In this document: piece after piece, positions 1 to 56,379 of the stretch | Position numbering within the stretch: the first letter of the stretch is position 1 | Layout of the letters: the number at the start of each line of letters is the position of its first letter | IMG/VR virus record: IMGVR_UViG_3300030433_001954 | Location: 1 to 56,379 of that record | From: a virus | Lineage: Duplodnaviria; Caudoviricetes | DNA length: 56,379 nucleotides | Strand: one strand, 5' to 3' | Notes under the pieces: generated by a model | What the model was told of the DNA's origin: nothing | Database searches by the model: none | The model's input: only the letters and a program-made list of their open reading frames with translations | Translations under genes and position numbers: made by a program

Positions 1-60
1 AGCTAACTCCAGTGAGAGTTAGTGAGTATACCATGGATTAAGTATTAAAGACGTTATTAT

Positions 61-125
61 GGACACTTGAACATGTTGCACAGGGTATCACCACAGACCC
101 TCAGAATCGTGTATCTTATAAGAGT
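61..125 (+). promoter_or_regulatory. possible early-type promoter/leader upstream of ORF 143
   Basis: TATCTT (112-117) is a -10-like hexamer ~25 nt upstream of ATG 143, followed by an AAGGA SD-like site; there is no canonical -35. Confidence 0.3.
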
Positions 126-142
126 CAAAGGAACACACCTCA

Positions 143-397
143 ATGACCTTCAACATCTCTGAACTTGCGTCTAAGGGTAACTCTCTCGATCTCCTAATTG
201 CAGAGACTCGTGGACAAGTTAAGGTGACTAAGTTACCTACACGGAAACCCCGTAAGTCTGAGTTGGTTATGTCACAAACTAAAGGGTCTCGGACTAACAC
301 TAACCGACGTGGACAAAACTATAGCGGACATGCAGTGAATGCACAGACCGCTGTAACTCAGGGAAACCGCACTGCTTACTTTAAGACCTCTGGTTGA
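143..397 (+). CDS. hypothetical small basic phage protein (84 aa)
   Basis: ORF track; AAGGA upstream of the ATG; K/R/T/N-rich; no family recognised. Confidence 0.7.
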   Translation: MTFNISELASKGNSLDLLIAETRGQVKVTKLPTRKPRKSELVMSQTKGSRTNTNRRGQNYSGHAVNAQTAVTQGNRTAYFKTSG

Positions 398-441
398 TTC
401 ACACTAACTCACCGACACTCTAACTAACACTTTCTTTCACA

Positions 442-567
442 ATGTCTCGACTCGAATTCTACACTTCTTTCCTGCACACTTATGCACACAATGGAAATGA
501 AATCCTGGAACTGATTGACAAGATCTTGGAGGGTGAGGTAGAATGGTTTGACCCCGATACTTTCTGA
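442..567 (+). CDS. hypothetical protein (41 aa, MSRLEFYTSFLHTYAHNGNEILELIDKILEGEVEWFDPDTF)
   Basis: Translated by hand (below the track cut-off); pyrimidine-rich leader and plausible phage codon usage. Confidence 0.6.
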   Translation: MSRLEFYTSFLHTYAHNGNEILELIDKILEGEVEWFDPDTF

Positions 568-570
568 CCT

Positions 571-640
571 TAACTAACACGAACACCTCCGAGAGTTTCT
601 GACACTTTATACACGAACATCTCGGAGGTCGTGTAGCTTA
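571..640. repeat. long imperfect inverted repeat with an internal direct repeat
   Basis: ACCTCCGAGA 585-594 is the reverse complement of TCTCGGAGGT 620-629; ACACG 577-581 pairs with CGTGT 630-634; ACACGAACA is repeated at 577 and 611. Confidence 0.8.
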
Positions 641-659
641 CTCTCTTGCCATTTGAGCA

Positions 660-840
660 GTTATGTGCGTGGCGGTTTATGTTAGCGCGGGGCGCGTATT
701 AAAAAAACGCTAACTTCCCTAACCTACAACGAACCCAAAAAGCGCTCGAAATAACAAACGCATTCAAAATTTTTTTTGCCAGAAAAAATCCTCCCATAAG
801 GTCCGCTCTGAAAAACTCCAATCACTATATAAACCTGATA
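660..840. other. structured non-coding element, candidate replication origin or regulatory site
   Basis: GTTAGCG 681-687 / CGCTAAC 708-714 inverted repeat around a GC core and an A7 run; A/T tracts follow; the + strand switches from C-rich to G-rich across this interval. Confidence 0.4.
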
Positions 841-856
841 GTACAGGACGAGATAA

Positions 857-1003
857 ATGGAGTTAAGTCTGGACTTTTATGACAGAGAGGTACTAATTGA
901 TTGTATTGAATATCGGTTAGAGAATGACTTAGAGTTAATTACGAATGATTCTTTAAGGGAAGAGATTGAGGACCTATTAGCATTAATTGAGGATGAGGTA
1001 TAG
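857..1003 (+). CDS. hypothetical acidic protein (48 aa, MELSLDFYDREVLIDCIEYRLEND...)
   Basis: Translated by hand; AGGA upstream; overlaps the start of the next ORF. Confidence 0.65.
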   Translation: MELSLDFYDREVLIDCIEYRLENDLELITNDSLREEIEDLLALIEDEV

Positions 1004-1157
1004 GATTCTAGTAGACGGGGAAGAGATTGCAACTGATGTGCAGAAAGGCGACCTACAACATAAAGTTGAAATTGTCAGAGCATATTGCAATCTACTTCCA
1101 GAACATAGGTTTAGTAAGGTTACCTATGAGGAAATAAATAAAGACACCATTGCATGA
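993..1157 (+). CDS. hypothetical protein (54 aa, MRYRILVDGEEIATDVQKGDLQHKVEIVRAYC...)
   Basis: Translated by hand; start overlaps the end of the previous ORF. Confidence 0.6.
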   Translation: MRYRILVDGEEIATDVQKGDLQHKVEIVRAYCNLLPEHRFSKVTYEEINKDTIA

Positions 1158-1178
1158 TTTGATTTGTAGTGGTAGAAT
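1133..1178 (+). promoter_or_regulatory. sigma70-type promoter plus a possible late promoter upstream of ORF 1202
   Basis: TTGCAT 1150-1155, 17-nt spacer, TAGAAT 1173-1178 preceded by TGG (extended -10); AATAAATA at 1133-1140. Confidence 0.6.
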
Positions 1179-1201
1179 GATTACGTTGCAATTCTAGTTT
1201 T

Positions 1202-1957
1202 ATGTCTAAAGGATTTACAATTAAAGCGAATGCTCCGACACCAAAGAAGAAAGCTGAAGGAGAATTCGACATTGCTGCAGCACGGGAGATGGTTCGAGGT
1301 AAGTCGATCATCTTTTGTCTACCAGGTCGTGGAGTATCATACACATTCTTGAAGAATTTTGTTCAGTTGTGTTTTGATCTTGTCCAAGCTGGTGCAAGCA
1401 TTCAAATTTCACAGGATTATTCTTCCATGGTCAACTTTGCACGATGCAAAGTATTGGGAGCGAATGTACTCCGAGGTCCAAAACAGGTACCTTGGGATGG
1501 TAAGTTGAAGTATGACTATCAGTTGTGGATTGACTCTGATATTGTCTTCAACACTGAAGCATTCTATAAGTTGTTAGTATTGGATAAAGATATTGCAGCT
1601 GGTTGGTATATGACCGAAGATGGTCATACCACATCTGTTGCACATTGGCTTGAAGAAGATGACTTCAAGAACAATGGTGGTGTGATGAACCACGAAACTG
1701 GTGAGACGATGCAGAAACGTCGCAAACCCTTTACCGTAGACTACACTGGTTTCGGATGGGTGTTGATTAAGAAGGGTGTCTTTGAGAACTTGGAGTATCC
1801 TTGGTTTGCTCCGAAGATGCAGGTGTTCGACTCTGGAGAGGTTCAGGACATGTGTGGAGAAGACGTAAGTTTCTGTTTGGATGCTAAGGAAGCTGGTTTC
1901 GAGATCTGGTGTGATCCTCGTATCCGTGTTGGTCACGAAAAGTCTCGTATTATTTGA
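1202..1957 (+). CDS. GT-A fold (GT2-like) glycosyltransferase-like protein, conserved in cyanomyoviruses
   Basis: DxD motif in YDYQLWIDSDIVF, plus NFARC, VDYTGFGWVLIKKGVFE, GEDVSFC and IWCDPRIRVGHEK, all typical of GT-A enzymes. Confidence 0.8.
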   Translation: MSKGFTIKANAPTPKKKAEGEFDIAAAREMVRGKSIIFCLPGRGVSYTFLKNFVQLCFDLVQAGASIQISQDYSSMVNFARCKVLGANVLRGPKQVPWDGKLKYDYQLWIDSDIVFNTEAFYKLLVLDKDIAAGWYMTEDGHTTSVAHWLEEDDFKNNGGVMNHETGETMQKRRKPFTVDYTGFGWVLIKKGVFENLEYPWFAPKMQVFDSGEVQDMCGEDVSFCLDAKEAGFEIWCDPRIRVGHEKSRII

Positions 1958-1967
1958 TGTTAAAAAA

Positions 1968-1985
1968 GGCGCGTTTCGGCGCGTC
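1968..1985. terminator. GC-rich UUCG-loop hairpin flanked by A runs
   Basis: GGCGCGT-TTCG-GCGCGTC directly after the stop at 1957; no U tract on the + strand (the preceding A6 would be one on the - strand). Confidence 0.45.
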
Positions 1986-2033
1986 CAAAAACCGCGAAAA
2001 AATTTCTAAATTATTCTAAAGGATTGAAAGACT

Positions 2034-2183
2034 ATGGCAGTGAAAGCAAAAGGTGGAATCAACAAGAGTGGTTGGATGCCTGGTAGCCCTAAGAAAACTC
2101 GTCAGGGCAATTCACCGAATACTAAACTTTCGGCATCTTCTCGTAATGGTAAAAAGAAAGCATATCGTGGTCAAGGTCGTTGA
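2034..2183 (+). CDS. small basic protein ending in YRGQGR (49 aa)
   Basis: Translated by hand: MAVKAKGGINKSGWMPGSPKKTRQGNSPNTKLSASSRNGKKKAYRGQGR; AAGGA upstream; YRGQG tail typical of small phage basic proteins. Confidence 0.8.
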   Translation: MAVKAKGGINKSGWMPGSPKKTRQGNSPNTKLSASSRNGKKKAYRGQGR

Positions 2184-2803
2184 ATTGGGATATAATTGAT
2201 CCAGCAATCAGAGTAGTCCATCCACCTAACTTAGGATGGTTGGAGAAAACACTCTCTGTAAAAGAAGTGGGCTTTCTCTGGAATTGCATTCAACAACGTC
2301 AATCATCAGTTAGACAACATCTAGCTGGTAATATCACTGAGAGTAATGATCTCATCGATGAGGGGTCCTGGTTCTTCCAGGAGACCCTCTTTCCTTTGGT
2401 TAGGAAGTATGAGACCTCATTCAAAGATCTAAGTCTTATGACGGGTATTACGGGGGAGTATTACCTGAGTAATTTTTGGGTGAACTTCCAACATCAACAT
2501 GAATTCAACCCAACACATAATCATACAGGAATCTATAGTTTTGTTGTATGGTTACAGATACCAACAACTCATCGAGAACAGAATGAAGATAATGTATCAA
2601 ATGCAGAATTAAAATCAACCTTTCAGTTTCAGTATCTCGATATCTTAGGAAAGATTCGGACACATACTTATTATCAGAATCCACATCAAGAGGGAACATT
2701 ACTCTTCTTCCCATCAGAAATGTATCATGCAGTTTATCCGTTCTACAATTGTGATGAGACTCGTGTCTCTATTTCAGGAAATATTACTCTGAAACCACAC
2801 TAA
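2180..2803 (+). CDS. 2OG-Fe(II) oxygenase superfamily protein (cyanophage TIGR02466-like)
   Basis: WVNFQHQHEFNPTHNH (HxH), SFVVW, GTLLFFPSEMYHAVYPF, RVSISGN; TTG start overlapping the previous stop. Confidence 0.85.
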   Translation: MNWDIIDPAIRVVHPPNLGWLEKTLSVKEVGFLWNCIQQRQSSVRQHLAGNITESNDLIDEGSWFFQETLFPLVRKYETSFKDLSLMTGITGEYYLSNFWVNFQHQHEFNPTHNHTGIYSFVVWLQIPTTHREQNEDNVSNAELKSTFQFQYLDILGKIRTHTYYQNPHQEGTLLFFPSEMYHAVYPFYNCDETRVSISGNITLKPH

Positions 2804-2806
2804 ATA
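2800..2806 (+). promoter_or_regulatory. T4-type late promoter
   Basis: CTAAATA overlapping a stop codon, ~28 nt before ATG 2834. Confidence 0.6.
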
Positions 2807-2833
2807 ATTGAAGAACTTTTAACTACACAACTC

Positions 2834-2995
2834 ATGGCAGAAGAAAACACAGCTCCACGTTTAGGACCTAATGCATCTGATGGTGCTCCTGATGAGGAAG
2901 GTACCGCAACTTTTGGTTATGATGTAGCAGCACAAGCGTCTGCAAATCGTGGTCGCCCTGCTTCTAACCCTAACTCCCCTCTTGCTGCTGGTTGA
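2834..2995 (+). CDS. hypothetical protein (53 aa, MAEENTAPRLGPNASDGAPDEEGTATFGYDVAAQ...)
   Basis: Translated by hand; follows a late promoter; TGATG coupling to the next ORF. Confidence 0.7.
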   Translation: MAEENTAPRLGPNASDGAPDEEGTATFGYDVAAQASANRGRPASNPNSPLAAG

Positions 2996-3462
2996 TGACT
3001 GAAAAGGAACAACACATTAATGGATGGATTACTAAATTAACTGAATCCAGACCAGAATTAGGTGGTCATGCAGTATGCCCATATGCATCTGCAGCGAAAA
3101 CCCTGATTAAAGAGACACCAATCGATAGCATTGTACCTGAAAGTGGGTATGATGTTATCGTTTTTGTCGTTGAAGACTTCTGGCGTTATAAACAAATGCA
3201 AAAATGGGTCAGATATTACAACGAAAAGTATCCATATTACAAATTCTTTGAAGATACTTCTAATATCGACACATTCATCCGTGGTGTTCAAACAAATAAT
3301 GAAAAATATAACTTGATTTTGTGTCAATCAAAGGCAAAATTAAGAACTTTCCGTAAAAAACTTGCGGAAACTGGTTATTATGACTATTGGACAGACGATT
3401 ATTTGGACGAAGTTCTTGGTGAAGACCGAGAAGAACTGAAATTAGACGAAAGGCCGGGATAG
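2995..3462 (+). CDS. hypothetical protein with an LGGHAVCPYA motif (loosely DUF1415-like N-terminus)
   Basis: The track starts it at TTG 2992; ATG 2995 is preferred because of the TGATG overlap. Confidence 0.75.
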   Translation: MTEKEQHINGWITKLTESRPELGGHAVCPYASAAKTLIKETPIDSIVPESGYDVIVFVVEDFWRYKQMQKWVRYYNEKYPYYKFFEDTSNIDTFIRGVQTNNEKYNLILCQSKAKLRTFRKKLAETGYYDYWTDDYLDEVLGEDREELKLDERPG

Positions 3463-3500
3463 GAACCCCGTAAAAAGTTCTGATTTACCAAAATCAGGAG
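3455..3500 (+). promoter_or_regulatory. two-hairpin leader that sequesters the SD of ORF 3506
   Basis: CGGG 3455-3458 pairs with CCCG 3467-3470; TTCTGATTT-ACCA-AAATCAGGA (3478-3499) covers most of AGGAG 3496-3500. Confidence 0.55.
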
Positions 3501-3505
3501 AAAAA

Positions 3506-3664
3506 ATGTCTAATCATCCGATTCCAGACCAGGGGAAGGACTTTATTGAGTCAGGAATGACACTAATTAACGACCCTAAGTCCGACAAATATCTCAATAT
3601 GTTAAAAGAGGTCTCTCATGACCATCTGAACGACGAAAAAAGACAAGAAAATTTGAATGGGTGA
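3506..3664 (+). CDS. hypothetical cyanophage protein (52 aa, MSNHPIPDQGKDFIESGMTLINDPKSDKYL...)
   Basis: Translated by hand; strong AGGAG SD 5 nt upstream. Confidence 0.75.
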   Translation: MSNHPIPDQGKDFIESGMTLINDPKSDKYLNMLKEVSHDHLNDEKRQENLNG

Positions 3665-3695
3665 GTAAAAAATCGTCAAAATCTGTTATACATAC

Positions 3696-3703
3696 TATAA
3701 ATA
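3696..3703 (+). promoter_or_regulatory. T4-type late promoter
   Basis: Exact TATAAATA 18 nt before the gp25 start. Confidence 0.85.
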
Positions 3704-3721
3704 CCACCGATAGTTCCAGTA

Positions 3722-4120
3722 ATGGTAAGGATTTCTCGAAAATTTAGGGATATTTCATTCTCATTTGCAAGAAATCCTGTAAATGATGATATTTTGTCGA
3801 TTAATGATGCTGATGCGATTAAAAGAGCGGTCATAAATCTCGTCAGAACCAAATCTGGCGAGAGATTTTACAATTCATTGGTTGGTACTGAGGTTGAATC
3901 GTCATTATTTGGGGTTCAATCCCCAGAAGTTGCAAATAATTTGAAAATTGACATTGAAAATGTCTTGAAAAACTATGAACCAAGGGTAGCTGATGTTTCA
4001 GTAGAGGTAAATTACCCTCTTGATAGTAATGAAATCTATATTCAGATAGAATATTCTATCGTTGGTTTATCTCTACCGACACAAAACATCGAATTCGTCT
4101 TACAATCCACTAGAGTCTAA
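3722..4120 (+). CDS. gp25: baseplate wedge subunit gp25
   Basis: FRDISFSF..NPV..DI, AIKRAVINLVRTKSGERFYNSLVG, NYEPRV; lies directly before gp6. Confidence 0.93.
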   Translation: MVRISRKFRDISFSFARNPVNDDILSINDADAIKRAVINLVRTKSGERFYNSLVGTEVESSLFGVQSPEVANNLKIDIENVLKNYEPRVADVSVEVNYPLDSNEIYIQIEYSIVGLSLPTQNIEFVLQSTRV

Positions 4121-6012
4121 TGGCATCATTTAATCAGTTTACAAATTTAGACTTTGCAGATCTGAGGCAACAGATTAAAGACTATTTGCGTGCAAATAGT
4201 GAATTTACTGACTTTGATTTTGAGGGATCTAACTTTTCTACCCTCATTGATATCCTTGCATACAACTCTTACATTACATCTTATAACACTAACATGGTTG
4301 CCAATGAGGCATTCATTGATAGTGCTACGTTAAGAGAGAATGTTGTATCACTTGCAAGAAATATTGGTTATGTTCCTAGATCGAAAAGAGCTGCAAAGGC
4401 AGAAATTTCATTTACAGTCGATTTGACTGGTGCTCTTGACGCTAGAACCTTAACTATTAAAGCAGGTCAAGTCTGTTTGGGTGCAGTAACGAATGGAACG
4501 TTCATTTTTTCCATTCCAGAAGATGTAACCGCACCTGTTGATGTTGATGGTTTTGTTAATTTTGACAATTTGGTTGTCTTTGAAGGTGTTTACTTAAAGT
4601 CCACCTTCACAATGGACTACTCTCAACCAAACCAGAGATTTATTCTACCTAATGTTAATATTGACACAACTACAATCCGTGTTAATGTTAGAGATCAAGT
4701 TTCTGAAGAGTATTTTGCATATCAGAATATTCTAAATGTAGACGATAATACAAGAATTTTCCTAGTCCAAGAAGTTTCGGACGAAAAACACGAAATTGTG
4801 TTTGGTGATGGTGTTGCAGGTAAGAGACCACCAAACGGATCTACGATTGAAGTAAGTTATATTGTTACAAATGGTAGAGTAGGTAATGGTGCAAGAAATT
4901 TCACCTTCTCAGGTGAGATGATTGATAACAATTTGAATAGTATCACTGGTGGTATTTCTCTCATTCTCACAGGCACTCCTTCTGAGAATGGTGATGATAT
5001 TGAACAACTTGATTCTGTCAAGTACCTGGCGCCTCGTGTTTACGCCTCTCAGTATCGTGCCGTGACCGCCAACGACTATAAAGGTCTTGTTCCGTATCTT
5101 TTCCCCAACGTCGAATCTGTGAGTGCCTACGGGGGTGAGGAACTCGATCCACCAGAATACGGAAAAGTTCTACTTGCGATCAAACCAAAGAATGGTAAGT
5201 TCTTATCTCAGGTAACTAAATTAAACATTCTCAGATCACTTAAACAATATTCTATTGCTGGTATTAGACCAGAAATCATTGACCTCTCTTATCTCTATGT
5301 TGAGGTTGATACAAGTGTTTACTACAACGTCAATAAGTCTAATAAACCACAAGATGTTCGTACAAAAGTACTAAACTCTTTGAATGTTTACTCAAACTCT
5401 GCAGACGTTAATCAATTTGGTGGTAGATTCAAGTATAGTAAGGTAACAACACTGATTGATGAAGCTGACAAAGCTATTACATCAAACATCACCAGAGTTT
5501 TGATGAGAAGAGATCTGCAACCAGAGTTTAACAATCTTGCGACATACGAGTTGTGTTTCGGAAATAAGATTCATAGTAAGAAAAACGGATTTAGCATCAA
5601 ATCCAGTGGTTTCAGAGTTTCTGGAGTATCTGAAACTTTGTACATGGCCGATGCACCTCAAGAAGATGCAGATGGAGTAGTCAGTTCTACATCTGGAACT
5701 ATCTACTTCTTCAAACTTGAGAGTAACGTACCCGTAATTGTAACTCCGAGAGCGGGTACAGTTGATTATGTAAAAGGCGAAATTATTCTTGATGCAGTAA
5801 ACATTATTTCTAGTGATGTGACTGATGGGATTCAAGTTCAAGCAATCCCAGACTCGAATGATGTTATTGCACTGAAGGACTTGTACCTCCAAATTGACGT
5901 TTCAAGTTCTGTGGTAAATATGATAGAGGATGTTGTAACCTCGGGTGAAAATACCTCCGCTACACAATACGTCTCAACTTCTAGTTACCTAAACGGCAAG
6001 TATACAAGATAA
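4120..6012 (+). CDS. gp6: baseplate wedge subunit gp6
   Basis: LDFADLRQQIKDYLR, FTDFDFEGSN, DSATLRENVVSLARNIGYVPRS, FGDGV.GKRP, QYRAVTANDY. Confidence 0.95.
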   Translation: MASFNQFTNLDFADLRQQIKDYLRANSEFTDFDFEGSNFSTLIDILAYNSYITSYNTNMVANEAFIDSATLRENVVSLARNIGYVPRSKRAAKAEISFTVDLTGALDARTLTIKAGQVCLGAVTNGTFIFSIPEDVTAPVDVDGFVNFDNLVVFEGVYLKSTFTMDYSQPNQRFILPNVNIDTTTIRVNVRDQVSEEYFAYQNILNVDDNTRIFLVQEVSDEKHEIVFGDGVAGKRPPNGSTIEVSYIVTNGRVGNGARNFTFSGEMIDNNLNSITGGISLILTGTPSENGDDIEQLDSVKYLAPRVYASQYRAVTANDYKGLVPYLFPNVESVSAYGGEELDPPEYGKVLLAIKPKNGKFLSQVTKLNILRSLKQYSIAGIRPEIIDLSYLYVEVDTSVYYNVNKSNKPQDVRTKVLNSLNVYSNSADVNQFGGRFKYSKVTTLIDEADKAITSNITRVLMRRDLQPEFNNLATYELCFGNKIHSKKNGFSIKSSGFRVSGVSETLYMADAPQEDADGVVSSTSGTIYFFKLESNVPVIVTPRAGTVDYVKGEIILDAVNIISSDVTDGIQVQAIPDSNDVIALKDLYLQIDVSSSVVNMIEDVVTSGENTSATQYVSTSSYLNGKYTR

Positions 6013-6013
6013 A

Positions 6014-9000
6014 ATGTCAGAAATTAAAAGAGTTAAAATCGATTCCATCCTAGAGAATCAGATTCCAGACTTTATGTCTGAAGAGTCTCCTCTTTTTGTT
6101 GAGTTTTTACGTCAATATTACAGGTCACTAGAGAGTAAATCTGGTGCAATTGATATTGCTGTAAATTTGAATCAGTATAAGGGCATTCAGTCCTTCAACA
6201 AGGAAACACTTGTTAAGAATACTACTCTGACAGAGGAAGTTTTAACTTATGATGATGAAATCTTGGTTGCATCTACGACTGGATGGCCAGATTCGTATGG
6301 TCTCTTAAAGATCGACGATGAAATCATCACTTATCTTGGAAAAACTGCTACAAGTTTTACTGGATGTATTAGAGGATTCAGTGGAATTGATGAAATTGAA
6401 GCCGTAGACAATAGAACGTTCTTAAGTTTTACAGAGACTGAAGCTGATGAACATGCGGATGGTTCTACTGTCCAAAATTTAAGTAATCTGTTCCTATTAT
6501 CATTCTTTGAAAAGTTCAAGTTTGAATTTTTCCCTGGATTTGAAAATAGAGACTTTTTTGAGAACATTTCTATTGATAATGTTCTTTCTAGTGCAAGAGA
6601 TTTCTATAATGCAAAGGGTACTGATAGTTCATACAAATTACTCTTCAAAATTTTATATGGAACTGAGGTAGAAGTTAGAAAACCACAAGATTTTACTCTT
6701 TCTCCATCTTCTAACGAATATTTTAAGACTGAAAACGTATTAGTAGAACTTATCACTCCAAATCCTGATATTTTGAGTATCAGAGGAGGATTCCTTTTCC
6801 AAGATCTTCCAGATGTTGGTGAAGTTGGTGCATCTATTTTCAATATTGAGTATAGACCTGTAAATCGCAAGGATTTCTTTGAAATTTCACTAGACCAAGA
6901 TTCCTTCACTGGTACTTTTCAGGTATCTGGTCAAACCAAATTAGTAGAAGACGTATCGGTAGGTGCTAACACTCTATTTGTAGATTCTACTATTGGATTT
7001 GCTCCTAGTGGAAAAATTTCGATCAAACCACCCGGCTCAAACTTCATTACTCTAGAGTATACTTCTAAGTCCACTACAACTCTTAATGGCGTTACTGGTT
7101 TAACTACATCTCTTGAAAGAGGACTAGAGATTCTTGAAGAAAAGTTTGCATATAGTTTTGTTGGTGCAGGAAATACTAGTAGAGTTGACTTTAGAATTGT
7201 AAACGTAATCAAAGATGTTGATTTTTCAAAAACCAGTGCTCTAGCAGTTGGTGATAAAGTTCAACTTTCTGGATTTGGAGAAAACCTATTTGATAAACCA
7301 CAATTTAATTGCTGGATTTCCAATGTTCCATCTGTACACACTGTTGATACTGTTAGTAGACAGGGTGTAAACGTTTATCGTCTTATCACATTTGATGAAG
7401 TCATTTATTATAAGAGAGAATCAGTCGTTCTTACTAATGATCTTGGTCAAGTATCTGGAGCTACAGTTCTTGATGTTGAATTTGAAGTTGGTGATCTAAT
7501 CAGAAAGTATACTAATAGTATTCTTATTCAAATCGATGACGCTTCATTTGATTTCAATAGAACTATTAAGTTAGAAAAGAAATTATTCAAGTTCAAACAA
7601 TTACTTAATTACTTTAACAACAACGAAGAATTTCCTGCAGGTATTCAAAACACATATATTGATACCAGTAGAGAAAACTTCTATGTAACCTCAACTGGTG
7701 TACCAAACAAGACAATTTTCTCAAATGATGAGAAGAGAACTGTCACAACTTCTGGTACCACTGGAATTACATCTATTTTTGATTCTCCTCAGCATGAATA
7801 CGTTAGTGGAGATTTGGTTTACTATGATCCTGTAGATTCTACAGTTTCTGGCATTGCTACTGGTAAGTATAGAGTATTCAAAGTCAACGAAAATAGCATT
7901 AAACTTGCATTTAGTAATTCTGATGTCTTTAACCAAAAGTTCATCTTTGCAAATCGTGGAATTACTGGTGATGAAGTCGTAAAAGCAGACTTCTTTGGTA
8001 AAAAGATTGAAAACCAGAAGTTAGTAAAAACTTTCCCATACTCAAAGGTACAGAAAAAGTCCGAAGATATTAATGATAAAACCACCGACAGCAAACCTGT
8101 TGGTCTTCTCGTTAATGGTACAGAGATTCTATCTCCAACTCTATTTGACGAGAACTATTATTATGGAAGGATTGAAGAGATTATTGTAACCAATAGTGGT
8201 TCAGATTATGATGTTTTAGATCCACCACCAGTCGAAGTTAAAGATGAATTTGGTAGTGGATGTAAAGCACATGCAAACCTTTCTGGTGGTCTTACAAGAG
8301 TTAAGATCATTTCTCCTGGTGTAGGTTATCAGTCTAAACCTAAGATTAAAATTTCTGGTGGTAATGGTAGTGGTGCTGTACTTGAGTCTAACCTTGTTAG
8401 TTCTAGAATTTCTGTTGGTTTCAAGGGTGATACTGGTGTATCTGTTGCTGACAACACCCTGACTACGATTGACGATGTTTTATTTGTAAATGGCGAAGAA
8501 GTAATTTATAGTACCAATAACAACACCGACGTTCTTGGAATCGTTAATGGATCTTCTTATTTTGTTGGTATTGTAACTGACAAAAAAGTAAAACTATACA
8601 ATAACAAACAAGATGCAGTTGCTGGTAATAATGAAATCCAGATTACTGGTATCTCCTCTGGTTTCCATGCACTAGAGAGTTTAAAGAATAAAAATACCAT
8701 TACTGAGATCTATGTAAATGATCCTGGTGATGGATATTCTAATAGAGCGATTAAAGTTCCTTCTGTTGTTTCCTCCGACAACAGAACTCTTGGTGTAAAC
8801 ACTTTTGACTCGTACATTTATGCAACAAATCATGGATTCCAAAATGCAGAATTTGTTGTTTATGAATATACTGACACTGAAATTTCTGGATTAGATACTA
8901 GTAAGTATTATCAAGTCACTAAGATTGATGATAACAAGTTCCGTCTATCTGATGCAGGAACTGCAAGTAGTACAACAGATTACAATTACATCAATAGAAA

Positions 9001-12000
9001 GTATGTTAAGTTTGAAAGTCTTGGTGTAGGAACTCATACTATTAAGTATCCACCAATTACAATTTCTATCGAATCTACTTCTGAACTCGAAAGTATTCCT
9101 GTAATCACTCCTGTGGTTAAACCAATTGTATTGGGACAGATTGATGATGTCTTCGTAGAAGATGGTGGTGTTGGATATGGTGTTACTGACATCATTAACT
9201 TCCACAGAAGACCAAACGTAGGTGTAGGTTCTATTCTTTCTAATGCGGTTCTCAAGCCCATTATTATTAATGGAAGTATTACTGACGTAAAAATCATTAA
9301 CAGAGGAAAAGGATATAGAGTTGACTCGGATATTATTGTTCAGGGCGATGGTGATTTTGCTCAGTTGGATCCTGTTGTGGATTCTGAGGGTAAACTTCAG
9401 TCAATTAATATCGTTAATGGTGGTATTGGTTACGGAAGTAGTAATACATTCTTATCAATTCAAAACAGGGGCATTAATGCCAAGTTTATTGCTAATGTCA
9501 AGAGGTGGAAAGTAAACCAAGTTATTAAGAAGAAGAATACAATTAGTCCAGATGATGATGGTGTACTCTATCCATCCTTCAATCCAAACTTTGGGCTCCA
9601 GTTCTTTACTTTCTATCCTTCTAAGGTTCTAAGATTTGAAACTCAGGATAACTTCAATATCCTAAACAAAGAAGCAACCACAAATCTTCAGCACTCGCCC
9701 ATTCTAGGTTTTGCATATGATGGTAACCCCATCTATGGACCTTATGGTTACGACAAACCTGAAGGTGGTCCAATTCGTAGAATGACATCCAGTTATACTA
9801 ATAACCCAACAGTCAATCCACAATTAAGACCTCCTCAACAACAGGGTTACTTTACTAATGACTATGTTTATGATGGTTCTGGAGATTTAGACGAACATAA
9901 TGGTAGATTCTGCGTAACTCCTCAGTTCCCAGATGGAACATATGCATATTTCTACACTGTTAGTGTTGACCAATCCCAAATTTCTACTCCTGTATATCCA
10001 TATCTGGTTGGTCCAAGTTTCTATGATAATCCAATTGCAAACAACTTCTTACCGACTTATAATCAAGATGATTCAACCATCTTTACTACTGATCTAGTAA
10101 GAAATGTTTCTAATTACTATCTAACTAATGCAAACTCCGATTATCCATACATTGATAGAGTTGGTGAATCTTTCAAACAGGAATTCCGTGTAACTGACAT
10201 TCAGACATCTTCTATTGAAAATGCAATTGTCTTTACTGCTGGTAAAAACTATAAGATTGATGATATTGTACAAATTGATAATGGAAATTCAGGAGGCGGT
10301 GGCGCATCGGTTTCTGTATCTGAACTTGGTGGTAAAGAAATTGAATCTGTTGGTGTTACTGAAACTGAAATTAATAATGTAGAATTTAGAATCAGAAGTA
10401 CAGAAATTGAAGCAATCTGTTCACAACCTCACAACATTGAGGATCTGGAAGATGTCTTTATTTCTGGAGTTTCCACTATTACTGCAAGAGCAATCAATGG
10501 TGTTAAAGAAGCTAGAGTTAAATCCAAGTCAACAGAACTTCTAGAAGATATTCTAGATACTGGAGCAACGGGAGTTTCTACGTTTATTAAAGTCAAGGAT
10601 ACTTCTGGATTTAAATCCAATGATTTTATTAGTGTCGATGGTGAAACACTATTAATCACTGGTGTTTCTTCTCAAAGATCTGGTTTCTATGTAAACCGAG
10701 TTAATAATACAGGTATTCATACTATTGGAGATGGTCTCGTAGCACTTCTACCAAATAGATTCTCATTCAGCATCGTTGGTGAGATTGATGATTATACTTT
10801 TGAAAATACAACAACATTCTTTGATCCAAAAGAAACGGTAGGTACTGGTGTTGCAGGTACCACTAGAACTGTTGTTGGATTTGGTACAACAAGTTTTGAA
10901 GACAGATTCGTCCCAACTAGAAGTATCTACATTCCAAATCATAACTTCTTTACTGGTGAAAAGGTAATCTATAATGTTGGTACAAATGGTGCTCCACTAT
11001 ATGTCAACAATGTTGGTGTTGCTCAATCTTTTGGATTGACCAATGGACAAGAACTTTATACAGTAAACTTGGGTCTCAATTACATTGGACTATCAACAGT
11101 CGGATTTACGACAAATAGTTCTGATGGTATTGGAACAACCAAAAACTCCCTTGAGTTCTGGCCTTTTGATGACCAGTTTGGTATTGTTGGTGCTGCACAT
11201 TCTCTAACTAAAACTAACCAAAGAATTACTGGTGATGTCTTCAGAAATATTGGCATTATTACAACCAAAACAGCACACGGACTTCAAATTGGTGATGACT
11301 TCAGACTGAAGTTTACTGGTACTACGACGGATAGTTATAAAATTAAACTTGACACTATCAATAGAAAGGTACTAGTTGATGATATTTCTTTTGCGGATTC
11401 TAAAGTTGATCTGACAACAAACTCTATTGATATTTCTGGGTATTCTAAGTACAAGAAACTCAAGACAGGTGATAAAGTTGTTTATTATGCAGCAACTCCA
11501 ATCACAGGACTATACAATGGAAAAACATATTATATTCTGAAAGACTCCACAGATAAGATCAAACTATGTGAGTTTGAAGCGGATATCAATACTACATCAG
11601 CGGTTGATCTGACTGCTGTTGGATCTGGAACTGCTCATATGTTCCATCTAATCAATCCACCTCTAGATTTCTTCAGAGGAACTATTATTGAGTTTGATGT
11701 TTCAGACACGACTCTTGCTCAACTTGATATGGTATTCTCTAAGGATGTCAATCTCACTAAGAGACTTGATCTTCTTGGAACTGACGTAGATGGTTTTGCT
11801 ATCGATAGAGATGGTCAACCTGGAACTGCAGATGCTAAGATTACTGTTGACACTAGAAGTAAGTTCGTACCAGATAGTTTCTTCTACACCTTAGTTCCTA
11901 AGGGTGCTGCAGAACAATATAAGAAAGAGATTTCTTCTGACGATAGTATTGTTTCCGCAAATAAGATTACAATCAAACCTCATGGTTTGAATGATGAATT

Positions 12001-15000
12001 TAGTGTTGTTGGTCTTTCTACAGATAATGACAAGAGACTTACATTCGTTGTTAGAAACCCCCTGAACATCGTTGAAAAATCCGTTATCGGTAATTCTACT
12101 TACGAGTATACTACGACCTCTCAGAACGTCACTGGACCTATCAGTAAGGTTAGAATTAACTTTGCTGGTAGAGGATATACAAAACTACCAACAGTTTCCA
12201 GTATTGTTTCTGCTGCTGGTACAGATGGTGTTGTTAGATTTGAATCTTCTACTATCGGTAGAGTTGAAAGTCTGGAGAGAATTAAGGATGGATTTGACTA
12301 TCCAACAGATCCTACTCTAACACCTACCCTGAGTGTTCCAACTGTTGCAGGTATTAAGAACATTAGAACAATTGATAGAGTTGCAATTTCTACAGGTGGT
12401 AATAATTATTCTAGTGCTCCTGAACTCGTAGTACCAGCAAAACCAACCATTAAACTTATTGCAGTTACTCAATTTGGTTCAGTTGTTGATGTTATTGTAG
12501 ATAAGAATGACACTGCACTTGCAGATCCACTCACAATTATTTCTACTCGCAATAGTAATGGATTTGATATTGATGAGGTTACTCATAGTAATGATGTAGT
12601 TACTTTTGAACTTAATAATGATCCAGAAGTTAATCCATTCATCACTCTTGGTTATGGTCAAACTGGATATACTTTCCCATTCGCAATCGGTGATGAAGTA
12701 TTTGTAGAAAACTGCAGACTAACTAAAAATTCTAGAATCGCTGGTGAGAATAACTTCAACTCCATTCAGTATGATTATGCATTCTATCCTGTAACGGGAG
12801 TAAGTACTCTTAATCAAACTGTTACATGTGATCTCACTGGAATTTCTACTGGAACTCTTGGTGATTATGATGGTGAAATTACTCAAGGAACCATCATCAA
12901 TAAAAAAGACATGCCTGTCTTTAATATGGTTCTCAGTGATGATGTTAGATATCAGTCTGGGGAGAAAGTTACTGCACAATTCTTCAGTGGTAACGTAATG
13001 GAGAATGGTTGGGACAATGATGTCAACCAAATCAGAATTAATAACTCTATCGGTAACTTGTTTGTCAATGATAAACTGAGAGGTGAAAACTCCAAGATTA
13101 TTGGAACTGTAGATTATTTTAATACTTTTACTTTGAAGGCAAATCTTGGCGTTTCTAGAACCAAGACTCAAATTGCAGATATGTCCTCTGGTATTCTAAA
13201 TGATTACCAACAAAGTATTTCTGATAACTATTACTTCCAGAAGTTCTCTTATGAACTGAAGTCTACTATCCCATATTCTACTTGGAAGGAATCTGTTAAA
13301 TCTATTGTCCACCCATCTGGATTTAAAGAGTTCTCCAACTATAACATTGAAACTCAACCAACACTTGCAGAAGTAACTTCTGGTATTGCGAAGTCTACTT
13401 CAATGAAAGTTACTCTTGCAAATACTGCACCTACTTTGAGTGTTAATATTGATAGTGAAATGAGTTTCTTTGATAAGACTAATTTTGGTCTTGTTTATGA
13501 AGATGAACCCCTTGCAGACGGAAGCGTTAAAAAAGTCTTCTTCCCTGAGGGTGTAGAACTACAACCATATATCATTAACAGAACGAATAAAGTTCTTGCA
13601 GTTGATGATATCTCAAGTCAGTTCGATGGAACTGTTACTCAACAACTTAGAGGTAGATATGCAGATGCTGCAGATTTACTTGGATTGAATAGAGAATTTA
13701 TTCAAGAAGAAGTTGTTGCTAAAGTTGAGTACAACTATCCAAATATTGGATTGAGTACAACTTATAGTAGAGAGAAGTGTTTAAGAGATACTGGATTTAT
13801 TGTCGATGCAGTTGCACATGACCTTAAGTATAATTCTAATAATAAGTCTGTCGAAGCAGGTTTAACCTATTGGGATGCAGGTGTTTCTTATGTTGCAAAT
13901 GAAACAGCCGAGACTCTTTATGCATATCACTATGTCAAGTTTATTGGTCAATATGTAATCAATAACCAAACTCCTCCTACTCTCTATCAGACTGCAGTCA
14001 AACAGAGATTTAACTTTGAGGTTATTGATGATCCAGCAAACTTCTATCTGAACAGAAACAAAGATTCCAGAGACCTGATTGTTTTCAACAAAGAAGAAAT
14101 TCTTGATAAGTCTCTCGCATCTGTTTCTAAGGAATATCCTAACTTCTACTTCCCTGGTTCTCCTCAGACTGAACCGAGGTCTAGATATCTTCGTTCCTAT
14201 GGAATGATTCAAAATAACAGACAGGAAATCATTGACGAGGCATGGGATGAAACAGTTCTAATCTATAATGGCATTAGTGATAAGGAAGATAAGTACAAAC
14301 GTGAAATGGGTAAACTGGTTGATGCAGTTTCCATTGACACATTCCTTGGTGGTAACACTTATACTAGAGATTTCTCTGGTTTCTATTTTGATGGTGCGGG
14401 TAATCCAATCACAGATCCAGAACGTACATTTGTTGGTGAAGAGGCACAAACCATCTATGCATTCAGTCAGGCTAGAATCTTCATGGAGAAGGCGGTTTCT
14501 AACCAACTAACCATTAAAGATCTAACCGCACCTGTTGGACCTTCCACTTATGGTGATGGTGGACCTAATGTTGCAATTACATCTACTGCTGCTTGTGCAG
14601 ACGTTCAACAAACTCTTACAACTCTAACTCAAATTACAGTTGACGTAATTTCTGCTGGATCTACGATTGGTTTACCAACTGCAAATGTTGGAACGTACAC
14701 CACAGGTGGTCTGAAGTGTCGTCGCGATCTTCAATACATTGTTGATGGTGTTGCACAGGACATTGCATATGACACTAATCAACATACAGTAAGAAATACC
14801 AAGTTCTATTTCAAACCAGATGGTACTCAAAAACTTGATGGTCTTATTGGTGAAGAAAATGAATCTATCTACATCTTCGAGTCCTCTGCGGACTATATGC
14901 AAGATGCAATCACCAATCAACTGAACTATAAGGATCTAAGAATTCCTATTGATCCAGTAACTGGTGTAAACACTGATCCTAGCAATTACGCTGACATCCA

Positions 15001-18000
15001 AGCTGATATTGATACCTTAGTCGGTATTCTAACAGTTGCAATTGGAAACAGCAGTCTTGCAGGAATTCCTACAGTTGGATTTGGTACTGCAGATTGTGCC
15101 GATGTAAGACAATCTCTTGCAAATTATGTTGGAATTATTACTGGAATTATTGGATTTGGTACAGCTGTTGCACCAGAAATTTATTATCCTTCTAAGACTA
15201 GAGGTGGAATTGCAGTTGGACTATCCACATTCAGACTTAAGAATAATAACACAAGTCTATTCAAGCATGTCTTCAGTGAGGGTGCATTTGATATCGCCAA
15301 CAACATTATTAACATTGCTAACCACAATTTCCAAACTGGTCAAGAACTTCTCTTTGTTAAGGAGAATGGTGATGACGTTGGCATCGGAACAACTTCTTTC
15401 GTCGAAGATGCAACTCTCGATGTTGTAATGAACATCTCTGATACCTTCGGTGGTACGGCAGTTCTTGAAAATGGATATAACGTTGCAATCTCTGGAACCA
15501 TTAGTGGTATTTCTACAACATCTGTAGTTGATGCAGACTCCACAACACAATTTGTTCAGTGTATTGGATCTAATGGTGGTACTGGAACAGACGCAGAGTT
15601 TAGAGTATCAATTAACTATGATGGTTCTGGTGTTCCTATCTCCACATCCATTCAACCAACAGCGGGTGGTAGTGGATACGCAGTAGGTGATACAATCACA
15701 ATTGCTGGAACGCAGATGCAAGCAGCGTCTCCTGCAAACGACTTGACTTTCGTTGTTACTAAGACTGGACCTTCTGCAGTCGCTACTCAGGCAAATCAAT
15801 CTTACTCTAATGTCACTGCAGGAACTGATCCTGCTGGTGGTACTGGTGCAATCTTCAATGTCACCAGAGGTTCTTCTGGATACATCAGCGAAGTTGAGGT
15901 TGTTAATGGTGGTTCTGGTTATGCGTCTACATCTGTAATTACAATCGCTCAGGCTGGTATCGGTGGTACAGATTCTACGGATGACATTACAGTTACCCCA
16001 ACATTATTGGGTACGAAGACTATGCCTTCGACGGTATATTGCTTCAAGGTTACTGATAATCAGATCAAACTATTTGGTCTATCTACCACTGCAACTTTCA
16101 TCGATGTAACTGATGTCGGTGTTGGTACTTATAGTGTTGAGTATAAGGATCCAAATGCAAGTGCAATTATTACCATTGATGGTATCATTCAGACTCCACT
16201 GAGATTTAAGTCTCTAAGTGTAGATCTTAAGAATTCTATTGGATCTGCGACTACCACAATTGCTAAACTTGCTACTGGAGTTTCTTCTGTTAGAACTAAT
16301 GATGTTCTGAATATTGGTGCAGAATATGCACTTATTAAGTCTATCGGAGTCGGCGCAACTAATGAAGTTGTTCTGGAAAGAGGTTCATTTGGAACACCTG
16401 CTGCAGCACATACAGTTGGAGCAGCAGTAACAGTTCTAACAGGTGACTTCAACATTGTTGGTGATGTCATTCACTTCTCATCCCCACCATTCGGTAAGAT
16501 TGGACCTGCAGGTCTACAGACTGGTTCTATCTTTGGTGGTAGAGTCTTCAGTAGAACTTTTGATGCAGCTAAACCAGAAGATAAGAATATTCTATTCGAT
16601 GACCTTTCTCTAGCTTTCACTGGTGTTGCTGCAACTGAATTTGCAATTAAGTCTCAAAATCAGACGACAACAACAATCTTCAACGATGTAAACTCTGCTG
16701 TTGATATCAACAACAATCCTATCGTACTGATTAACAATGTACCACAGGATCCAATCGTTGATTATACAGTTGATGGACCTTCTGTGAACACTCTGAAGTT
16801 CCTCTCTGGAGTACCAAAGGCTGGTAAGATTTCCAAAGTTGAAATCACCAACAGCTTTGGATATGAACCAAAGATTGGCGCAGCTGCAACAGTCACCATC
16901 GATGATTTTGGTCAAATTGACACTATTACAATCAACGAAGGTGGTGCTGGATATCAGTCTGCACCTGATGTCAGTATTGCGTCCACAATCGGATATGGAG
17001 CAACAATCACTGCAACAGTCAGTGCTGCTGGTACAGTAAATGGACTGACAATCGTAAATGCAGGAACTGGATTCACTGGAACATCTCTACCAGAAATCAG
17101 AATTGGTATTCCAACAGGATATAGTAATCTGACCGCAGAATATACTGGCGGAACCAGTGGTGATGGACAAGATGCACGTCTTTCTGTAGTTGTTGGCCAG
17201 GGTTCCAGTGTCGTTGACTTTAAGATTGATAATCCTGGTATTGGATACAAGGTTGGTGATGTTATCAAGGCATCTGGTCTTATTGAAGGTTCTGGATTTA
17301 GAACTGATTCTCTATCGATTACAAACCTAGTCTATGATGAGACTACTGGATTCACAACCATTACAACTGGTTCTGCACATAATCTATCTGTTCTTGATAA
17401 TGTAAGAATTACTGGTGTTGGTTTGACTTGTGGATATGACGAAGTTGGTATTAAGTCCTTCACGTATGATAATGTAACTGGTATTTGCACAGTAACTACC
17501 TGGGATCCACATGGTGTTCTTACCTCTGATGTTGAGAGAAGACTTACACCTTCGACTGCAACTTATTGTCCACATACTGGATTTACCACACTTACAGTTT
17601 ATGGACACAGCCTGGAAGAAGGAGACTTCATCAGACTAGAAGATAATTCACTCACATTTACTTGTGCTCTTGATGGTCATGCAACACAACATACATATCC
17701 AAGATCCACTGATCCAGCTGCTGGTAAGTTCCTAGAGATTACGGATGTCACTGGTGATGAAGTTACAATCAATGTTGGTTCAGGTGGAACGGATACAAGC
17801 GCACATACATTTGTAAGTGCAACTGCTAATGCGATTACAGTTAAGGGTCTTAAGTCTAATCAGACTGCTGATGAAGTTTATCTCCACAACGTCAAGTTCC
17901 TTTGCACTGAAGAACATGCGGGCGTAACTACAGACATCTTCCCAGATGGAACTGCTCCATATGGTTTTGTCTTCCCTGCAATCTCCTCTCCAGGTGTAAC

Positions 18001-21000
18001 TACCTTCACAATGCAGGCAGGTGTTTCTACGATTCCTCATGTATTCGCAGGTTACACTGAACTGGGTATCTCCACATTCAACTACTCACAAAACTCTGGT
18101 GTTTGTGTTATTGAAACTCATGATGCACACCACCTGGTTGCAAATGAGTGGGTAACTCTTGCAGATCTCAAACTGAAGTGTACTGATGCAAATTATGATA
18201 ACTATGCAGGCATTACCTCAACCCTGTTCCCATATCGTGCAGGCGTAAACACTTATGGTGATGCATATCCTGCATCTTCTCCATCTGGTTTCTCCTTCAA
18301 GGTCACTCAGGTTGATGATGCAAATACTTTCCGAGTTAATGCAGGTATTTCCACAATCGTACACGCATACGAAGGATTTGGTGCGGTTCCTCTATATGGA
18401 TTTGATTATACCGAGTCTGTTGGTGTTACTACAATCACTCTCACCGAAGATCATGATCTTTCCGTTGGTGATTGGGTAAATCTGAAAGACATCATTCTAA
18501 ATTGCCCTGCACATGCAACTGGAATTACAACTTACAATGTAACTGCACTCGATTATAATGAAGTCGTTGGTATTGTCACTATTACTACAGATGCTGCTCA
18601 TGGACAAACAGTTGATGATTATGTAAGACTTGCAGATATCTTCTTGACATGTACTGCGGAACACGCTGGATTCTCTTCCACTAAGTTCCCATATCCTGCA
18701 GGTACTGATGACTATGGTGATGCATATCCTGCATCTTCTCCTAATGCACTATCTGGAACCTATGATACATTTAAGTTGATGGCAGGAACCACTGGATCCA
18801 CCATGGTAATTAACATCGGTGTTTCCACAATCCCACATTCTTATGATACTGGTGGTACTGCAAGCGTTGGTTTCACTACGAATAAGTTCCCATACGAAGG
18901 TTCTTCCCCACATGGAAGTACGTTCAAGGTTGATGCAGTTGGATCTACAACTTCTTTCACTTTCAATGCAGGTATTTCTACCATCGCACACGACTATGTT
19001 TCTGGTGGTACTGCACAAAGAGTCGGTATGACTCAGAAGGTACCAAGTGTACAGAGAGTTCTAAGATATACTGAAGATAGTACTGATGGAGCACTAGACT
19101 TCCTGGTCACCAAGGTTAATAGTTCCACTCAATACACAGTAAAAGCTGGAGTCAATACGATTCCACACTTCTATACTGCAAACACGGGCGTAACAACCTT
19201 CAGACAATTTGAAGAGTTCCAACTCAAGATCACTGAAGTTCAAACCGACAAGTTCTTTGGATTCTATCCTGGTCAATTCATTGCTTTCAACAGCATTGAG
19301 GATCAGTTCAACGGATTCAAGAAGAAGTTTACTTTGAGTGCAAATGTTGATGGTGTCAAGAAGATTCTTTCCCTGAGAGTTCCTGATGGAAGTGATCTAG
19401 ATGTTACCAATAACATCTTCATCTATCTGAATGATGTTCTTCAAGTCCCAGGTGTTGCATATGAGTTTAGAGGATCCAGAATCTTCTTCACTGAGGCACC
19501 ACTTGAGGGATCCAGTTGCAGTATCCTTTACTACAGAGGTTCTTCTTCAGACGTTGAAGAAATTGATCCACCTAAGACTATTAAAGTTGGTGATCAAATT
19601 CAAATTAACGAAAGTCGTCTTGACGCTTATGACATTGATCAGTTTGATAGAACGGTACAAAAGATCGTTGCTACTGATCAACTAGAAACCTTTGTTTATG
19701 GTAGTATCGGAATTGATACCAATACAGATAAACGTAGACCTGTGACTTGGAGAAAACAGAGGAATGATAAGATCATTACTGGAGCACTATTCCCCAAATC
19801 TAGACCTCAATATACATCCGTAATCAGACCAAGTGCAACTATTATCAATGAGATTCAACCAGGTGACACTACAATTTACGTAGATAATGCATATCCAGTC
19901 TTTAGTGATTTGGATAACTTGAATGAGAACATTAGAGACATTTTGATCATCGAGGATAAAGAAACAGAAAGTGCCGTTGCGGTTGCAAATGTTTCTACTT
20001 CTTCCAGCATCACCTCCATTGGAGTATCCAGTGGTGGAGTTGGTTATGCAAATACTTTAAGTCCAATCGTAACAATTTCTGCTTCCGCAATCACAAGAAA
20101 AGATCCTATCTTTAACTGGGAAGGCGGAACCATTAGTGGAATCACTGGTATTACAACTTACACTATTTTCAATCACATTGATAAGGGAACTGCACAGAGA
20201 AGATTTGTTGCAGTTGGTAATAGTTCACTATTTGCATCTTCACTTGATCTCGAAACATGGTCTGCTTCTGAAATCGTCACGGGCGCGGGCAATACGTACC
20301 ACTTCAATTCCGTAGTTTCTACGGGTCTTGGAAATACTGATCATGTTGTTGCAGTCGGTCAATCCGCAATGATCTGGAAAGCAACTGCATCGGATACCGC
20401 AGTTACTTCGTTTGAAAGACTCCCAATCTTTGAACAACAATCTCTCGCAGGATTTGGTGTTATTAATACCAATCTGACTACGTTCACGGATACGATCAAT
20501 GATATTATCTACGAACCACTAAATGACAAGTACGTTGCAGTTGGTGCAGGTGGTTCTGCGTTCGTTGCAACTGGTATTGGATCTACGTGTTTCTTCAACA
20601 GATACACTGGAATTCTTAATAACATTAATGCAGTCGCACATAGTCCACAACTTGGATATTTTGTTGGTGTTTGTAGTGGAGGTAAGATTATTAATTCTTC
20701 TACCGCAGAAATTTGGTCACAGAATCCAACTCCAACAATTAGGAACTTGGAATGTGTTATTTGGGATGGATCTAATTTCATTGCCGCGGGCGAAAATGCA
20801 ACAATTGTTAAGTCGGTTACCAGAGAACAATACGTTGTTGTCAACAATAATATCGGTGCTTCTAACAGAATTGTTGATCTTCAATATCATAATGATCTAT
20901 ATGTTGCAATCACTGATAGTGGAAAACTCTACTACTCCTTTGACCTTGCTGTTTGGGACGAGAGGGGAACTAAACAAAATAATGACTTGAAAACTATCTT

Positions 21001-21850
21001 CCATGATGTAGGATTCTCTACAGATGGTGCATTTATTGCCGCGGGCGCCGGCGCGACTGCAATCTATGCAACACCAATTACACACAGAGCGACCGCAGAA
21101 TCTTCTGTTCAGAATGGAATTGTAACCAGCATCACGGTTACTGATGGTGGTTTTGGATATTCTCAAAGTAATGTTCCATCCGTTATGGTTCAATCTGACA
21201 CTTACAAGTTTGAGAATATTAGATCTATCAAGGCACAAGGTGATCACGGCGTAATTGTTGGTGTTAATACTTTCCTCGCGGGCACGCCTGGAATTGGAAC
21301 CACTTCGCCTAAGATTGAGTTTGTTCTAAAATCTGAACAATATGATAACGGAACCCTAGGTGTTGGTTATTCCGCACTAAATGATTATGGAGTCACCGCA
21401 TCTCAGATCAGCAAGGGAGATTACTTCGTCATCACCGATAGTAATGTTGGAATCGGTACTCAACTCACGGGTATTTCCACACTCTCTGGTGGTATGGCTA
21501 ATTACCCCGCATCTGTTGTCGGTACAGCGAAGAGTTTCCTTGATGGTGTATATCGTGCGGATTTCGTAACACCTGCTTCTGCGGGTATCGTAACCGTAAC
21601 ATGTCACTTCGTTCCATCTCTCGGAGACAACAACAACTTTGTTCAAGTCTACGCAAGAGGTGAGGACTTCAGTGGTATTGGTACCAATGAGTTCTATGGT
21701 AGATATTCATGGGGTAAGATCTATGATTATCAAAATAGAGCACTTACAACACTGAATCCTGTGAACTTTGATTCTTATCGTGATAATGGTCTAACTGGAC
21801 TGAGCACTTCACCTAAAGTATTCAGAACAAGGGGACTATTAAGTCCATAA
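6014..21850 (+). CDS. gp7: giant baseplate wedge initiator gp7-like protein with many inserted domains (5278 aa)
   Basis: N-terminal QIPDFM.EESPLFVEFLRQYY and FYNAKGTDSSYKLLFKILYG; DNYYFQKFSYELKS..WKESVKSIVHPSGFKEF; lies between gp6 and gp8. Confidence 0.88.
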   Translation: MSEIKRVKIDSILENQIPDFMSEESPLFVEFLRQYYRSLESKSGAIDIAVNLNQYKGIQSFNKETLVKNTTLTEEVLTYDDEILVASTTGWPDSYGLLKIDDEIITYLGKTATSFTGCIRGFSGIDEIEAVDNRTFLSFTETEADEHADGSTVQNLSNLFLLSFFEKFKFEFFPGFENRDFFENISIDNVLSSARDFYNAKGTDSSYKLLFKILYGTEVEVRKPQDFTLSPSSNEYFKTENVLVELITPNPDILSIRGGFLFQDLPDVGEVGASIFNIEYRPVNRKDFFEISLDQDSFTGTFQVSGQTKLVEDVSVGANTLFVDSTIGFAPSGKISIKPPGSNFITLEYTSKSTTTLNGVTGLTTSLERGLEILEEKFAYSFVGAGNTSRVDFRIVNVIKDVDFSKTSALAVGDKVQLSGFGENLFDKPQFNCWISNVPSVHTVDTVSRQGVNVYRLITFDEVIYYKRESVVLTNDLGQVSGATVLDVEFEVGDLIRKYTNSILIQIDDASFDFNRTIKLEKKLFKFKQLLNYFNNNEEFPAGIQNTYIDTSRENFYVTSTGVPNKTIFSNDEKRTVTTSGTTGITSIFDSPQHEYVSGDLVYYDPVDSTVSGIATGKYRVFKVNENSIKLAFSNSDVFNQKFIFANRGITGDEVVKADFFGKKIENQKLVKTFPYSKVQKKSEDINDKTTDSKPVGLLVNGTEILSPTLFDENYYYGRIEEIIVTNSGSDYDVLDPPPVEVKDEFGSGCKAHANLSGGLTRVKIISPGVGYQSKPKIKISGGNGSGAVLESNLVSSRISVGFKGDTGVSVADNTLTTIDDVLFVNGEEVIYSTNNNTDVLGIVNGSSYFVGIVTDKKVKLYNNKQDAVAGNNEIQITGISSGFHALESLKNKNTITEIYVNDPGDGYSNRAIKVPSVVSSDNRTLGVNTFDSYIYATNHGFQNAEFVVYEYTDTEISGLDTSKYYQVTKIDDNKFRLSDAGTASSTTDYNYINRKYVKFESLGVGTHTIKYPPITISIESTSELESIPVITPVVKPIVLGQIDDVFVEDGGVGYGVTDIINFHRRPNVGVGSILSNAVLKPIIINGSITDVKIINRGKGYRVDSDIIVQGDGDFAQLDPVVDSEGKLQSINIVNGGIGYGSSNTFLSIQNRGINAKFIANVKRWKVNQVIKKKNTISPDDDGVLYPSFNPNFGLQFFTFYPSKVLRFETQDNFNILNKEATTNLQHSPILGFAYDGNPIYGPYGYDKPEGGPIRRMTSSYTNNPTVNPQLRPPQQQGYFTNDYVYDGSGDLDEHNGRFCVTPQFPDGTYAYFYTVSVDQSQISTPVYPYLVGPSFYDNPIANNFLPTYNQDDSTIFTTDLVRNVSNYYLTNANSDYPYIDRVGESFKQEFRVTDIQTSSIENAIVFTAGKNYKIDDIVQIDNGNSGGGGASVSVSELGGKEIESVGVTETEINNVEFRIRSTEIEAICSQPHNIEDLEDVFISGVSTITARAINGVKEARVKSKSTELLEDILDTGATGVSTFIKVKDTSGFKSNDFISVDGETLLITGVSSQRSGFYVNRVNNTGIHTIGDGLVALLPNRFSFSIVGEIDDYTFENTTTFFDPKETVGTGVAGTTRTVVGFGTTSFEDRFVPTRSIYIPNHNFFTGEKVIYNVGTNGAPLYVNNVGVAQSFGLTNGQELYTVNLGLNYIGLSTVGFTTNSSDGIGTTKNSLEFWPFDDQFGIVGAAHSLTKTNQRITGDVFRNIGIITTKTAHGLQIGDDFRLKFTGTTTDSYKIKLDTINRKVLVDDISFADSKVDLTTNSIDISGYSKYKKLKTGDKVVYYAATPITGLYNGKTYYILKDSTDKIKLCEFEADINTTSAVDLTAVGSGTAHMFHLINPPLDFFRGTIIEFDVSDTTLAQLDMVFSKDVNLTKRLDLLGTDVDGFAIDRDGQPGTADAKITVDTRSKFVPDSFFYTLVPKGAAEQYKKEISSDDSIVSANKITIKPHGLNDEFSVVGLSTDNDKRLTFVVRNPLNIVEKSVIGNSTYEYTTTSQNVTGPISKVRINFAGRGYTKLPTVSSIVSAAGTDGVVRFESSTIGRVESLERIKDGFDYPTDPTLTPTLSVPTVAGIKNIRTIDRVAISTGGNNYSSAPELVVPAKPTIKLIAVTQFGSVVDVIVDKNDTALADPLTIISTRNSNGFDIDEVTHSNDVVTFELNNDPEVNPFITLGYGQTGYTFPFAIGDEVFVENCRLTKNSRIAGENNFNSIQYDYAFYPVTGVSTLNQTVTCDLTGISTGTLGDYDGEITQGTIINKKDMPVFNMVLSDDVRYQSGEKVTAQFFSGNVMENGWDNDVNQIRINNSIGNLFVNDKLRGENSKIIGTVDYFNTFTLKANLGVSRTKTQIADMSSGILNDYQQSISDNYYFQKFSYELKSTIPYSTWKESVKSIVHPSGFKEFSNYNIETQPTLAEVTSGIAKSTSMKVTLANTAPTLSVNIDSEMSFFDKTNFGLVYEDEPLADGSVKKVFFPEGVELQPYIINRTNKVLAVDDISSQFDGTVTQQLRGRYADAADLLGLNREFIQEEVVAKVEYNYPNIGLSTTYSREKCLRDTGFIVDAVAHDLKYNSNNKSVEAGLTYWDAGVSYVANETAETLYAYHYVKFIGQYVINNQTPPTLYQTAVKQRFNFEVIDDPANFYLNRNKDSRDLIVFNKEEILDKSLASVSKEYPNFYFPGSPQTEPRSRYLRSYGMIQNNRQEIIDEAWDETVLIYNGISDKEDKYKREMGKLVDAVSIDTFLGGNTYTRDFSGFYFDGAGNPITDPERTFVGEEAQTIYAFSQARIFMEKAVSNQLTIKDLTAPVGPSTYGDGGPNVAITSTAACADVQQTLTTLTQITVDVISAGSTIGLPTANVGTYTTGGLKCRRDLQYIVDGVAQDIAYDTNQHTVRNTKFYFKPDGTQKLDGLIGEENESIYIFESSADYMQDAITNQLNYKDLRIPIDPVTGVNTDPSNYADIQADIDTLVGILTVAIGNSSLAGIPTVGFGTADCADVRQSLANYVGIITGIIGFGTAVAPEIYYPSKTRGGIAVGLSTFRLKNNNTSLFKHVFSEGAFDIANNIINIANHNFQTGQELLFVKENGDDVGIGTTSFVEDATLDVVMNISDTFGGTAVLENGYNVAISGTISGISTTSVVDADSTTQFVQCIGSNGGTGTDAEFRVSINYDGSGVPISTSIQPTAGGSGYAVGDTITIAGTQMQAASPANDLTFVVTKTGPSAVATQANQSYSNVTAGTDPAGGTGAIFNVTRGSSGYISEVEVVNGGSGYASTSVITIAQAGIGGTDSTDDITVTPTLLGTKTMPSTVYCFKVTDNQIKLFGLSTTATFIDVTDVGVGTYSVEYKDPNASAIITIDGIIQTPLRFKSLSVDLKNSIGSATTTIAKLATGVSSVRTNDVLNIGAEYALIKSIGVGATNEVVLERGSFGTPAAAHTVGAAVTVLTGDFNIVGDVIHFSSPPFGKIGPAGLQTGSIFGGRVFSRTFDAAKPEDKNILFDDLSLAFTGVAATEFAIKSQNQTTTTIFNDVNSAVDINNNPIVLINNVPQDPIVDYTVDGPSVNTLKFLSGVPKAGKISKVEITNSFGYEPKIGAAATVTIDDFGQIDTITINEGGAGYQSAPDVSIASTIGYGATITATVSAAGTVNGLTIVNAGTGFTGTSLPEIRIGIPTGYSNLTAEYTGGTSGDGQDARLSVVVGQGSSVVDFKIDNPGIGYKVGDVIKASGLIEGSGFRTDSLSITNLVYDETTGFTTITTGSAHNLSVLDNVRITGVGLTCGYDEVGIKSFTYDNVTGICTVTTWDPHGVLTSDVERRLTPSTATYCPHTGFTTLTVYGHSLEEGDFIRLEDNSLTFTCALDGHATQHTYPRSTDPAAGKFLEITDVTGDEVTINVGSGGTDTSAHTFVSATANAITVKGLKSNQTADEVYLHNVKFLCTEEHAGVTTDIFPDGTAPYGFVFPAISSPGVTTFTMQAGVSTIPHVFAGYTELGISTFNYSQNSGVCVIETHDAHHLVANEWVTLADLKLKCTDANYDNYAGITSTLFPYRAGVNTYGDAYPASSPSGFSFKVTQVDDANTFRVNAGISTIVHAYEGFGAVPLYGFDYTESVGVTTITLTEDHDLSVGDWVNLKDIILNCPAHATGITTYNVTALDYNEVVGIVTITTDAAHGQTVDDYVRLADIFLTCTAEHAGFSSTKFPYPAGTDDYGDAYPASSPNALSGTYDTFKLMAGTTGSTMVINIGVSTIPHSYDTGGTASVGFTTNKFPYEGSSPHGSTFKVDAVGSTTSFTFNAGISTIAHDYVSGGTAQRVGMTQKVPSVQRVLRYTEDSTDGALDFLVTKVNSSTQYTVKAGVNTIPHFYTANTGVTTFRQFEEFQLKITEVQTDKFFGFYPGQFIAFNSIEDQFNGFKKKFTLSANVDGVKKILSLRVPDGSDLDVTNNIFIYLNDVLQVPGVAYEFRGSRIFFTEAPLEGSSCSILYYRGSSSDVEEIDPPKTIKVGDQIQINESRLDAYDIDQFDRTVQKIVATDQLETFVYGSIGIDTNTDKRRPVTWRKQRNDKIITGALFPKSRPQYTSVIRPSATIINEIQPGDTTIYVDNAYPVFSDLDNLNENIRDILIIEDKETESAVAVANVSTSSSITSIGVSSGGVGYANTLSPIVTISASAITRKDPIFNWEGGTISGITGITTYTIFNHIDKGTAQRRFVAVGNSSLFASSLDLETWSASEIVTGAGNTYHFNSVVSTGLGNTDHVVAVGQSAMIWKATASDTAVTSFERLPIFEQQSLAGFGVINTNLTTFTDTINDIIYEPLNDKYVAVGAGGSAFVATGIGSTCFFNRYTGILNNINAVAHSPQLGYFVGVCSGGKIINSSTAEIWSQNPTPTIRNLECVIWDGSNFIAAGENATIVKSVTREQYVVVNNNIGASNRIVDLQYHNDLYVAITDSGKLYYSFDLAVWDERGTKQNNDLKTIFHDVGFSTDGAFIAAGAGATAIYATPITHRATAESSVQNGIVTSITVTDGGFGYSQSNVPSVMVQSDTYKFENIRSIKAQGDHGVIVGVNTFLAGTPGIGTTSPKIEFVLKSEQYDNGTLGVGYSALNDYGVTASQISKGDYFVITDSNVGIGTQLTGISTLSGGMANYPASVVGTAKSFLDGVYRADFVTPASAGIVTVTCHFVPSLGDNNNFVQVYARGEDFSGIGTNEFYGRYSWGKIYDYQNRALTTLNPVNFDSYRDNGLTGLSTSPKVFRTRGLLSP
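13649..15154 (+). other. cassette of three nested phycobiliprotein-like helical domains inside gp7
   Basis: KCLRD (Cys codon 13778), KYKRE (14294), ACADV (14594), KCRRD (14717), DCADVRQSLANY (15095); colinear with 40401-41969. Confidence 0.65.
18254..18741 (+). repeat. 29-bp perfect direct repeat within the gp7 His/Cys repeat region
   Basis: TATGGTGATGCATATCCTGCATCTTCTCC at 18254-18282 and 18713-18741. Confidence 0.9.
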
Positions 21851-21853
21851 ATA
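21846..21853 (+). promoter_or_regulatory. T4-type late promoter
   Basis: CATAAATA overlapping the gp7 stop, upstream of gp8. Confidence 0.7.
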
Positions 21854-21882
21854 AAATATAGAAAAAACCTAACTTTCTCAAA

Positions 21883-23478
21883 ATGCCTGCAATTATATCT
21901 GACCAGTTTAGAATCCTAAACGCTGAGAACTTTTTGAAGAGTGTTTCTGGAGTTGGGGACACTACCAATAAGTACTATACGTTTATTGGTCTTCCAAACG
22001 CAACCGCCCCCGAAACGGGCGGTTTTGCGGATTGGACGACAGATCCTCCTTCACCTTTAGATGGATTCCAAGAGGAAATCCAGGTAAGGGAGAGTATAAT
22101 TGCATTGAAGCAAATTACCTCTCAAGATGTTAGACGACTTGTTAGAAAAGTCGAGTGGGTTGCTGGTCAAACCTACGAAATGTATAGACATGATTATACG
22201 GTATATAACCCAACTCCTGTAACTGGTTCATCTTCACTATATGAAGGTAATTACTATGTAATTAATGATGATCTCAGAGTCTATGCTTGTTTGGCGAATG
22301 GAACAGACCCAGAAAACCCCAAGGGTCGTCCATCTTTCGATGAACCAACATTTGTTGACCTAGAACCCAGAGCTGCAGGTACCTCTGGAGATGGATATAT
22401 TTGGAAATACCTTTATACGATCAAACCATCTGAGATTGTTAAGTTCGACTCTATTGAATATGTTCCAGTTCCAGAAAACTGGGGTGAACTGGGTGAAAGT
22501 ATTTCTGTCAAGGATAATGCAATTGACGGAAAAATCGAAACCATTTTGATTGACAATAGAGGATCTAATTATCAGCCAATCTCTACTTCCTTCTCAAATG
22601 TACCCATCTTGGGTGATGGTACTGGAGGTAAAGCAACTATCACTGTTGACTCTTTCGGAAAAGTATCCGAAATTTTTGTAACTGATGGTGGTAAGGGATA
22701 CACATATGGAACAATTCAGTTCTATCCAGGTGCTCCTGGTTCCGAAACTGCTGGACCACTTGAAAAACTATCTAATGTTGGTGTAGGTACTACATCCTTC
22801 TCTGCATTCAAAGTTATTATCCCACCAAAAGGCGGACATGGATATGACATCTATCGTGAACTAGGTGCTTATAGAGTACTATTGTATTCTAGATTTGAAA
22901 CTCTCGATTCAAACCCAGATATCATTTTGGGTAATGATTTTGCTAGAGTCGGGGTAATGAGAAATCCAAAAGTTGTTGGAAGTCAGGTAGAAAATCTGAA
23001 TACCGCACTTGTCAGTGGACTGAATGCACTTAAACTTGCTGGTGTAACTACTACAACTACATATGCTGTTGACTCTGTTATCAAACAGACTGTTGGACTA
23101 GGTTCAACTGCTATTGGTTATGTTGCATCTTGGGATAATGTAACAGGTGTTCTGAAGTACTATCAACCAACTGGTCTCGCTTCTAGTGAAACCGCATTCA
23201 ACATCATTCCGTTTACAGCGACACCTGATGTTGGTTATGGTGTTACTATTGAAAGTGAATCTCTAATTGGTCCTGCACTTCAGATTAATACCACATTTGG
23301 TGGTATCACAACCACAATAAATAATAGAATATACCAGTTAGGACTGGACTTTTCTGCAGGTGTTTCTACCGCAGAGTATGATACTAAGTCGGGAGAAATT
23401 ATCTACATAGATAATAGACCGCCGATCCCTAGATCTGCTAGCCAAAAAGAAGACATCAAGATCATTCTGGAGTTTTAA
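21883..23478 (+). CDS. gp8: baseplate wedge subunit gp8
   Basis: MPAIISDQFRILNAENF, W..GQTYEMYRHDY, YYVINDDLRVYACL.NG, DGYIWKYLYTI, SGEIIYIDNRPPIPRSASQKEDIKIILEF. Confidence 0.93.
   Translation: MPAIISDQFRILNAENFLKSVSGVGDTTNKYYTFIGLPNATAPETGGFADWTTDPPSPLDGFQEEIQVRESIIALKQITSQDVRRLVRKVEWVAGQTYEMYRHDYTVYNPTPVTGSSSLYEGNYYVINDDLRVYACLANGTDPENPKGRPSFDEPTFVDLEPRAAGTSGDGYIWKYLYTIKPSEIVKFDSIEYVPVPENWGELGESISVKDNAIDGKIETILIDNRGSNYQPISTSFSNVPILGDGTGGKATITVDSFGKVSEIFVTDGGKGYTYGTIQFYPGAPGSETAGPLEKLSNVGVGTTSFSAFKVIIPPKGGHGYDIYRELGAYRVLLYSRFETLDSNPDIILGNDFARVGVMRNPKVVGSQVENLNTALVSGLNALKLAGVTTTTTYAVDSVIKQTVGLGSTAIGYVASWDNVTGVLKYYQPTGLASSETAFNIIPFTATPDVGYGVTIESESLIGPALQINTTFGGITTTINNRIYQLGLDFSAGVSTAEYDTKSGEIIYIDNRPPIPRSASQKEDIKIILEF
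23316..23323 (+). promoter_or_regulatory. late promoter embedded in the 3' end of gp8
   Basis: AATAAATA formed using an ATA Ile codon, ~160 nt upstream of ORF 23485. Confidence 0.45.
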
Positions 23479-23484
23479 TAGAAA

Positions 23485-26400
23485 ATGGCACAAAATACGA
23501 ACCTCAATGCTTCTCCATATTTTGACGATTTTGATGTAGATAAAAATTATAAACGAGTACTATTCAAACCAGGAACTCCGATTCAAGCAAGAGAATTGAC
23601 GACGATGCAGTCGATTCTCCAGAATCAGGTTGAAAAGTTTGGTAAACACTTCTTCAAAGAAGGAGAAGTTGTCATTCCTGGTAGTATCGCATACGACCCA
23701 GAGTATACTTGTGTCCAAATCGATGCCAATCACCTTGGTATCGATGTTTCTTTGTATATTGACAAACTAGTTGGTCAACTCATCAAGGGTGAAATTAGTG
23801 GCGTAACTGCGAAGGTAGAAAACTACATTTCGGACACCCAGTCAGAAGAAGGAAATTATACTTTATATGTAAAATATCAAAGTGCTGGAGAAGGCGACTT
23901 TGAAACTAATACTTTTGTAGATGGTGAGAACCTTCTTTCTCTACAAAATATTGACTATGGTCTTTCTATTATTAAGGAAGATTCTTCTTTTGCAACTGCA
24001 ATTGTTTCTGGTGCTATCAGAACGGGTTCTGCTGCAAAAATTGAAGAAGGTGTATATTTTATTAGAGGATTTTTCATTGATGTAAAATCTCAAACTATTC
24101 TTCTAGATCAATACGACAACTCTCCAAGTTATAGAGTTGGTCTATTCATTAACGAAGAGATTGCTGTTGCTTCTCAGAAGAACTCGGATCTATATGATAA
24201 TGCTAGAGGATTCTCTAACTTTGCTGCACCAGGTGCAGATAGACTGAAGATTTCTACTGAACTTACAAAGAAACCTCTAACAGATACCAACGATGAAGCT
24301 TTCATCGAGTTGATGAGAATTGAGAATGGCGTTCTCCTAAAGTTCTCCAAAAAACAAAACGTAAGTTCTCTAATTACAGATGAACTTGCTAGAAGAACCT
24401 ATGATGAATCTGGTAATTATTATGTAAATCCATTCAGAGTTATTGCTAAAGAGTCTGTAAACGATAGTCTTGGTAATAACGGCATTTATGGACCTAATGA
24501 AACTACTTCACAGGGTAATACTCCATCCCCAGATCTCCTTGCACTTCAACTTTCTCCTGGTAAAGCATACGTAAAAGGTTATGAAGTAGAAACCATTAAT
24601 ACAATTTTTGTTGATGTACCTAAACCAAGAACTACTCAACAAGAACTAGATACGACTATTCCTTTTTCTTTTGGTAATCAGATTGAACTGAATAATGTTT
24701 ATGGTGGTACCCAAGTTGGATATGGAAGTAGTAGTCAGGTAACACTTTATAATGAGAGAACTGCAACTCCAGGAACTGCTAATGGTATTCCCATTGGTGT
24801 TGCTAGAGTCTATGACATGCAGCTAAAGAATGATTCATATTCTGGTGCTGACACTATTTTTGTAGCTTCTCTTTACGACGTTAATACTTACACATATATT
24901 ACAATTAATGCAGGTAAACAAATTGCACTTCCAGCATTAATTGAGGGTGTTAATTCTAATGCTCGTGGTTATCTGAAGACAGCAATGTCTAAGACAGATA
25001 CCCAAATGGTCTTATATCAAGTTTCTGGAACTTTTAACGAGAGAGAACCACTAAAAGTTAATGGTAGAAAACTTGGCAGAACAGTCAAAGACTTCAGAGA
25101 TTATGGTTTTGGTGATGTAAGACAACTCGTAAGTCTCGACGGCAACATGACTGCCGACATTAGACTTTCTCAACCACTGGCAATCGCACCTCAAGGTACT
25201 GACTTTACTATCAATGCAGCAGCAGGTGGAGAATCTGACGTTACATGTTCTTCCAATACCTTTGGTGTAGGTATTCAAACAGGTGATATTCTTGCTTATA
25301 ACAAAAAAGGTGAAACCAGTATTACTCTCAACAGAGTAAAAGCAGTCAATGCAACTGGAAAAGAAATTACACTAGAAGCTACTACTAGTGTTACTGGTGT
25401 AAGTATTGGTGCTCTTCCTACTTCTGATATTGAAACTGGTAATCTATTCAAATTGGTTCCAGAATTATTCAATGCCAAAGATTCATACTTGTTTGCTGAA
25501 CTTGAGTATGCTGATGTTGCAACTGTAGATTTAAGTCAGGGAGATCTTGTATTCAAGAAATCTTATGATGTTACAATTTCTGGAAACGCACTAAGTGCAA
25601 CACTAGAAAGTGATCCAAACATTGTATTGGAACCTTTTGATGAAGAGGATTATACTCTCGTTTATAATGACGGAACTATTGAAGGATTAGAACAAACTAA
25701 TGCAGTAATTAGTGGTAGAACTATTTCTCTTGGTGGTTTAAGTCAAAATGGTGCTGCAGTTCTTACAGCAACACTTAGGAAGAATAAACTTAAGTCCAGA
25801 AATAAAGTATATAACAGATGTGCCACTCTTAATGTAGAACGTTCCAATAGCAGAAAATCTGGAACGGGTGCTAAGTCAAATAAAGATGGTCTGACTTATA
25901 GTAGAGTTTATGGCACTAGAGTTCAGGATAATGAAATCTCCCTGTTAGTACCAGATGTACAAGCTGTTCTTGGAGTTTTTGAATCTGATGGTCCTAATGA
26001 GCCAACTTTACCAAAACTAACTCTTGAGAATTTAAATGCAAACATTCTCAATGGTATTCAAGGTGAACAAATTGTTGGTCAAGATAGTGAAGCTATTGCT
26101 GTACTAGTAACCAATAATGGAAGTAATGAAGTTGATATTGTATATCAAAATGAAAATAATTTCGTTAAGGGCGAAAAAGTTGTTTTCCAAGAATCCAATC
26201 TAACTGCAAATGTAACTAAATTCACTGAAGGCGACAAGGATATTGCAAATGACTTTATCTTTAATCCTGCTCAATATCTTGAGTATGCTGACTATAGTTT
26301 CTTAGTTAGAAAAGAAGGTGTTACACCTCCAACAAGAAAACTAAAAATTGTCTTTAATCATTTTTATATTGAGCCAAGTGATGATGGAGATATCACTACT

Positions 26401-29400
26401 GTTTCTTCCTATGATGCATCTGTTTATACTTCGGAACTACCTTACATTGATTTCTATAGAGCGAATGAAATCCTTGATGCAAGACCAAGAGTAAAAGCTT
26501 ACGATTTAGCTGTAGATACTCTATCTCCATTTGAATATAATGCTAGAACTTTTGAAACTGCAAATGGATCTACTCCATTCTTCCTTTCAAGAGATAAGAA
26601 TATCAAGGTATCTTATGACTATTACCTTGGTAGAATTGATAAGTTATTTGTCAATAGATATGGTGAATTTTTCCTAAAACAGGGTGTTCCTGCACTAAAT
26701 CCTAGAAATCCAGAAGATGTTCCTACTGCTCTAGAGATTGCAACCATTGAGATGCCACCATATGTTTATAACATTAATGACATCACAATTGCACTTACGG
26801 ATCATAAACGCTTCCGAATGCAAGACATTGCAAGAATGGAAGATAGGTTAAAGAACGTTGAGTATTATACTTCCTTGTCTCTTCTTGAAAGTGAAACTAA
26901 GAACTTGACTCTTAGAGATAGTGCTACTGGTCTTGATAAATTCAAGACTGGATTCTTTGTGGATAACTTCAGGAGTACTTCTGCTGGATCTCTTGGTGAT
27001 CCTATGCATAAGTGTTCTATTGATATGGAAGAGGGTCATCTCAGACCTCAACACTATTCTACACAGATTGACATGCTTCTGGGATCTGAAGCTGTCGTTG
27101 GAACTGCAAATGGAGCTGCTAATCCTGATGCGGATTTGAGATTTGTTGAACAACTTGGAACTCCAAATTCAGTTAAGAAGGGAGATATTATCTGCTTCAA
27201 GTATTCACACGAGAAGTGGTTGGAAAATAAGTTTGCAACCAGATATGAAAATGTCAACCCATTCCACGTTGTCAACTGGATTGGTGCAATTGAGTTAAAT
27301 CCTGCAACGGATACTTGGATTGATACCAAGAAAACTAAGAAAACTATTGATCAAGAAGGTAACTACGAATCTACCATTCAAGAATTAGGTATTGATACTA
27401 ATACTGGACTTTCTCCAATCCAATGGGGTGCATGGGAAACTACTTGGACTGGTAAGAAGGTTATCGGTAAAAAGAACATGGGGTCGATTAAAGTCGGAAC
27501 CAAGAAGACTGGTACATCTGTACATAAAGGAAAACAGATTAAAGGTCGTGGTATTCCCATTACAACTACTACTACATTTAGAGATAAGTATACTAAGTTT
27601 ACAAATGTCACTACTCTTACTACTAAGAAACAAGCTAGAGAGGGTATTCAATATAAAGTAAGTGAAGTATTTGAGACAGTTGAATTGGGTCCAAAGGTAG
27701 TTTCTACCGAAGTTCTCCATACAATGAGATCTAGAAATATTGAATTTGTTGCGAGAAGACTGAAACCAACTACAAAACTCTTCCCATTCTTTGATAATGT
27801 CTTTATGGAGAAGTATACAGTTCCAAAACTCATCGAAATCCAGATGGTTAGTGGAACTTTCCAGGTTGGTGAAGATATTAAAGGGTCGAAAGGAAACCAT
27901 GCAATTAAGGCTAGACTTGCTAAACCAAATCATAAGTATGGTCCTTACAAGAAACCAACTCAGACATATACTATTAACCCATACAAGACTGGTCAAAAAA
28001 TTCCAGGTTCTTATTCAAGTACTTCTACAATTCTGAACCTTGATACTGCTTCTCTAGAACTTCAATCTGCTTCTGGGTATTATGGCAATATCGTGAAGGG
28101 TATGAAGATTAAGGGTAAAACAAGTGGTGCAATTGCAAAAGTAACTGCCGTTAGACTTGTTACTGACAATGCTGGTACTCTAATTGGGTCTCTATTCCTT
28201 CCAGATCCAAAACAAACTTCTAAACCTTCGTTTGAAACAGGAACTAAGACCTTTACTCTTACTACAAGTAAGGAAAATAGTACAATTTCTGGTGCAACCG
28301 ATAGTACTGCAGAAAGTACATTTACTGCTTCTGGTACTCTTCAGAACATTGAAGAGACTACGTTGAGAATCAGAAATGCACAAGTTGACAGACTTATCAA
28401 GACTGATGAGAGAACCAAGAAGTCTAAGAGTACTAAACTCAAGGGAACGACCACATTTAAAGATAGAACTGTCAAACAAACAAGATGGGTTGACCCACTT
28501 GCACAATCGTTTGAGGTTCCAGATGAAAGAGGTGTATTCATCTCCAAGATTGAAGTCTACTTTAGAACCAAGGATAAGCAGGGACTTCCTGTTACTGGAC
28601 AGATCAGAACCATGCAAACTGGTCTACCAACCACAGAAATCCTTCCCTTCGGTGAAGTAGTTCTTGAACCAGTTGATGTTAAAACTTCAAAGACTGGTAC
28701 AGTTCCAACGACATTTGAGTTCCCATCTCCTGTTTATCTGGAGACTGGTCAATCTTATTGTTTCGTTCTTCTGTCTGCATCGAATGAATATACAGTCTTC
28801 ATCTCTAGAATGGGTGAAGAAGATGTGACCACAGTTGATAAACCAGAATCTGAGAAGATTATCGTTTCTTCTCAACCACTTCTTGGTTCTCTATTCAAGT
28901 CTCAGAATGGTGCAACTTGGGATCCAAGTCAGTTGGAAGACCTTAAGTTCACAGTTTATAGATCCAAGTTTAAGACTGGAGAGACTACTTTTAGATTCTA
29001 TAACCCAGATCTTGACTTGGGTAATGGTCAAATTGCAACTCTTAAGAATAATCCTGCTGATACCATCGCAAGATCTGCGTTGGTTGGTATTGGTACAAGT
29101 CTAAGTTCCTCTGAACAAACTGACTTGACACCTGGTGTAACCATGTTGCAAGAAGGAAATTCTGGATTTAGTGCAACCCTCGATAGTGTAGTTGGTTCTA
29201 TTGGTATTGGAAGTGCTCTTGATCTAACTGCAGTGGGTTCAGGATTTACTACTCCATATACTGCATACGATAATGTCAGTCTAATTGCAATCACTGGTGA
29301 GGGTACTGGTGCTAAGGTTGAACTTTCAGTACAAAATGGAGTTGCAATTGCTGCAACAGTTTCTGCTGGAGGTACTGGTTATGCTTCTGGTGATGCTCTT

Positions 29401-31002
29401 ACTATTAACTACGATGAAACCGATGGAATTGGTAAGAACCTCATTTTAACAATTCCAGAGGAAGTTGGTGCAATTGGAGAGTTTAATGGATTCATTATGA
29501 CCAACATTCAGGGTGAGATTGAAGTCAATGCAACGGATGAAGTCTTCTATGTTGGAACTTCCAGTACTATTAGTATTCCAAATGCAAATGTAACCTTTAA
29601 TAGTATCCTCTCAGATGGTAGACATTTTAAGGTCACTCATAGAAACCATGGAATGTATGATACTCAAGATAGAGTTACACTATATGGTTTTGAACCTGAT
29701 ACTAAACCAGTTCAACTTACTGCAAATTACAAAGCATCCTCTACTGGTAACCTAACAGTTGAATCTGTTGGTATTTTCACAAGTTTTGAAAATCTACCAG
29801 TTGACTCGCTAAATCCAGGTTATGTATTAATTGATGATGAAGTTATTAAGTATACTGGAGTTTCCACTTCAGCGGGTGCATTAACAGGTATTACTAGAGG
29901 TGTTGGTGCTTCTAAACCTGGTTCCCATGAAACTGGAGATGCTGTATTCAAATATGAAATGTCTGGTGTTTCATTGAGAAGAATCAATAAAACACATACT
30001 ATGAATAACACGGATTATACAAAGTATCCAACTGGACTTGATAACTATCATATCAAGTGGAATGCTGGTACTAATGGTGGTAAGGCAACTGATAGAACAA
30101 ATAATAATCCTAATGATTTCCCCAAACTCTACTTCAGAGAAGATAAATCTTGCGGTTCTTATGATGTAGTTCCACTGAGTACTAATCTTGATAGAGGTCC
30201 AAAAGCAACGCAAAATATCACATACGATGCGTTCCTGCCCAACTTCCAGATGATGCTTCCAGAAGGAACAAACATTACCGCAAAGGCAAGAACTTTCTCA
30301 GGTTCTACACCAGATAGTGGACTTTCCGCTTACATTGATCAGGGATTTGAGGATTGTGCAATTGGTGAAACTAATGAACTTACCAGCCCAAGAGTCATTG
30401 CTTCTCCAACGAATGAGAATCTATATCTCCAGGATTACCCTGGTAAAAAGTCATTCACAATCGAACTTACATTTAGTACGGATGATGATTTTGTCTCGCC
30501 AATGATTGACCTAGATAGAGTCAGTTTGATTCTCATCAATAATAGAATCAACGAACCTATCAAGAATTACGCAACTGATTTTAGAGCAAATTCTCTAACT
30601 GAAGATCCAACTTCTGCAGTTTATCTGAGTAAGATTGTTGAACTGGCAAAATCTGCAGATAGTTTGAAAGTTTACTTTGATGCATTCAAACATCCAAGTA
30701 GTGATATCAGAGTTGGATATAGACTCTTTAGAGTTGATGCACCTCAAGAACCTCTTTGGGAATTATTCCCTGGTTTTGAAAATCTTGACGTTAATGGTCA
30801 GGTTATTGACCAGAGTAATAATGATGGACATCCAGATACTAGAGTACCATCATCGTCGTCTGTTGATGACTTTGGTTCTTACGAGTTCACTATTGAACAC
30901 GTACCTCAGTTTGAAGGATTCCAACTTAAGATTTGGATGACTGGAAGTAATTCCGCATATGTACCTAAGATTAAAGACCTGAGAGCAATCGCTTCTATCT
31001 AA
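23485..31002 (+). CDS. large virion structural protein, VrlC-like / DUF4815 family (2505 aa)
   Basis: NLNASPYFDDFD..KNYKRVLFKPG.PIQARELTTMQSILQNQVEKFG, APGADRLKI, LARRTYDESGNY, FKTGFFVDNF, DPLAQSF, GSLFKSQNGATW, PKIKDLRAIA. Confidence 0.88.
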   Translation: MAQNTNLNASPYFDDFDVDKNYKRVLFKPGTPIQARELTTMQSILQNQVEKFGKHFFKEGEVVIPGSIAYDPEYTCVQIDANHLGIDVSLYIDKLVGQLIKGEISGVTAKVENYISDTQSEEGNYTLYVKYQSAGEGDFETNTFVDGENLLSLQNIDYGLSIIKEDSSFATAIVSGAIRTGSAAKIEEGVYFIRGFFIDVKSQTILLDQYDNSPSYRVGLFINEEIAVASQKNSDLYDNARGFSNFAAPGADRLKISTELTKKPLTDTNDEAFIELMRIENGVLLKFSKKQNVSSLITDELARRTYDESGNYYVNPFRVIAKESVNDSLGNNGIYGPNETTSQGNTPSPDLLALQLSPGKAYVKGYEVETINTIFVDVPKPRTTQQELDTTIPFSFGNQIELNNVYGGTQVGYGSSSQVTLYNERTATPGTANGIPIGVARVYDMQLKNDSYSGADTIFVASLYDVNTYTYITINAGKQIALPALIEGVNSNARGYLKTAMSKTDTQMVLYQVSGTFNEREPLKVNGRKLGRTVKDFRDYGFGDVRQLVSLDGNMTADIRLSQPLAIAPQGTDFTINAAAGGESDVTCSSNTFGVGIQTGDILAYNKKGETSITLNRVKAVNATGKEITLEATTSVTGVSIGALPTSDIETGNLFKLVPELFNAKDSYLFAELEYADVATVDLSQGDLVFKKSYDVTISGNALSATLESDPNIVLEPFDEEDYTLVYNDGTIEGLEQTNAVISGRTISLGGLSQNGAAVLTATLRKNKLKSRNKVYNRCATLNVERSNSRKSGTGAKSNKDGLTYSRVYGTRVQDNEISLLVPDVQAVLGVFESDGPNEPTLPKLTLENLNANILNGIQGEQIVGQDSEAIAVLVTNNGSNEVDIVYQNENNFVKGEKVVFQESNLTANVTKFTEGDKDIANDFIFNPAQYLEYADYSFLVRKEGVTPPTRKLKIVFNHFYIEPSDDGDITTVSSYDASVYTSELPYIDFYRANEILDARPRVKAYDLAVDTLSPFEYNARTFETANGSTPFFLSRDKNIKVSYDYYLGRIDKLFVNRYGEFFLKQGVPALNPRNPEDVPTALEIATIEMPPYVYNINDITIALTDHKRFRMQDIARMEDRLKNVEYYTSLSLLESETKNLTLRDSATGLDKFKTGFFVDNFRSTSAGSLGDPMHKCSIDMEEGHLRPQHYSTQIDMLLGSEAVVGTANGAANPDADLRFVEQLGTPNSVKKGDIICFKYSHEKWLENKFATRYENVNPFHVVNWIGAIELNPATDTWIDTKKTKKTIDQEGNYESTIQELGIDTNTGLSPIQWGAWETTWTGKKVIGKKNMGSIKVGTKKTGTSVHKGKQIKGRGIPITTTTTFRDKYTKFTNVTTLTTKKQAREGIQYKVSEVFETVELGPKVVSTEVLHTMRSRNIEFVARRLKPTTKLFPFFDNVFMEKYTVPKLIEIQMVSGTFQVGEDIKGSKGNHAIKARLAKPNHKYGPYKKPTQTYTINPYKTGQKIPGSYSSTSTILNLDTASLELQSASGYYGNIVKGMKIKGKTSGAIAKVTAVRLVTDNAGTLIGSLFLPDPKQTSKPSFETGTKTFTLTTSKENSTISGATDSTAESTFTASGTLQNIEETTLRIRNAQVDRLIKTDERTKKSKSTKLKGTTTFKDRTVKQTRWVDPLAQSFEVPDERGVFISKIEVYFRTKDKQGLPVTGQIRTMQTGLPTTEILPFGEVVLEPVDVKTSKTGTVPTTFEFPSPVYLETGQSYCFVLLSASNEYTVFISRMGEEDVTTVDKPESEKIIVSSQPLLGSLFKSQNGATWDPSQLEDLKFTVYRSKFKTGETTFRFYNPDLDLGNGQIATLKNNPADTIARSALVGIGTSLSSSEQTDLTPGVTMLQEGNSGFSATLDSVVGSIGIGSALDLTAVGSGFTTPYTAYDNVSLIAITGEGTGAKVELSVQNGVAIAATVSAGGTGYASGDALTINYDETDGIGKNLILTIPEEVGAIGEFNGFIMTNIQGEIEVNATDEVFYVGTSSTISIPNANVTFNSILSDGRHFKVTHRNHGMYDTQDRVTLYGFEPDTKPVQLTANYKASSTGNLTVESVGIFTSFENLPVDSLNPGYVLIDDEVIKYTGVSTSAGALTGITRGVGASKPGSHETGDAVFKYEMSGVSLRRINKTHTMNNTDYTKYPTGLDNYHIKWNAGTNGGKATDRTNNNPNDFPKLYFREDKSCGSYDVVPLSTNLDRGPKATQNITYDAFLPNFQMMLPEGTNITAKARTFSGSTPDSGLSAYIDQGFEDCAIGETNELTSPRVIASPTNENLYLQDYPGKKSFTIELTFSTDDDFVSPMIDLDRVSLILINNRINEPIKNYATDFRANSLTEDPTSAVYLSKIVELAKSADSLKVYFDAFKHPSSDIRVGYRLFRVDAPQEPLWELFPGFENLDVNGQVIDQSNNDGHPDTRVPSSSSVDDFGSYEFTIEHVPQFEGFQLKIWMTGSNSAYVPKIKDLRAIASI

Positions 31003-31003
31003 T

Positions 31004-31252
31004 ATGGATGACAAGATGATACCAGTAGAGGGCAATCCCCAACTTTATAGGGATCCCTCTTCTGATGCAATTATAAACACCTCTGACACAGAGTATTCTG
31101 CATACATGAAATTGAGAGATAAAAAACTTCGTGAAATTGAGGAAAGAAACAAAAAACTCAAAAAGATTGATGAAATTGACAATATCAAGTCGGAAGTTAG
31201 TGAAATTAAAGACATGATGAGATACATTGTATCTAAACTAGATGATAAATAA
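31004..31252 (+). CDS. conserved cyanophage hypothetical protein with a coiled coil
   Basis: IPVEGNPQLYRDPSSDAIIN motif followed by a heptad-rich C-terminus; tightly coupled to the previous gene. Confidence 0.8.
   Translation: MDDKMIPVEGNPQLYRDPSSDAIINTSDTEYSAYMKLRDKKLREIEERNKKLKKIDEIDNIKSEVSEIKDMMRYIVSKLDDK
31244..31251 (+). promoter_or_regulatory. T4-type late promoter
   Basis: GATAAATA overlapping a gene end, ~22 nt before ATG 31274. Confidence 0.65.
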
Positions 31253-31273
31253 CTAAAAAAGTAACCTAAAATA

Positions 31274-31609
31274 ATGGCAGCAAGGGTTGTAAATCTGGTT
31301 TTGGAACAAGGGGCGGATTTTACTGCCTCTTTTTCCCTAGCGAACTCCAATGGTTCGCCATTAAATATGGTTGGTTATAGTGGTATTTCTTCCATCAGAA
31401 AACATCCATCTTCATCAACTGCATTTCCTCTAACTCTATCTTTTCCTGATAGATTGCAAGGAATTGTTCAGGTTTCTATGGGTTACACTGCTACTGCAGC
31501 AATTGAAGGTGGAAGATATGTATATGATGTCATTCTAATTTCACCGAACGATTACAGAACTAGAGTGGTTCAAGGTAATGTTCTGGTAACTCCAGGGGTA
31601 ACGAAATGA
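31274..31609 (+). CDS. small beta-sandwich virion protein
   Basis: NLVLEQGADF...GRYVYDVIL...RVVQGNVLVTPGVT pattern typical of phage tail/baseplate accessory proteins. Confidence 0.75.
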   Translation: MAARVVNLVLEQGADFTASFSLANSNGSPLNMVGYSGISSIRKHPSSSTAFPLTLSFPDRLQGIVQVSMGYTATAAIEGGRYVYDVILISPNDYRTRVVQGNVLVTPGVTK

Positions 31610-32283
31610 GCATCAACGCAGTAAGTTTAGCTGGCAACGATCCATACAGAATTAGTGTTGACTACGAAGTCCCCACTAAATCGATTCAGTATGGAAATAT
31701 TATCCTTGATAGTATTGCATCCCAGTTTGATGGGGTAGCAACGAGTTTTGCATTGAAAAAGGATAATAACGCATATACCCCAGGAAATGCACAACAACTA
31801 ATTGTTATTCTAGGTAATGATGCACAAAAACCAGATCAAGATTATGTAGTTTCTGGAACCAACATCGTATTCACGACAGCTCCTGCTGCTTCAGCCACGA
31901 TTTCGATTGTTGCACTTGCTACTACTGCAGATTTAACCAGAACTTTGAACTATGTTGTCGATAGCGGCAACCTTGCAATGACACCTGGTGATAAGGGATT
32001 TATCACTATTGATGTAAGTGGAGTTATCGAACAACTTGTAATTTACTCTGAACAACAGGGTGATCTGGTTCTCGATATTCAAAAGGCAGATTTCACCACA
32101 TACCCTACGTTTACTTCGATCTTGGGCGGTGGAAATATTCAGATGATAAATAATACGAAGCTGAAAGATGACGTTCTTACCAACTGGAACACAACTATAG
32201 TTGCTGGTGATCTTCTTCAGTTTGATGTGGTTTCTGTCAGCAACATCACGAGATTCCTAATCTCTTTGAAATTAAAATTATAA
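31606..32283 (+). CDS. virion structural protein (225 aa)
   Basis: LDSIASQFDGVATSFAL...QKPDQDYVVSGTNIVFTTAP module, also present in gp7; ATGA overlap with the previous gene. Confidence 0.75.
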   Translation: MSINAVSLAGNDPYRISVDYEVPTKSIQYGNIILDSIASQFDGVATSFALKKDNNAYTPGNAQQLIVILGNDAQKPDQDYVVSGTNIVFTTAPAASATISIVALATTADLTRTLNYVVDSGNLAMTPGDKGFITIDVSGVIEQLVIYSEQQGDLVLDIQKADFTTYPTFTSILGGGNIQMINNTKLKDDVLTNWNTTIVAGDLLQFDVVSVSNITRFLISLKLKL

Positions 32284-32286
32284 ATA
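32279..32286 (+). promoter_or_regulatory. T4-type late promoter
   Basis: Exact TATAAATA upstream of ORF 32331. Confidence 0.85.
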
Positions 32287-32330
32287 ATGTTAGTTAAAAG
32301 TTTTTACCATCTGTCGAAGGAGTTGTTTCA

Positions 32331-33338
32331 ATGGCACTACTAGTTCCAAATATTGGAGAACTTGAGTCACTAAGATACCTGATTGCAAATAATAATCACA
32401 CCCCATCTCTTGCTGACCAGTCTCCTCGTAACCTCGTACTTAAGTTGTTCGTTAGTAACACAACACCTGCTGAGGGTGATGTACCATCGGCAACTGCGTA
32501 CTTCGAGCCCTATACCGCAGGCGGTACCAATGGATATGGATCTGCTCCAGTCACTGGTTATCCCGCTTGTGTAAATAACAGAACTGACCAAGATTATACC
32601 AGCCAGTACGGCATCCTTCTGAATGGATCCCGCTGGGCAATCAATCAAGTTGGATCTGGTACAACCGCAACCTATCCAGAACAAACCTTTACCTTTACTG
32701 GTGCTGCTGGTGACGTTTATGGTTATCACGTTACCCGTGCAAACAACATGCCTGTAACCGTACAGGGTGTTGAAGACTTTGCATCTGTTGGTATCGGAAC
32801 CACCGTAACTAAGGGTGACAACATCAACCCAACCATCGGTGTTATCGGTAACTCCTACCTCACCATCAACAACGCATCTAACGTTGATGACATCACCCTA
32901 GGAATGGCTGTTGGAGGTAACGCTGGTCTTGCTGAAGATACTTCGGTTATTGGTATCGACAGAGCACTTAAGGTTGTCTATCTCGACAAACCACTTGTTG
33001 ATAACATCCAGACTGCAACCGACTCTTCTGTTGAGTTCTCCTTCTCCAAGGTTACTGCAACCAACCATGGTCTAGTTGCTGGTGACGTTATCTATATTGC
33101 TGCAGGTGCTGCAAACACGACTACTGCTTCTAACACCTACACAGTATTCAACGTACCTAACGCAGACGAGTTCACTACAACTCCTGCTCTGAACGCAACT
33201 CAGAACAACCTTGCTGGTGTCGGAACTGCAACTCTGTATAGTTCCATCATGTATGCTGAAAGATTCACCAATGGTCCATACAGCATTCAGAACAATGGTG
33301 ACCAGATTAAGATCACTCTGAACGTCGCACTCGACTGA
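32331..33338 (+). CDS. virion structural protein, probably high copy (335 aa)
   Basis: AAGGAG SD, its own late promoter and terminator, frequent AAC/ATC/TTC codons; T/G/N/V-rich beta composition. Confidence 0.8.
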   Translation: MALLVPNIGELESLRYLIANNNHTPSLADQSPRNLVLKLFVSNTTPAEGDVPSATAYFEPYTAGGTNGYGSAPVTGYPACVNNRTDQDYTSQYGILLNGSRWAINQVGSGTTATYPEQTFTFTGAAGDVYGYHVTRANNMPVTVQGVEDFASVGIGTTVTKGDNINPTIGVIGNSYLTINNASNVDDITLGMAVGGNAGLAEDTSVIGIDRALKVVYLDKPLVDNIQTATDSSVEFSFSKVTATNHGLVAGDVIYIAAGAANTTTASNTYTVFNVPNADEFTTTPALNATQNNLAGVGTATLYSSIMYAERFTNGPYSIQNNGDQIKITLNVALD

Positions 33339-33360
33339 TATTTGACTTTAGTCTGAACAT

Positions 33361-33367
33361 CTAAATA
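33361..33367 (+). promoter_or_regulatory. T4-type late promoter
   Basis: CTAAATA in the intergenic region before ORF 33461. Confidence 0.55.
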
Positions 33368-33377
33368 CTTGCAGGTG

Positions 33378-33412
33378 AGGGGGTTCTTCTTTATGGGGCG
33401 ACCCCCCTTTTT
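33378..33412 (+). terminator. intrinsic terminator
   Basis: GGGGGTT...GACCCCCC stem followed by TTTTT. Confidence 0.75.
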
Positions 33413-33460
33413 CTTCGTCTATGGTATATGAACCTATGAAGAATCTGAATCGTCACCCTA

Positions 33461-36400
33461 ATGTCAAACCAGTTTAATTATAATCTTAATAGTATTAATT
33501 TCTTCATCCAGGAAAACTCTGGATCGATTACTGGTGTCTCAACAGAATTTGAAGACTATGGTGACGAACAAGGTCTTCCTGTTCAGTCGGGTGGCCAGGT
33601 TTGGTTACCACAACGTGAAGAAAGTATTCACGATTTTAGTTATAATGACACTAAGTTCTTTAACACCTTCGACTCTGAACTTACTAGATTTGATACTAAC
33701 TTAGAATTAGAAGATTGGGGTGCAGACCTCAATATCACAGAAACATTATATCCCTTCGGTACATTATCCTCCGCAAACCTTGCTGGTCTTGCGGAGTCTT
33801 TCAACGTTTCCATCTCTGGACTTGCAATTCTGTTCAGAGCAATTGGAAATCTTGGAATCAAGTTTACACCCAAATATCCTGGTAGTGGTTCAGCGACACT
33901 ATCTGGCGATGGTGATGACTCTAGATCTCGTCCATACATCGCCAGTGGTACTCTATTCAAGTTTGGTACTGCCGGTGAATCCAAGTCCTTTGACTTCGTT
34001 GGCAGCGGTCTTAAGACCCTCTCAGGCGTTGCTGTCGAGCGCACAGCAATCGGTAGAGACGAAAATACTATCCTATTCGACTTCCTCGACGCTGCTGAGA
34101 CAGCGCCAGTCGTCGTCTGGGGCGTCGATGATGAGGTTGGTGGTACTATCACCATTCTTGGGGAACTTACCCACCCAGACATTGATTATACCCCTCATTA
34201 TGGTATCGAGAAGAACATCGGTATCGGAACAACTGGTATTCAGATTTCTGGTACTACATCTGCTCTGGAGGCATTCTCTGCACAGACTCCAGAAGATACT
34301 ATCCTCTTCTCCTTCGGTTCTGCTGCGATAGAGAAGTTTGGTGGAGATCCACCAGAGAATACTCAACTATTCTCCTTCAGTGGAGAAATCGAGACTCCTC
34401 TCCGTACATTTGCGGAACAACCAACAGGAACAATTAATGTTTCTGGTGAGGTTGTTGAGAAACAAGAATTTAATTATGATGGTAGAGGACCAATTAACGT
34501 TGGTGTTCCATTCAGTTATACAGATACTTACGACCTTGGACTCTCTGGTAGTTTTGCCGAGACGTTCATTGCACAATTCGGTTCAGCTATTGCTGCTACT
34601 GAAAATAAAGTCATCATTGGCGCTCCAGGTAGAGCTGTTAGTGGTCAATACAATAAAGGTGCTGCATTCATCTATAATCATGATGGAACTGGTATCACAA
34701 CAGTTACGGGTGGTCAATTTACCGGCTACTTCGGAATAAGTGTTGGTGCAAGCACTAGTGTAACACTCAGAGATGGTGTTCATAGTCCTGCATTTGTAGT
34801 TGGCGCTCATCAGGATCTAAGTGAAGGTCGTGCATATGTCTACGATGAAAGTGGGAATGAACTTGTAGTTCTTGATCCAAATCCAAATAGTTTTGGTGAA
34901 CATTTTGGATGGTCTGTCGATGCAGGATCAGAAAGAATTGTTGTTGGTTCTCCACAGGATGATGACAATGGAACGGATTCTGGTTCTGTAGGTGTTGCAT
35001 CCGTTTATTATAATAATGGAACATCCTCTTGGGAATACACATTAACTAAGATTATTCCTTCCGATGGAGCAGCTGGTGATAGATTTGGTGATGCAGTTGC
35101 AGTCGGAGACAACAAGATTGTTGTTGGTTGTAAGAATAATAGATCCAATCGTGGTGCTGTATATGTCTATGATCTGGATGGCACAAATGAAATCAAGATT
35201 ACTGCGAGTAATGAAGACGTAAACTTCAACTTCGGTTCTTGGGTTGCGATTGGTAGTAATAAGATTGCGGTTGGTGCTCCAGGAGTACGTGGTAATAAGG
35301 GTGCAGTCTATCTTTACGACTTAGATGGTAATAACGAGAAGATAATCGAAGCCTCTGATCAGGCGGTAGGTAGATACTTTGGTACTAGAGTTGCAATTAA
35401 TGGCAATCAACTTGCTGTTGGTGCCGATCCATCTGTTTATGGTGCAGTTTATATCTACACTCTTGAGGGAACTAAAGAATTCAAGATTACTCACGATACA
35501 ATCAATCAAAGATTCGGTGAGGCTGTTGAATTCGTTGGTGACGATCTCTGGGTTGGTGCAAGATATACATCTGATCCAGAATTCTACACGGGTAAAGTTC
35601 ACAAATACACCCGCAATGTTCTTCAGGCAGCTACAGAAGCATTATCTGCACAGACTCCAGAAGATACGATTCTATTCAATACTTCTGGCGAGGCAATCAA
35701 GAAAGCAACTATCAGAGAAGTCTTCTCTGGTATTCTTACATTCTCTGGTGCTGCAACCAACGAACAATTCACTGGAGATCCACCAGAAGAGACAATTCTC
35801 TTCGTTGCAAATGGTGATGCTCATACAACCAGAGCAAGAGATAAGGTCGGAACAGGTCTTGCATCTCTATCTGGTATTGCTTCTTGTAGAGAAATTGCAA
35901 ATTATGGTTATTATGGTGATGATAGAGATCCTGGTACATCTGGTCTCATCACAATCTCTGGTTCCACACTAGCAGATCCAGACTCTGGTGTAACTTACAT
36001 CCCACATTATGGTATTGAAAGAAATATCGGTGTTGGAACCACTGGTATTCAGTTTGAACCTAGAACTAGATTTGGTTTCAATACTGGATTTGATGCCGAC
36101 GGCAATGAGCGTGGTGCAAGATACTACTCCAATGTTTATCCACGTAATGACGTTGCGGAACTCGATGGTGGTTCTGGTACTGGTGGATTCAGACTTAATG
36201 ATGACAAAGAACTCACATTCTGCAGAGCACTACTTCCATACAAGGCATCTGGTCTTGGTGTATTCAGTGGAACTGGTAACGAAGCCTTCTGTATTGTTGG
36301 ATATGAAGGTGATGCAGGAACCACATTCTTTAGTGGTGCTGCAGAAACCAGAGAAGTTGATGTCTTCGGGTTCTATGGAGATGATGCAGATCCAGGAACA

Positions 36401-37570
36401 ACTGGTCTGTTTACTATCTCTGCTCAGACTCAGGGTATTGTATTCAGAAGAACTTTTGCACATCAAGCAGAAGGTTCTCTCTTTGCAACTGGTGGAAACT
36501 CGGATATCCAACTAACATATGGATATCAAGGCGAAGGTCAAGTATCTACACTTTCTGGAGCTGCGGAAGCATTTGGTGCGGACGAAGTACAGAATGTTGT
36601 TCTTTACGAGACTCATGGTCATGGTACCGAGAGTTTTGTTGCACAACCAACCGAAGATACGGCACAATTTACGTATCAAGGTCAACTCGAATCGGAAAGA
36701 AAAACCAAGTCCTACCTTGGTCAAGTTGCATTCCCAGCAGCAATTGGTGGTGCCGCAGAATCTATTGAAAGAAATGTCGTCGGAACAATTCTGTTCTCCT
36801 TCGACACTGGAACGACAGATTCTGAAGTTAGAAAAGTTGATTCTAGTATTTCTGTTGACAGAGACGACGTTGCATTCAATGCATTCGTCAAACAGACTGA
36901 AGATGTTGCGAGAACTATTCTCTTCGACATTACAAATTCTGCAGAAACAGTACTCAATACTCTCAAAGTATACGATGGTACTGGTTCAACTGCACTATCT
37001 GGTGCATATTCAGAACTCAAGTTCACTGCAGCACATGTTGGTCTTGGTGGACTTGCAAAACATGGAGTTGCAGTCGAAAAACAAGTATTTGGTTATGTCG
37101 GCGAAGGTTCCCTCAACACACTTACTGGAGCTTCCGAAAGTTTCGCGAGAGAATCTACTACAGGAACGATTCTTTACTCCGCGACTGGTTCTGCAACAAC
37201 CAGAGTCGAGAGCGACTTTATCTATGCAAGCGCAGGAACATTCCTACCAACAGGAGCAGCAACAGAAACCAGATATGTTCCTCTCTATCCTGCTTCTGGA
37301 GCAATCACTATTTCTGGAGAACTCACTCATCCAGAAATTCAATACATTCCCGCAGTCACAGCTGGTGGACTATCAACAGTATCTGGAGCTGCAACAGTTG
37401 CAAACGTTATTGTACCATTTGCATCTGGTCGTTTCTTTGGTATTGGATCTGGAGACGAAGCATACGCAAGAAATACTTATGTCGGTATCGGAAGTATGAG
37501 TATTACCGACGAAGGTTCAACTATAAACGATCCATTCAGAATTCCACGGACATTTACCATCATCGTTTAA
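33461..37570 (+). CDS. virion/fibre protein with an FG-GAP (integrin-alpha-like) beta-propeller insert (1369 aa)
   Basis: Seven FG...(V/I)(V/I)G[AS]P-type repeats at ~34571-35611 (FGSAIA..VIIGAP, FGWSVD..IVVGSP, FGSWVA..IAVGAP and others) within G/S/T/F-rich repeats. Confidence 0.8.
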   Translation: MSNQFNYNLNSINFFIQENSGSITGVSTEFEDYGDEQGLPVQSGGQVWLPQREESIHDFSYNDTKFFNTFDSELTRFDTNLELEDWGADLNITETLYPFGTLSSANLAGLAESFNVSISGLAILFRAIGNLGIKFTPKYPGSGSATLSGDGDDSRSRPYIASGTLFKFGTAGESKSFDFVGSGLKTLSGVAVERTAIGRDENTILFDFLDAAETAPVVVWGVDDEVGGTITILGELTHPDIDYTPHYGIEKNIGIGTTGIQISGTTSALEAFSAQTPEDTILFSFGSAAIEKFGGDPPENTQLFSFSGEIETPLRTFAEQPTGTINVSGEVVEKQEFNYDGRGPINVGVPFSYTDTYDLGLSGSFAETFIAQFGSAIAATENKVIIGAPGRAVSGQYNKGAAFIYNHDGTGITTVTGGQFTGYFGISVGASTSVTLRDGVHSPAFVVGAHQDLSEGRAYVYDESGNELVVLDPNPNSFGEHFGWSVDAGSERIVVGSPQDDDNGTDSGSVGVASVYYNNGTSSWEYTLTKIIPSDGAAGDRFGDAVAVGDNKIVVGCKNNRSNRGAVYVYDLDGTNEIKITASNEDVNFNFGSWVAIGSNKIAVGAPGVRGNKGAVYLYDLDGNNEKIIEASDQAVGRYFGTRVAINGNQLAVGADPSVYGAVYIYTLEGTKEFKITHDTINQRFGEAVEFVGDDLWVGARYTSDPEFYTGKVHKYTRNVLQAATEALSAQTPEDTILFNTSGEAIKKATIREVFSGILTFSGAATNEQFTGDPPEETILFVANGDAHTTRARDKVGTGLASLSGIASCREIANYGYYGDDRDPGTSGLITISGSTLADPDSGVTYIPHYGIERNIGVGTTGIQFEPRTRFGFNTGFDADGNERGARYYSNVYPRNDVAELDGGSGTGGFRLNDDKELTFCRALLPYKASGLGVFSGTGNEAFCIVGYEGDAGTTFFSGAAETREVDVFGFYGDDADPGTTGLFTISAQTQGIVFRRTFAHQAEGSLFATGGNSDIQLTYGYQGEGQVSTLSGAAEAFGADEVQNVVLYETHGHGTESFVAQPTEDTAQFTYQGQLESERKTKSYLGQVAFPAAIGGAAESIERNVVGTILFSFDTGTTDSEVRKVDSSISVDRDDVAFNAFVKQTEDVARTILFDITNSAETVLNTLKVYDGTGSTALSGAYSELKFTAAHVGLGGLAKHGVAVEKQVFGYVGEGSLNTLTGASESFARESTTGTILYSATGSATTRVESDFIYASAGTFLPTGAATETRYVPLYPASGAITISGELTHPEIQYIPAVTAGGLSTVSGAATVANVIVPFASGRFFGIGSGDEAYARNTYVGIGSMSITDEGSTINDPFRIPRTFTIIV
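34277..35667 (+). repeat. 23-bp perfect direct repeat bracketing the FG-GAP region
   Basis: TCTGCACAGACTCCAGAAGATAC at 34277-34299 and 35645-35667. Confidence 0.85.
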
Positions 37571-37575
37571 TTATA

Positions 37576-37582
37576 CTAAATA
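37576..37582 (+). promoter_or_regulatory. T4-type late promoter
   Basis: CTAAATA upstream of ORF 37620. Confidence 0.7.
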
Positions 37583-37619
37583 AATCAGAAGAAAATAGCT
37601 ATTTGAGTCGGATAACGCT

Positions 37620-40600
37620 ATGACCAAGCAGGTACAGCTAAGACGAGGTTCGCACTCGCAACATTCTACATTTACGGGTGCTGTTGGCGAACCAACGATC
37701 GATACAACTAATGTAGTAATCGTTATCCATGATGGAGTGACCGCAGGCGGTCATAGCATGGTCGGTGAAAAATCTGTCCAAGATATTGTTAATAAACGTT
37801 CGATTGCGATTGGAAAATCAGAAGCGTCTGATACACAAGACGCTCAACTAGATGTATTGGGTAATACTTTAGTTTCGGATGATGTTGATACTGGTGGATT
37901 AAGAGTTCTATACAGAGCTCCATTAGTAAGAACTGGTTTTACTAGTGCAACTTCAAGTACTCTTGTCACTTTATCGACAGCTACAGATATCAGAACAGGT
38001 TGGGGAGTTACTTCTGGTAATGTTACTGTTGGTACACAAATTCTAGATGTAGACGTAGCTACAGGAATTGTAACCCTTACTGATTTAACTACAGATTCTA
38101 CAGTAGAATATTCAGATGCCTACTTTGTAGTAGCAAATGGTAGAGTTATTGGTGGTATTGCTACTGATAGTTTAGAAGTAGGAGATATTGTTGAAGATCC
38201 AGATGATCTCTTATTCTTCAGTGGAACTACAATTACTGAAATTAGAGATGAAGAAATCGTCATCAGTGGAAACACTGCAGGAACTACAACTGGTGTTAGT
38301 ACCTTTAGTTGTACTGGTACTGCTGGTGGAACGACTCTTACATTAAGTGATACATCCAGTTTAACTGATGGAGATCTTCTCCTAGGTGATGAAGTTTTCA
38401 TTCCAGATAATTGTACTATTACAAATGTTGATAGTAACACTCAGATTACAATTAGTGCTGCACTACTTGATAGTGGAACAAACAATGTTGCTTTTGCATC
38501 ACCAGTAACAATCAAACACGTTGCAACTGGTATCGAAAATGAGTATGAATTCTTCTATCCTGATAGTGGTATTGCAACTATCACTAGAGCCTATATTAAT
38601 GATGCGGTAATTGATACTCTTAATATCACCACTCTGAATGGTGGAGATCTTCAATTACAAACAACTACTACCAATATTGCTAACATCAACGTTGGTATTA
38701 ATACATATGCATTTATTGGCACTTCTTATGTTGATGAAGCAAATCTAAATGTTGCAATTACAACAAGTGCTTTTATTAGTTCTTCTTATATTAGTACTTC
38801 CTACGTCAATGTTGGAATCACTACTGATGCATTTATCGGTACTGCATTTGTTGATAATGCAAATCTGAACATTGGTATTCAAACCTTTGCGTTTATTTCG
38901 ACTTCATATGTTGATGAACAGAATGTAAATCTTGGTCTTGCAACTGACTATACTTTCCAGACTAGTAGAAATATCCTTGGTCTAACTGATGTTGGTATTA
39001 CTACCACTCAGTTTACAAATGTAGAATATGTAGATACCGCAAATATTAACCTTGGTATCTCCACTCTTGCAAGAATGTTTGATGCTCTTGCAGATAATAT
39101 CAACATTGACGTTGGTATTGCATCTTACTTCAATGCAGGATTTGCTGGTATTGATACCGCACAAATCAAGACTGGTTTCGGTACATTCTTCAATATCGAG
39201 AACTCTACAATCGATAGTCTGTTTGTTGCAACTGGTATTGGTTCAACAACATTCGCAACCGAGTCTTATGTAGATCAAGGTTATATCAATGTCGGTATTA
39301 TGACCGAAGTTGGTATTACAACCGCTAATATTGATAATGCAAATATCGATGTTGGTATCACTTCAGTAGGATTTGCAAATACAACGTATACAGATCATGA
39401 AAATGTAAACGTTGGATTTACGACAACTGCATATCTTGATACTGCAAATATTAATGTAGGTATTGGTACAACTGTTGGTATTGCAAGTTTCAGAGCCGAA
39501 ACTGCATATATCGATGTTGGTATTGCAACCCAGATGACAGTCACAACACAGATTGTCTCTGTAGGTCAGGCAACAACCTCCTTTACAGAAGAAGATTACG
39601 TTAATCTGTCCAATGTAAACACTGGGCTCACAACGATGTCCTTTGTTGAGACGGAATATGTCAATCTGTCTAACGTAAATGTTGGTATTGGTACAACTCT
39701 ATTCCAAGAACTTTCTTACACCGATACTGGATATGTAAGATCTGGTATTAACACATATCTCGATGTAACTGGAATTGGTTCGGTTCAAGATCTTAAGGCT
39801 GCAGTTGGTGTTATTACACAACTTTCTGGTACAGATCTAAACTTCACTGGATTCTCAACTATCGGTCAATTTACTGCAGGTGTTGGTAATACTGATGTTA
39901 TTGTTAATGGTGATTTCAGAGTTTCTGGTCTCGTAACCTTTGGCCAAGGTGATGTAACTATTAATGATGATGGTGACATCTATAATATTGGCACTTTGAT
40001 GGCACCAGTTGGTGTTATCACCAATATGTCTGGTACCAACCTCAATTACACTGGTATTTCTACGATTGGTGTTGCATCTGCATCCCAAGTTACCATTACT
40101 GGACAAAATACACAACTTAACCAAGATAAGTCGGTCAGAATCAAACTATCTAATGCAGGTATTGCATCTGACTACGACTTCATTCTACCTTCTAAACTTG
40201 GTAGTCCTGGTCAGTTACTTGCAATTCAAACTGACGGAACACTAGGTTTCACCACCAACGGCGCAGGTCTGTTTGAATCAAGATACTACGTTTCCGAACA
40301 GAATGGTTCTGATGACTTCGATGGTAGGGCACTTCCTGTTGCATCTATTAAGAAGGCGACACAACTTGCATCTTTCGACTCCTTCGTTATTCCTGGTCAG
40401 AGATACCTCGATGCAGGTGACCTGATTGAGAACAACGTAGACTTCATTGTTGAAGAAGCATTTGGTGCTCTAGAATTCAACTATGAGAATCTCACCACTG
40501 ATTATCCAGAATATAATAGAAATGACTGGAAGGACAAGATTGTTCTACTCCTAGAAAACCTCCAGTATGACATTAGATTCGGTGGTAATAGTAAAGCTGT

Positions 40601-43600
40601 TGAGACCGCAAAAGATCTCTATAAGAACGGAATTGAATATTATGATGGAGAAGAGGTAATTGCAATCTACCTCTACAACTACATTAAGTTTATTGTTCAG
40701 TATATTGTAAATAATCAGTCTCCACCAACTCTTTATGGACCTGGTATTTCCACAACTGGTATTTCTTCTCAGACTCAGTACTTTGATCTGACGATCACTC
40801 AAGACCCTGAGAACACCAATCTTAACTACTTCCATACATCTAAGGATGCAAGAAATCTAATCCTTGCAAACAAACTGGAAATTGTTGATAAGTCTCTTGC
40901 AGCAATCGCTGTTGGTGTTACCAATGGTAATGACTTCTACTTCCCAGGTGATACTCAGAGCAACGAAAGATCTAGATTCTACTCTGCATATCGTCTGATC
41001 CAGAAGAACAGACAAGAAATCATTGATTATGCATGGGCAGATACCGTTGCAACTTATCCTGGCATTTCTGCTACTGAAGATAAGTGTAAGAGAGACATTG
41101 GATATTTTGTTGACGCAGTTTCTACTGACGTATTCACTGGTGGTAACAACTACGCTAGATCGTTTGTTGGTTTCTACTTTGATAGTGGAGCACCTCTAGG
41201 AAATGGACTTCTCGGTGAAGAGGTTGAATCCAACCACGCATTTACCGAGGCTGCAGTTGGTATGTCTTCGGCACTTACCAACAACTTGTCAATTGTTGAT
41301 AACACTATCCCTGCTGACCCTGCAACTGGATCTAATACTGATACTGCATCTTGTGCAAACGTAAGATCTACGGTCAATACACTCCTCGGAATTGTTACTA
41401 CTTCCGTTGCAGCAGGTTCTACCGCAGGTATTGGTACCACTAGTAACTATGGTTACTTCCTGATCTCCCCAACTCTAAACGTAAGTGATAGTGTTGGTAT
41501 TGGATCTACTAATATCTTCGGTGGTCGTAAGTGTGCAAGAGACCTCAACTACTTTGTTGATACAATTGCACAGGATATTGCTTTCGATAGTAATCAAAAT
41601 ACAATTTACAGCACCAAACTATACTTCGATGGTGCAGGTAATCTACTCTCCAATGGTGTTGCTGGAGAACAATTCGAGTCAATACTTGCATTTAATGCAT
41701 CTAGAGACTTGATGAAGAAGGCGATCACGAACCAGTTGAATAATCGTGATCTAACCGTTATTGCTGATAGTGAGACTGGATTCAATACTGATCCAAACTC
41801 CTGTTCTACAACTCAGACACAGATCGGCAACCTTGTCGGTATTCTGACTACCGCACTTGATACTGCATCTCTTGCAGGTATTGGTTCTACAAGTTTCGGT
41901 ATCACAGATTGTACTGATGTAAGACAGGCTCTTGTCAACTACATTGGTATTGTTACCGCAGTTATTGGTGCAGGTAATACATCTGGTCTACCTGAAGTTG
42001 TACTACCAGAAACCCAGTCGAAACCAATTTGTATCTTTGTTGAGGCAGGTAACTACATTGAAGACAACCCACTACTTGTCTATGATGACGTTGCGATCGT
42101 TGGTGACAACCTAAGAAACACGATTATCAGACCTAAGAACGCTGGTAAGGACTTGTTCCGTGTCAGAAATGGTTGTTATGTTACTGGTTTCGCGATGAAG
42201 GATAACATCGACGCTGCTGGTGTTCCACAATTCACCTTTAATAATGCAGTTGCATACGATGATCCTGCAGACCAATTCACTTCCAGAACTGGTTATGCAA
42301 CCAAACTCGACAAACCACTAATTACCAGATCTCCATACATCCAAAATTGCTCGATTCTATCGTTCTTGGGTGGTAATGGTATTCTTGTTGATGGTAACTT
42401 GGTCAGATCTCCAAACTCTCCAATTGTTGCGGAAGAGGCAGAAGTCGATCCAGACAACGTTCAACCAGAACAGGGTAAATCCATGGTTGCTGCGGCATTC
42501 ACCATGGTTTCCTTCAATGGTATTGGTTGGCGTGTTATTAACGATGGTTACTCACAGGTTGTTTCTTGTTTCCAAATTTTCTGTAGATATGGTTCTCTAA
42601 CTCAGTCTGGTGGTTACCTATCCATTACGAACTCCGCAACCAACTTCGGTCTATTCGCACTAAGATCGACTGGATTCAGCCCAGCGTCCTTCAAGTTCGA
42701 TAGAGGTAGAATTGCAGAGACTGGTACCTCTGGTGGTCTGACAACCCTCAAGGTTGTTGGTCTCGGTAACTCCACTCAGGACCTTTACGTTACAAGATTC
42801 TTTGATAATGACAACAATGACGTAACCGCGAACTTCAAGACTTCTCCAACAGTTGTTGAGTTCATCGGTGCGGCATCTACCCAAGGTGGTGCAGTTGACC
42901 TGAACCTTGATCAAATTACTCTGACTGCACACCCATTCCAGAATGGCGATTCTGTCATCTATGAAGGTGACGAACAAGATGTTCCTATCAGAGTTCTGGG
43001 TGGTCTGGTTTCTCAGAACCAGTATTACCTGAAGGTCGTTGACGTTAATACAGTTGAGGTCTTTGAGGACGATGGTCTTGCAACTAAGGTTAATCTGACT
43101 GCAACTACTACTGGTATTAACACCTTCAAGAAGAATACTCAAGAATTCTTCGCTACTGAGGTTCTAACGAGACACAACATCTATCAGAGTCTGACTCTTG
43201 CAACTGGAATTGGAACAGTCAACTTTGTTTCTGGTAGACAAGTTACTCAGGCAGTTTCTGGTGGTAGCGCAGTTGGTATCGCACTGACATATAACAATTC
43301 ATCCAGAGAACTGGTTGTTTCTGTTGAATTGTCTGGTGATGTTAGAAGAAACTTCCAGGTAACCGATGGTGTTAATAACCTGAATATTTCTTCTCATGAT
43401 GGATCTCCAGTTTCCGCTGGTATTACTCAGATCACTGGTATTTCCACATATTGGACAACTAATTCTAAGATTGATTCTACTCTAACTGGTGGTAACATCG
43501 TTGGTGTTTCTAATCTACCTGAAACTTACAAACTACACTTCCATAGACCATCCATTATTAACTCCTCCTCACATACGTGGGAATATTCTGGATCTGGTGT

Positions 43601-46600
43601 TGACTATAACGCACTACCACAAAACGGCGGTCAGACTGATACCAGTACTGAACAGGTTGCAGAAGGTGGTGGACGAGTCTTCTCCTCTGGTACTAACGAA
43701 CTGGGTGACTTTAAGATTGGTGACTTCATTACTGCGTTCAACAGAACTGGTAACATCATCTTCAACAACACTGTTTCGATTGGTAACTTGGATTCTATCC
43801 GACTATCACTCTCTGGTGGTGTTGCGGTTGAAGAATTCTCCACAGACCAAGACCTCGGTGATAATGAAATCGGTGGTCCACTGAACAAGAGAGTTTCTAC
43901 TCAGTTGGCAGTCAGAGGATTCCTCAACAACAGACTGGGTGGTTTCATCGATAAGAACGTATCTACCAACGCAGTTCCTGGCGCAATTGTCCAGTTGAAC
44001 AACATTGGTCAGATCAACCCCGATCTAATTCCACCTAAGACAGTTAACTTCTTCAGAGCGAAAGTTGATGACGGAAGAACTCAACTAGTCAACCAGATTC
44101 CTGCAGTTAATCTACAAACTGGTGACACGGTTGTTGAACCATCCTTCAGTTATGTTCTTGTTACTGACGTTCTGTCTCAGTATCTGGTTCTCGATAACGA
44201 CACCATTTATGACTTCGATAATGGTGATGAAGTCAAGGGTACAGTTTCTGATGGTGGTGCAGTTGGTATCGTTACATCACCTCCTGCAATTGGCATTAAC
44301 ACTGATACACTTTCCTTCCCCGAGTGTGGTTATGGCACAACAGGTCTTGTACGTGGTGTTGCACTAACACTAACGAATCTGACTGGTGGTACTGAATATC
44401 CTACCGCTGGTATCTACACGGGCGTTAGACTTGATACCTCCTCTGGTATTGGTACTGGTATTACTGGTGAAGTTACAGTTGGTGGTTCTGGAACAGTTAC
44501 TTCTCTTGGTATTAACACTGGTGGTCGCAACTTCGCAGTTGGTGATGTTGTCACACTTTATGACCACTCTGAAGTTGGTGGTGCAGCAGGTGTAGGTACA
44601 CCATTCACCGCAACGATTGGAAGTGTTGAAACAAGACTATATCTGAAACTAACCAATAACCAGAAGTTTACTGGTTCTGCGGTACTGACCGACTATATCG
44701 CTGACGGAAACGCAGTTGCAATCACAACATCTCAGGTTGGTTCTGCAGTATCCTTCACCTTTACTCCAACTGATATTGCAGTTGGTGGTGATATTGACTT
44801 CGCTCAGGATAGAATCCTTTGTGGCGCAGCAACTGCAGCACTATTCGAGAACGGAGACCCACTCTTCTTCACAGTTGATGCTGGAACCCCAATTTCTCCT
44901 CTCGCGCTCTCAGATACTTACTACGTTAAGAAGGTTGGTGTTGGTACTACCGCAATCGAACTTTATACTAACTACGCTCTAACCACCAAGATCGACCTCG
45001 ATGCATCTGGTACTGGTACTTCTAACAGACTGACTAGAAGAGCATTCGATGTTGATACAAATCAGATCGTAGTTCCTTCACACGGGCTCACACAAGGCGA
45101 TCCTCTGTTTGTCGATAAAGTTGGATCTGGAAGTTCCCTACCTACAGGTATTACTACAGGATTCTACTTCGCGGGTTCTGTAACCGTAAACTCCTTTACT
45201 CTGCATGATTCCAGACAGGACTCCTTGAACTCCATCAACGGACTTCTGTTTGCAACTCAAGCCTTCACTAAAGTAGGTTTCGGAACAGTTTCCTTCACGA
45301 AACAAAATATCACTTACGAGGCAACAGTTAATACATCTTCTTCGGATGCAACTAACTGGTCCTTGAATGCAAGTTCTTCGATTGACGCATCTAACATCAT
45401 TAGTGGTACAGTTGACCCATCCAGACTTGGTTCTGGTGAGGCAAACACCGATACATTCCTAAGAGGTGATTCTTCCTTCCAGAAGATTGTTACTTCGGTT
45501 GGTATTGGTACCACACAACCATTCGACGTAACTTCTACTCTAACCACATTCGCGCCTAACGGAGTTGGAATCAACACCTATCAAGGTAAGATTACACTTG
45601 GTCTGAATAGAGTTGAATCTACACTTGATGAGTATTCTACTCTGGGTATTGCTCAATACAAGTTGTCAACGTTTAGCGTCGGCGACGATGGTAGAATTCA
45701 GGTCAAGAACGCGGCCTCGGGCGGCGATATTGACGCCGCAACCTTCGATGGTAATGGTTCTGCATATTACCTAGACATCAATAACATTCAGGGTAATATC
45801 CCAATCGCTAGAGGTGGTACTGGTCTCCAGGCACTTCCATCGAATGGCGCAATCCTGATTGGTAATGGTGTTTCTTATGACCTGACCGCAAATCCTGAGT
45901 TCGCGGGCGATGTTACCTTCTCTGGTGGTAACAATGCAATGAAACTCTCCGCGAACTGCGACTTCGCACTAACGAATAGTGGTACGTGGACTGGAGAGAA
46001 ATCATTTAAGATTCAGGCATACAACAGCAATCTATATGCTCAGTATTCCAGTAACTTCATTCTAAGAAACTCTTCTGGTACTAATAGACTTACATTAACA
46101 GCCGCGGGCACGCTCACGCTCGCGGGCACGGCTAGCATGACCAGATTGACCCTAACTCAGGCAACTGGAACTGCACCAATGGCCGTTTCGTCCACGACTC
46201 TGGTCACTAACCTGAACGCAGATAGAGTTGATAACCTCCACGCATCTCAGTTCTTGAGATCTGACGCGAACGATACCACGACTGGTCAAATCATCTTCAC
46301 GAAGTCAAATAACGCTGGATCTGGTGGTGGTCAGATTTACCTGAATGGTAGTACTGGCAACAGAATTGATTGGAACTCTAATGGTGTTGCAGCTCCAACC
46401 AATACTAACAGATCTGCTGGTACTAAGATGGTTCTTTATCCATCACTCAGTTCTGGTTCTGTTGATTATGCACTCGGTATCGAGTCTTCCAATATGTGGT
46501 TCTCGGTGTCCACCCCCTCGGCAGGTTTCAAATGGTACAATGGCACCCAACAGGCCATGCAGCTGACGAACAGTAATCTTGACGTTACTGGTGAAGTTAG

Positions 46601-47834
46601 AGGTCGTGTACTGAGATCTGATGTTGCTAACGGAACTGCGCCTCTGATTGTTTCTTCCACAACCAAGGTCACGAACCTCAACGCTGACCTACTCGATGGA
46701 ATGTCCACATCTTCCTCTAACCAATCTTCTGCATCGATTGTGTCTAGAGACTCTAGTGGTAATTTCAGAGGTAACGAAATCAAAGCAAACCACTTCGTCC
46801 GTGGTTCTCAAATCGGTAACTCTTCTCTATCGATTTCTGAAACTGATGGTAATAATGACTCGCAGATTGCGTTGCAGCACCCAGGCGGGCAGACATTTGG
46901 TATCCTGTGTTGGGACGCTGATACTTTCCTGAGTTCTGGAATTTATTATAGTAATGGTGTTTGGACCCACCAGAACGTCAACAACAATAACAACATGTTG
47001 AGAATGGTACCAGGCACGGGTGTCACCTGGTATTCATCTAACAATGGATCTGGTTCTTGGAACGTTTCTTCTAACAGAACACTCTGGAATTCCTCAGGCG
47101 TCTGGCAACAACCCCTGAGTAGAACTCTGACCATGAACACCAGTGGTAATGGTATTTCTGGTTCTGCATCATTCAACAACTCGGGCAATGTAACCTTCAC
47201 GGTCACATCTAACGCGACCGCGAACAACTCTGCCAACTCGATTGTGTTTAGAAATGGTAGTGGTGATTCTAGCCACAGATACCTGAATGCAGATCGTTTC
47301 AGAAGTAGTTCGGATGCTAACACCAGACTGCAAAATAACGCACTGATTCTTAGAGGTAGTTCACCAACAGTTTATCTACGCGATACGAACCACAACGTAT
47401 CGATGCTCCATTGTAACTCCAACATCTTCTACGTCCTGCGTGGTAGTAATGACTCGGAGTCTTGGACACAGGTCAACAGCGTCTGGCCTCTGCAGATCAA
47501 CCTCACCAACAACAACGCAACGTTTGGTGGAACAGTTACTGCATCGTCTGACGTAAGATTCAAGAAAAACATCGTCACGATCGAAGGCGCGCTCGATAGA
47601 GTTCTGAGAATGCGTGGTGTATTCTTCGAGAGACTTGAAACACCTGGTACTGAGTGTGGTGTTATCGCCCAGGAGGTTCAGGAGGTACTACCTGAAGTTG
47701 TTACCGAAACCGATAATGGACATCTGTCCGTCGCATACGGAAACATCTCAGGTCTCCTGATTCAAGCGATCAAGGAACAGCAAGAGCAGATCGAAGAACT
47801 CCGTGAGGAGATCAGAAAACTTAAGGGTGAGTGA
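37620..47834 (+). CDS. long tail fibre/spike protein: Mtd_N-like N-terminus, beta-repeat shaft, beta-helix region and C-terminal peptidase S74 chaperone (3404 aa)
   Basis: MTKQVQLRRGS....FTGAVGE.TIDT.....IHDGVTAGG; NVGI.T repeats at ~38570-40080; YV...GSDD.DG...SIKKA and IFVEAGNYIE..IVGDNLRNTII; two GTAP..VSSTT.VTNLNAD repeats; SDVRFKKNI...GVIAQEVQEVLPEVV...LLIQAIKE. Confidence 0.88.
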   Translation: MTKQVQLRRGSHSQHSTFTGAVGEPTIDTTNVVIVIHDGVTAGGHSMVGEKSVQDIVNKRSIAIGKSEASDTQDAQLDVLGNTLVSDDVDTGGLRVLYRAPLVRTGFTSATSSTLVTLSTATDIRTGWGVTSGNVTVGTQILDVDVATGIVTLTDLTTDSTVEYSDAYFVVANGRVIGGIATDSLEVGDIVEDPDDLLFFSGTTITEIRDEEIVISGNTAGTTTGVSTFSCTGTAGGTTLTLSDTSSLTDGDLLLGDEVFIPDNCTITNVDSNTQITISAALLDSGTNNVAFASPVTIKHVATGIENEYEFFYPDSGIATITRAYINDAVIDTLNITTLNGGDLQLQTTTTNIANINVGINTYAFIGTSYVDEANLNVAITTSAFISSSYISTSYVNVGITTDAFIGTAFVDNANLNIGIQTFAFISTSYVDEQNVNLGLATDYTFQTSRNILGLTDVGITTTQFTNVEYVDTANINLGISTLARMFDALADNINIDVGIASYFNAGFAGIDTAQIKTGFGTFFNIENSTIDSLFVATGIGSTTFATESYVDQGYINVGIMTEVGITTANIDNANIDVGITSVGFANTTYTDHENVNVGFTTTAYLDTANINVGIGTTVGIASFRAETAYIDVGIATQMTVTTQIVSVGQATTSFTEEDYVNLSNVNTGLTTMSFVETEYVNLSNVNVGIGTTLFQELSYTDTGYVRSGINTYLDVTGIGSVQDLKAAVGVITQLSGTDLNFTGFSTIGQFTAGVGNTDVIVNGDFRVSGLVTFGQGDVTINDDGDIYNIGTLMAPVGVITNMSGTNLNYTGISTIGVASASQVTITGQNTQLNQDKSVRIKLSNAGIASDYDFILPSKLGSPGQLLAIQTDGTLGFTTNGAGLFESRYYVSEQNGSDDFDGRALPVASIKKATQLASFDSFVIPGQRYLDAGDLIENNVDFIVEEAFGALEFNYENLTTDYPEYNRNDWKDKIVLLLENLQYDIRFGGNSKAVETAKDLYKNGIEYYDGEEVIAIYLYNYIKFIVQYIVNNQSPPTLYGPGISTTGISSQTQYFDLTITQDPENTNLNYFHTSKDARNLILANKLEIVDKSLAAIAVGVTNGNDFYFPGDTQSNERSRFYSAYRLIQKNRQEIIDYAWADTVATYPGISATEDKCKRDIGYFVDAVSTDVFTGGNNYARSFVGFYFDSGAPLGNGLLGEEVESNHAFTEAAVGMSSALTNNLSIVDNTIPADPATGSNTDTASCANVRSTVNTLLGIVTTSVAAGSTAGIGTTSNYGYFLISPTLNVSDSVGIGSTNIFGGRKCARDLNYFVDTIAQDIAFDSNQNTIYSTKLYFDGAGNLLSNGVAGEQFESILAFNASRDLMKKAITNQLNNRDLTVIADSETGFNTDPNSCSTTQTQIGNLVGILTTALDTASLAGIGSTSFGITDCTDVRQALVNYIGIVTAVIGAGNTSGLPEVVLPETQSKPICIFVEAGNYIEDNPLLVYDDVAIVGDNLRNTIIRPKNAGKDLFRVRNGCYVTGFAMKDNIDAAGVPQFTFNNAVAYDDPADQFTSRTGYATKLDKPLITRSPYIQNCSILSFLGGNGILVDGNLVRSPNSPIVAEEAEVDPDNVQPEQGKSMVAAAFTMVSFNGIGWRVINDGYSQVVSCFQIFCRYGSLTQSGGYLSITNSATNFGLFALRSTGFSPASFKFDRGRIAETGTSGGLTTLKVVGLGNSTQDLYVTRFFDNDNNDVTANFKTSPTVVEFIGAASTQGGAVDLNLDQITLTAHPFQNGDSVIYEGDEQDVPIRVLGGLVSQNQYYLKVVDVNTVEVFEDDGLATKVNLTATTTGINTFKKNTQEFFATEVLTRHNIYQSLTLATGIGTVNFVSGRQVTQAVSGGSAVGIALTYNNSSRELVVSVELSGDVRRNFQVTDGVNNLNISSHDGSPVSAGITQITGISTYWTTNSKIDSTLTGGNIVGVSNLPETYKLHFHRPSIINSSSHTWEYSGSGVDYNALPQNGGQTDTSTEQVAEGGGRVFSSGTNELGDFKIGDFITAFNRTGNIIFNNTVSIGNLDSIRLSLSGGVAVEEFSTDQDLGDNEIGGPLNKRVSTQLAVRGFLNNRLGGFIDKNVSTNAVPGAIVQLNNIGQINPDLIPPKTVNFFRAKVDDGRTQLVNQIPAVNLQTGDTVVEPSFSYVLVTDVLSQYLVLDNDTIYDFDNGDEVKGTVSDGGAVGIVTSPPAIGINTDTLSFPECGYGTTGLVRGVALTLTNLTGGTEYPTAGIYTGVRLDTSSGIGTGITGEVTVGGSGTVTSLGINTGGRNFAVGDVVTLYDHSEVGGAAGVGTPFTATIGSVETRLYLKLTNNQKFTGSAVLTDYIADGNAVAITTSQVGSAVSFTFTPTDIAVGGDIDFAQDRILCGAATAALFENGDPLFFTVDAGTPISPLALSDTYYVKKVGVGTTAIELYTNYALTTKIDLDASGTGTSNRLTRRAFDVDTNQIVVPSHGLTQGDPLFVDKVGSGSSLPTGITTGFYFAGSVTVNSFTLHDSRQDSLNSINGLLFATQAFTKVGFGTVSFTKQNITYEATVNTSSSDATNWSLNASSSIDASNIISGTVDPSRLGSGEANTDTFLRGDSSFQKIVTSVGIGTTQPFDVTSTLTTFAPNGVGINTYQGKITLGLNRVESTLDEYSTLGIAQYKLSTFSVGDDGRIQVKNAASGGDIDAATFDGNGSAYYLDINNIQGNIPIARGGTGLQALPSNGAILIGNGVSYDLTANPEFAGDVTFSGGNNAMKLSANCDFALTNSGTWTGEKSFKIQAYNSNLYAQYSSNFILRNSSGTNRLTLTAAGTLTLAGTASMTRLTLTQATGTAPMAVSSTTLVTNLNADRVDNLHASQFLRSDANDTTTGQIIFTKSNNAGSGGGQIYLNGSTGNRIDWNSNGVAAPTNTNRSAGTKMVLYPSLSSGSVDYALGIESSNMWFSVSTPSAGFKWYNGTQQAMQLTNSNLDVTGEVRGRVLRSDVANGTAPLIVSSTTKVTNLNADLLDGMSTSSSNQSSASIVSRDSSGNFRGNEIKANHFVRGSQIGNSSLSISETDGNNDSQIALQHPGGQTFGILCWDADTFLSSGIYYSNGVWTHQNVNNNNNMLRMVPGTGVTWYSSNNGSGSWNVSSNRTLWNSSGVWQQPLSRTLTMNTSGNGISGSASFNNSGNVTFTVTSNATANNSANSIVFRNGSGDSSHRYLNADRFRSSSDANTRLQNNALILRGSSPTVYLRDTNHNVSMLHCNSNIFYVLRGSNDSESWTQVNSVWPLQINLTNNNATFGGTVTASSDVRFKKNIVTIEGALDRVLRMRGVFFERLETPGTECGVIAQEVQEVLPEVVTETDNGHLSVAYGNISGLLIQAIKEQQEQIEELREEIRKLKGE
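40401..41969 (+). other. second copy of the three-domain phycobiliprotein-like cassette, inside the tail fibre
   Basis: DKCKRDIGYF (Cys codon 41085), SCANV (41352), KCARDLNYF (41532), SCSTT (41802), DCTDVRQALVNY (41910). Confidence 0.65.
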
Positions 47835-47850
47835 TAACTCACTCTCCGTT

Positions 47851-47858
47851 TATAAATA
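47851..47858 (+). promoter_or_regulatory. T4-type late promoter for gp13
   Basis: Exact TATAAATA overlapping the 5' arm of a terminator hairpin. Confidence 0.85.
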
Positions 47859-47886
47859 CCTCTAGGAAACTAGGGGTATTTTTTTT
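47854..47886 (+). terminator. intrinsic terminator / RBS-sequestering hairpin
   Basis: AAATACCTCTAG-GAAA-CTAGGGGTATTT with the T run continuing to 47886; ATG at 47887. Confidence 0.85.
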
Positions 47887-48711
47887 ATGGCGCAGCCATC
47901 TAGTAGAGCGGAGTTGAAAGAATACTGCCTAAAACAACTAGGTAAGCCAGTTTTAGAAATTAACGTAGATGATGATCAGATTGATAATTTGATGGATGAT
48001 GCAATCCAGTATTTTCATGAACATCATTTTGATGGTATTGATAGAGTATTTCTGAAACACAAACTAACTCCCGCAACCAAAGATACACTTACCCAAGCAG
48101 GAGTCTCTACAACAACCTCCGCAAGCGTTGTAGGGGCGGGATTGAGTACGATTCAATATACTGAAGGTGTCAACTACCTACCCCTGCCAGACACGATTAT
48201 AGGTGTCAATCAGGTATTGAAGATCGATCAGAATACTATTTCTGCAGGTCTGTTTAATATCAAGTATCAGTTATTTTTGAATGACGTTTATTACTATGGT
48301 GCTCTCGATCTATTGAACTATTCAATGGTCAAGAGATATTTGGAAGATCTTGATTTCTTACTGAATCCCAAGACGCAAGTCAGATTTAATAAGGCAAACC
48401 ATAAATTATACTTGGATGTTGATTGGAACAACGTAGGTCAGAACGAGTATCTGGTCATTGATTGTTTCAGAATCTTGGATGGTGCAGATGCACCAAAACT
48501 CTATAACGATTCCTGGTTGAAGAAATATCTAACCGCATTGATTAAAAAACAATGGGGTATGAACATGATGAAATTCCAAGGTGTTACTCTACCAGGTGGA
48601 GTTCAATTAAATGGAAGACAAATCTATGAAGATGGTGTTCAAGAGATAGAAAAACTAGAGCTCAAACTCAGAACTGATTATGAACTCCCACCAATGGATC
48701 TAATAGGTTGA
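47887..48711 (+). CDS. gp13: neck protein gp13
   Basis: PSSRAELKEYCLKQLGKPVLEINVDDDQID, HFDG, WLKKYLTALIKKQWG.N..KFQGVTLPGGVQLNG, YELPPMDLIG. Confidence 0.95.
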   Translation: MAQPSSRAELKEYCLKQLGKPVLEINVDDDQIDNLMDDAIQYFHEHHFDGIDRVFLKHKLTPATKDTLTQAGVSTTTSASVVGAGLSTIQYTEGVNYLPLPDTIIGVNQVLKIDQNTISAGLFNIKYQLFLNDVYYYGALDLLNYSMVKRYLEDLDFLLNPKTQVRFNKANHKLYLDVDWNNVGQNEYLVIDCFRILDGADAPKLYNDSWLKKYLTALIKKQWGMNMMKFQGVTLPGGVQLNGRQIYEDGVQEIEKLELKLRTDYELPPMDLIG

Positions 48712-48712
48712 T

Positions 48713-50152
48713 ATGTCACCACTCAATTCTTACTTTTTGCAAGGATCTCCTGGGGAACAGAGACTTGTCCAGGATTTGATCAATGAACAACTCAAAATGT
48801 ATGGGCAAGACGTTCTATACATGCCGAGGAAAATTATTGGCGAAAATACTGTAATTAAAGAGATTACTGCGTCTAAGTTTGACGATAGTTTTCGCATTGA
48901 AGCGTATTTGATGAACTTTGAAGGATTCTCTGGTAACGGAGAACTCCTGACTCAATTTGGTATCAGAAATAATGACGAGGTAAATCTTGTTATCTCAAAG
49001 GAGAGGTATAACGAGTTCATCTTACCAAAGATGAATCTGATTCCACAATCAGAGAGAAAGTCTATTAGTAGACCAGCTGAAGGAGATCTAATCTATTTCC
49101 CTCTCGATGAATCACTATTTGAAATCAAATATGTAGAAGGTAAGAAACCTTTTTATCAACTACAGGAACTTTATGTTTATGAACTCAGATGTGAGAGATT
49201 TGAGTTTGAAGATGAAGTCATTGATATTCAGAATCAGGGAGATCTTGGTGAAGAGATCAACGAGTCTGTTAAGGACTTTGGAAATATCTACACTCTGAAT
49301 ATGGTTGGAACTGCAACAACAATTGCAGAAGCAACTGTCGGATTGAGAACTTCTGATTATACGTCCAAGTCTGTTCAGTACATTGATCTAGTCAATGATG
49401 GTCATGGATATAAGTTTGCACCAAATGTTGCAATTTCTACCGCAGGGCCTAATGGTGTAACTGCAACGGCAGTTGCAATCATGACGAGTAGAAATCAGAA
49501 TAATACTGATCTTTCTATTGATAGAATTCTAATTACTGAACCTGGTTACGGATATACCACTCCACCAAAAGTTACCATCAGTGGTGGTCAAGGTCAAGGT
49601 GGTATTGCAACCGCAGTTATCCGTACTGGAGTCCTTGGTCTGGTTTCCATCTCAACTGGTGGAGTCGGATATACAACAGTTCCACAAGTTATCTTCAGTG
49701 GAGTTGCGAGAACTGATAACGCAGTTGCAGAGGCGACAGTCGATATCAATGGTCAGATTTCCGATGTCAGATATTCCAATGCTGGTGCAGGATACACTTC
49801 TGGTAGTGTAGTTGGTGCAGGTCAGACCATACTTCCTACAATTACATTCACCGATCCATCCAATCCACAATCATTTGGCGATTACAAGTATGGAATGTTG
49901 GTAACTGGTTCTCAAACAGGAACTGAGGCATATGTGAAAGACTGGAATGCATACACCAGAGTTCTTAAACTTTCTTCCGTTGGAGGAAACTTTGCACTTG
50001 GTGAAGCGATTACTGGTGCAGGTGTAAGTTACAGACTTGCAAGTATTCAGGACAATGATTTTGCAGATGAATTTGCAGATAACATTGATATTGAGTCTGA
50101 AGCAGATGCAATTTTAGACTTCAGTGAAAGAAACCCATTTGGTGAGTACTAA
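48713..50152 (+). CDS. gp14: neck protein gp14 with inserted G-x-GY repeats
   Basis: EQRLVQDLINEQLKMYGQDVLYMPR, RPAEGDLIYFP, LFEIKYVE..KPFYQL, ILDFSERNPFG. Confidence 0.93.
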   Translation: MSPLNSYFLQGSPGEQRLVQDLINEQLKMYGQDVLYMPRKIIGENTVIKEITASKFDDSFRIEAYLMNFEGFSGNGELLTQFGIRNNDEVNLVISKERYNEFILPKMNLIPQSERKSISRPAEGDLIYFPLDESLFEIKYVEGKKPFYQLQELYVYELRCERFEFEDEVIDIQNQGDLGEEINESVKDFGNIYTLNMVGTATTIAEATVGLRTSDYTSKSVQYIDLVNDGHGYKFAPNVAISTAGPNGVTATAVAIMTSRNQNNTDLSIDRILITEPGYGYTTPPKVTISGGQGQGGIATAVIRTGVLGLVSISTGGVGYTTVPQVIFSGVARTDNAVAEATVDINGQISDVRYSNAGAGYTSGSVVGAGQTILPTITFTDPSNPQSFGDYKYGMLVTGSQTGTEAYVKDWNAYTRVLKLSSVGGNFALGEAITGAGVSYRLASIQDNDFADEFADNIDIESEADAILDFSERNPFGEY

Positions 50153-50155
50153 ATA
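50149..50155 (+). promoter_or_regulatory. T4-type late promoter
   Basis: CTAAATA over the gp14 stop, upstream of gp15. Confidence 0.7.
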
Positions 50156-50180
50156 ATTGATATAACCTTGGAATCTGATA

Positions 50181-51236
50181 ATGTTAGGAACTTATTATTA
50201 CCACGAAATTTTGAGGAAAACCATTGTATCCTTTGGTACCCTCTTTAATGACATTGAGATCAAACACAGAAACAATGCAGGTGGGGACTTTAGTATTATC
50301 AAAGTTCCCATTGCATATGGACCTGTTCAAAAGTTTCTAGCAAGAATCGAACAATCTCCTAACATAAGAAAGGAAGTTGCGATTACTTTGCCTAGAATGT
50401 CATTCGAGATGACTGGATTATCTTATGATCCTTCCAGAAAGTCTTCGACGATGCAGACTTTCAAAGCGATTGATAAAAATTCCAAGAATGCGACAAAGGT
50501 ATTGATGCCTGTCCCATACAATATGAGTATGAGACTTTCTGTTCTGACAAAACTCAACGAAGATGCGTTGCAGATTATTGAACAGATTCTTCCAATATTC
50601 CAACCACACTTCAACCTAACTGTTGATCTTGTTTCTACGATTGGAGAAAAGAGAGACATTCCAATGACTCTCAATAGTATCTCCATGGATGATCAATATG
50701 AAGGAGATTTTACAACTAGAAGAGCACTAACATATACATTAGATTTTACAATTAAGACTTACCTATTCGGTCCAGTCGCAAGTTCCTCCGATGGTCTCAT
50801 CAGAGAGGTTCAAGTTGACTATCATGGAGATCCCGTCAATCGTAAGAATTCTTCGAGAATGCTCAGATATAAGACTGAAGTCAGAGCAATCAAAGACTAC
50901 GATAGTGATGAAACAACTACGATCACTGAGGATCTTAACACCAGAGAAACTGCTATTGATCTGACTTATGCAGGTCAACTAGTAGAGGGTGCATACATCC
51001 AAATCGATTCTGAATCGATGAGAATCAGATCCATCACTGGAAATCAACTATTGGTTGAAAGAGGTGCAGATGGTACAACTATTGCAGAACACGCAGCAGG
51101 TACTGCAGTCAACGTCATCGATAATAGAGACGATATTCTCATCTCTCTTGATGATGAATTTGGTTTCAGTGAGTATCGTTATGAATACGATAGTGATGGA
51201 AAAGTTTTCAGTCCAAGTAAGGGTCAAGACGTATGA
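50181..51236 (+). CDS. gp15: tail sheath stabiliser / tail terminator gp15
   Basis: YYYHEILRKTIVSFGTLFNDI, KVPIAYGPVQKFLAR, ITLPRMSFE, QIIEQILPIFQP, YEGDFTTRR, KTYLFGP. Confidence 0.95.
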   Translation: MLGTYYYHEILRKTIVSFGTLFNDIEIKHRNNAGGDFSIIKVPIAYGPVQKFLARIEQSPNIRKEVAITLPRMSFEMTGLSYDPSRKSSTMQTFKAIDKNSKNATKVLMPVPYNMSMRLSVLTKLNEDALQIIEQILPIFQPHFNLTVDLVSTIGEKRDIPMTLNSISMDDQYEGDFTTRRALTYTLDFTIKTYLFGPVASSSDGLIREVQVDYHGDPVNRKNSSRMLRYKTEVRAIKDYDSDETTTITEDLNTRETAIDLTYAGQLVEGAYIQIDSESMRIRSITGNQLLVERGADGTTIAEHAAGTAVNVIDNRDDILISLDDEFGFSEYRYEYDSDGKVFSPSKGQDV

Positions 51237-51664
51237 ATTTTGAAGACATCGACAAGGCTTTAGATATTGAGAGTAAACCAGTAGAAACTGAGGTTGTAAA
51301 GAAAGAGAAAAAACCTGAAATTAAAAAAGTTCACTCTCAGGAGGAACAGATTCAGAAAGATTATGAATATACTCGTGGAAACCTTTACTCTATTATTGAA
51401 AAGGGTCAAGAAGCTATCGATGGTATTCTAGAACTCGCACAGGAATCAGATTCCCCTAGAGCATATGAAGTTGCAGGTCAGTTGATCAAGAGCGTTGCAG
51501 ATTCAACTGATAAATTGATGGATCTTCAAAAGAAATTGAAGGATGTCAATAAAGAAGAAAAAGGTGCAACACCTACTAACGTTACTAATAACGCCGTATT
51601 TTTGGGTTCAACCGCAGAGTTACAAAAGTACTTAAAGAGTTCAATGAAATCTGATACTAAATAA
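51233..51664 (+). CDS. gp16: terminase small subunit gp16
   Basis: DYEYTRGNLYSIIEKGQEAIDGILELAQESDSPRAYEVAGQLIK, NNAVFLGSTAELQK. Confidence 0.93.
   Translation: MNFEDIDKALDIESKPVETEVVKKEKKPEIKKVHSQEEQIQKDYEYTRGNLYSIIEKGQEAIDGILELAQESDSPRAYEVAGQLIKSVADSTDKLMDLQKKLKDVNKEEKGATPTNVTNNAVFLGSTAELQKYLKSSMKSDTK
51657..51663 (+). promoter_or_regulatory. T4-type late promoter
   Basis: CTAAATA over the gp16 stop, upstream of ORF 51691. Confidence 0.7.
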
Positions 51665-51690
51665 TAATACGCAAAAGTATTAGTATAAGA

Positions 51691-54561
51691 ATGGAAAGGC
51701 TTTCTTTTAAAGAGTGGCAAGTTCTGTCCGACCTAGAAGTACTCGATTCTATTCCCGAGGATTTCGAGTTTTCAATGGCTCGTGGAGAACTCAAGACTAT
51801 CAAGAGATCTGTTGATAGAATCATGAAGCACCTCGGTGGCGAGGGTGATCTAGAGGCATGGGTTCAGTCTAAAATTACCAAGGCTAATGATTATCTGAAT
51901 AGTGTCTCCAACCACATGGATGGTGGTGAAGATGATACTAAGAAAGAAGTAAAAGAAGCCAAGTGTGACTGCGATTGCGGTAAGGTTCCTTGCGTAGAGT
52001 GTGGTACCGATCACCACAAAAAAGAACTCAAGGAAGAGAAGTGCGGTGATGGAATGTACTACTGCAAGAGCAGTAAGAAGTGTAAAAAGATTCCTAAGGG
52101 TTATCGTGTTGGTAAAGATGGAATGCTCGTAAAGGGTGTCCGTTGGCAGGATTCGGATGGCGATGGTAAGTGGTACGAACCAGGTGATGATGTCTCCGAA
52201 GGCAGTAACCCTAGTTTTGAAATCAAGAAAAAGAAAGAAGTACCAGAAGTACCTTTCCAAGGACCCGAAGTTCCTAAGGACATGTCTTTTAAGACTTCGG
52301 AACTTACTAAAAGAATCGGAAAAAATATAAAGAAAATTAAGAACGATCCAAATCATCCAGTCAATAAATTAAATAAAAAAAGAAAACTGGATGAAGCAAC
52401 TCCTCGTCCAAAGGCAACTCAAAGAGGAAAACTTTCTAAAGCAGATGCACAACAACGCCAAGCAAAACTTGACAGAATTTCTGCAGCAAAAGAAAGATCT
52501 GGAGAAGTAAAATCATCTAAACCTGTAGAGACTTCTGCTCCTAAGAGAGAAAAAAGAGAAAAGGTTGATCCAAGACTAGAAAGAGCTGGAGATCAAATCA
52601 TTAGACAACTTAGAAGTGAAGGAAAGTATTCCGACTCCGAAACCTATGTAAAGGGTACTGCACCAGTCAGAGCAACTTATGGTGGTAAGACTGATTCTTT
52701 CACCAAAGAGACTTATAAGAAGAAATCAAAGAAACTGAACGAAGGTGCAGTAGAAGATCTAGAGAAGGGAATGGAAAATCTTAAGTCCATTACCTATGAT
52801 TCTATTGATGGTCTGATGAAGAAGATTGCAGAGGATCATGACATCTCTACGACCAAACTTCATTACATGTTTAAAGCAAAGCATGACATGACCCCCGATG
52901 ATTGGGCAGAAAAGAATCTCAAAGAAGAAATGTCTAACTGGAGACAGGACTTGGATGAGAAGTGCTGGAAGGGTTATGAGAAGAAGGGTATGAAGACTAT
53001 GTTTGGAAAGAGATATCCAAACTGCGTCAAGAAAGAGGAGACTGAAGTTATCGGTGAAGAGGGTGATAATAAAGTTACGGATATCAACAAAGGCAAAAGA
53101 ATGGATGCTAAAAAGCAGGCCATGAAGGATATGGGTAAAACACCATATGATACCAATACTGCTAGAAGGAGGGCTAAGGGTCAAGGGATCCTAGATAATC
53201 TGCTGGGAAAGCCCCCAACGACTGAAGAAGTCGTTTTAGAAAAAAGAGATGGCAAATCTGCCAAGTCCAAGGGATATTCCCTTCGTGACTGGTTCAAAGG
53301 TGGTGGATGGGTACAAGCAGGTGGTAAGTACGATGGAAAACCATGTGCAAAGCAACCAGGTCAAACCACAAAACCTTTCTGTCGTGATGCAGACGATCGT
53401 GCTGCAATGACTAAAGACGAGAGGGAAAAGAGAGCTGCAAAGAAACGCAGAGAAGATCCAAATCCAGAAAGAAAGGGTAAAGCGAAGATTGTTACTGAGG
53501 GAAAAGAAGACAAGGCAAGAAGATCAGAACTAGCAAAGAAACATGGACTTGATATGACTAAGCCTGGTTCAAGGGCAAAGTTAGCACGTCTAATGAAGGC
53601 AGATACCATCTCTAAAAAGAGAAAGGAAAGTGGTGATGTTAGAACTGATAAAGAAGTAAGAAAAGACAACGCTATCAATAGAAAGGAGATTGATAAAGAA
53701 AGACAGGCTCTAAAACAATCTAAAACTAAAAAAGGAACTGAAGCAAGAAGAAGAGTCGATAAAAAGTTGGACGACTTCAGAAGGGAACTCAGAAGTTCTG
53801 ATAAACCTGCTGAAGCACCACCAACTAGACAAAAGGTCAATGTAAAAGTTGGTACAAAAGTGGATAAACCCGCTGATGGACCAAAGACTGGTAGAAATAA
53901 ACCCACTGCTGAGAAACGTGCTGATAGAAAGTCCTATGAAGCACAGCAACGCAGGAATCAAAAGGAACTTACTGAAAAAACAGAAGAGATTAGATATTGT
54001 CCAAAATGCAAAAAACCAGAAACCAGATCTGATTGTCGTTACGGAGTAGATTATTGGGATGCAAATTCCAAAGCAATAGTTGCCGAAAAGAAAGATGCTT
54101 GCTATCATAAGGTCAAATCACGTTACTCCGTGTGGCCTTCTGCATATGCATCTGGTGCTCTAGTCAAGTGTCGCAAAGTCGGTGCAAAGAACTGGGGCAA
54201 CAAAACCAAAAAAGAAGGTTATGAATTTTCTGATTGGAGAGATGACTTCAAACCAACAGAAATTCAATCATTCGACATCGTAAAGGCAGAACCTCTGGTT
54301 GATGTTAATTCCATCACCGAACCTGTACAATTGGCAACAGAAGATTATCAAAGACTACAATCTACTGGTAACGTTTTCTGTATAATGCTAACGTGGAGAG
54401 GTCAGCCTTATAAGGTGCAACTTTTCTTCCCAGGTGGGTCTAGACCTTCCAGAGAAGAAGTCAAGGGTGAAGTAGATAAACTTTATCCTGGTGCAGTAAT
54501 CTCGCATTACTACCCAGCGCCTACTGACCCCACTCAACCAATTGTAGTTATTCAGAGGTAA
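51691..54561 (+). CDS. K/E-rich modular protein, probable internal head (poly)protein (956 aa)
   Basis: String of small modules separated by [ILV]-x-E motifs; late promoter; lies between gp16 and gp17. Confidence 0.75.
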   Translation: MERLSFKEWQVLSDLEVLDSIPEDFEFSMARGELKTIKRSVDRIMKHLGGEGDLEAWVQSKITKANDYLNSVSNHMDGGEDDTKKEVKEAKCDCDCGKVPCVECGTDHHKKELKEEKCGDGMYYCKSSKKCKKIPKGYRVGKDGMLVKGVRWQDSDGDGKWYEPGDDVSEGSNPSFEIKKKKEVPEVPFQGPEVPKDMSFKTSELTKRIGKNIKKIKNDPNHPVNKLNKKRKLDEATPRPKATQRGKLSKADAQQRQAKLDRISAAKERSGEVKSSKPVETSAPKREKREKVDPRLERAGDQIIRQLRSEGKYSDSETYVKGTAPVRATYGGKTDSFTKETYKKKSKKLNEGAVEDLEKGMENLKSITYDSIDGLMKKIAEDHDISTTKLHYMFKAKHDMTPDDWAEKNLKEEMSNWRQDLDEKCWKGYEKKGMKTMFGKRYPNCVKKEETEVIGEEGDNKVTDINKGKRMDAKKQAMKDMGKTPYDTNTARRRAKGQGILDNLLGKPPTTEEVVLEKRDGKSAKSKGYSLRDWFKGGGWVQAGGKYDGKPCAKQPGQTTKPFCRDADDRAAMTKDEREKRAAKKRREDPNPERKGKAKIVTEGKEDKARRSELAKKHGLDMTKPGSRAKLARLMKADTISKKRKESGDVRTDKEVRKDNAINRKEIDKERQALKQSKTKKGTEARRRVDKKLDDFRRELRSSDKPAEAPPTRQKVNVKVGTKVDKPADGPKTGRNKPTAEKRADRKSYEAQQRRNQKELTEKTEEIRYCPKCKKPETRSDCRYGVDYWDANSKAIVAEKKDACYHKVKSRYSVWPSAYASGALVKCRKVGAKNWGNKTKKEGYEFSDWRDDFKPTEIQSFDIVKAEPLVDVNSITEPVQLATEDYQRLQSTGNVFCIMLTWRGQPYKVQLFFPGGSRPSREEVKGEVDKLYPGAVISHYYPAPTDPTQPIVVIQR

Positions 54562-54566
54562 TTTAA

Positions 54567-54734
54567 ATGGACGACAACATCGAACTCTCAAACTTAAGTA
54601 AAGCGCTCGAGTTTGAGAAACAATCTAGGGAAATTGATAAGATGACTCTAACTGAAGCGAGAGAGTTCGCAAAGTCCTACCTCAAACTTTACTTCAAGCA
54701 ACAAGAAGTAGTAATGTCAATCGCAAATATGTAA
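54567..54734 (+). CDS. NblA-like small helical protein (55 aa)
   Basis: Translated by hand: MDDNIELSNLSKALEFEKQSREIDKMTLTEAREFAKSYLKLYFKQQEVVMSIANM; GAGG SD at 54555-54558; fills the gap between its neighbours exactly. The ORF is secure; the NblA call is tentative. Confidence 0.6.
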   Translation: MDDNIELSNLSKALEFEKQSREIDKMTLTEAREFAKSYLKLYFKQQEVVMSIANM

Positions 54735-55055
54735 ATGAAAAAGTTTAGTCAATTTCTATCAGAAGCAGTAAATATTGCTGGAGATTTCAACGGGAATCTT
54801 TATATCAATTCCCAAGAGTCCGAACCTGAAGAGGTTGGGGAATCTTATGTTGCAGACGTAATGTGGGAAGGGAAATTGTATAGGATGGAATTGATGACTA
54901 AATCAGGAGTTCCAACTAAACAAGATCTTGGTGAACAACTTCAGGGTGAGTATCCTGGTGCAGTTGTTCATCAAATCTATCCTGCACAAACTAAGAACCC
55001 TAATATCAAGAATGTGCAGAGATATCAACCAGAAAGATTAAGTTGGAGTGACTAA
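54735..55055 (+). CDS. probable internal head protein with a capsid-targeting-like N-terminus (106 aa)
   Basis: MKKFSQFLSEA resembles the T4 internal-protein capsid-targeting sequence; the core is paralogous to the C-terminus of ORF 51691. Confidence 0.75.
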   Translation: MKKFSQFLSEAVNIAGDFNGNLYINSQESEPEEVGESYVADVMWEGKLYRMELMTKSGVPTKQDLGEQLQGEYPGAVVHQIYPAQTKNPNIKNVQRYQPERLSWSD

Positions 55056-55057
55056 TT

Positions 55058-55900
55058 ATGGCACAGTGGAATAAAAGTGACCAAGATTATCTAAATCGGG
55101 AGAGAACACTCCATGAGGTGATGTTGATTGCGGATTCACAAGGTAATATCATCAATGACTTTGGTGGAACTACTGCAGGATCTGCACCAGGAAGTTCTGA
55201 TATTATCAGTCGTATTGGTATTGCTGCTAGTACATATACTGGATATTCATACATCAATAAGTTTGGTTATAGAACAAATACTGGTGGAAATAGTAACTAC
55301 CATTCAGTAACTTCTCAAGGAGCATATACATTTCCAACAACAGCATCAACTGCTGCTGTTACTAGTTCAGATACTGGGGAAGATAATGGTGGCACAGTTT
55401 TAGTTACTGGTCTTGATGCAAACTATAATGAAGTAGAAGAAACTATTACTATTGGTCAGACAGGATCTGTTTCATTCTTCAGAATTAATAGAGCAAGAAT
55501 GGTGGAAGCTGGTTCTGGTAATGATGTCAATGAAGGTAATATAAGTATTACTGTGGGTGGACAAACTGCAGGATATATCCCAGCAGAGTTTGGTCAAACC
55601 AATCAAGCAGTTTATACAGTTCCTGCTGGACATAATGCATATATCTTCCAGATTGATGGTGGTGTGGATGAAAAAGAAAAACCACAACACCTAAGATTAA
55701 TGGCAACAGATAATACTGCGACAAATCCAAGTAGAAGATCACTCATGTATTTTGTGTTTGAAACTTCTTATGCCAACCACAATATGACAGTTCCTATTGA
55801 GGTTACTGAGAAAACAGACTTAATTCTGGAGATGTCATCACCTGATGGTTCTGTAGAAATGTCTGGTGGTTTTGATTTAGTTCTTAAAAATAATAGTTGA
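55058..55900 (+). CDS. hypothetical, probably structural beta-rich protein (280 aa)
   Basis: ORF track; INKFG, VTGLDANYNEVEETIT, FFRINRA and AVYTVPAGHNAYI motifs; GGAG SD. Confidence 0.75.
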   Translation: MAQWNKSDQDYLNRERTLHEVMLIADSQGNIINDFGGTTAGSAPGSSDIISRIGIAASTYTGYSYINKFGYRTNTGGNSNYHSVTSQGAYTFPTTASTAAVTSSDTGEDNGGTVLVTGLDANYNEVEETITIGQTGSVSFFRINRARMVEAGSGNDVNEGNISITVGGQTAGYIPAEFGQTNQAVYTVPAGHNAYIFQIDGGVDEKEKPQHLRLMATDNTATNPSRRSLMYFVFETSYANHNMTVPIEVTEKTDLILEMSSPDGSVEMSGGFDLVLKNNS

Positions 55901-55907
55901 TTAAGTT

Positions 55908-56379
55908 ATGTCTGATAATGTATATCTTGGCAATCCGAATCTAAAAAAAGCAAACACGGCGATTGAGTTTACACAAGAGCAAATCTTAGAATTTGTTAAG
56001 TGTAAAGAAGATCCCGTGTATTTTGCTAATAACTACATTAAGATTGTTTCTCTGGATGAAGGACTTACCCAGTTTCATCCATATCATTTCCAAGAGAAGT
56101 TAATCAATAACTTTCATGAGAACAGATTTAATATCTGTAAGATGCCACGACAGACTGGTAAATCTACTACAGTAGTATCTTACCTTTTGCATTACGCTGT
56201 CTTTAACGACAGTGTGAACATTGGCATTCTTGCAAACAAAGCAGCAACCGCGAGAGAACTTCTTGGAAGGTTACAAACTGCATATGAAAACCTACCCAAG
56301 TGGATGCAACAGGGTATCATTGCATGGAACAAAGGATCTCTGGAGTTAGAAAATGGCAGTAAGATATTGGCAGCTAGTA
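55908..56379 (+). CDS. gp17: terminase large subunit gp17, N-terminal part (runs off the window end)
   Basis: Translated by hand: MSDNVYLGNPNLKKAN...KCKEDPVYFANNYIKIVSLDEG...Walker A MPRQTGKST...ILANKAATARELL...WNKGSLELENGSKILAAS. Confidence 0.96.
   Translation, partial: MSDNVYLGNPNLKKANTAIEFTQEQILEFVKCKEDPVYFANNYIKIVSLDEGLTQFHPYHFQEKLINNFHENRFNICKMPRQTGKSTTVVSYLLHYAVFNDSVNIGILANKAATARELLGRLQTAYENLPKWMQQGIIAWNKGSLELENGSKILAAS

Follow-up and report, generated by a model that had tools for sequence, protein, structure and literature searches.

Phycobiliprotein-like domains in a giant gp7-like baseplate protein: candidate bilin carriers on a phage virion

Why does a phage baseplate protein contain a run of small helical domains that resemble light-harvesting proteins? 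This question is raised by a helical island in the window, the whole stretch of 56,379 nucleotides analysed here, which is a 28%-complete fragment of the genome of a marine cyanobacterial virus. A preliminary description placed the island in the baseplate protein gp7, divided it into three related phycobiliprotein-like units with two kinds of bilin-site cysteines, and proposed that the virion may carry pigment. In this study, we followed up these proposals by profile searches, structure prediction and genome comparison.

Giant ORFs and their three-unit cassettes

The assignment of the island to gp7 was confirmed. The ORF matches phrog_2885 'baseplate wedge subunit' (E 0) and contains a PF23786 Baseplate_wedge domain (aa 2375-2442, E 4.7e-8) directly upstream of the island; PF14240 was also matched. 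Synteny in the 92%-identical Synechococcus phage S-SCSM2R agrees: the counterpart lies between genes for baseplate wedge subunits and a gene for a baseplate protein. Like a T4-type gp7, the ORF possesses wedge domains and is located between gp6-like and gp8-like genes. T4 gp7 has approximately 1030 aa. The two proteins agree in gene order and in matching PF23786 and phrog_2885, which correspond to the flanking parts of the ORF, whereas the window ORF is five times longer and the helical cassette, a YHYH domain and other inserts are additions to it.

The island (13649-15154) corresponds to residues 2546-3047 and comprises three related helical units (Table 1). Translation in the frame of this one uninterrupted ORF returned the peptides quoted earlier identically, namely RYADAADLLGLNREFIQEEVVAKVEYNYPNI...REKCLRDTGFIVDAVAHDLKY, KYKRE, ACADV, KCRRD, NYADI and DCADVRQSLANYVGII. 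The relatedness of the units is borne out by a profile that combines 1622 copies, drawn from 150 homologous giant proteins, and matched all three; their pairwise likeness is weak, and self-BLASTP of the giant ORF found no internal repeat. The same profile detected a second cassette in another giant structural ORF. In total, CxRD is present in four of the six window units (1, 3, 2' and 3') and decayed in two (2 and 1').

Table 1. Giant ORFs, units and cysteine sites in the window.
Feature	Coordinates	Strand	Basis	Motif and cysteine sites (codon)
gp7-like giant baseplate wedge ORF, 5278 aa, with helical island	6014..21850	+	ORF listing, translation	
Unit 1, aa 2546-2672, short type without H-like helix	13649..14029	+	Profile E 2.7e-42, AF2	CxRD intact, KCLRD, Cys2589 (13778-13780)
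Unit 2, aa 2722-2838 core plus H-like helix (helix end inferred from sequence)	14177..14659	+	Profile E 1.9e-22	CxRD decayed to YKRE, Tyr2761 (14294-14296); second site ACADV, Cys2861 (14594-14596)
Unit 3, aa 2891-2975 core plus H-like helix	14684..15049	+	Profile E 5.6e-17	CxRD intact, KCRRD, Cys2902 (14717-14719); second site now Tyr2992, NYADI (14987-14989)
Terminal helix DCADVRQSLANYVGII	15089..15154	+	Sequence, codon	Cys3028 (15095-15097)
Second giant structural ORF, 3404 aa	37620..47834	+	ORF list; profile matches in six-frame scan	
Three-unit cassette in second ORF	40398..41957	+	Profile, translation, codons	Terminal helix DCTDV, Cys1431
Unit 1'	40398-40751	+	Profile E 1.9e-18	Motif decayed to W-K-D-K, Trp970
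Unit 2'	40968-41291	+	Profile E 5.3e-26	KCKRD, Cys1156; SCANV, Cys1245
Unit 3'	41520-41753	+	Profile E 1.1e-17	KCARD, Cys1305; SCSTT, Cys1395

As had been claimed, the two kinds of Cys are lost independently of each other: unit 2 combines Tyr2761 with Cys2861, and unit 3 combines Cys2902 with Tyr2992. Cys3028 represents a third site of the type 'Cys before a helix' and is conserved in the relatives whose alignment reaches it (11 of 16). All six cassette sites are Cys in more distant homologues. Four of the six are kept in gp7 of the window lineage and five of six in the second protein; gp7 of S-SCSM2R has lost three of its six.

Relationship of the units to phycobiliproteins

The units form a large phage-specific family, a module of approximately 105-170 aa in baseplate and tail-fibre proteins of 2000-8000 aa, with up to approximately 36 units per protein. 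Their core corresponds to phycobiliprotein helix A/B, a loop, and helices E, F and G, and many carry an H-like helix in addition. Conservation in approximately 1500 copies is high at Cys41 (96%), Arg43 (96%), Asp44 (99%) and Tyr71 (99%); 1412 of 1516 copies retain the complete C-x-R-D, and exactly one Cys is found in 1276 of 1655 units (77%).

The template-free AF2 model of unit 1 (pLDDT 92.0, pTM 0.87) has five helices. In a Foldseek search against the PDB, all 48 matches listed (ranks 1-48) were phycobiliproteins, engineered smURFP or one 'Bacterial fluorescent protein', with probabilities of 0.99-1.00, alignment spans of 106-131 columns and query-normalised TM scores of 0.56-0.70 in all but two (0.44-0.45). 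The E-values of the PDB matches were weak (0.015-0.17, best 0.015, none at or below 0.001). Model and listed matches agree on the globin/phycobiliprotein fold that had been proposed for the unit; the fold and the helical character of the island are confirmed for unit 1, and the confirmation of the latter is limited to this unit. Taken with the alignments below, the model supports the view that the units represent globin domains of the phycobiliprotein type. They have no N-terminal X/Y helices, as phycobiliprotein alignments begin at residue 36-39 and the unit 1 model opens with a helix that aligns to this region. Therefore, neither an alpha-beta heterodimer nor an (alpha-beta)3 ring is expected.

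The suggested match to PF00502 (Phycobilisome) was recovered across the family but not for the window's own units. In single-unit scans (E<=10), 21 of 143 units matched PF00502 (best E 6e-5), and 67 other Pfam families were each matched by at most two. Sub-threshold matches were obtained in two of three homologous giant proteins (E 0.005, 17.2 bits and E 0.007, 16.8 bits; cut-off 22.2), whereas the gp7 island with its flanks gave no match at E<=1 and did not reach the gathering score of 22.2 bits. A single-sequence phmmer search of the window island against the PDB also yielded no match. With a 143-unit profile against 177,635 PDB sequences, 37 matches were found at E<=10, 35 of them phycobiliproteins. 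In the best of these, CpcA (8iml_A, E 0.0014), unit positions 5-60 align to residues 39-104, which places the unit Cys on the Cys of KCARDIGYY. Alignment of the units to Acaryochloris CpcA/CpcB by hhalign reached a probability of 90.7% (P 1.3e-6; reversed control P 0.057, ten column shuffles P 0.22-0.92). Masking of the nine phycobiliprotein columns KCxRDxGYY abolished this signal (P 0.25) and left the register unchanged; therefore, the demonstrated sequence homology is limited to the motif. An ESM Atlas feature search found no phycobilisome cluster, and Asp55 and Tyr71, which are invariant in the units, are without counterpart in the aligned phycocyanin. HMM and hhalign alignments agree in equating the Cys of (K)CxRD with the central bilin-site Cys84, as first proposed, and Arg86 and Asp87 are conserved. 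By alignment, the near-invariant Cys-x-Arg-Asp coincides with the place at which the Cys84 bilin is bound and kept in position in phycobiliproteins.

For the Cys155-like second site the outcome was mixed. Its placement was reproduced by global hhalign, which set the second Cys on the GDCS cysteine of CpcB, but this alignment is non-significant (probability 7-16%) and only 22% of the 788 copies with an H-like helix have a Cys before it. In local hhalign, the H-helix subfamily aligned to CpcB residues 80-170 with P 0.0015; when the alignment was restricted to the G-H part, P was 0.16. In phycobiliproteins, the beta-153 site is served by T-type lyases, according to the available part of PMC10452541.

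Light-harvesting phycobiliproteins (PF00502; C-phycocyanin alpha/beta, phycoerythrin beta) thus have the globin-type helical fold, as judged from the Foldseek matches listed, and K-C-x-R-D-x-G-Y at the Cys84 position in common with the units, and some units also show a beta-like loop between G and H in which a Cys precedes the final helix. However, they are free subunits of 160-180 aa, whereas the units are tandem domains inside virion proteins that stay below the PF00502 threshold in the window, and bilin binding in the units is only predicted. A further comparison is offered by the BBAGs, the bilin biosynthesis-associated globins of Rockwell, Martin and Lagarias (2023). In the accessible excerpt of PMC10151467, BBAGs are distant phycobiliprotein paralogues outside the antenna that bind bilins without a lyase, and CXRD serves as the bilin-binding motif both in phycobiliproteins and in the self-assembling BBAG-1 and BBAG-3, which have it in common with the phage units. 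Likened by the description in that excerpt, BBAGs co-occur with genes for heme oxygenase and bilin reductase, as do the units in some phages, but they are small, cellular and encoded beside the reductase, whereas the phage units recur within structural proteins whose genes are distant from the hemO-reductase pair.

Distribution, bilin genes and adsorption

Among 50,697 phage records, all that matched (390 of 390 and 193 of 193) were Synechococcus or Prochlorococcus phages, 'Cyanophage' or 'Marine virus'; among isolates, the units are therefore not equally common in phages of non-cyanobacterial hosts. Five near-complete unit-rich metagenomic T4-like phages carry psbA/psbD in no case (0/5), and four of them encode an overlapping hemO-bilin reductase pair, one also with CpeT. 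The pair is far from the units, e.g., in G011 with units at 53-59 kb and the reductase at 197 kb. No bilin reductase was found in four capsid-related phages without units.

The suggested co-occurrence with bilin genes holds in part. It is seen in these four of five metagenomic phages and for CpeT among six isolates, which is present in all four with units and in neither of the two without. P-HM1 and P-HM2 also possess units and a heme oxygenase/bilin reductase in the same genome, in non-adjacent positions. On the other hand, P-SSM2 encodes heme oxygenase and bilin reductase and has no units, S-SCSM2R and S-PM2 have units and neither enzyme was found in them, and in a reductase-anchored survey units occurred in 12 of 49 viral records, most of which are fragments. 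In reductase-bearing records that are at least 70% complete and new to the analysis, units were present in two of eight. In several lineages, phage bilin genes (hemO with pcyX, pebS or pcyA; the T-type lyase CpeT) share a genome with the units, but they encode enzymes and not an acceptor, and the association is incomplete both ways. For phages thought to infect non-cyanobacteria, the purpose of the bilin genes is described as open in the part of PMC11480375 at hand, with a bilin-binding globin as one possibility.

In the available text of PMC6628666, adsorption is light-dependent in P-HM1, P-HM2 and S-PM2 and takes place in the dark in P-SSM2 and P-SSP7. Unit counts are 5, 5 and 10 in the former and 0 in both of the latter, i.e., units occur in three of three light-dependent and none of two dark-adsorbing phages (n=5), a correlation that, like that with bilin genes, is confounded by phylogeny and shared hosts.

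A putative chromophore on the conserved cysteine

We rate the chances as about even that the island represents a three-domain cassette of the phycobiliprotein type (bilin-binding globins) that was inserted into the gp7 baseplate wedge protein. It is similarly balanced whether units with intact CxRD are biliproteins, with a putative thioether-linked bilin on that Cys. There is a real though minor chance that the units are instead an apo structural module, a long-captured phycobiliprotein-derived bundle that now acts as a rigid spacer or rod and keeps CxRD for folding, e.g., as a helix cap or salt bridge, with no chromophore. With up to 36 units in one protein, the arrays resemble length-setting rods, motif-less units are still retained in the window proteins, Cys sites continue to be lost in the window lineage, bilin enzymes are missing from many phages that have units, and P-SSM2 has these enzymes without units. 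However, a lone unpaired Cys in 96% of approximately 1500 extracellular copies has no obvious structural reason, and the Arg and Asp of CXRD contact the bilin in phycobiliproteins, as stated in the excerpt of PMC10151467. Moreover, Cys, Arg, Asp, Tyr71 and Thr86 disappear as a group. In the 40 units without Cys41, Arg43 drops to 55%, Asp44 to 65%, Tyr71 to 68% and Thr86 to 47%, whereas other conserved residues remain (Asn61 82%, Asp55 93%), and in 21 of the 40 the Cys is replaced by a bulky aromatic residue (Phe, Tyr or Trp), as if to fill a cavity.

A different chemistry of the Cys, i.e., stabilisation of the virion by a disulfide between chains or between units, or binding of a heme, biliverdin-only or metal ligand, appears very unlikely. 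The ancestral cassette contains six Cys, an even number, and BBAG-2 globins bind biliverdin without CXRD (PMC10151467, excerpt), but exactly one Cys in 77% of units, the single loss of putative pair partners (Y2761/C2861, C2902/Y2992) with unpaired Cys remaining, and a motif of the bilin type rather than of heme or metal argue against it. Highly improbable, in our view, is a generic helical bundle without common descent that acquired KCxRDxGY by chance convergence. Such an origin would fit the loss of the profile-profile signal on motif masking, the Foldseek E-values of only 0.015-0.17 and the ESM Atlas search; it is opposed by the phycobiliprotein-type identity of all 48 Foldseek matches listed, obtained with a template-free model, by the motif at the equivalent point of an equivalent helix, by the register that survives masking, and by the alignment of the H-helix subfamily to CpcB 80-170 (P 0.0015).

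To return to the biliprotein reading, a phycobiliprotein-like fold with a retained attachment Cys means that the virion may carry light-absorbing pigments. The bilin would come from the host or from phage heme oxygenase and bilin reductase, and would be attached in the infected cell ahead of assembly; this step would be autocatalytic, like that of BBAGs, or depend on a lyase such as phage CpeT. Baseplate and fibres would then bear chromophores. Points that run against the proposal are the bilin genes of P-SSM2 without units and the loss of two of the six gp7 Cys sites in the window lineage.

Potentially, chromophores confer a response to light on the adsorption apparatus, with individual Cys sites dispensable, and this would account for the light-dependent adsorption of cyanomyoviruses; we regard this as rather doubtful. 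It also seems unlikely that cyanophage particles act as photoreceptors, in which bilin-loaded baseplate or fibre units would gate adsorption or triggering and phage bilin genes would partly pigment the virion. Pigmented cyanophage particles are not known to have been described. If the photoreceptor reading were true, the long-puzzling phage genes hemO, pebS, pcyA/pcyX and cpeT would at least partly serve the virion and not the host antenna, and the pigmenting of virions would extend to psbA-less T4-like phages of unknown host.

Helical units in the gp7-like protein and its homologues

The window is a 56-kb IMG/VR fragment, 28% complete, of a T4-like Synechococcus myovirus. Among named phages it is closest to S-SCSM2R, to which the 3 kb used as query show 92.3% nucleotide identity. 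The giant ORF that holds the island matches phrog_2885 'baseplate wedge subunit' with its N- and C-terminal parts (E 0 and 2e-154) as well as Pfam PF23786, and its counterpart in S-SCSM2R has two baseplate wedge genes on one side and a gene for a baseplate protein on the other. Therefore, it is assigned as a gp7-like protein. All peptides that the preliminary description had quoted from the island were found there upon translation. The three related units that it had described were likewise recovered, although self-BLASTP detected no internal repeat in this ORF, with a 125-position profile that was built by iterated HMMER from 1622 copies in the best 150 of 857 homologous proteins. The second giant ORF bears an equivalent cassette. 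Both cassettes open with a short-type unit. A helical linker leads on to a pair of longer units, both trailed by a loop and an extra helix, and a terminal helix that begins with D-C comes last.

Among 1.84 billion representative proteins (50% clustering), 857 match the 502-aa island at E<=0.001; most of these are 1000-8000 aa long, with up to 34 separate matches apiece. A protein search with the unit profile, its E-values referring to 5.8 billion sequences, recovered nothing beyond 25 short fragments from this family; no phycobiliprotein was among them. Matches of 164 aa were considered as free globins and rejected, being gene fragments. A divergent unit type without CxRD (e.g. ...SSFFEQYVRTAVDGVEADL...) occurs in the proteins P0167 and P0174-P0178 and at two further loci; it sits after a conserved N-terminal beta-like segment (MAE..IPLNSFKSVLTTLTGD) and also terminates some repeat arrays. 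The unit arrays of the homologues P0012 and P0113 have a conserved N-terminus (…GELAINSADGKLF…) at one end and a conserved C-terminal piece of ~90 aa (…GDFRIG…TP..LAL) at the other, and the latter alone matches many cyanophage tail-fibre-like proteins, including that of P-SSM2. The gp7-like ORF also contains a YHYH domain (PF14240, E 8e-25); an annotated YHYH protein is likewise carried by the Acaryochloris plasmid NC_009928. A 956-aa ORF with extreme Lys/Glu/Arg content and scattered Cys pairs lies where the strand composition of the window is most anomalous (52-54 kb; AT skew 0.35, GC skew 0.20).

Coordinates of the features discussed (window positions unless a genome or locus is named)
Feature	Position	Strand	Remarks
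gp7-like ORF, 5278 aa	6014..21850	+	holds whole island
YHYH domain	9668-9967		aa 1219-1318 of gp7-like ORF
Island	13649-15154		aa 2546-3047 of gp7-like ORF
Unit 1	aa 2546-2672		profile E 2.7e-42
Unit 2	aa 2722-2838		profile E 1.9e-22
Unit 3	aa 2891-2975		profile E 5.6e-17
Second giant ORF	37620..47834
Profile matches in second giant ORF	40398-41753
956-aa ORF	51691-54561	+
Divergent unit, locus L017	6191-6586
Divergent unit, locus L032	7211-7618
hemO-reductase pair, locus L164	G011:C1:197155-198278
hemO-reductase pair, locus L165	G019:C1:243389-244533
hemO-reductase pair, locus L166	G020:C1:78448-79546
hemO-reductase pair, locus L167	G025:C1:95819-96926

Probable relationship to bilin-binding globins

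The units had been proposed to be phycobiliprotein-like domains with a Cys at the central bilin site. Searches with the island itself were negative: Pfam gave no match to Phycobilisome (PF00502) or any other family, phmmer with the single sequence against the PDB gave only a chance match to PerR (E 1), an AF2 model built without alignment was discarded (pLDDT 30.9), and a feature search of the ESM Atlas returned no phycobilisome cluster (recognition 1583). However, PF00502 was matched just below threshold by two of three giant homologues and by 21 of 143 diverse family units scanned singly (best E 6e-5), while each of the other 67 Pfam families was matched by at most two of the 143. Thus, the expected link to PF00502 was recovered for the family but not for the island, and the window's units are not strict members of this Pfam family. 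When the profile of these 143 units was compared to all PDB sequences, phycobiliproteins made up 35 of the 37 matches at E<=10. The top match, CpcA 8iml_A (E 0.0014), aligned its residues 39-104 with unit positions 5-60 and placed the unit Cys on Cys84 (KCARDIGYY). Comparison by hhalign with CpcA/CpcB, using the genes on Acaryochloris marina plasmid NC_009928 as reference, gave the same register with 90.7% probability (P 1.3e-6), and a separate alignment of 220 extended units reached 92.0%; reversed and column-shuffled phycobiliprotein alignments gave P 0.057-0.92. Masking of the nine columns KCxRDxGYY abolished the hhalign signal (P 0.25) and left the register unchanged, so that the evidence from sequence amounts to little beyond the motif.

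An AF2 model of the unit, computed with no templates and with phage units only in the alignment, shows five helices (pLDDT 92.0, pTM 0.87). Foldseek gave zero PDB matches at E<=0.001; those listed were phycobiliprotein-type throughout, including phycoerythrin beta, cryptophyte beta subunits, C-phycocyanin alpha, smURFP and one entry titled merely 'Bacterial fluorescent protein'. Among these listed matches the query-normalised TM was 0.56-0.70, except for two at 0.44-0.45, and the best rmsd was 2.9-3.0 A over 106-117 columns. In contrast to true phycobiliproteins, the units have no X/Y helices. The profile search, hhalign and the model with its listed Foldseek matches together support the proposed fold and the Cys84-site reading. 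Since the fold is shared and the motif lies at the matching point of the equivalent helix, the best reading is that the units very probably descend from, or are very closely related to, bilin-binding globins.

In phycobiliproteins and in the bilin biosynthesis-associated globins BBAG-1 and BBAG-3, CXRD is reported to be the chromophore motif, and these two BBAGs bind bilin without a lyase (PMC10151467). In ~1500 unit copies, Cys41 (96%), Arg43 (96%), Asp44, Asp55 and Tyr71 (99% each) are conserved, as are Asn14, Asn61 and Thr86 in ~80%, and the C-x-R-D is intact in 1412 of 1516. Copies without Cys41 (40, phylogenetically non-independent, so that significance is overstated) retain Arg43 in 55% (vs 97% with Cys41), Asp44 in 65% (vs 100%), Tyr71 in 68% (vs 100%) and Thr86 in 47% (vs 80%), whereas Asn61 (82% vs 81%) and Asp55 (93% vs 99%) are unaffected. 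Phe, Tyr or Trp replaces Cys41 in 21 of the 40. The window has the same pattern, with Y-K-R-E in unit 2 of the gp7-like ORF and W-K-D-K plus Tyr71->Leu in the first unit of the second giant ORF. Judged from these residues, loss of Cys41 looks like abandonment of the whole binding site, with an aromatic side chain filling it. Exactly one Cys is present in 1276 of 1655 units, for which reason an intra-unit disulfide is rejected as the role of the cysteines. In relatives at 34-65% identity, each of the six cassette sites that the alignment covers is a Cys, with two exceptions (Trp at the first site in protein P0060, Thr at the fifth at locus L226). Two of these sites were lost in the window's lineage and three in S-SCSM2R, thus single Cys sites are dispensable.

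A second Cys had been likened to Cys155 of phycocyanin beta, an analogy worth noting since the beta-153/155 site is reported to be served by T-type lyases, CpcT and CpeT among them (PMC10452541). A longer profile that spans the E-like through H-like helices covers 144 proteins with 711 full-length copies. The idea that the CADV helices are helix A of the next unit was dropped, as in the 711 copies this profile reveals an H-like helix that differs from helix A. Units 2 and 3 of the window are of this kind, and a Cys lies just ahead of the H-like helix in 22% of 788 copies. Global alignment placed it on the GDCS cysteine of CpcB and 'DP.TG' on 'DPNG', and local hhalign of 174 second-Cys units to CpcB residues 80-170 gave P 0.0015 with a probability of 16%, but the G-H part alone was non-significant (P 0.16). 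It is plausible that this Cys is analogous to beta-153/155.

Distribution and association with bilin genes

With tblastn, unit 1 matched 390 of 50,697 phage records (Synechococcus 322, Cyanophage 57, Prochlorococcus 10, Marine 1), extending to a siphovirus, S-SKS1, and the canonical eight-unit protein matched 193, confined to those same groups. Among isolates, the domain is thus not equally common in phages of non-cyanobacterial hosts; equal frequency there would have spoken against the preliminary description. In 185,579 GTDB species genomes only nine loci matched (L066-L074), in six non-cyanobacterial MAGs; unit-bearing MAGs (G001-G005 among the assemblies) are labelled Rhodobacteraceae, Crocinitomicaceae, Neomarinimicrobiota and Chitinophagales. 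However, T4-type gp23 was present in four of five tested unit-bearing assemblies, with nine matches in one bin and, in one assembly, on the same 335-kb contig as the units; cellular genes were therefore rejected and these loci are read as mis-binned phage contigs. A motif-pattern search of IMG/VR confirmed at least 586 stretches. Neither psbA nor psbD was found in 27 unit-rich contigs of at least 64 kb, five of them rated at least 96% complete. For one contig (genome G011) the capsid protein was compared; its nearest counterparts, at 51-52% identity, are in Flavobacterium phage immuto and Microcystis phage Mel-JY01, and neither phage has units.

A ferredoxin-dependent bilin reductase was detected in seven of these 27 contigs, heme oxygenase likewise in seven, and CpeT in four; four of the five near-complete contigs are among the carriers of reductase and heme oxygenase. 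The hemO and reductase genes overlap as a pair, resembling published hemO-pcyX cassettes (PMC11480375). Four such pairs lie in near-complete 207-274-kb phages without psbA or psbD, their reductases being 39-64% identical to each other, and no bilin reductase was found in four capsid-related phages without units. Genome G015, rated 96% complete, has units and no bilin genes, and it may be a piece of a larger genome, since its 2778-aa unit protein is the same as that of the 270-kb G011. Starting from the reductase, units were present in 12 of 49 viral records, in two of eight new records at least 70% complete, and in five of six at least 90% complete, a partly circular count as four of these five supplied the query alignment.

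Units and bilin genes in cyanophage isolates
Phage	Units	CpeT	Bilin reductase	Heme oxygenase
S-SCSM2R	+	+	-	-
S-PM2	10	+	-	-
P-HM1	5	+	+	+
P-HM2	5	+	+	+
P-SSM2	0	-	+	+
P-SSP7	0	-	-	-

The cyanomyovirus P-SSM2 (AY939844.2, record W03) had been expected to carry cpeT; no CpeT match was found. The suggested co-occurrence, taken for bilin reductase and heme oxygenase, holds for four of five near-complete contigs, P-HM1 and P-HM2, but not for S-SCSM2R, S-PM2 and P-SSM2. In several lineages the association is real; it is incomplete in either direction, with host and ancestry as confounders. As P-SSM2 has the enzymes without units, bilin enzymes also serve something besides units. The purpose of phage bilin genes is described as open, a bilin-binding globin being one named possibility (PMC11480375).

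Light-dependent adsorption and a proposed pigment-carrying virion

P-HM1 and P-HM2 reportedly fail to adsorb in the dark, S-PM2 adsorbs in a light-dependent manner that does not require host photosynthesis, and darkness does not prevent adsorption of P-SSM2 and P-SSP7; the effect was ascribed to receptors of the host, or to tail fibres, that sense light and are still unidentified (PMC6628666). Units are present in all three light-dependent phages and in neither of the two dark-adsorbing ones, a match that is suggestive only. Light-gated adsorption via the units is a possible but rather unlikely explanation. That bilin is attached to the units is about evenly balanced, and the hypothesis of a pigment-carrying virion is well motivated. 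Subscription journals and supplements aside, the literature searched contained no report of domains of this kind in structural proteins of phages, and the gp7 cryo-EM literature yielded nothing on the unit domain.

The finding bears on why some cyanomyoviruses adsorb only in light, host photosynthesis aside, and on the role of phage bilin genes and the CpeT lyase, a question that is sharpest where the host lacks or nearly lacks a phycobilisome, or is not a cyanobacterium. It also bears on the reach of the bilin-binding globin family past antennae (PMC10151467). Should bilins be attached, this would be the first phage virion to bear a pigment and a new, very large biliprotein branch (857 representative proteins, with up to about 36 sites each), from which small fluorescent tags could be drawn. 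Without bound bilin, the units would still represent an unreported exaptation of an antenna fold into a virion building block that is, among isolates, restricted to cyanophages.
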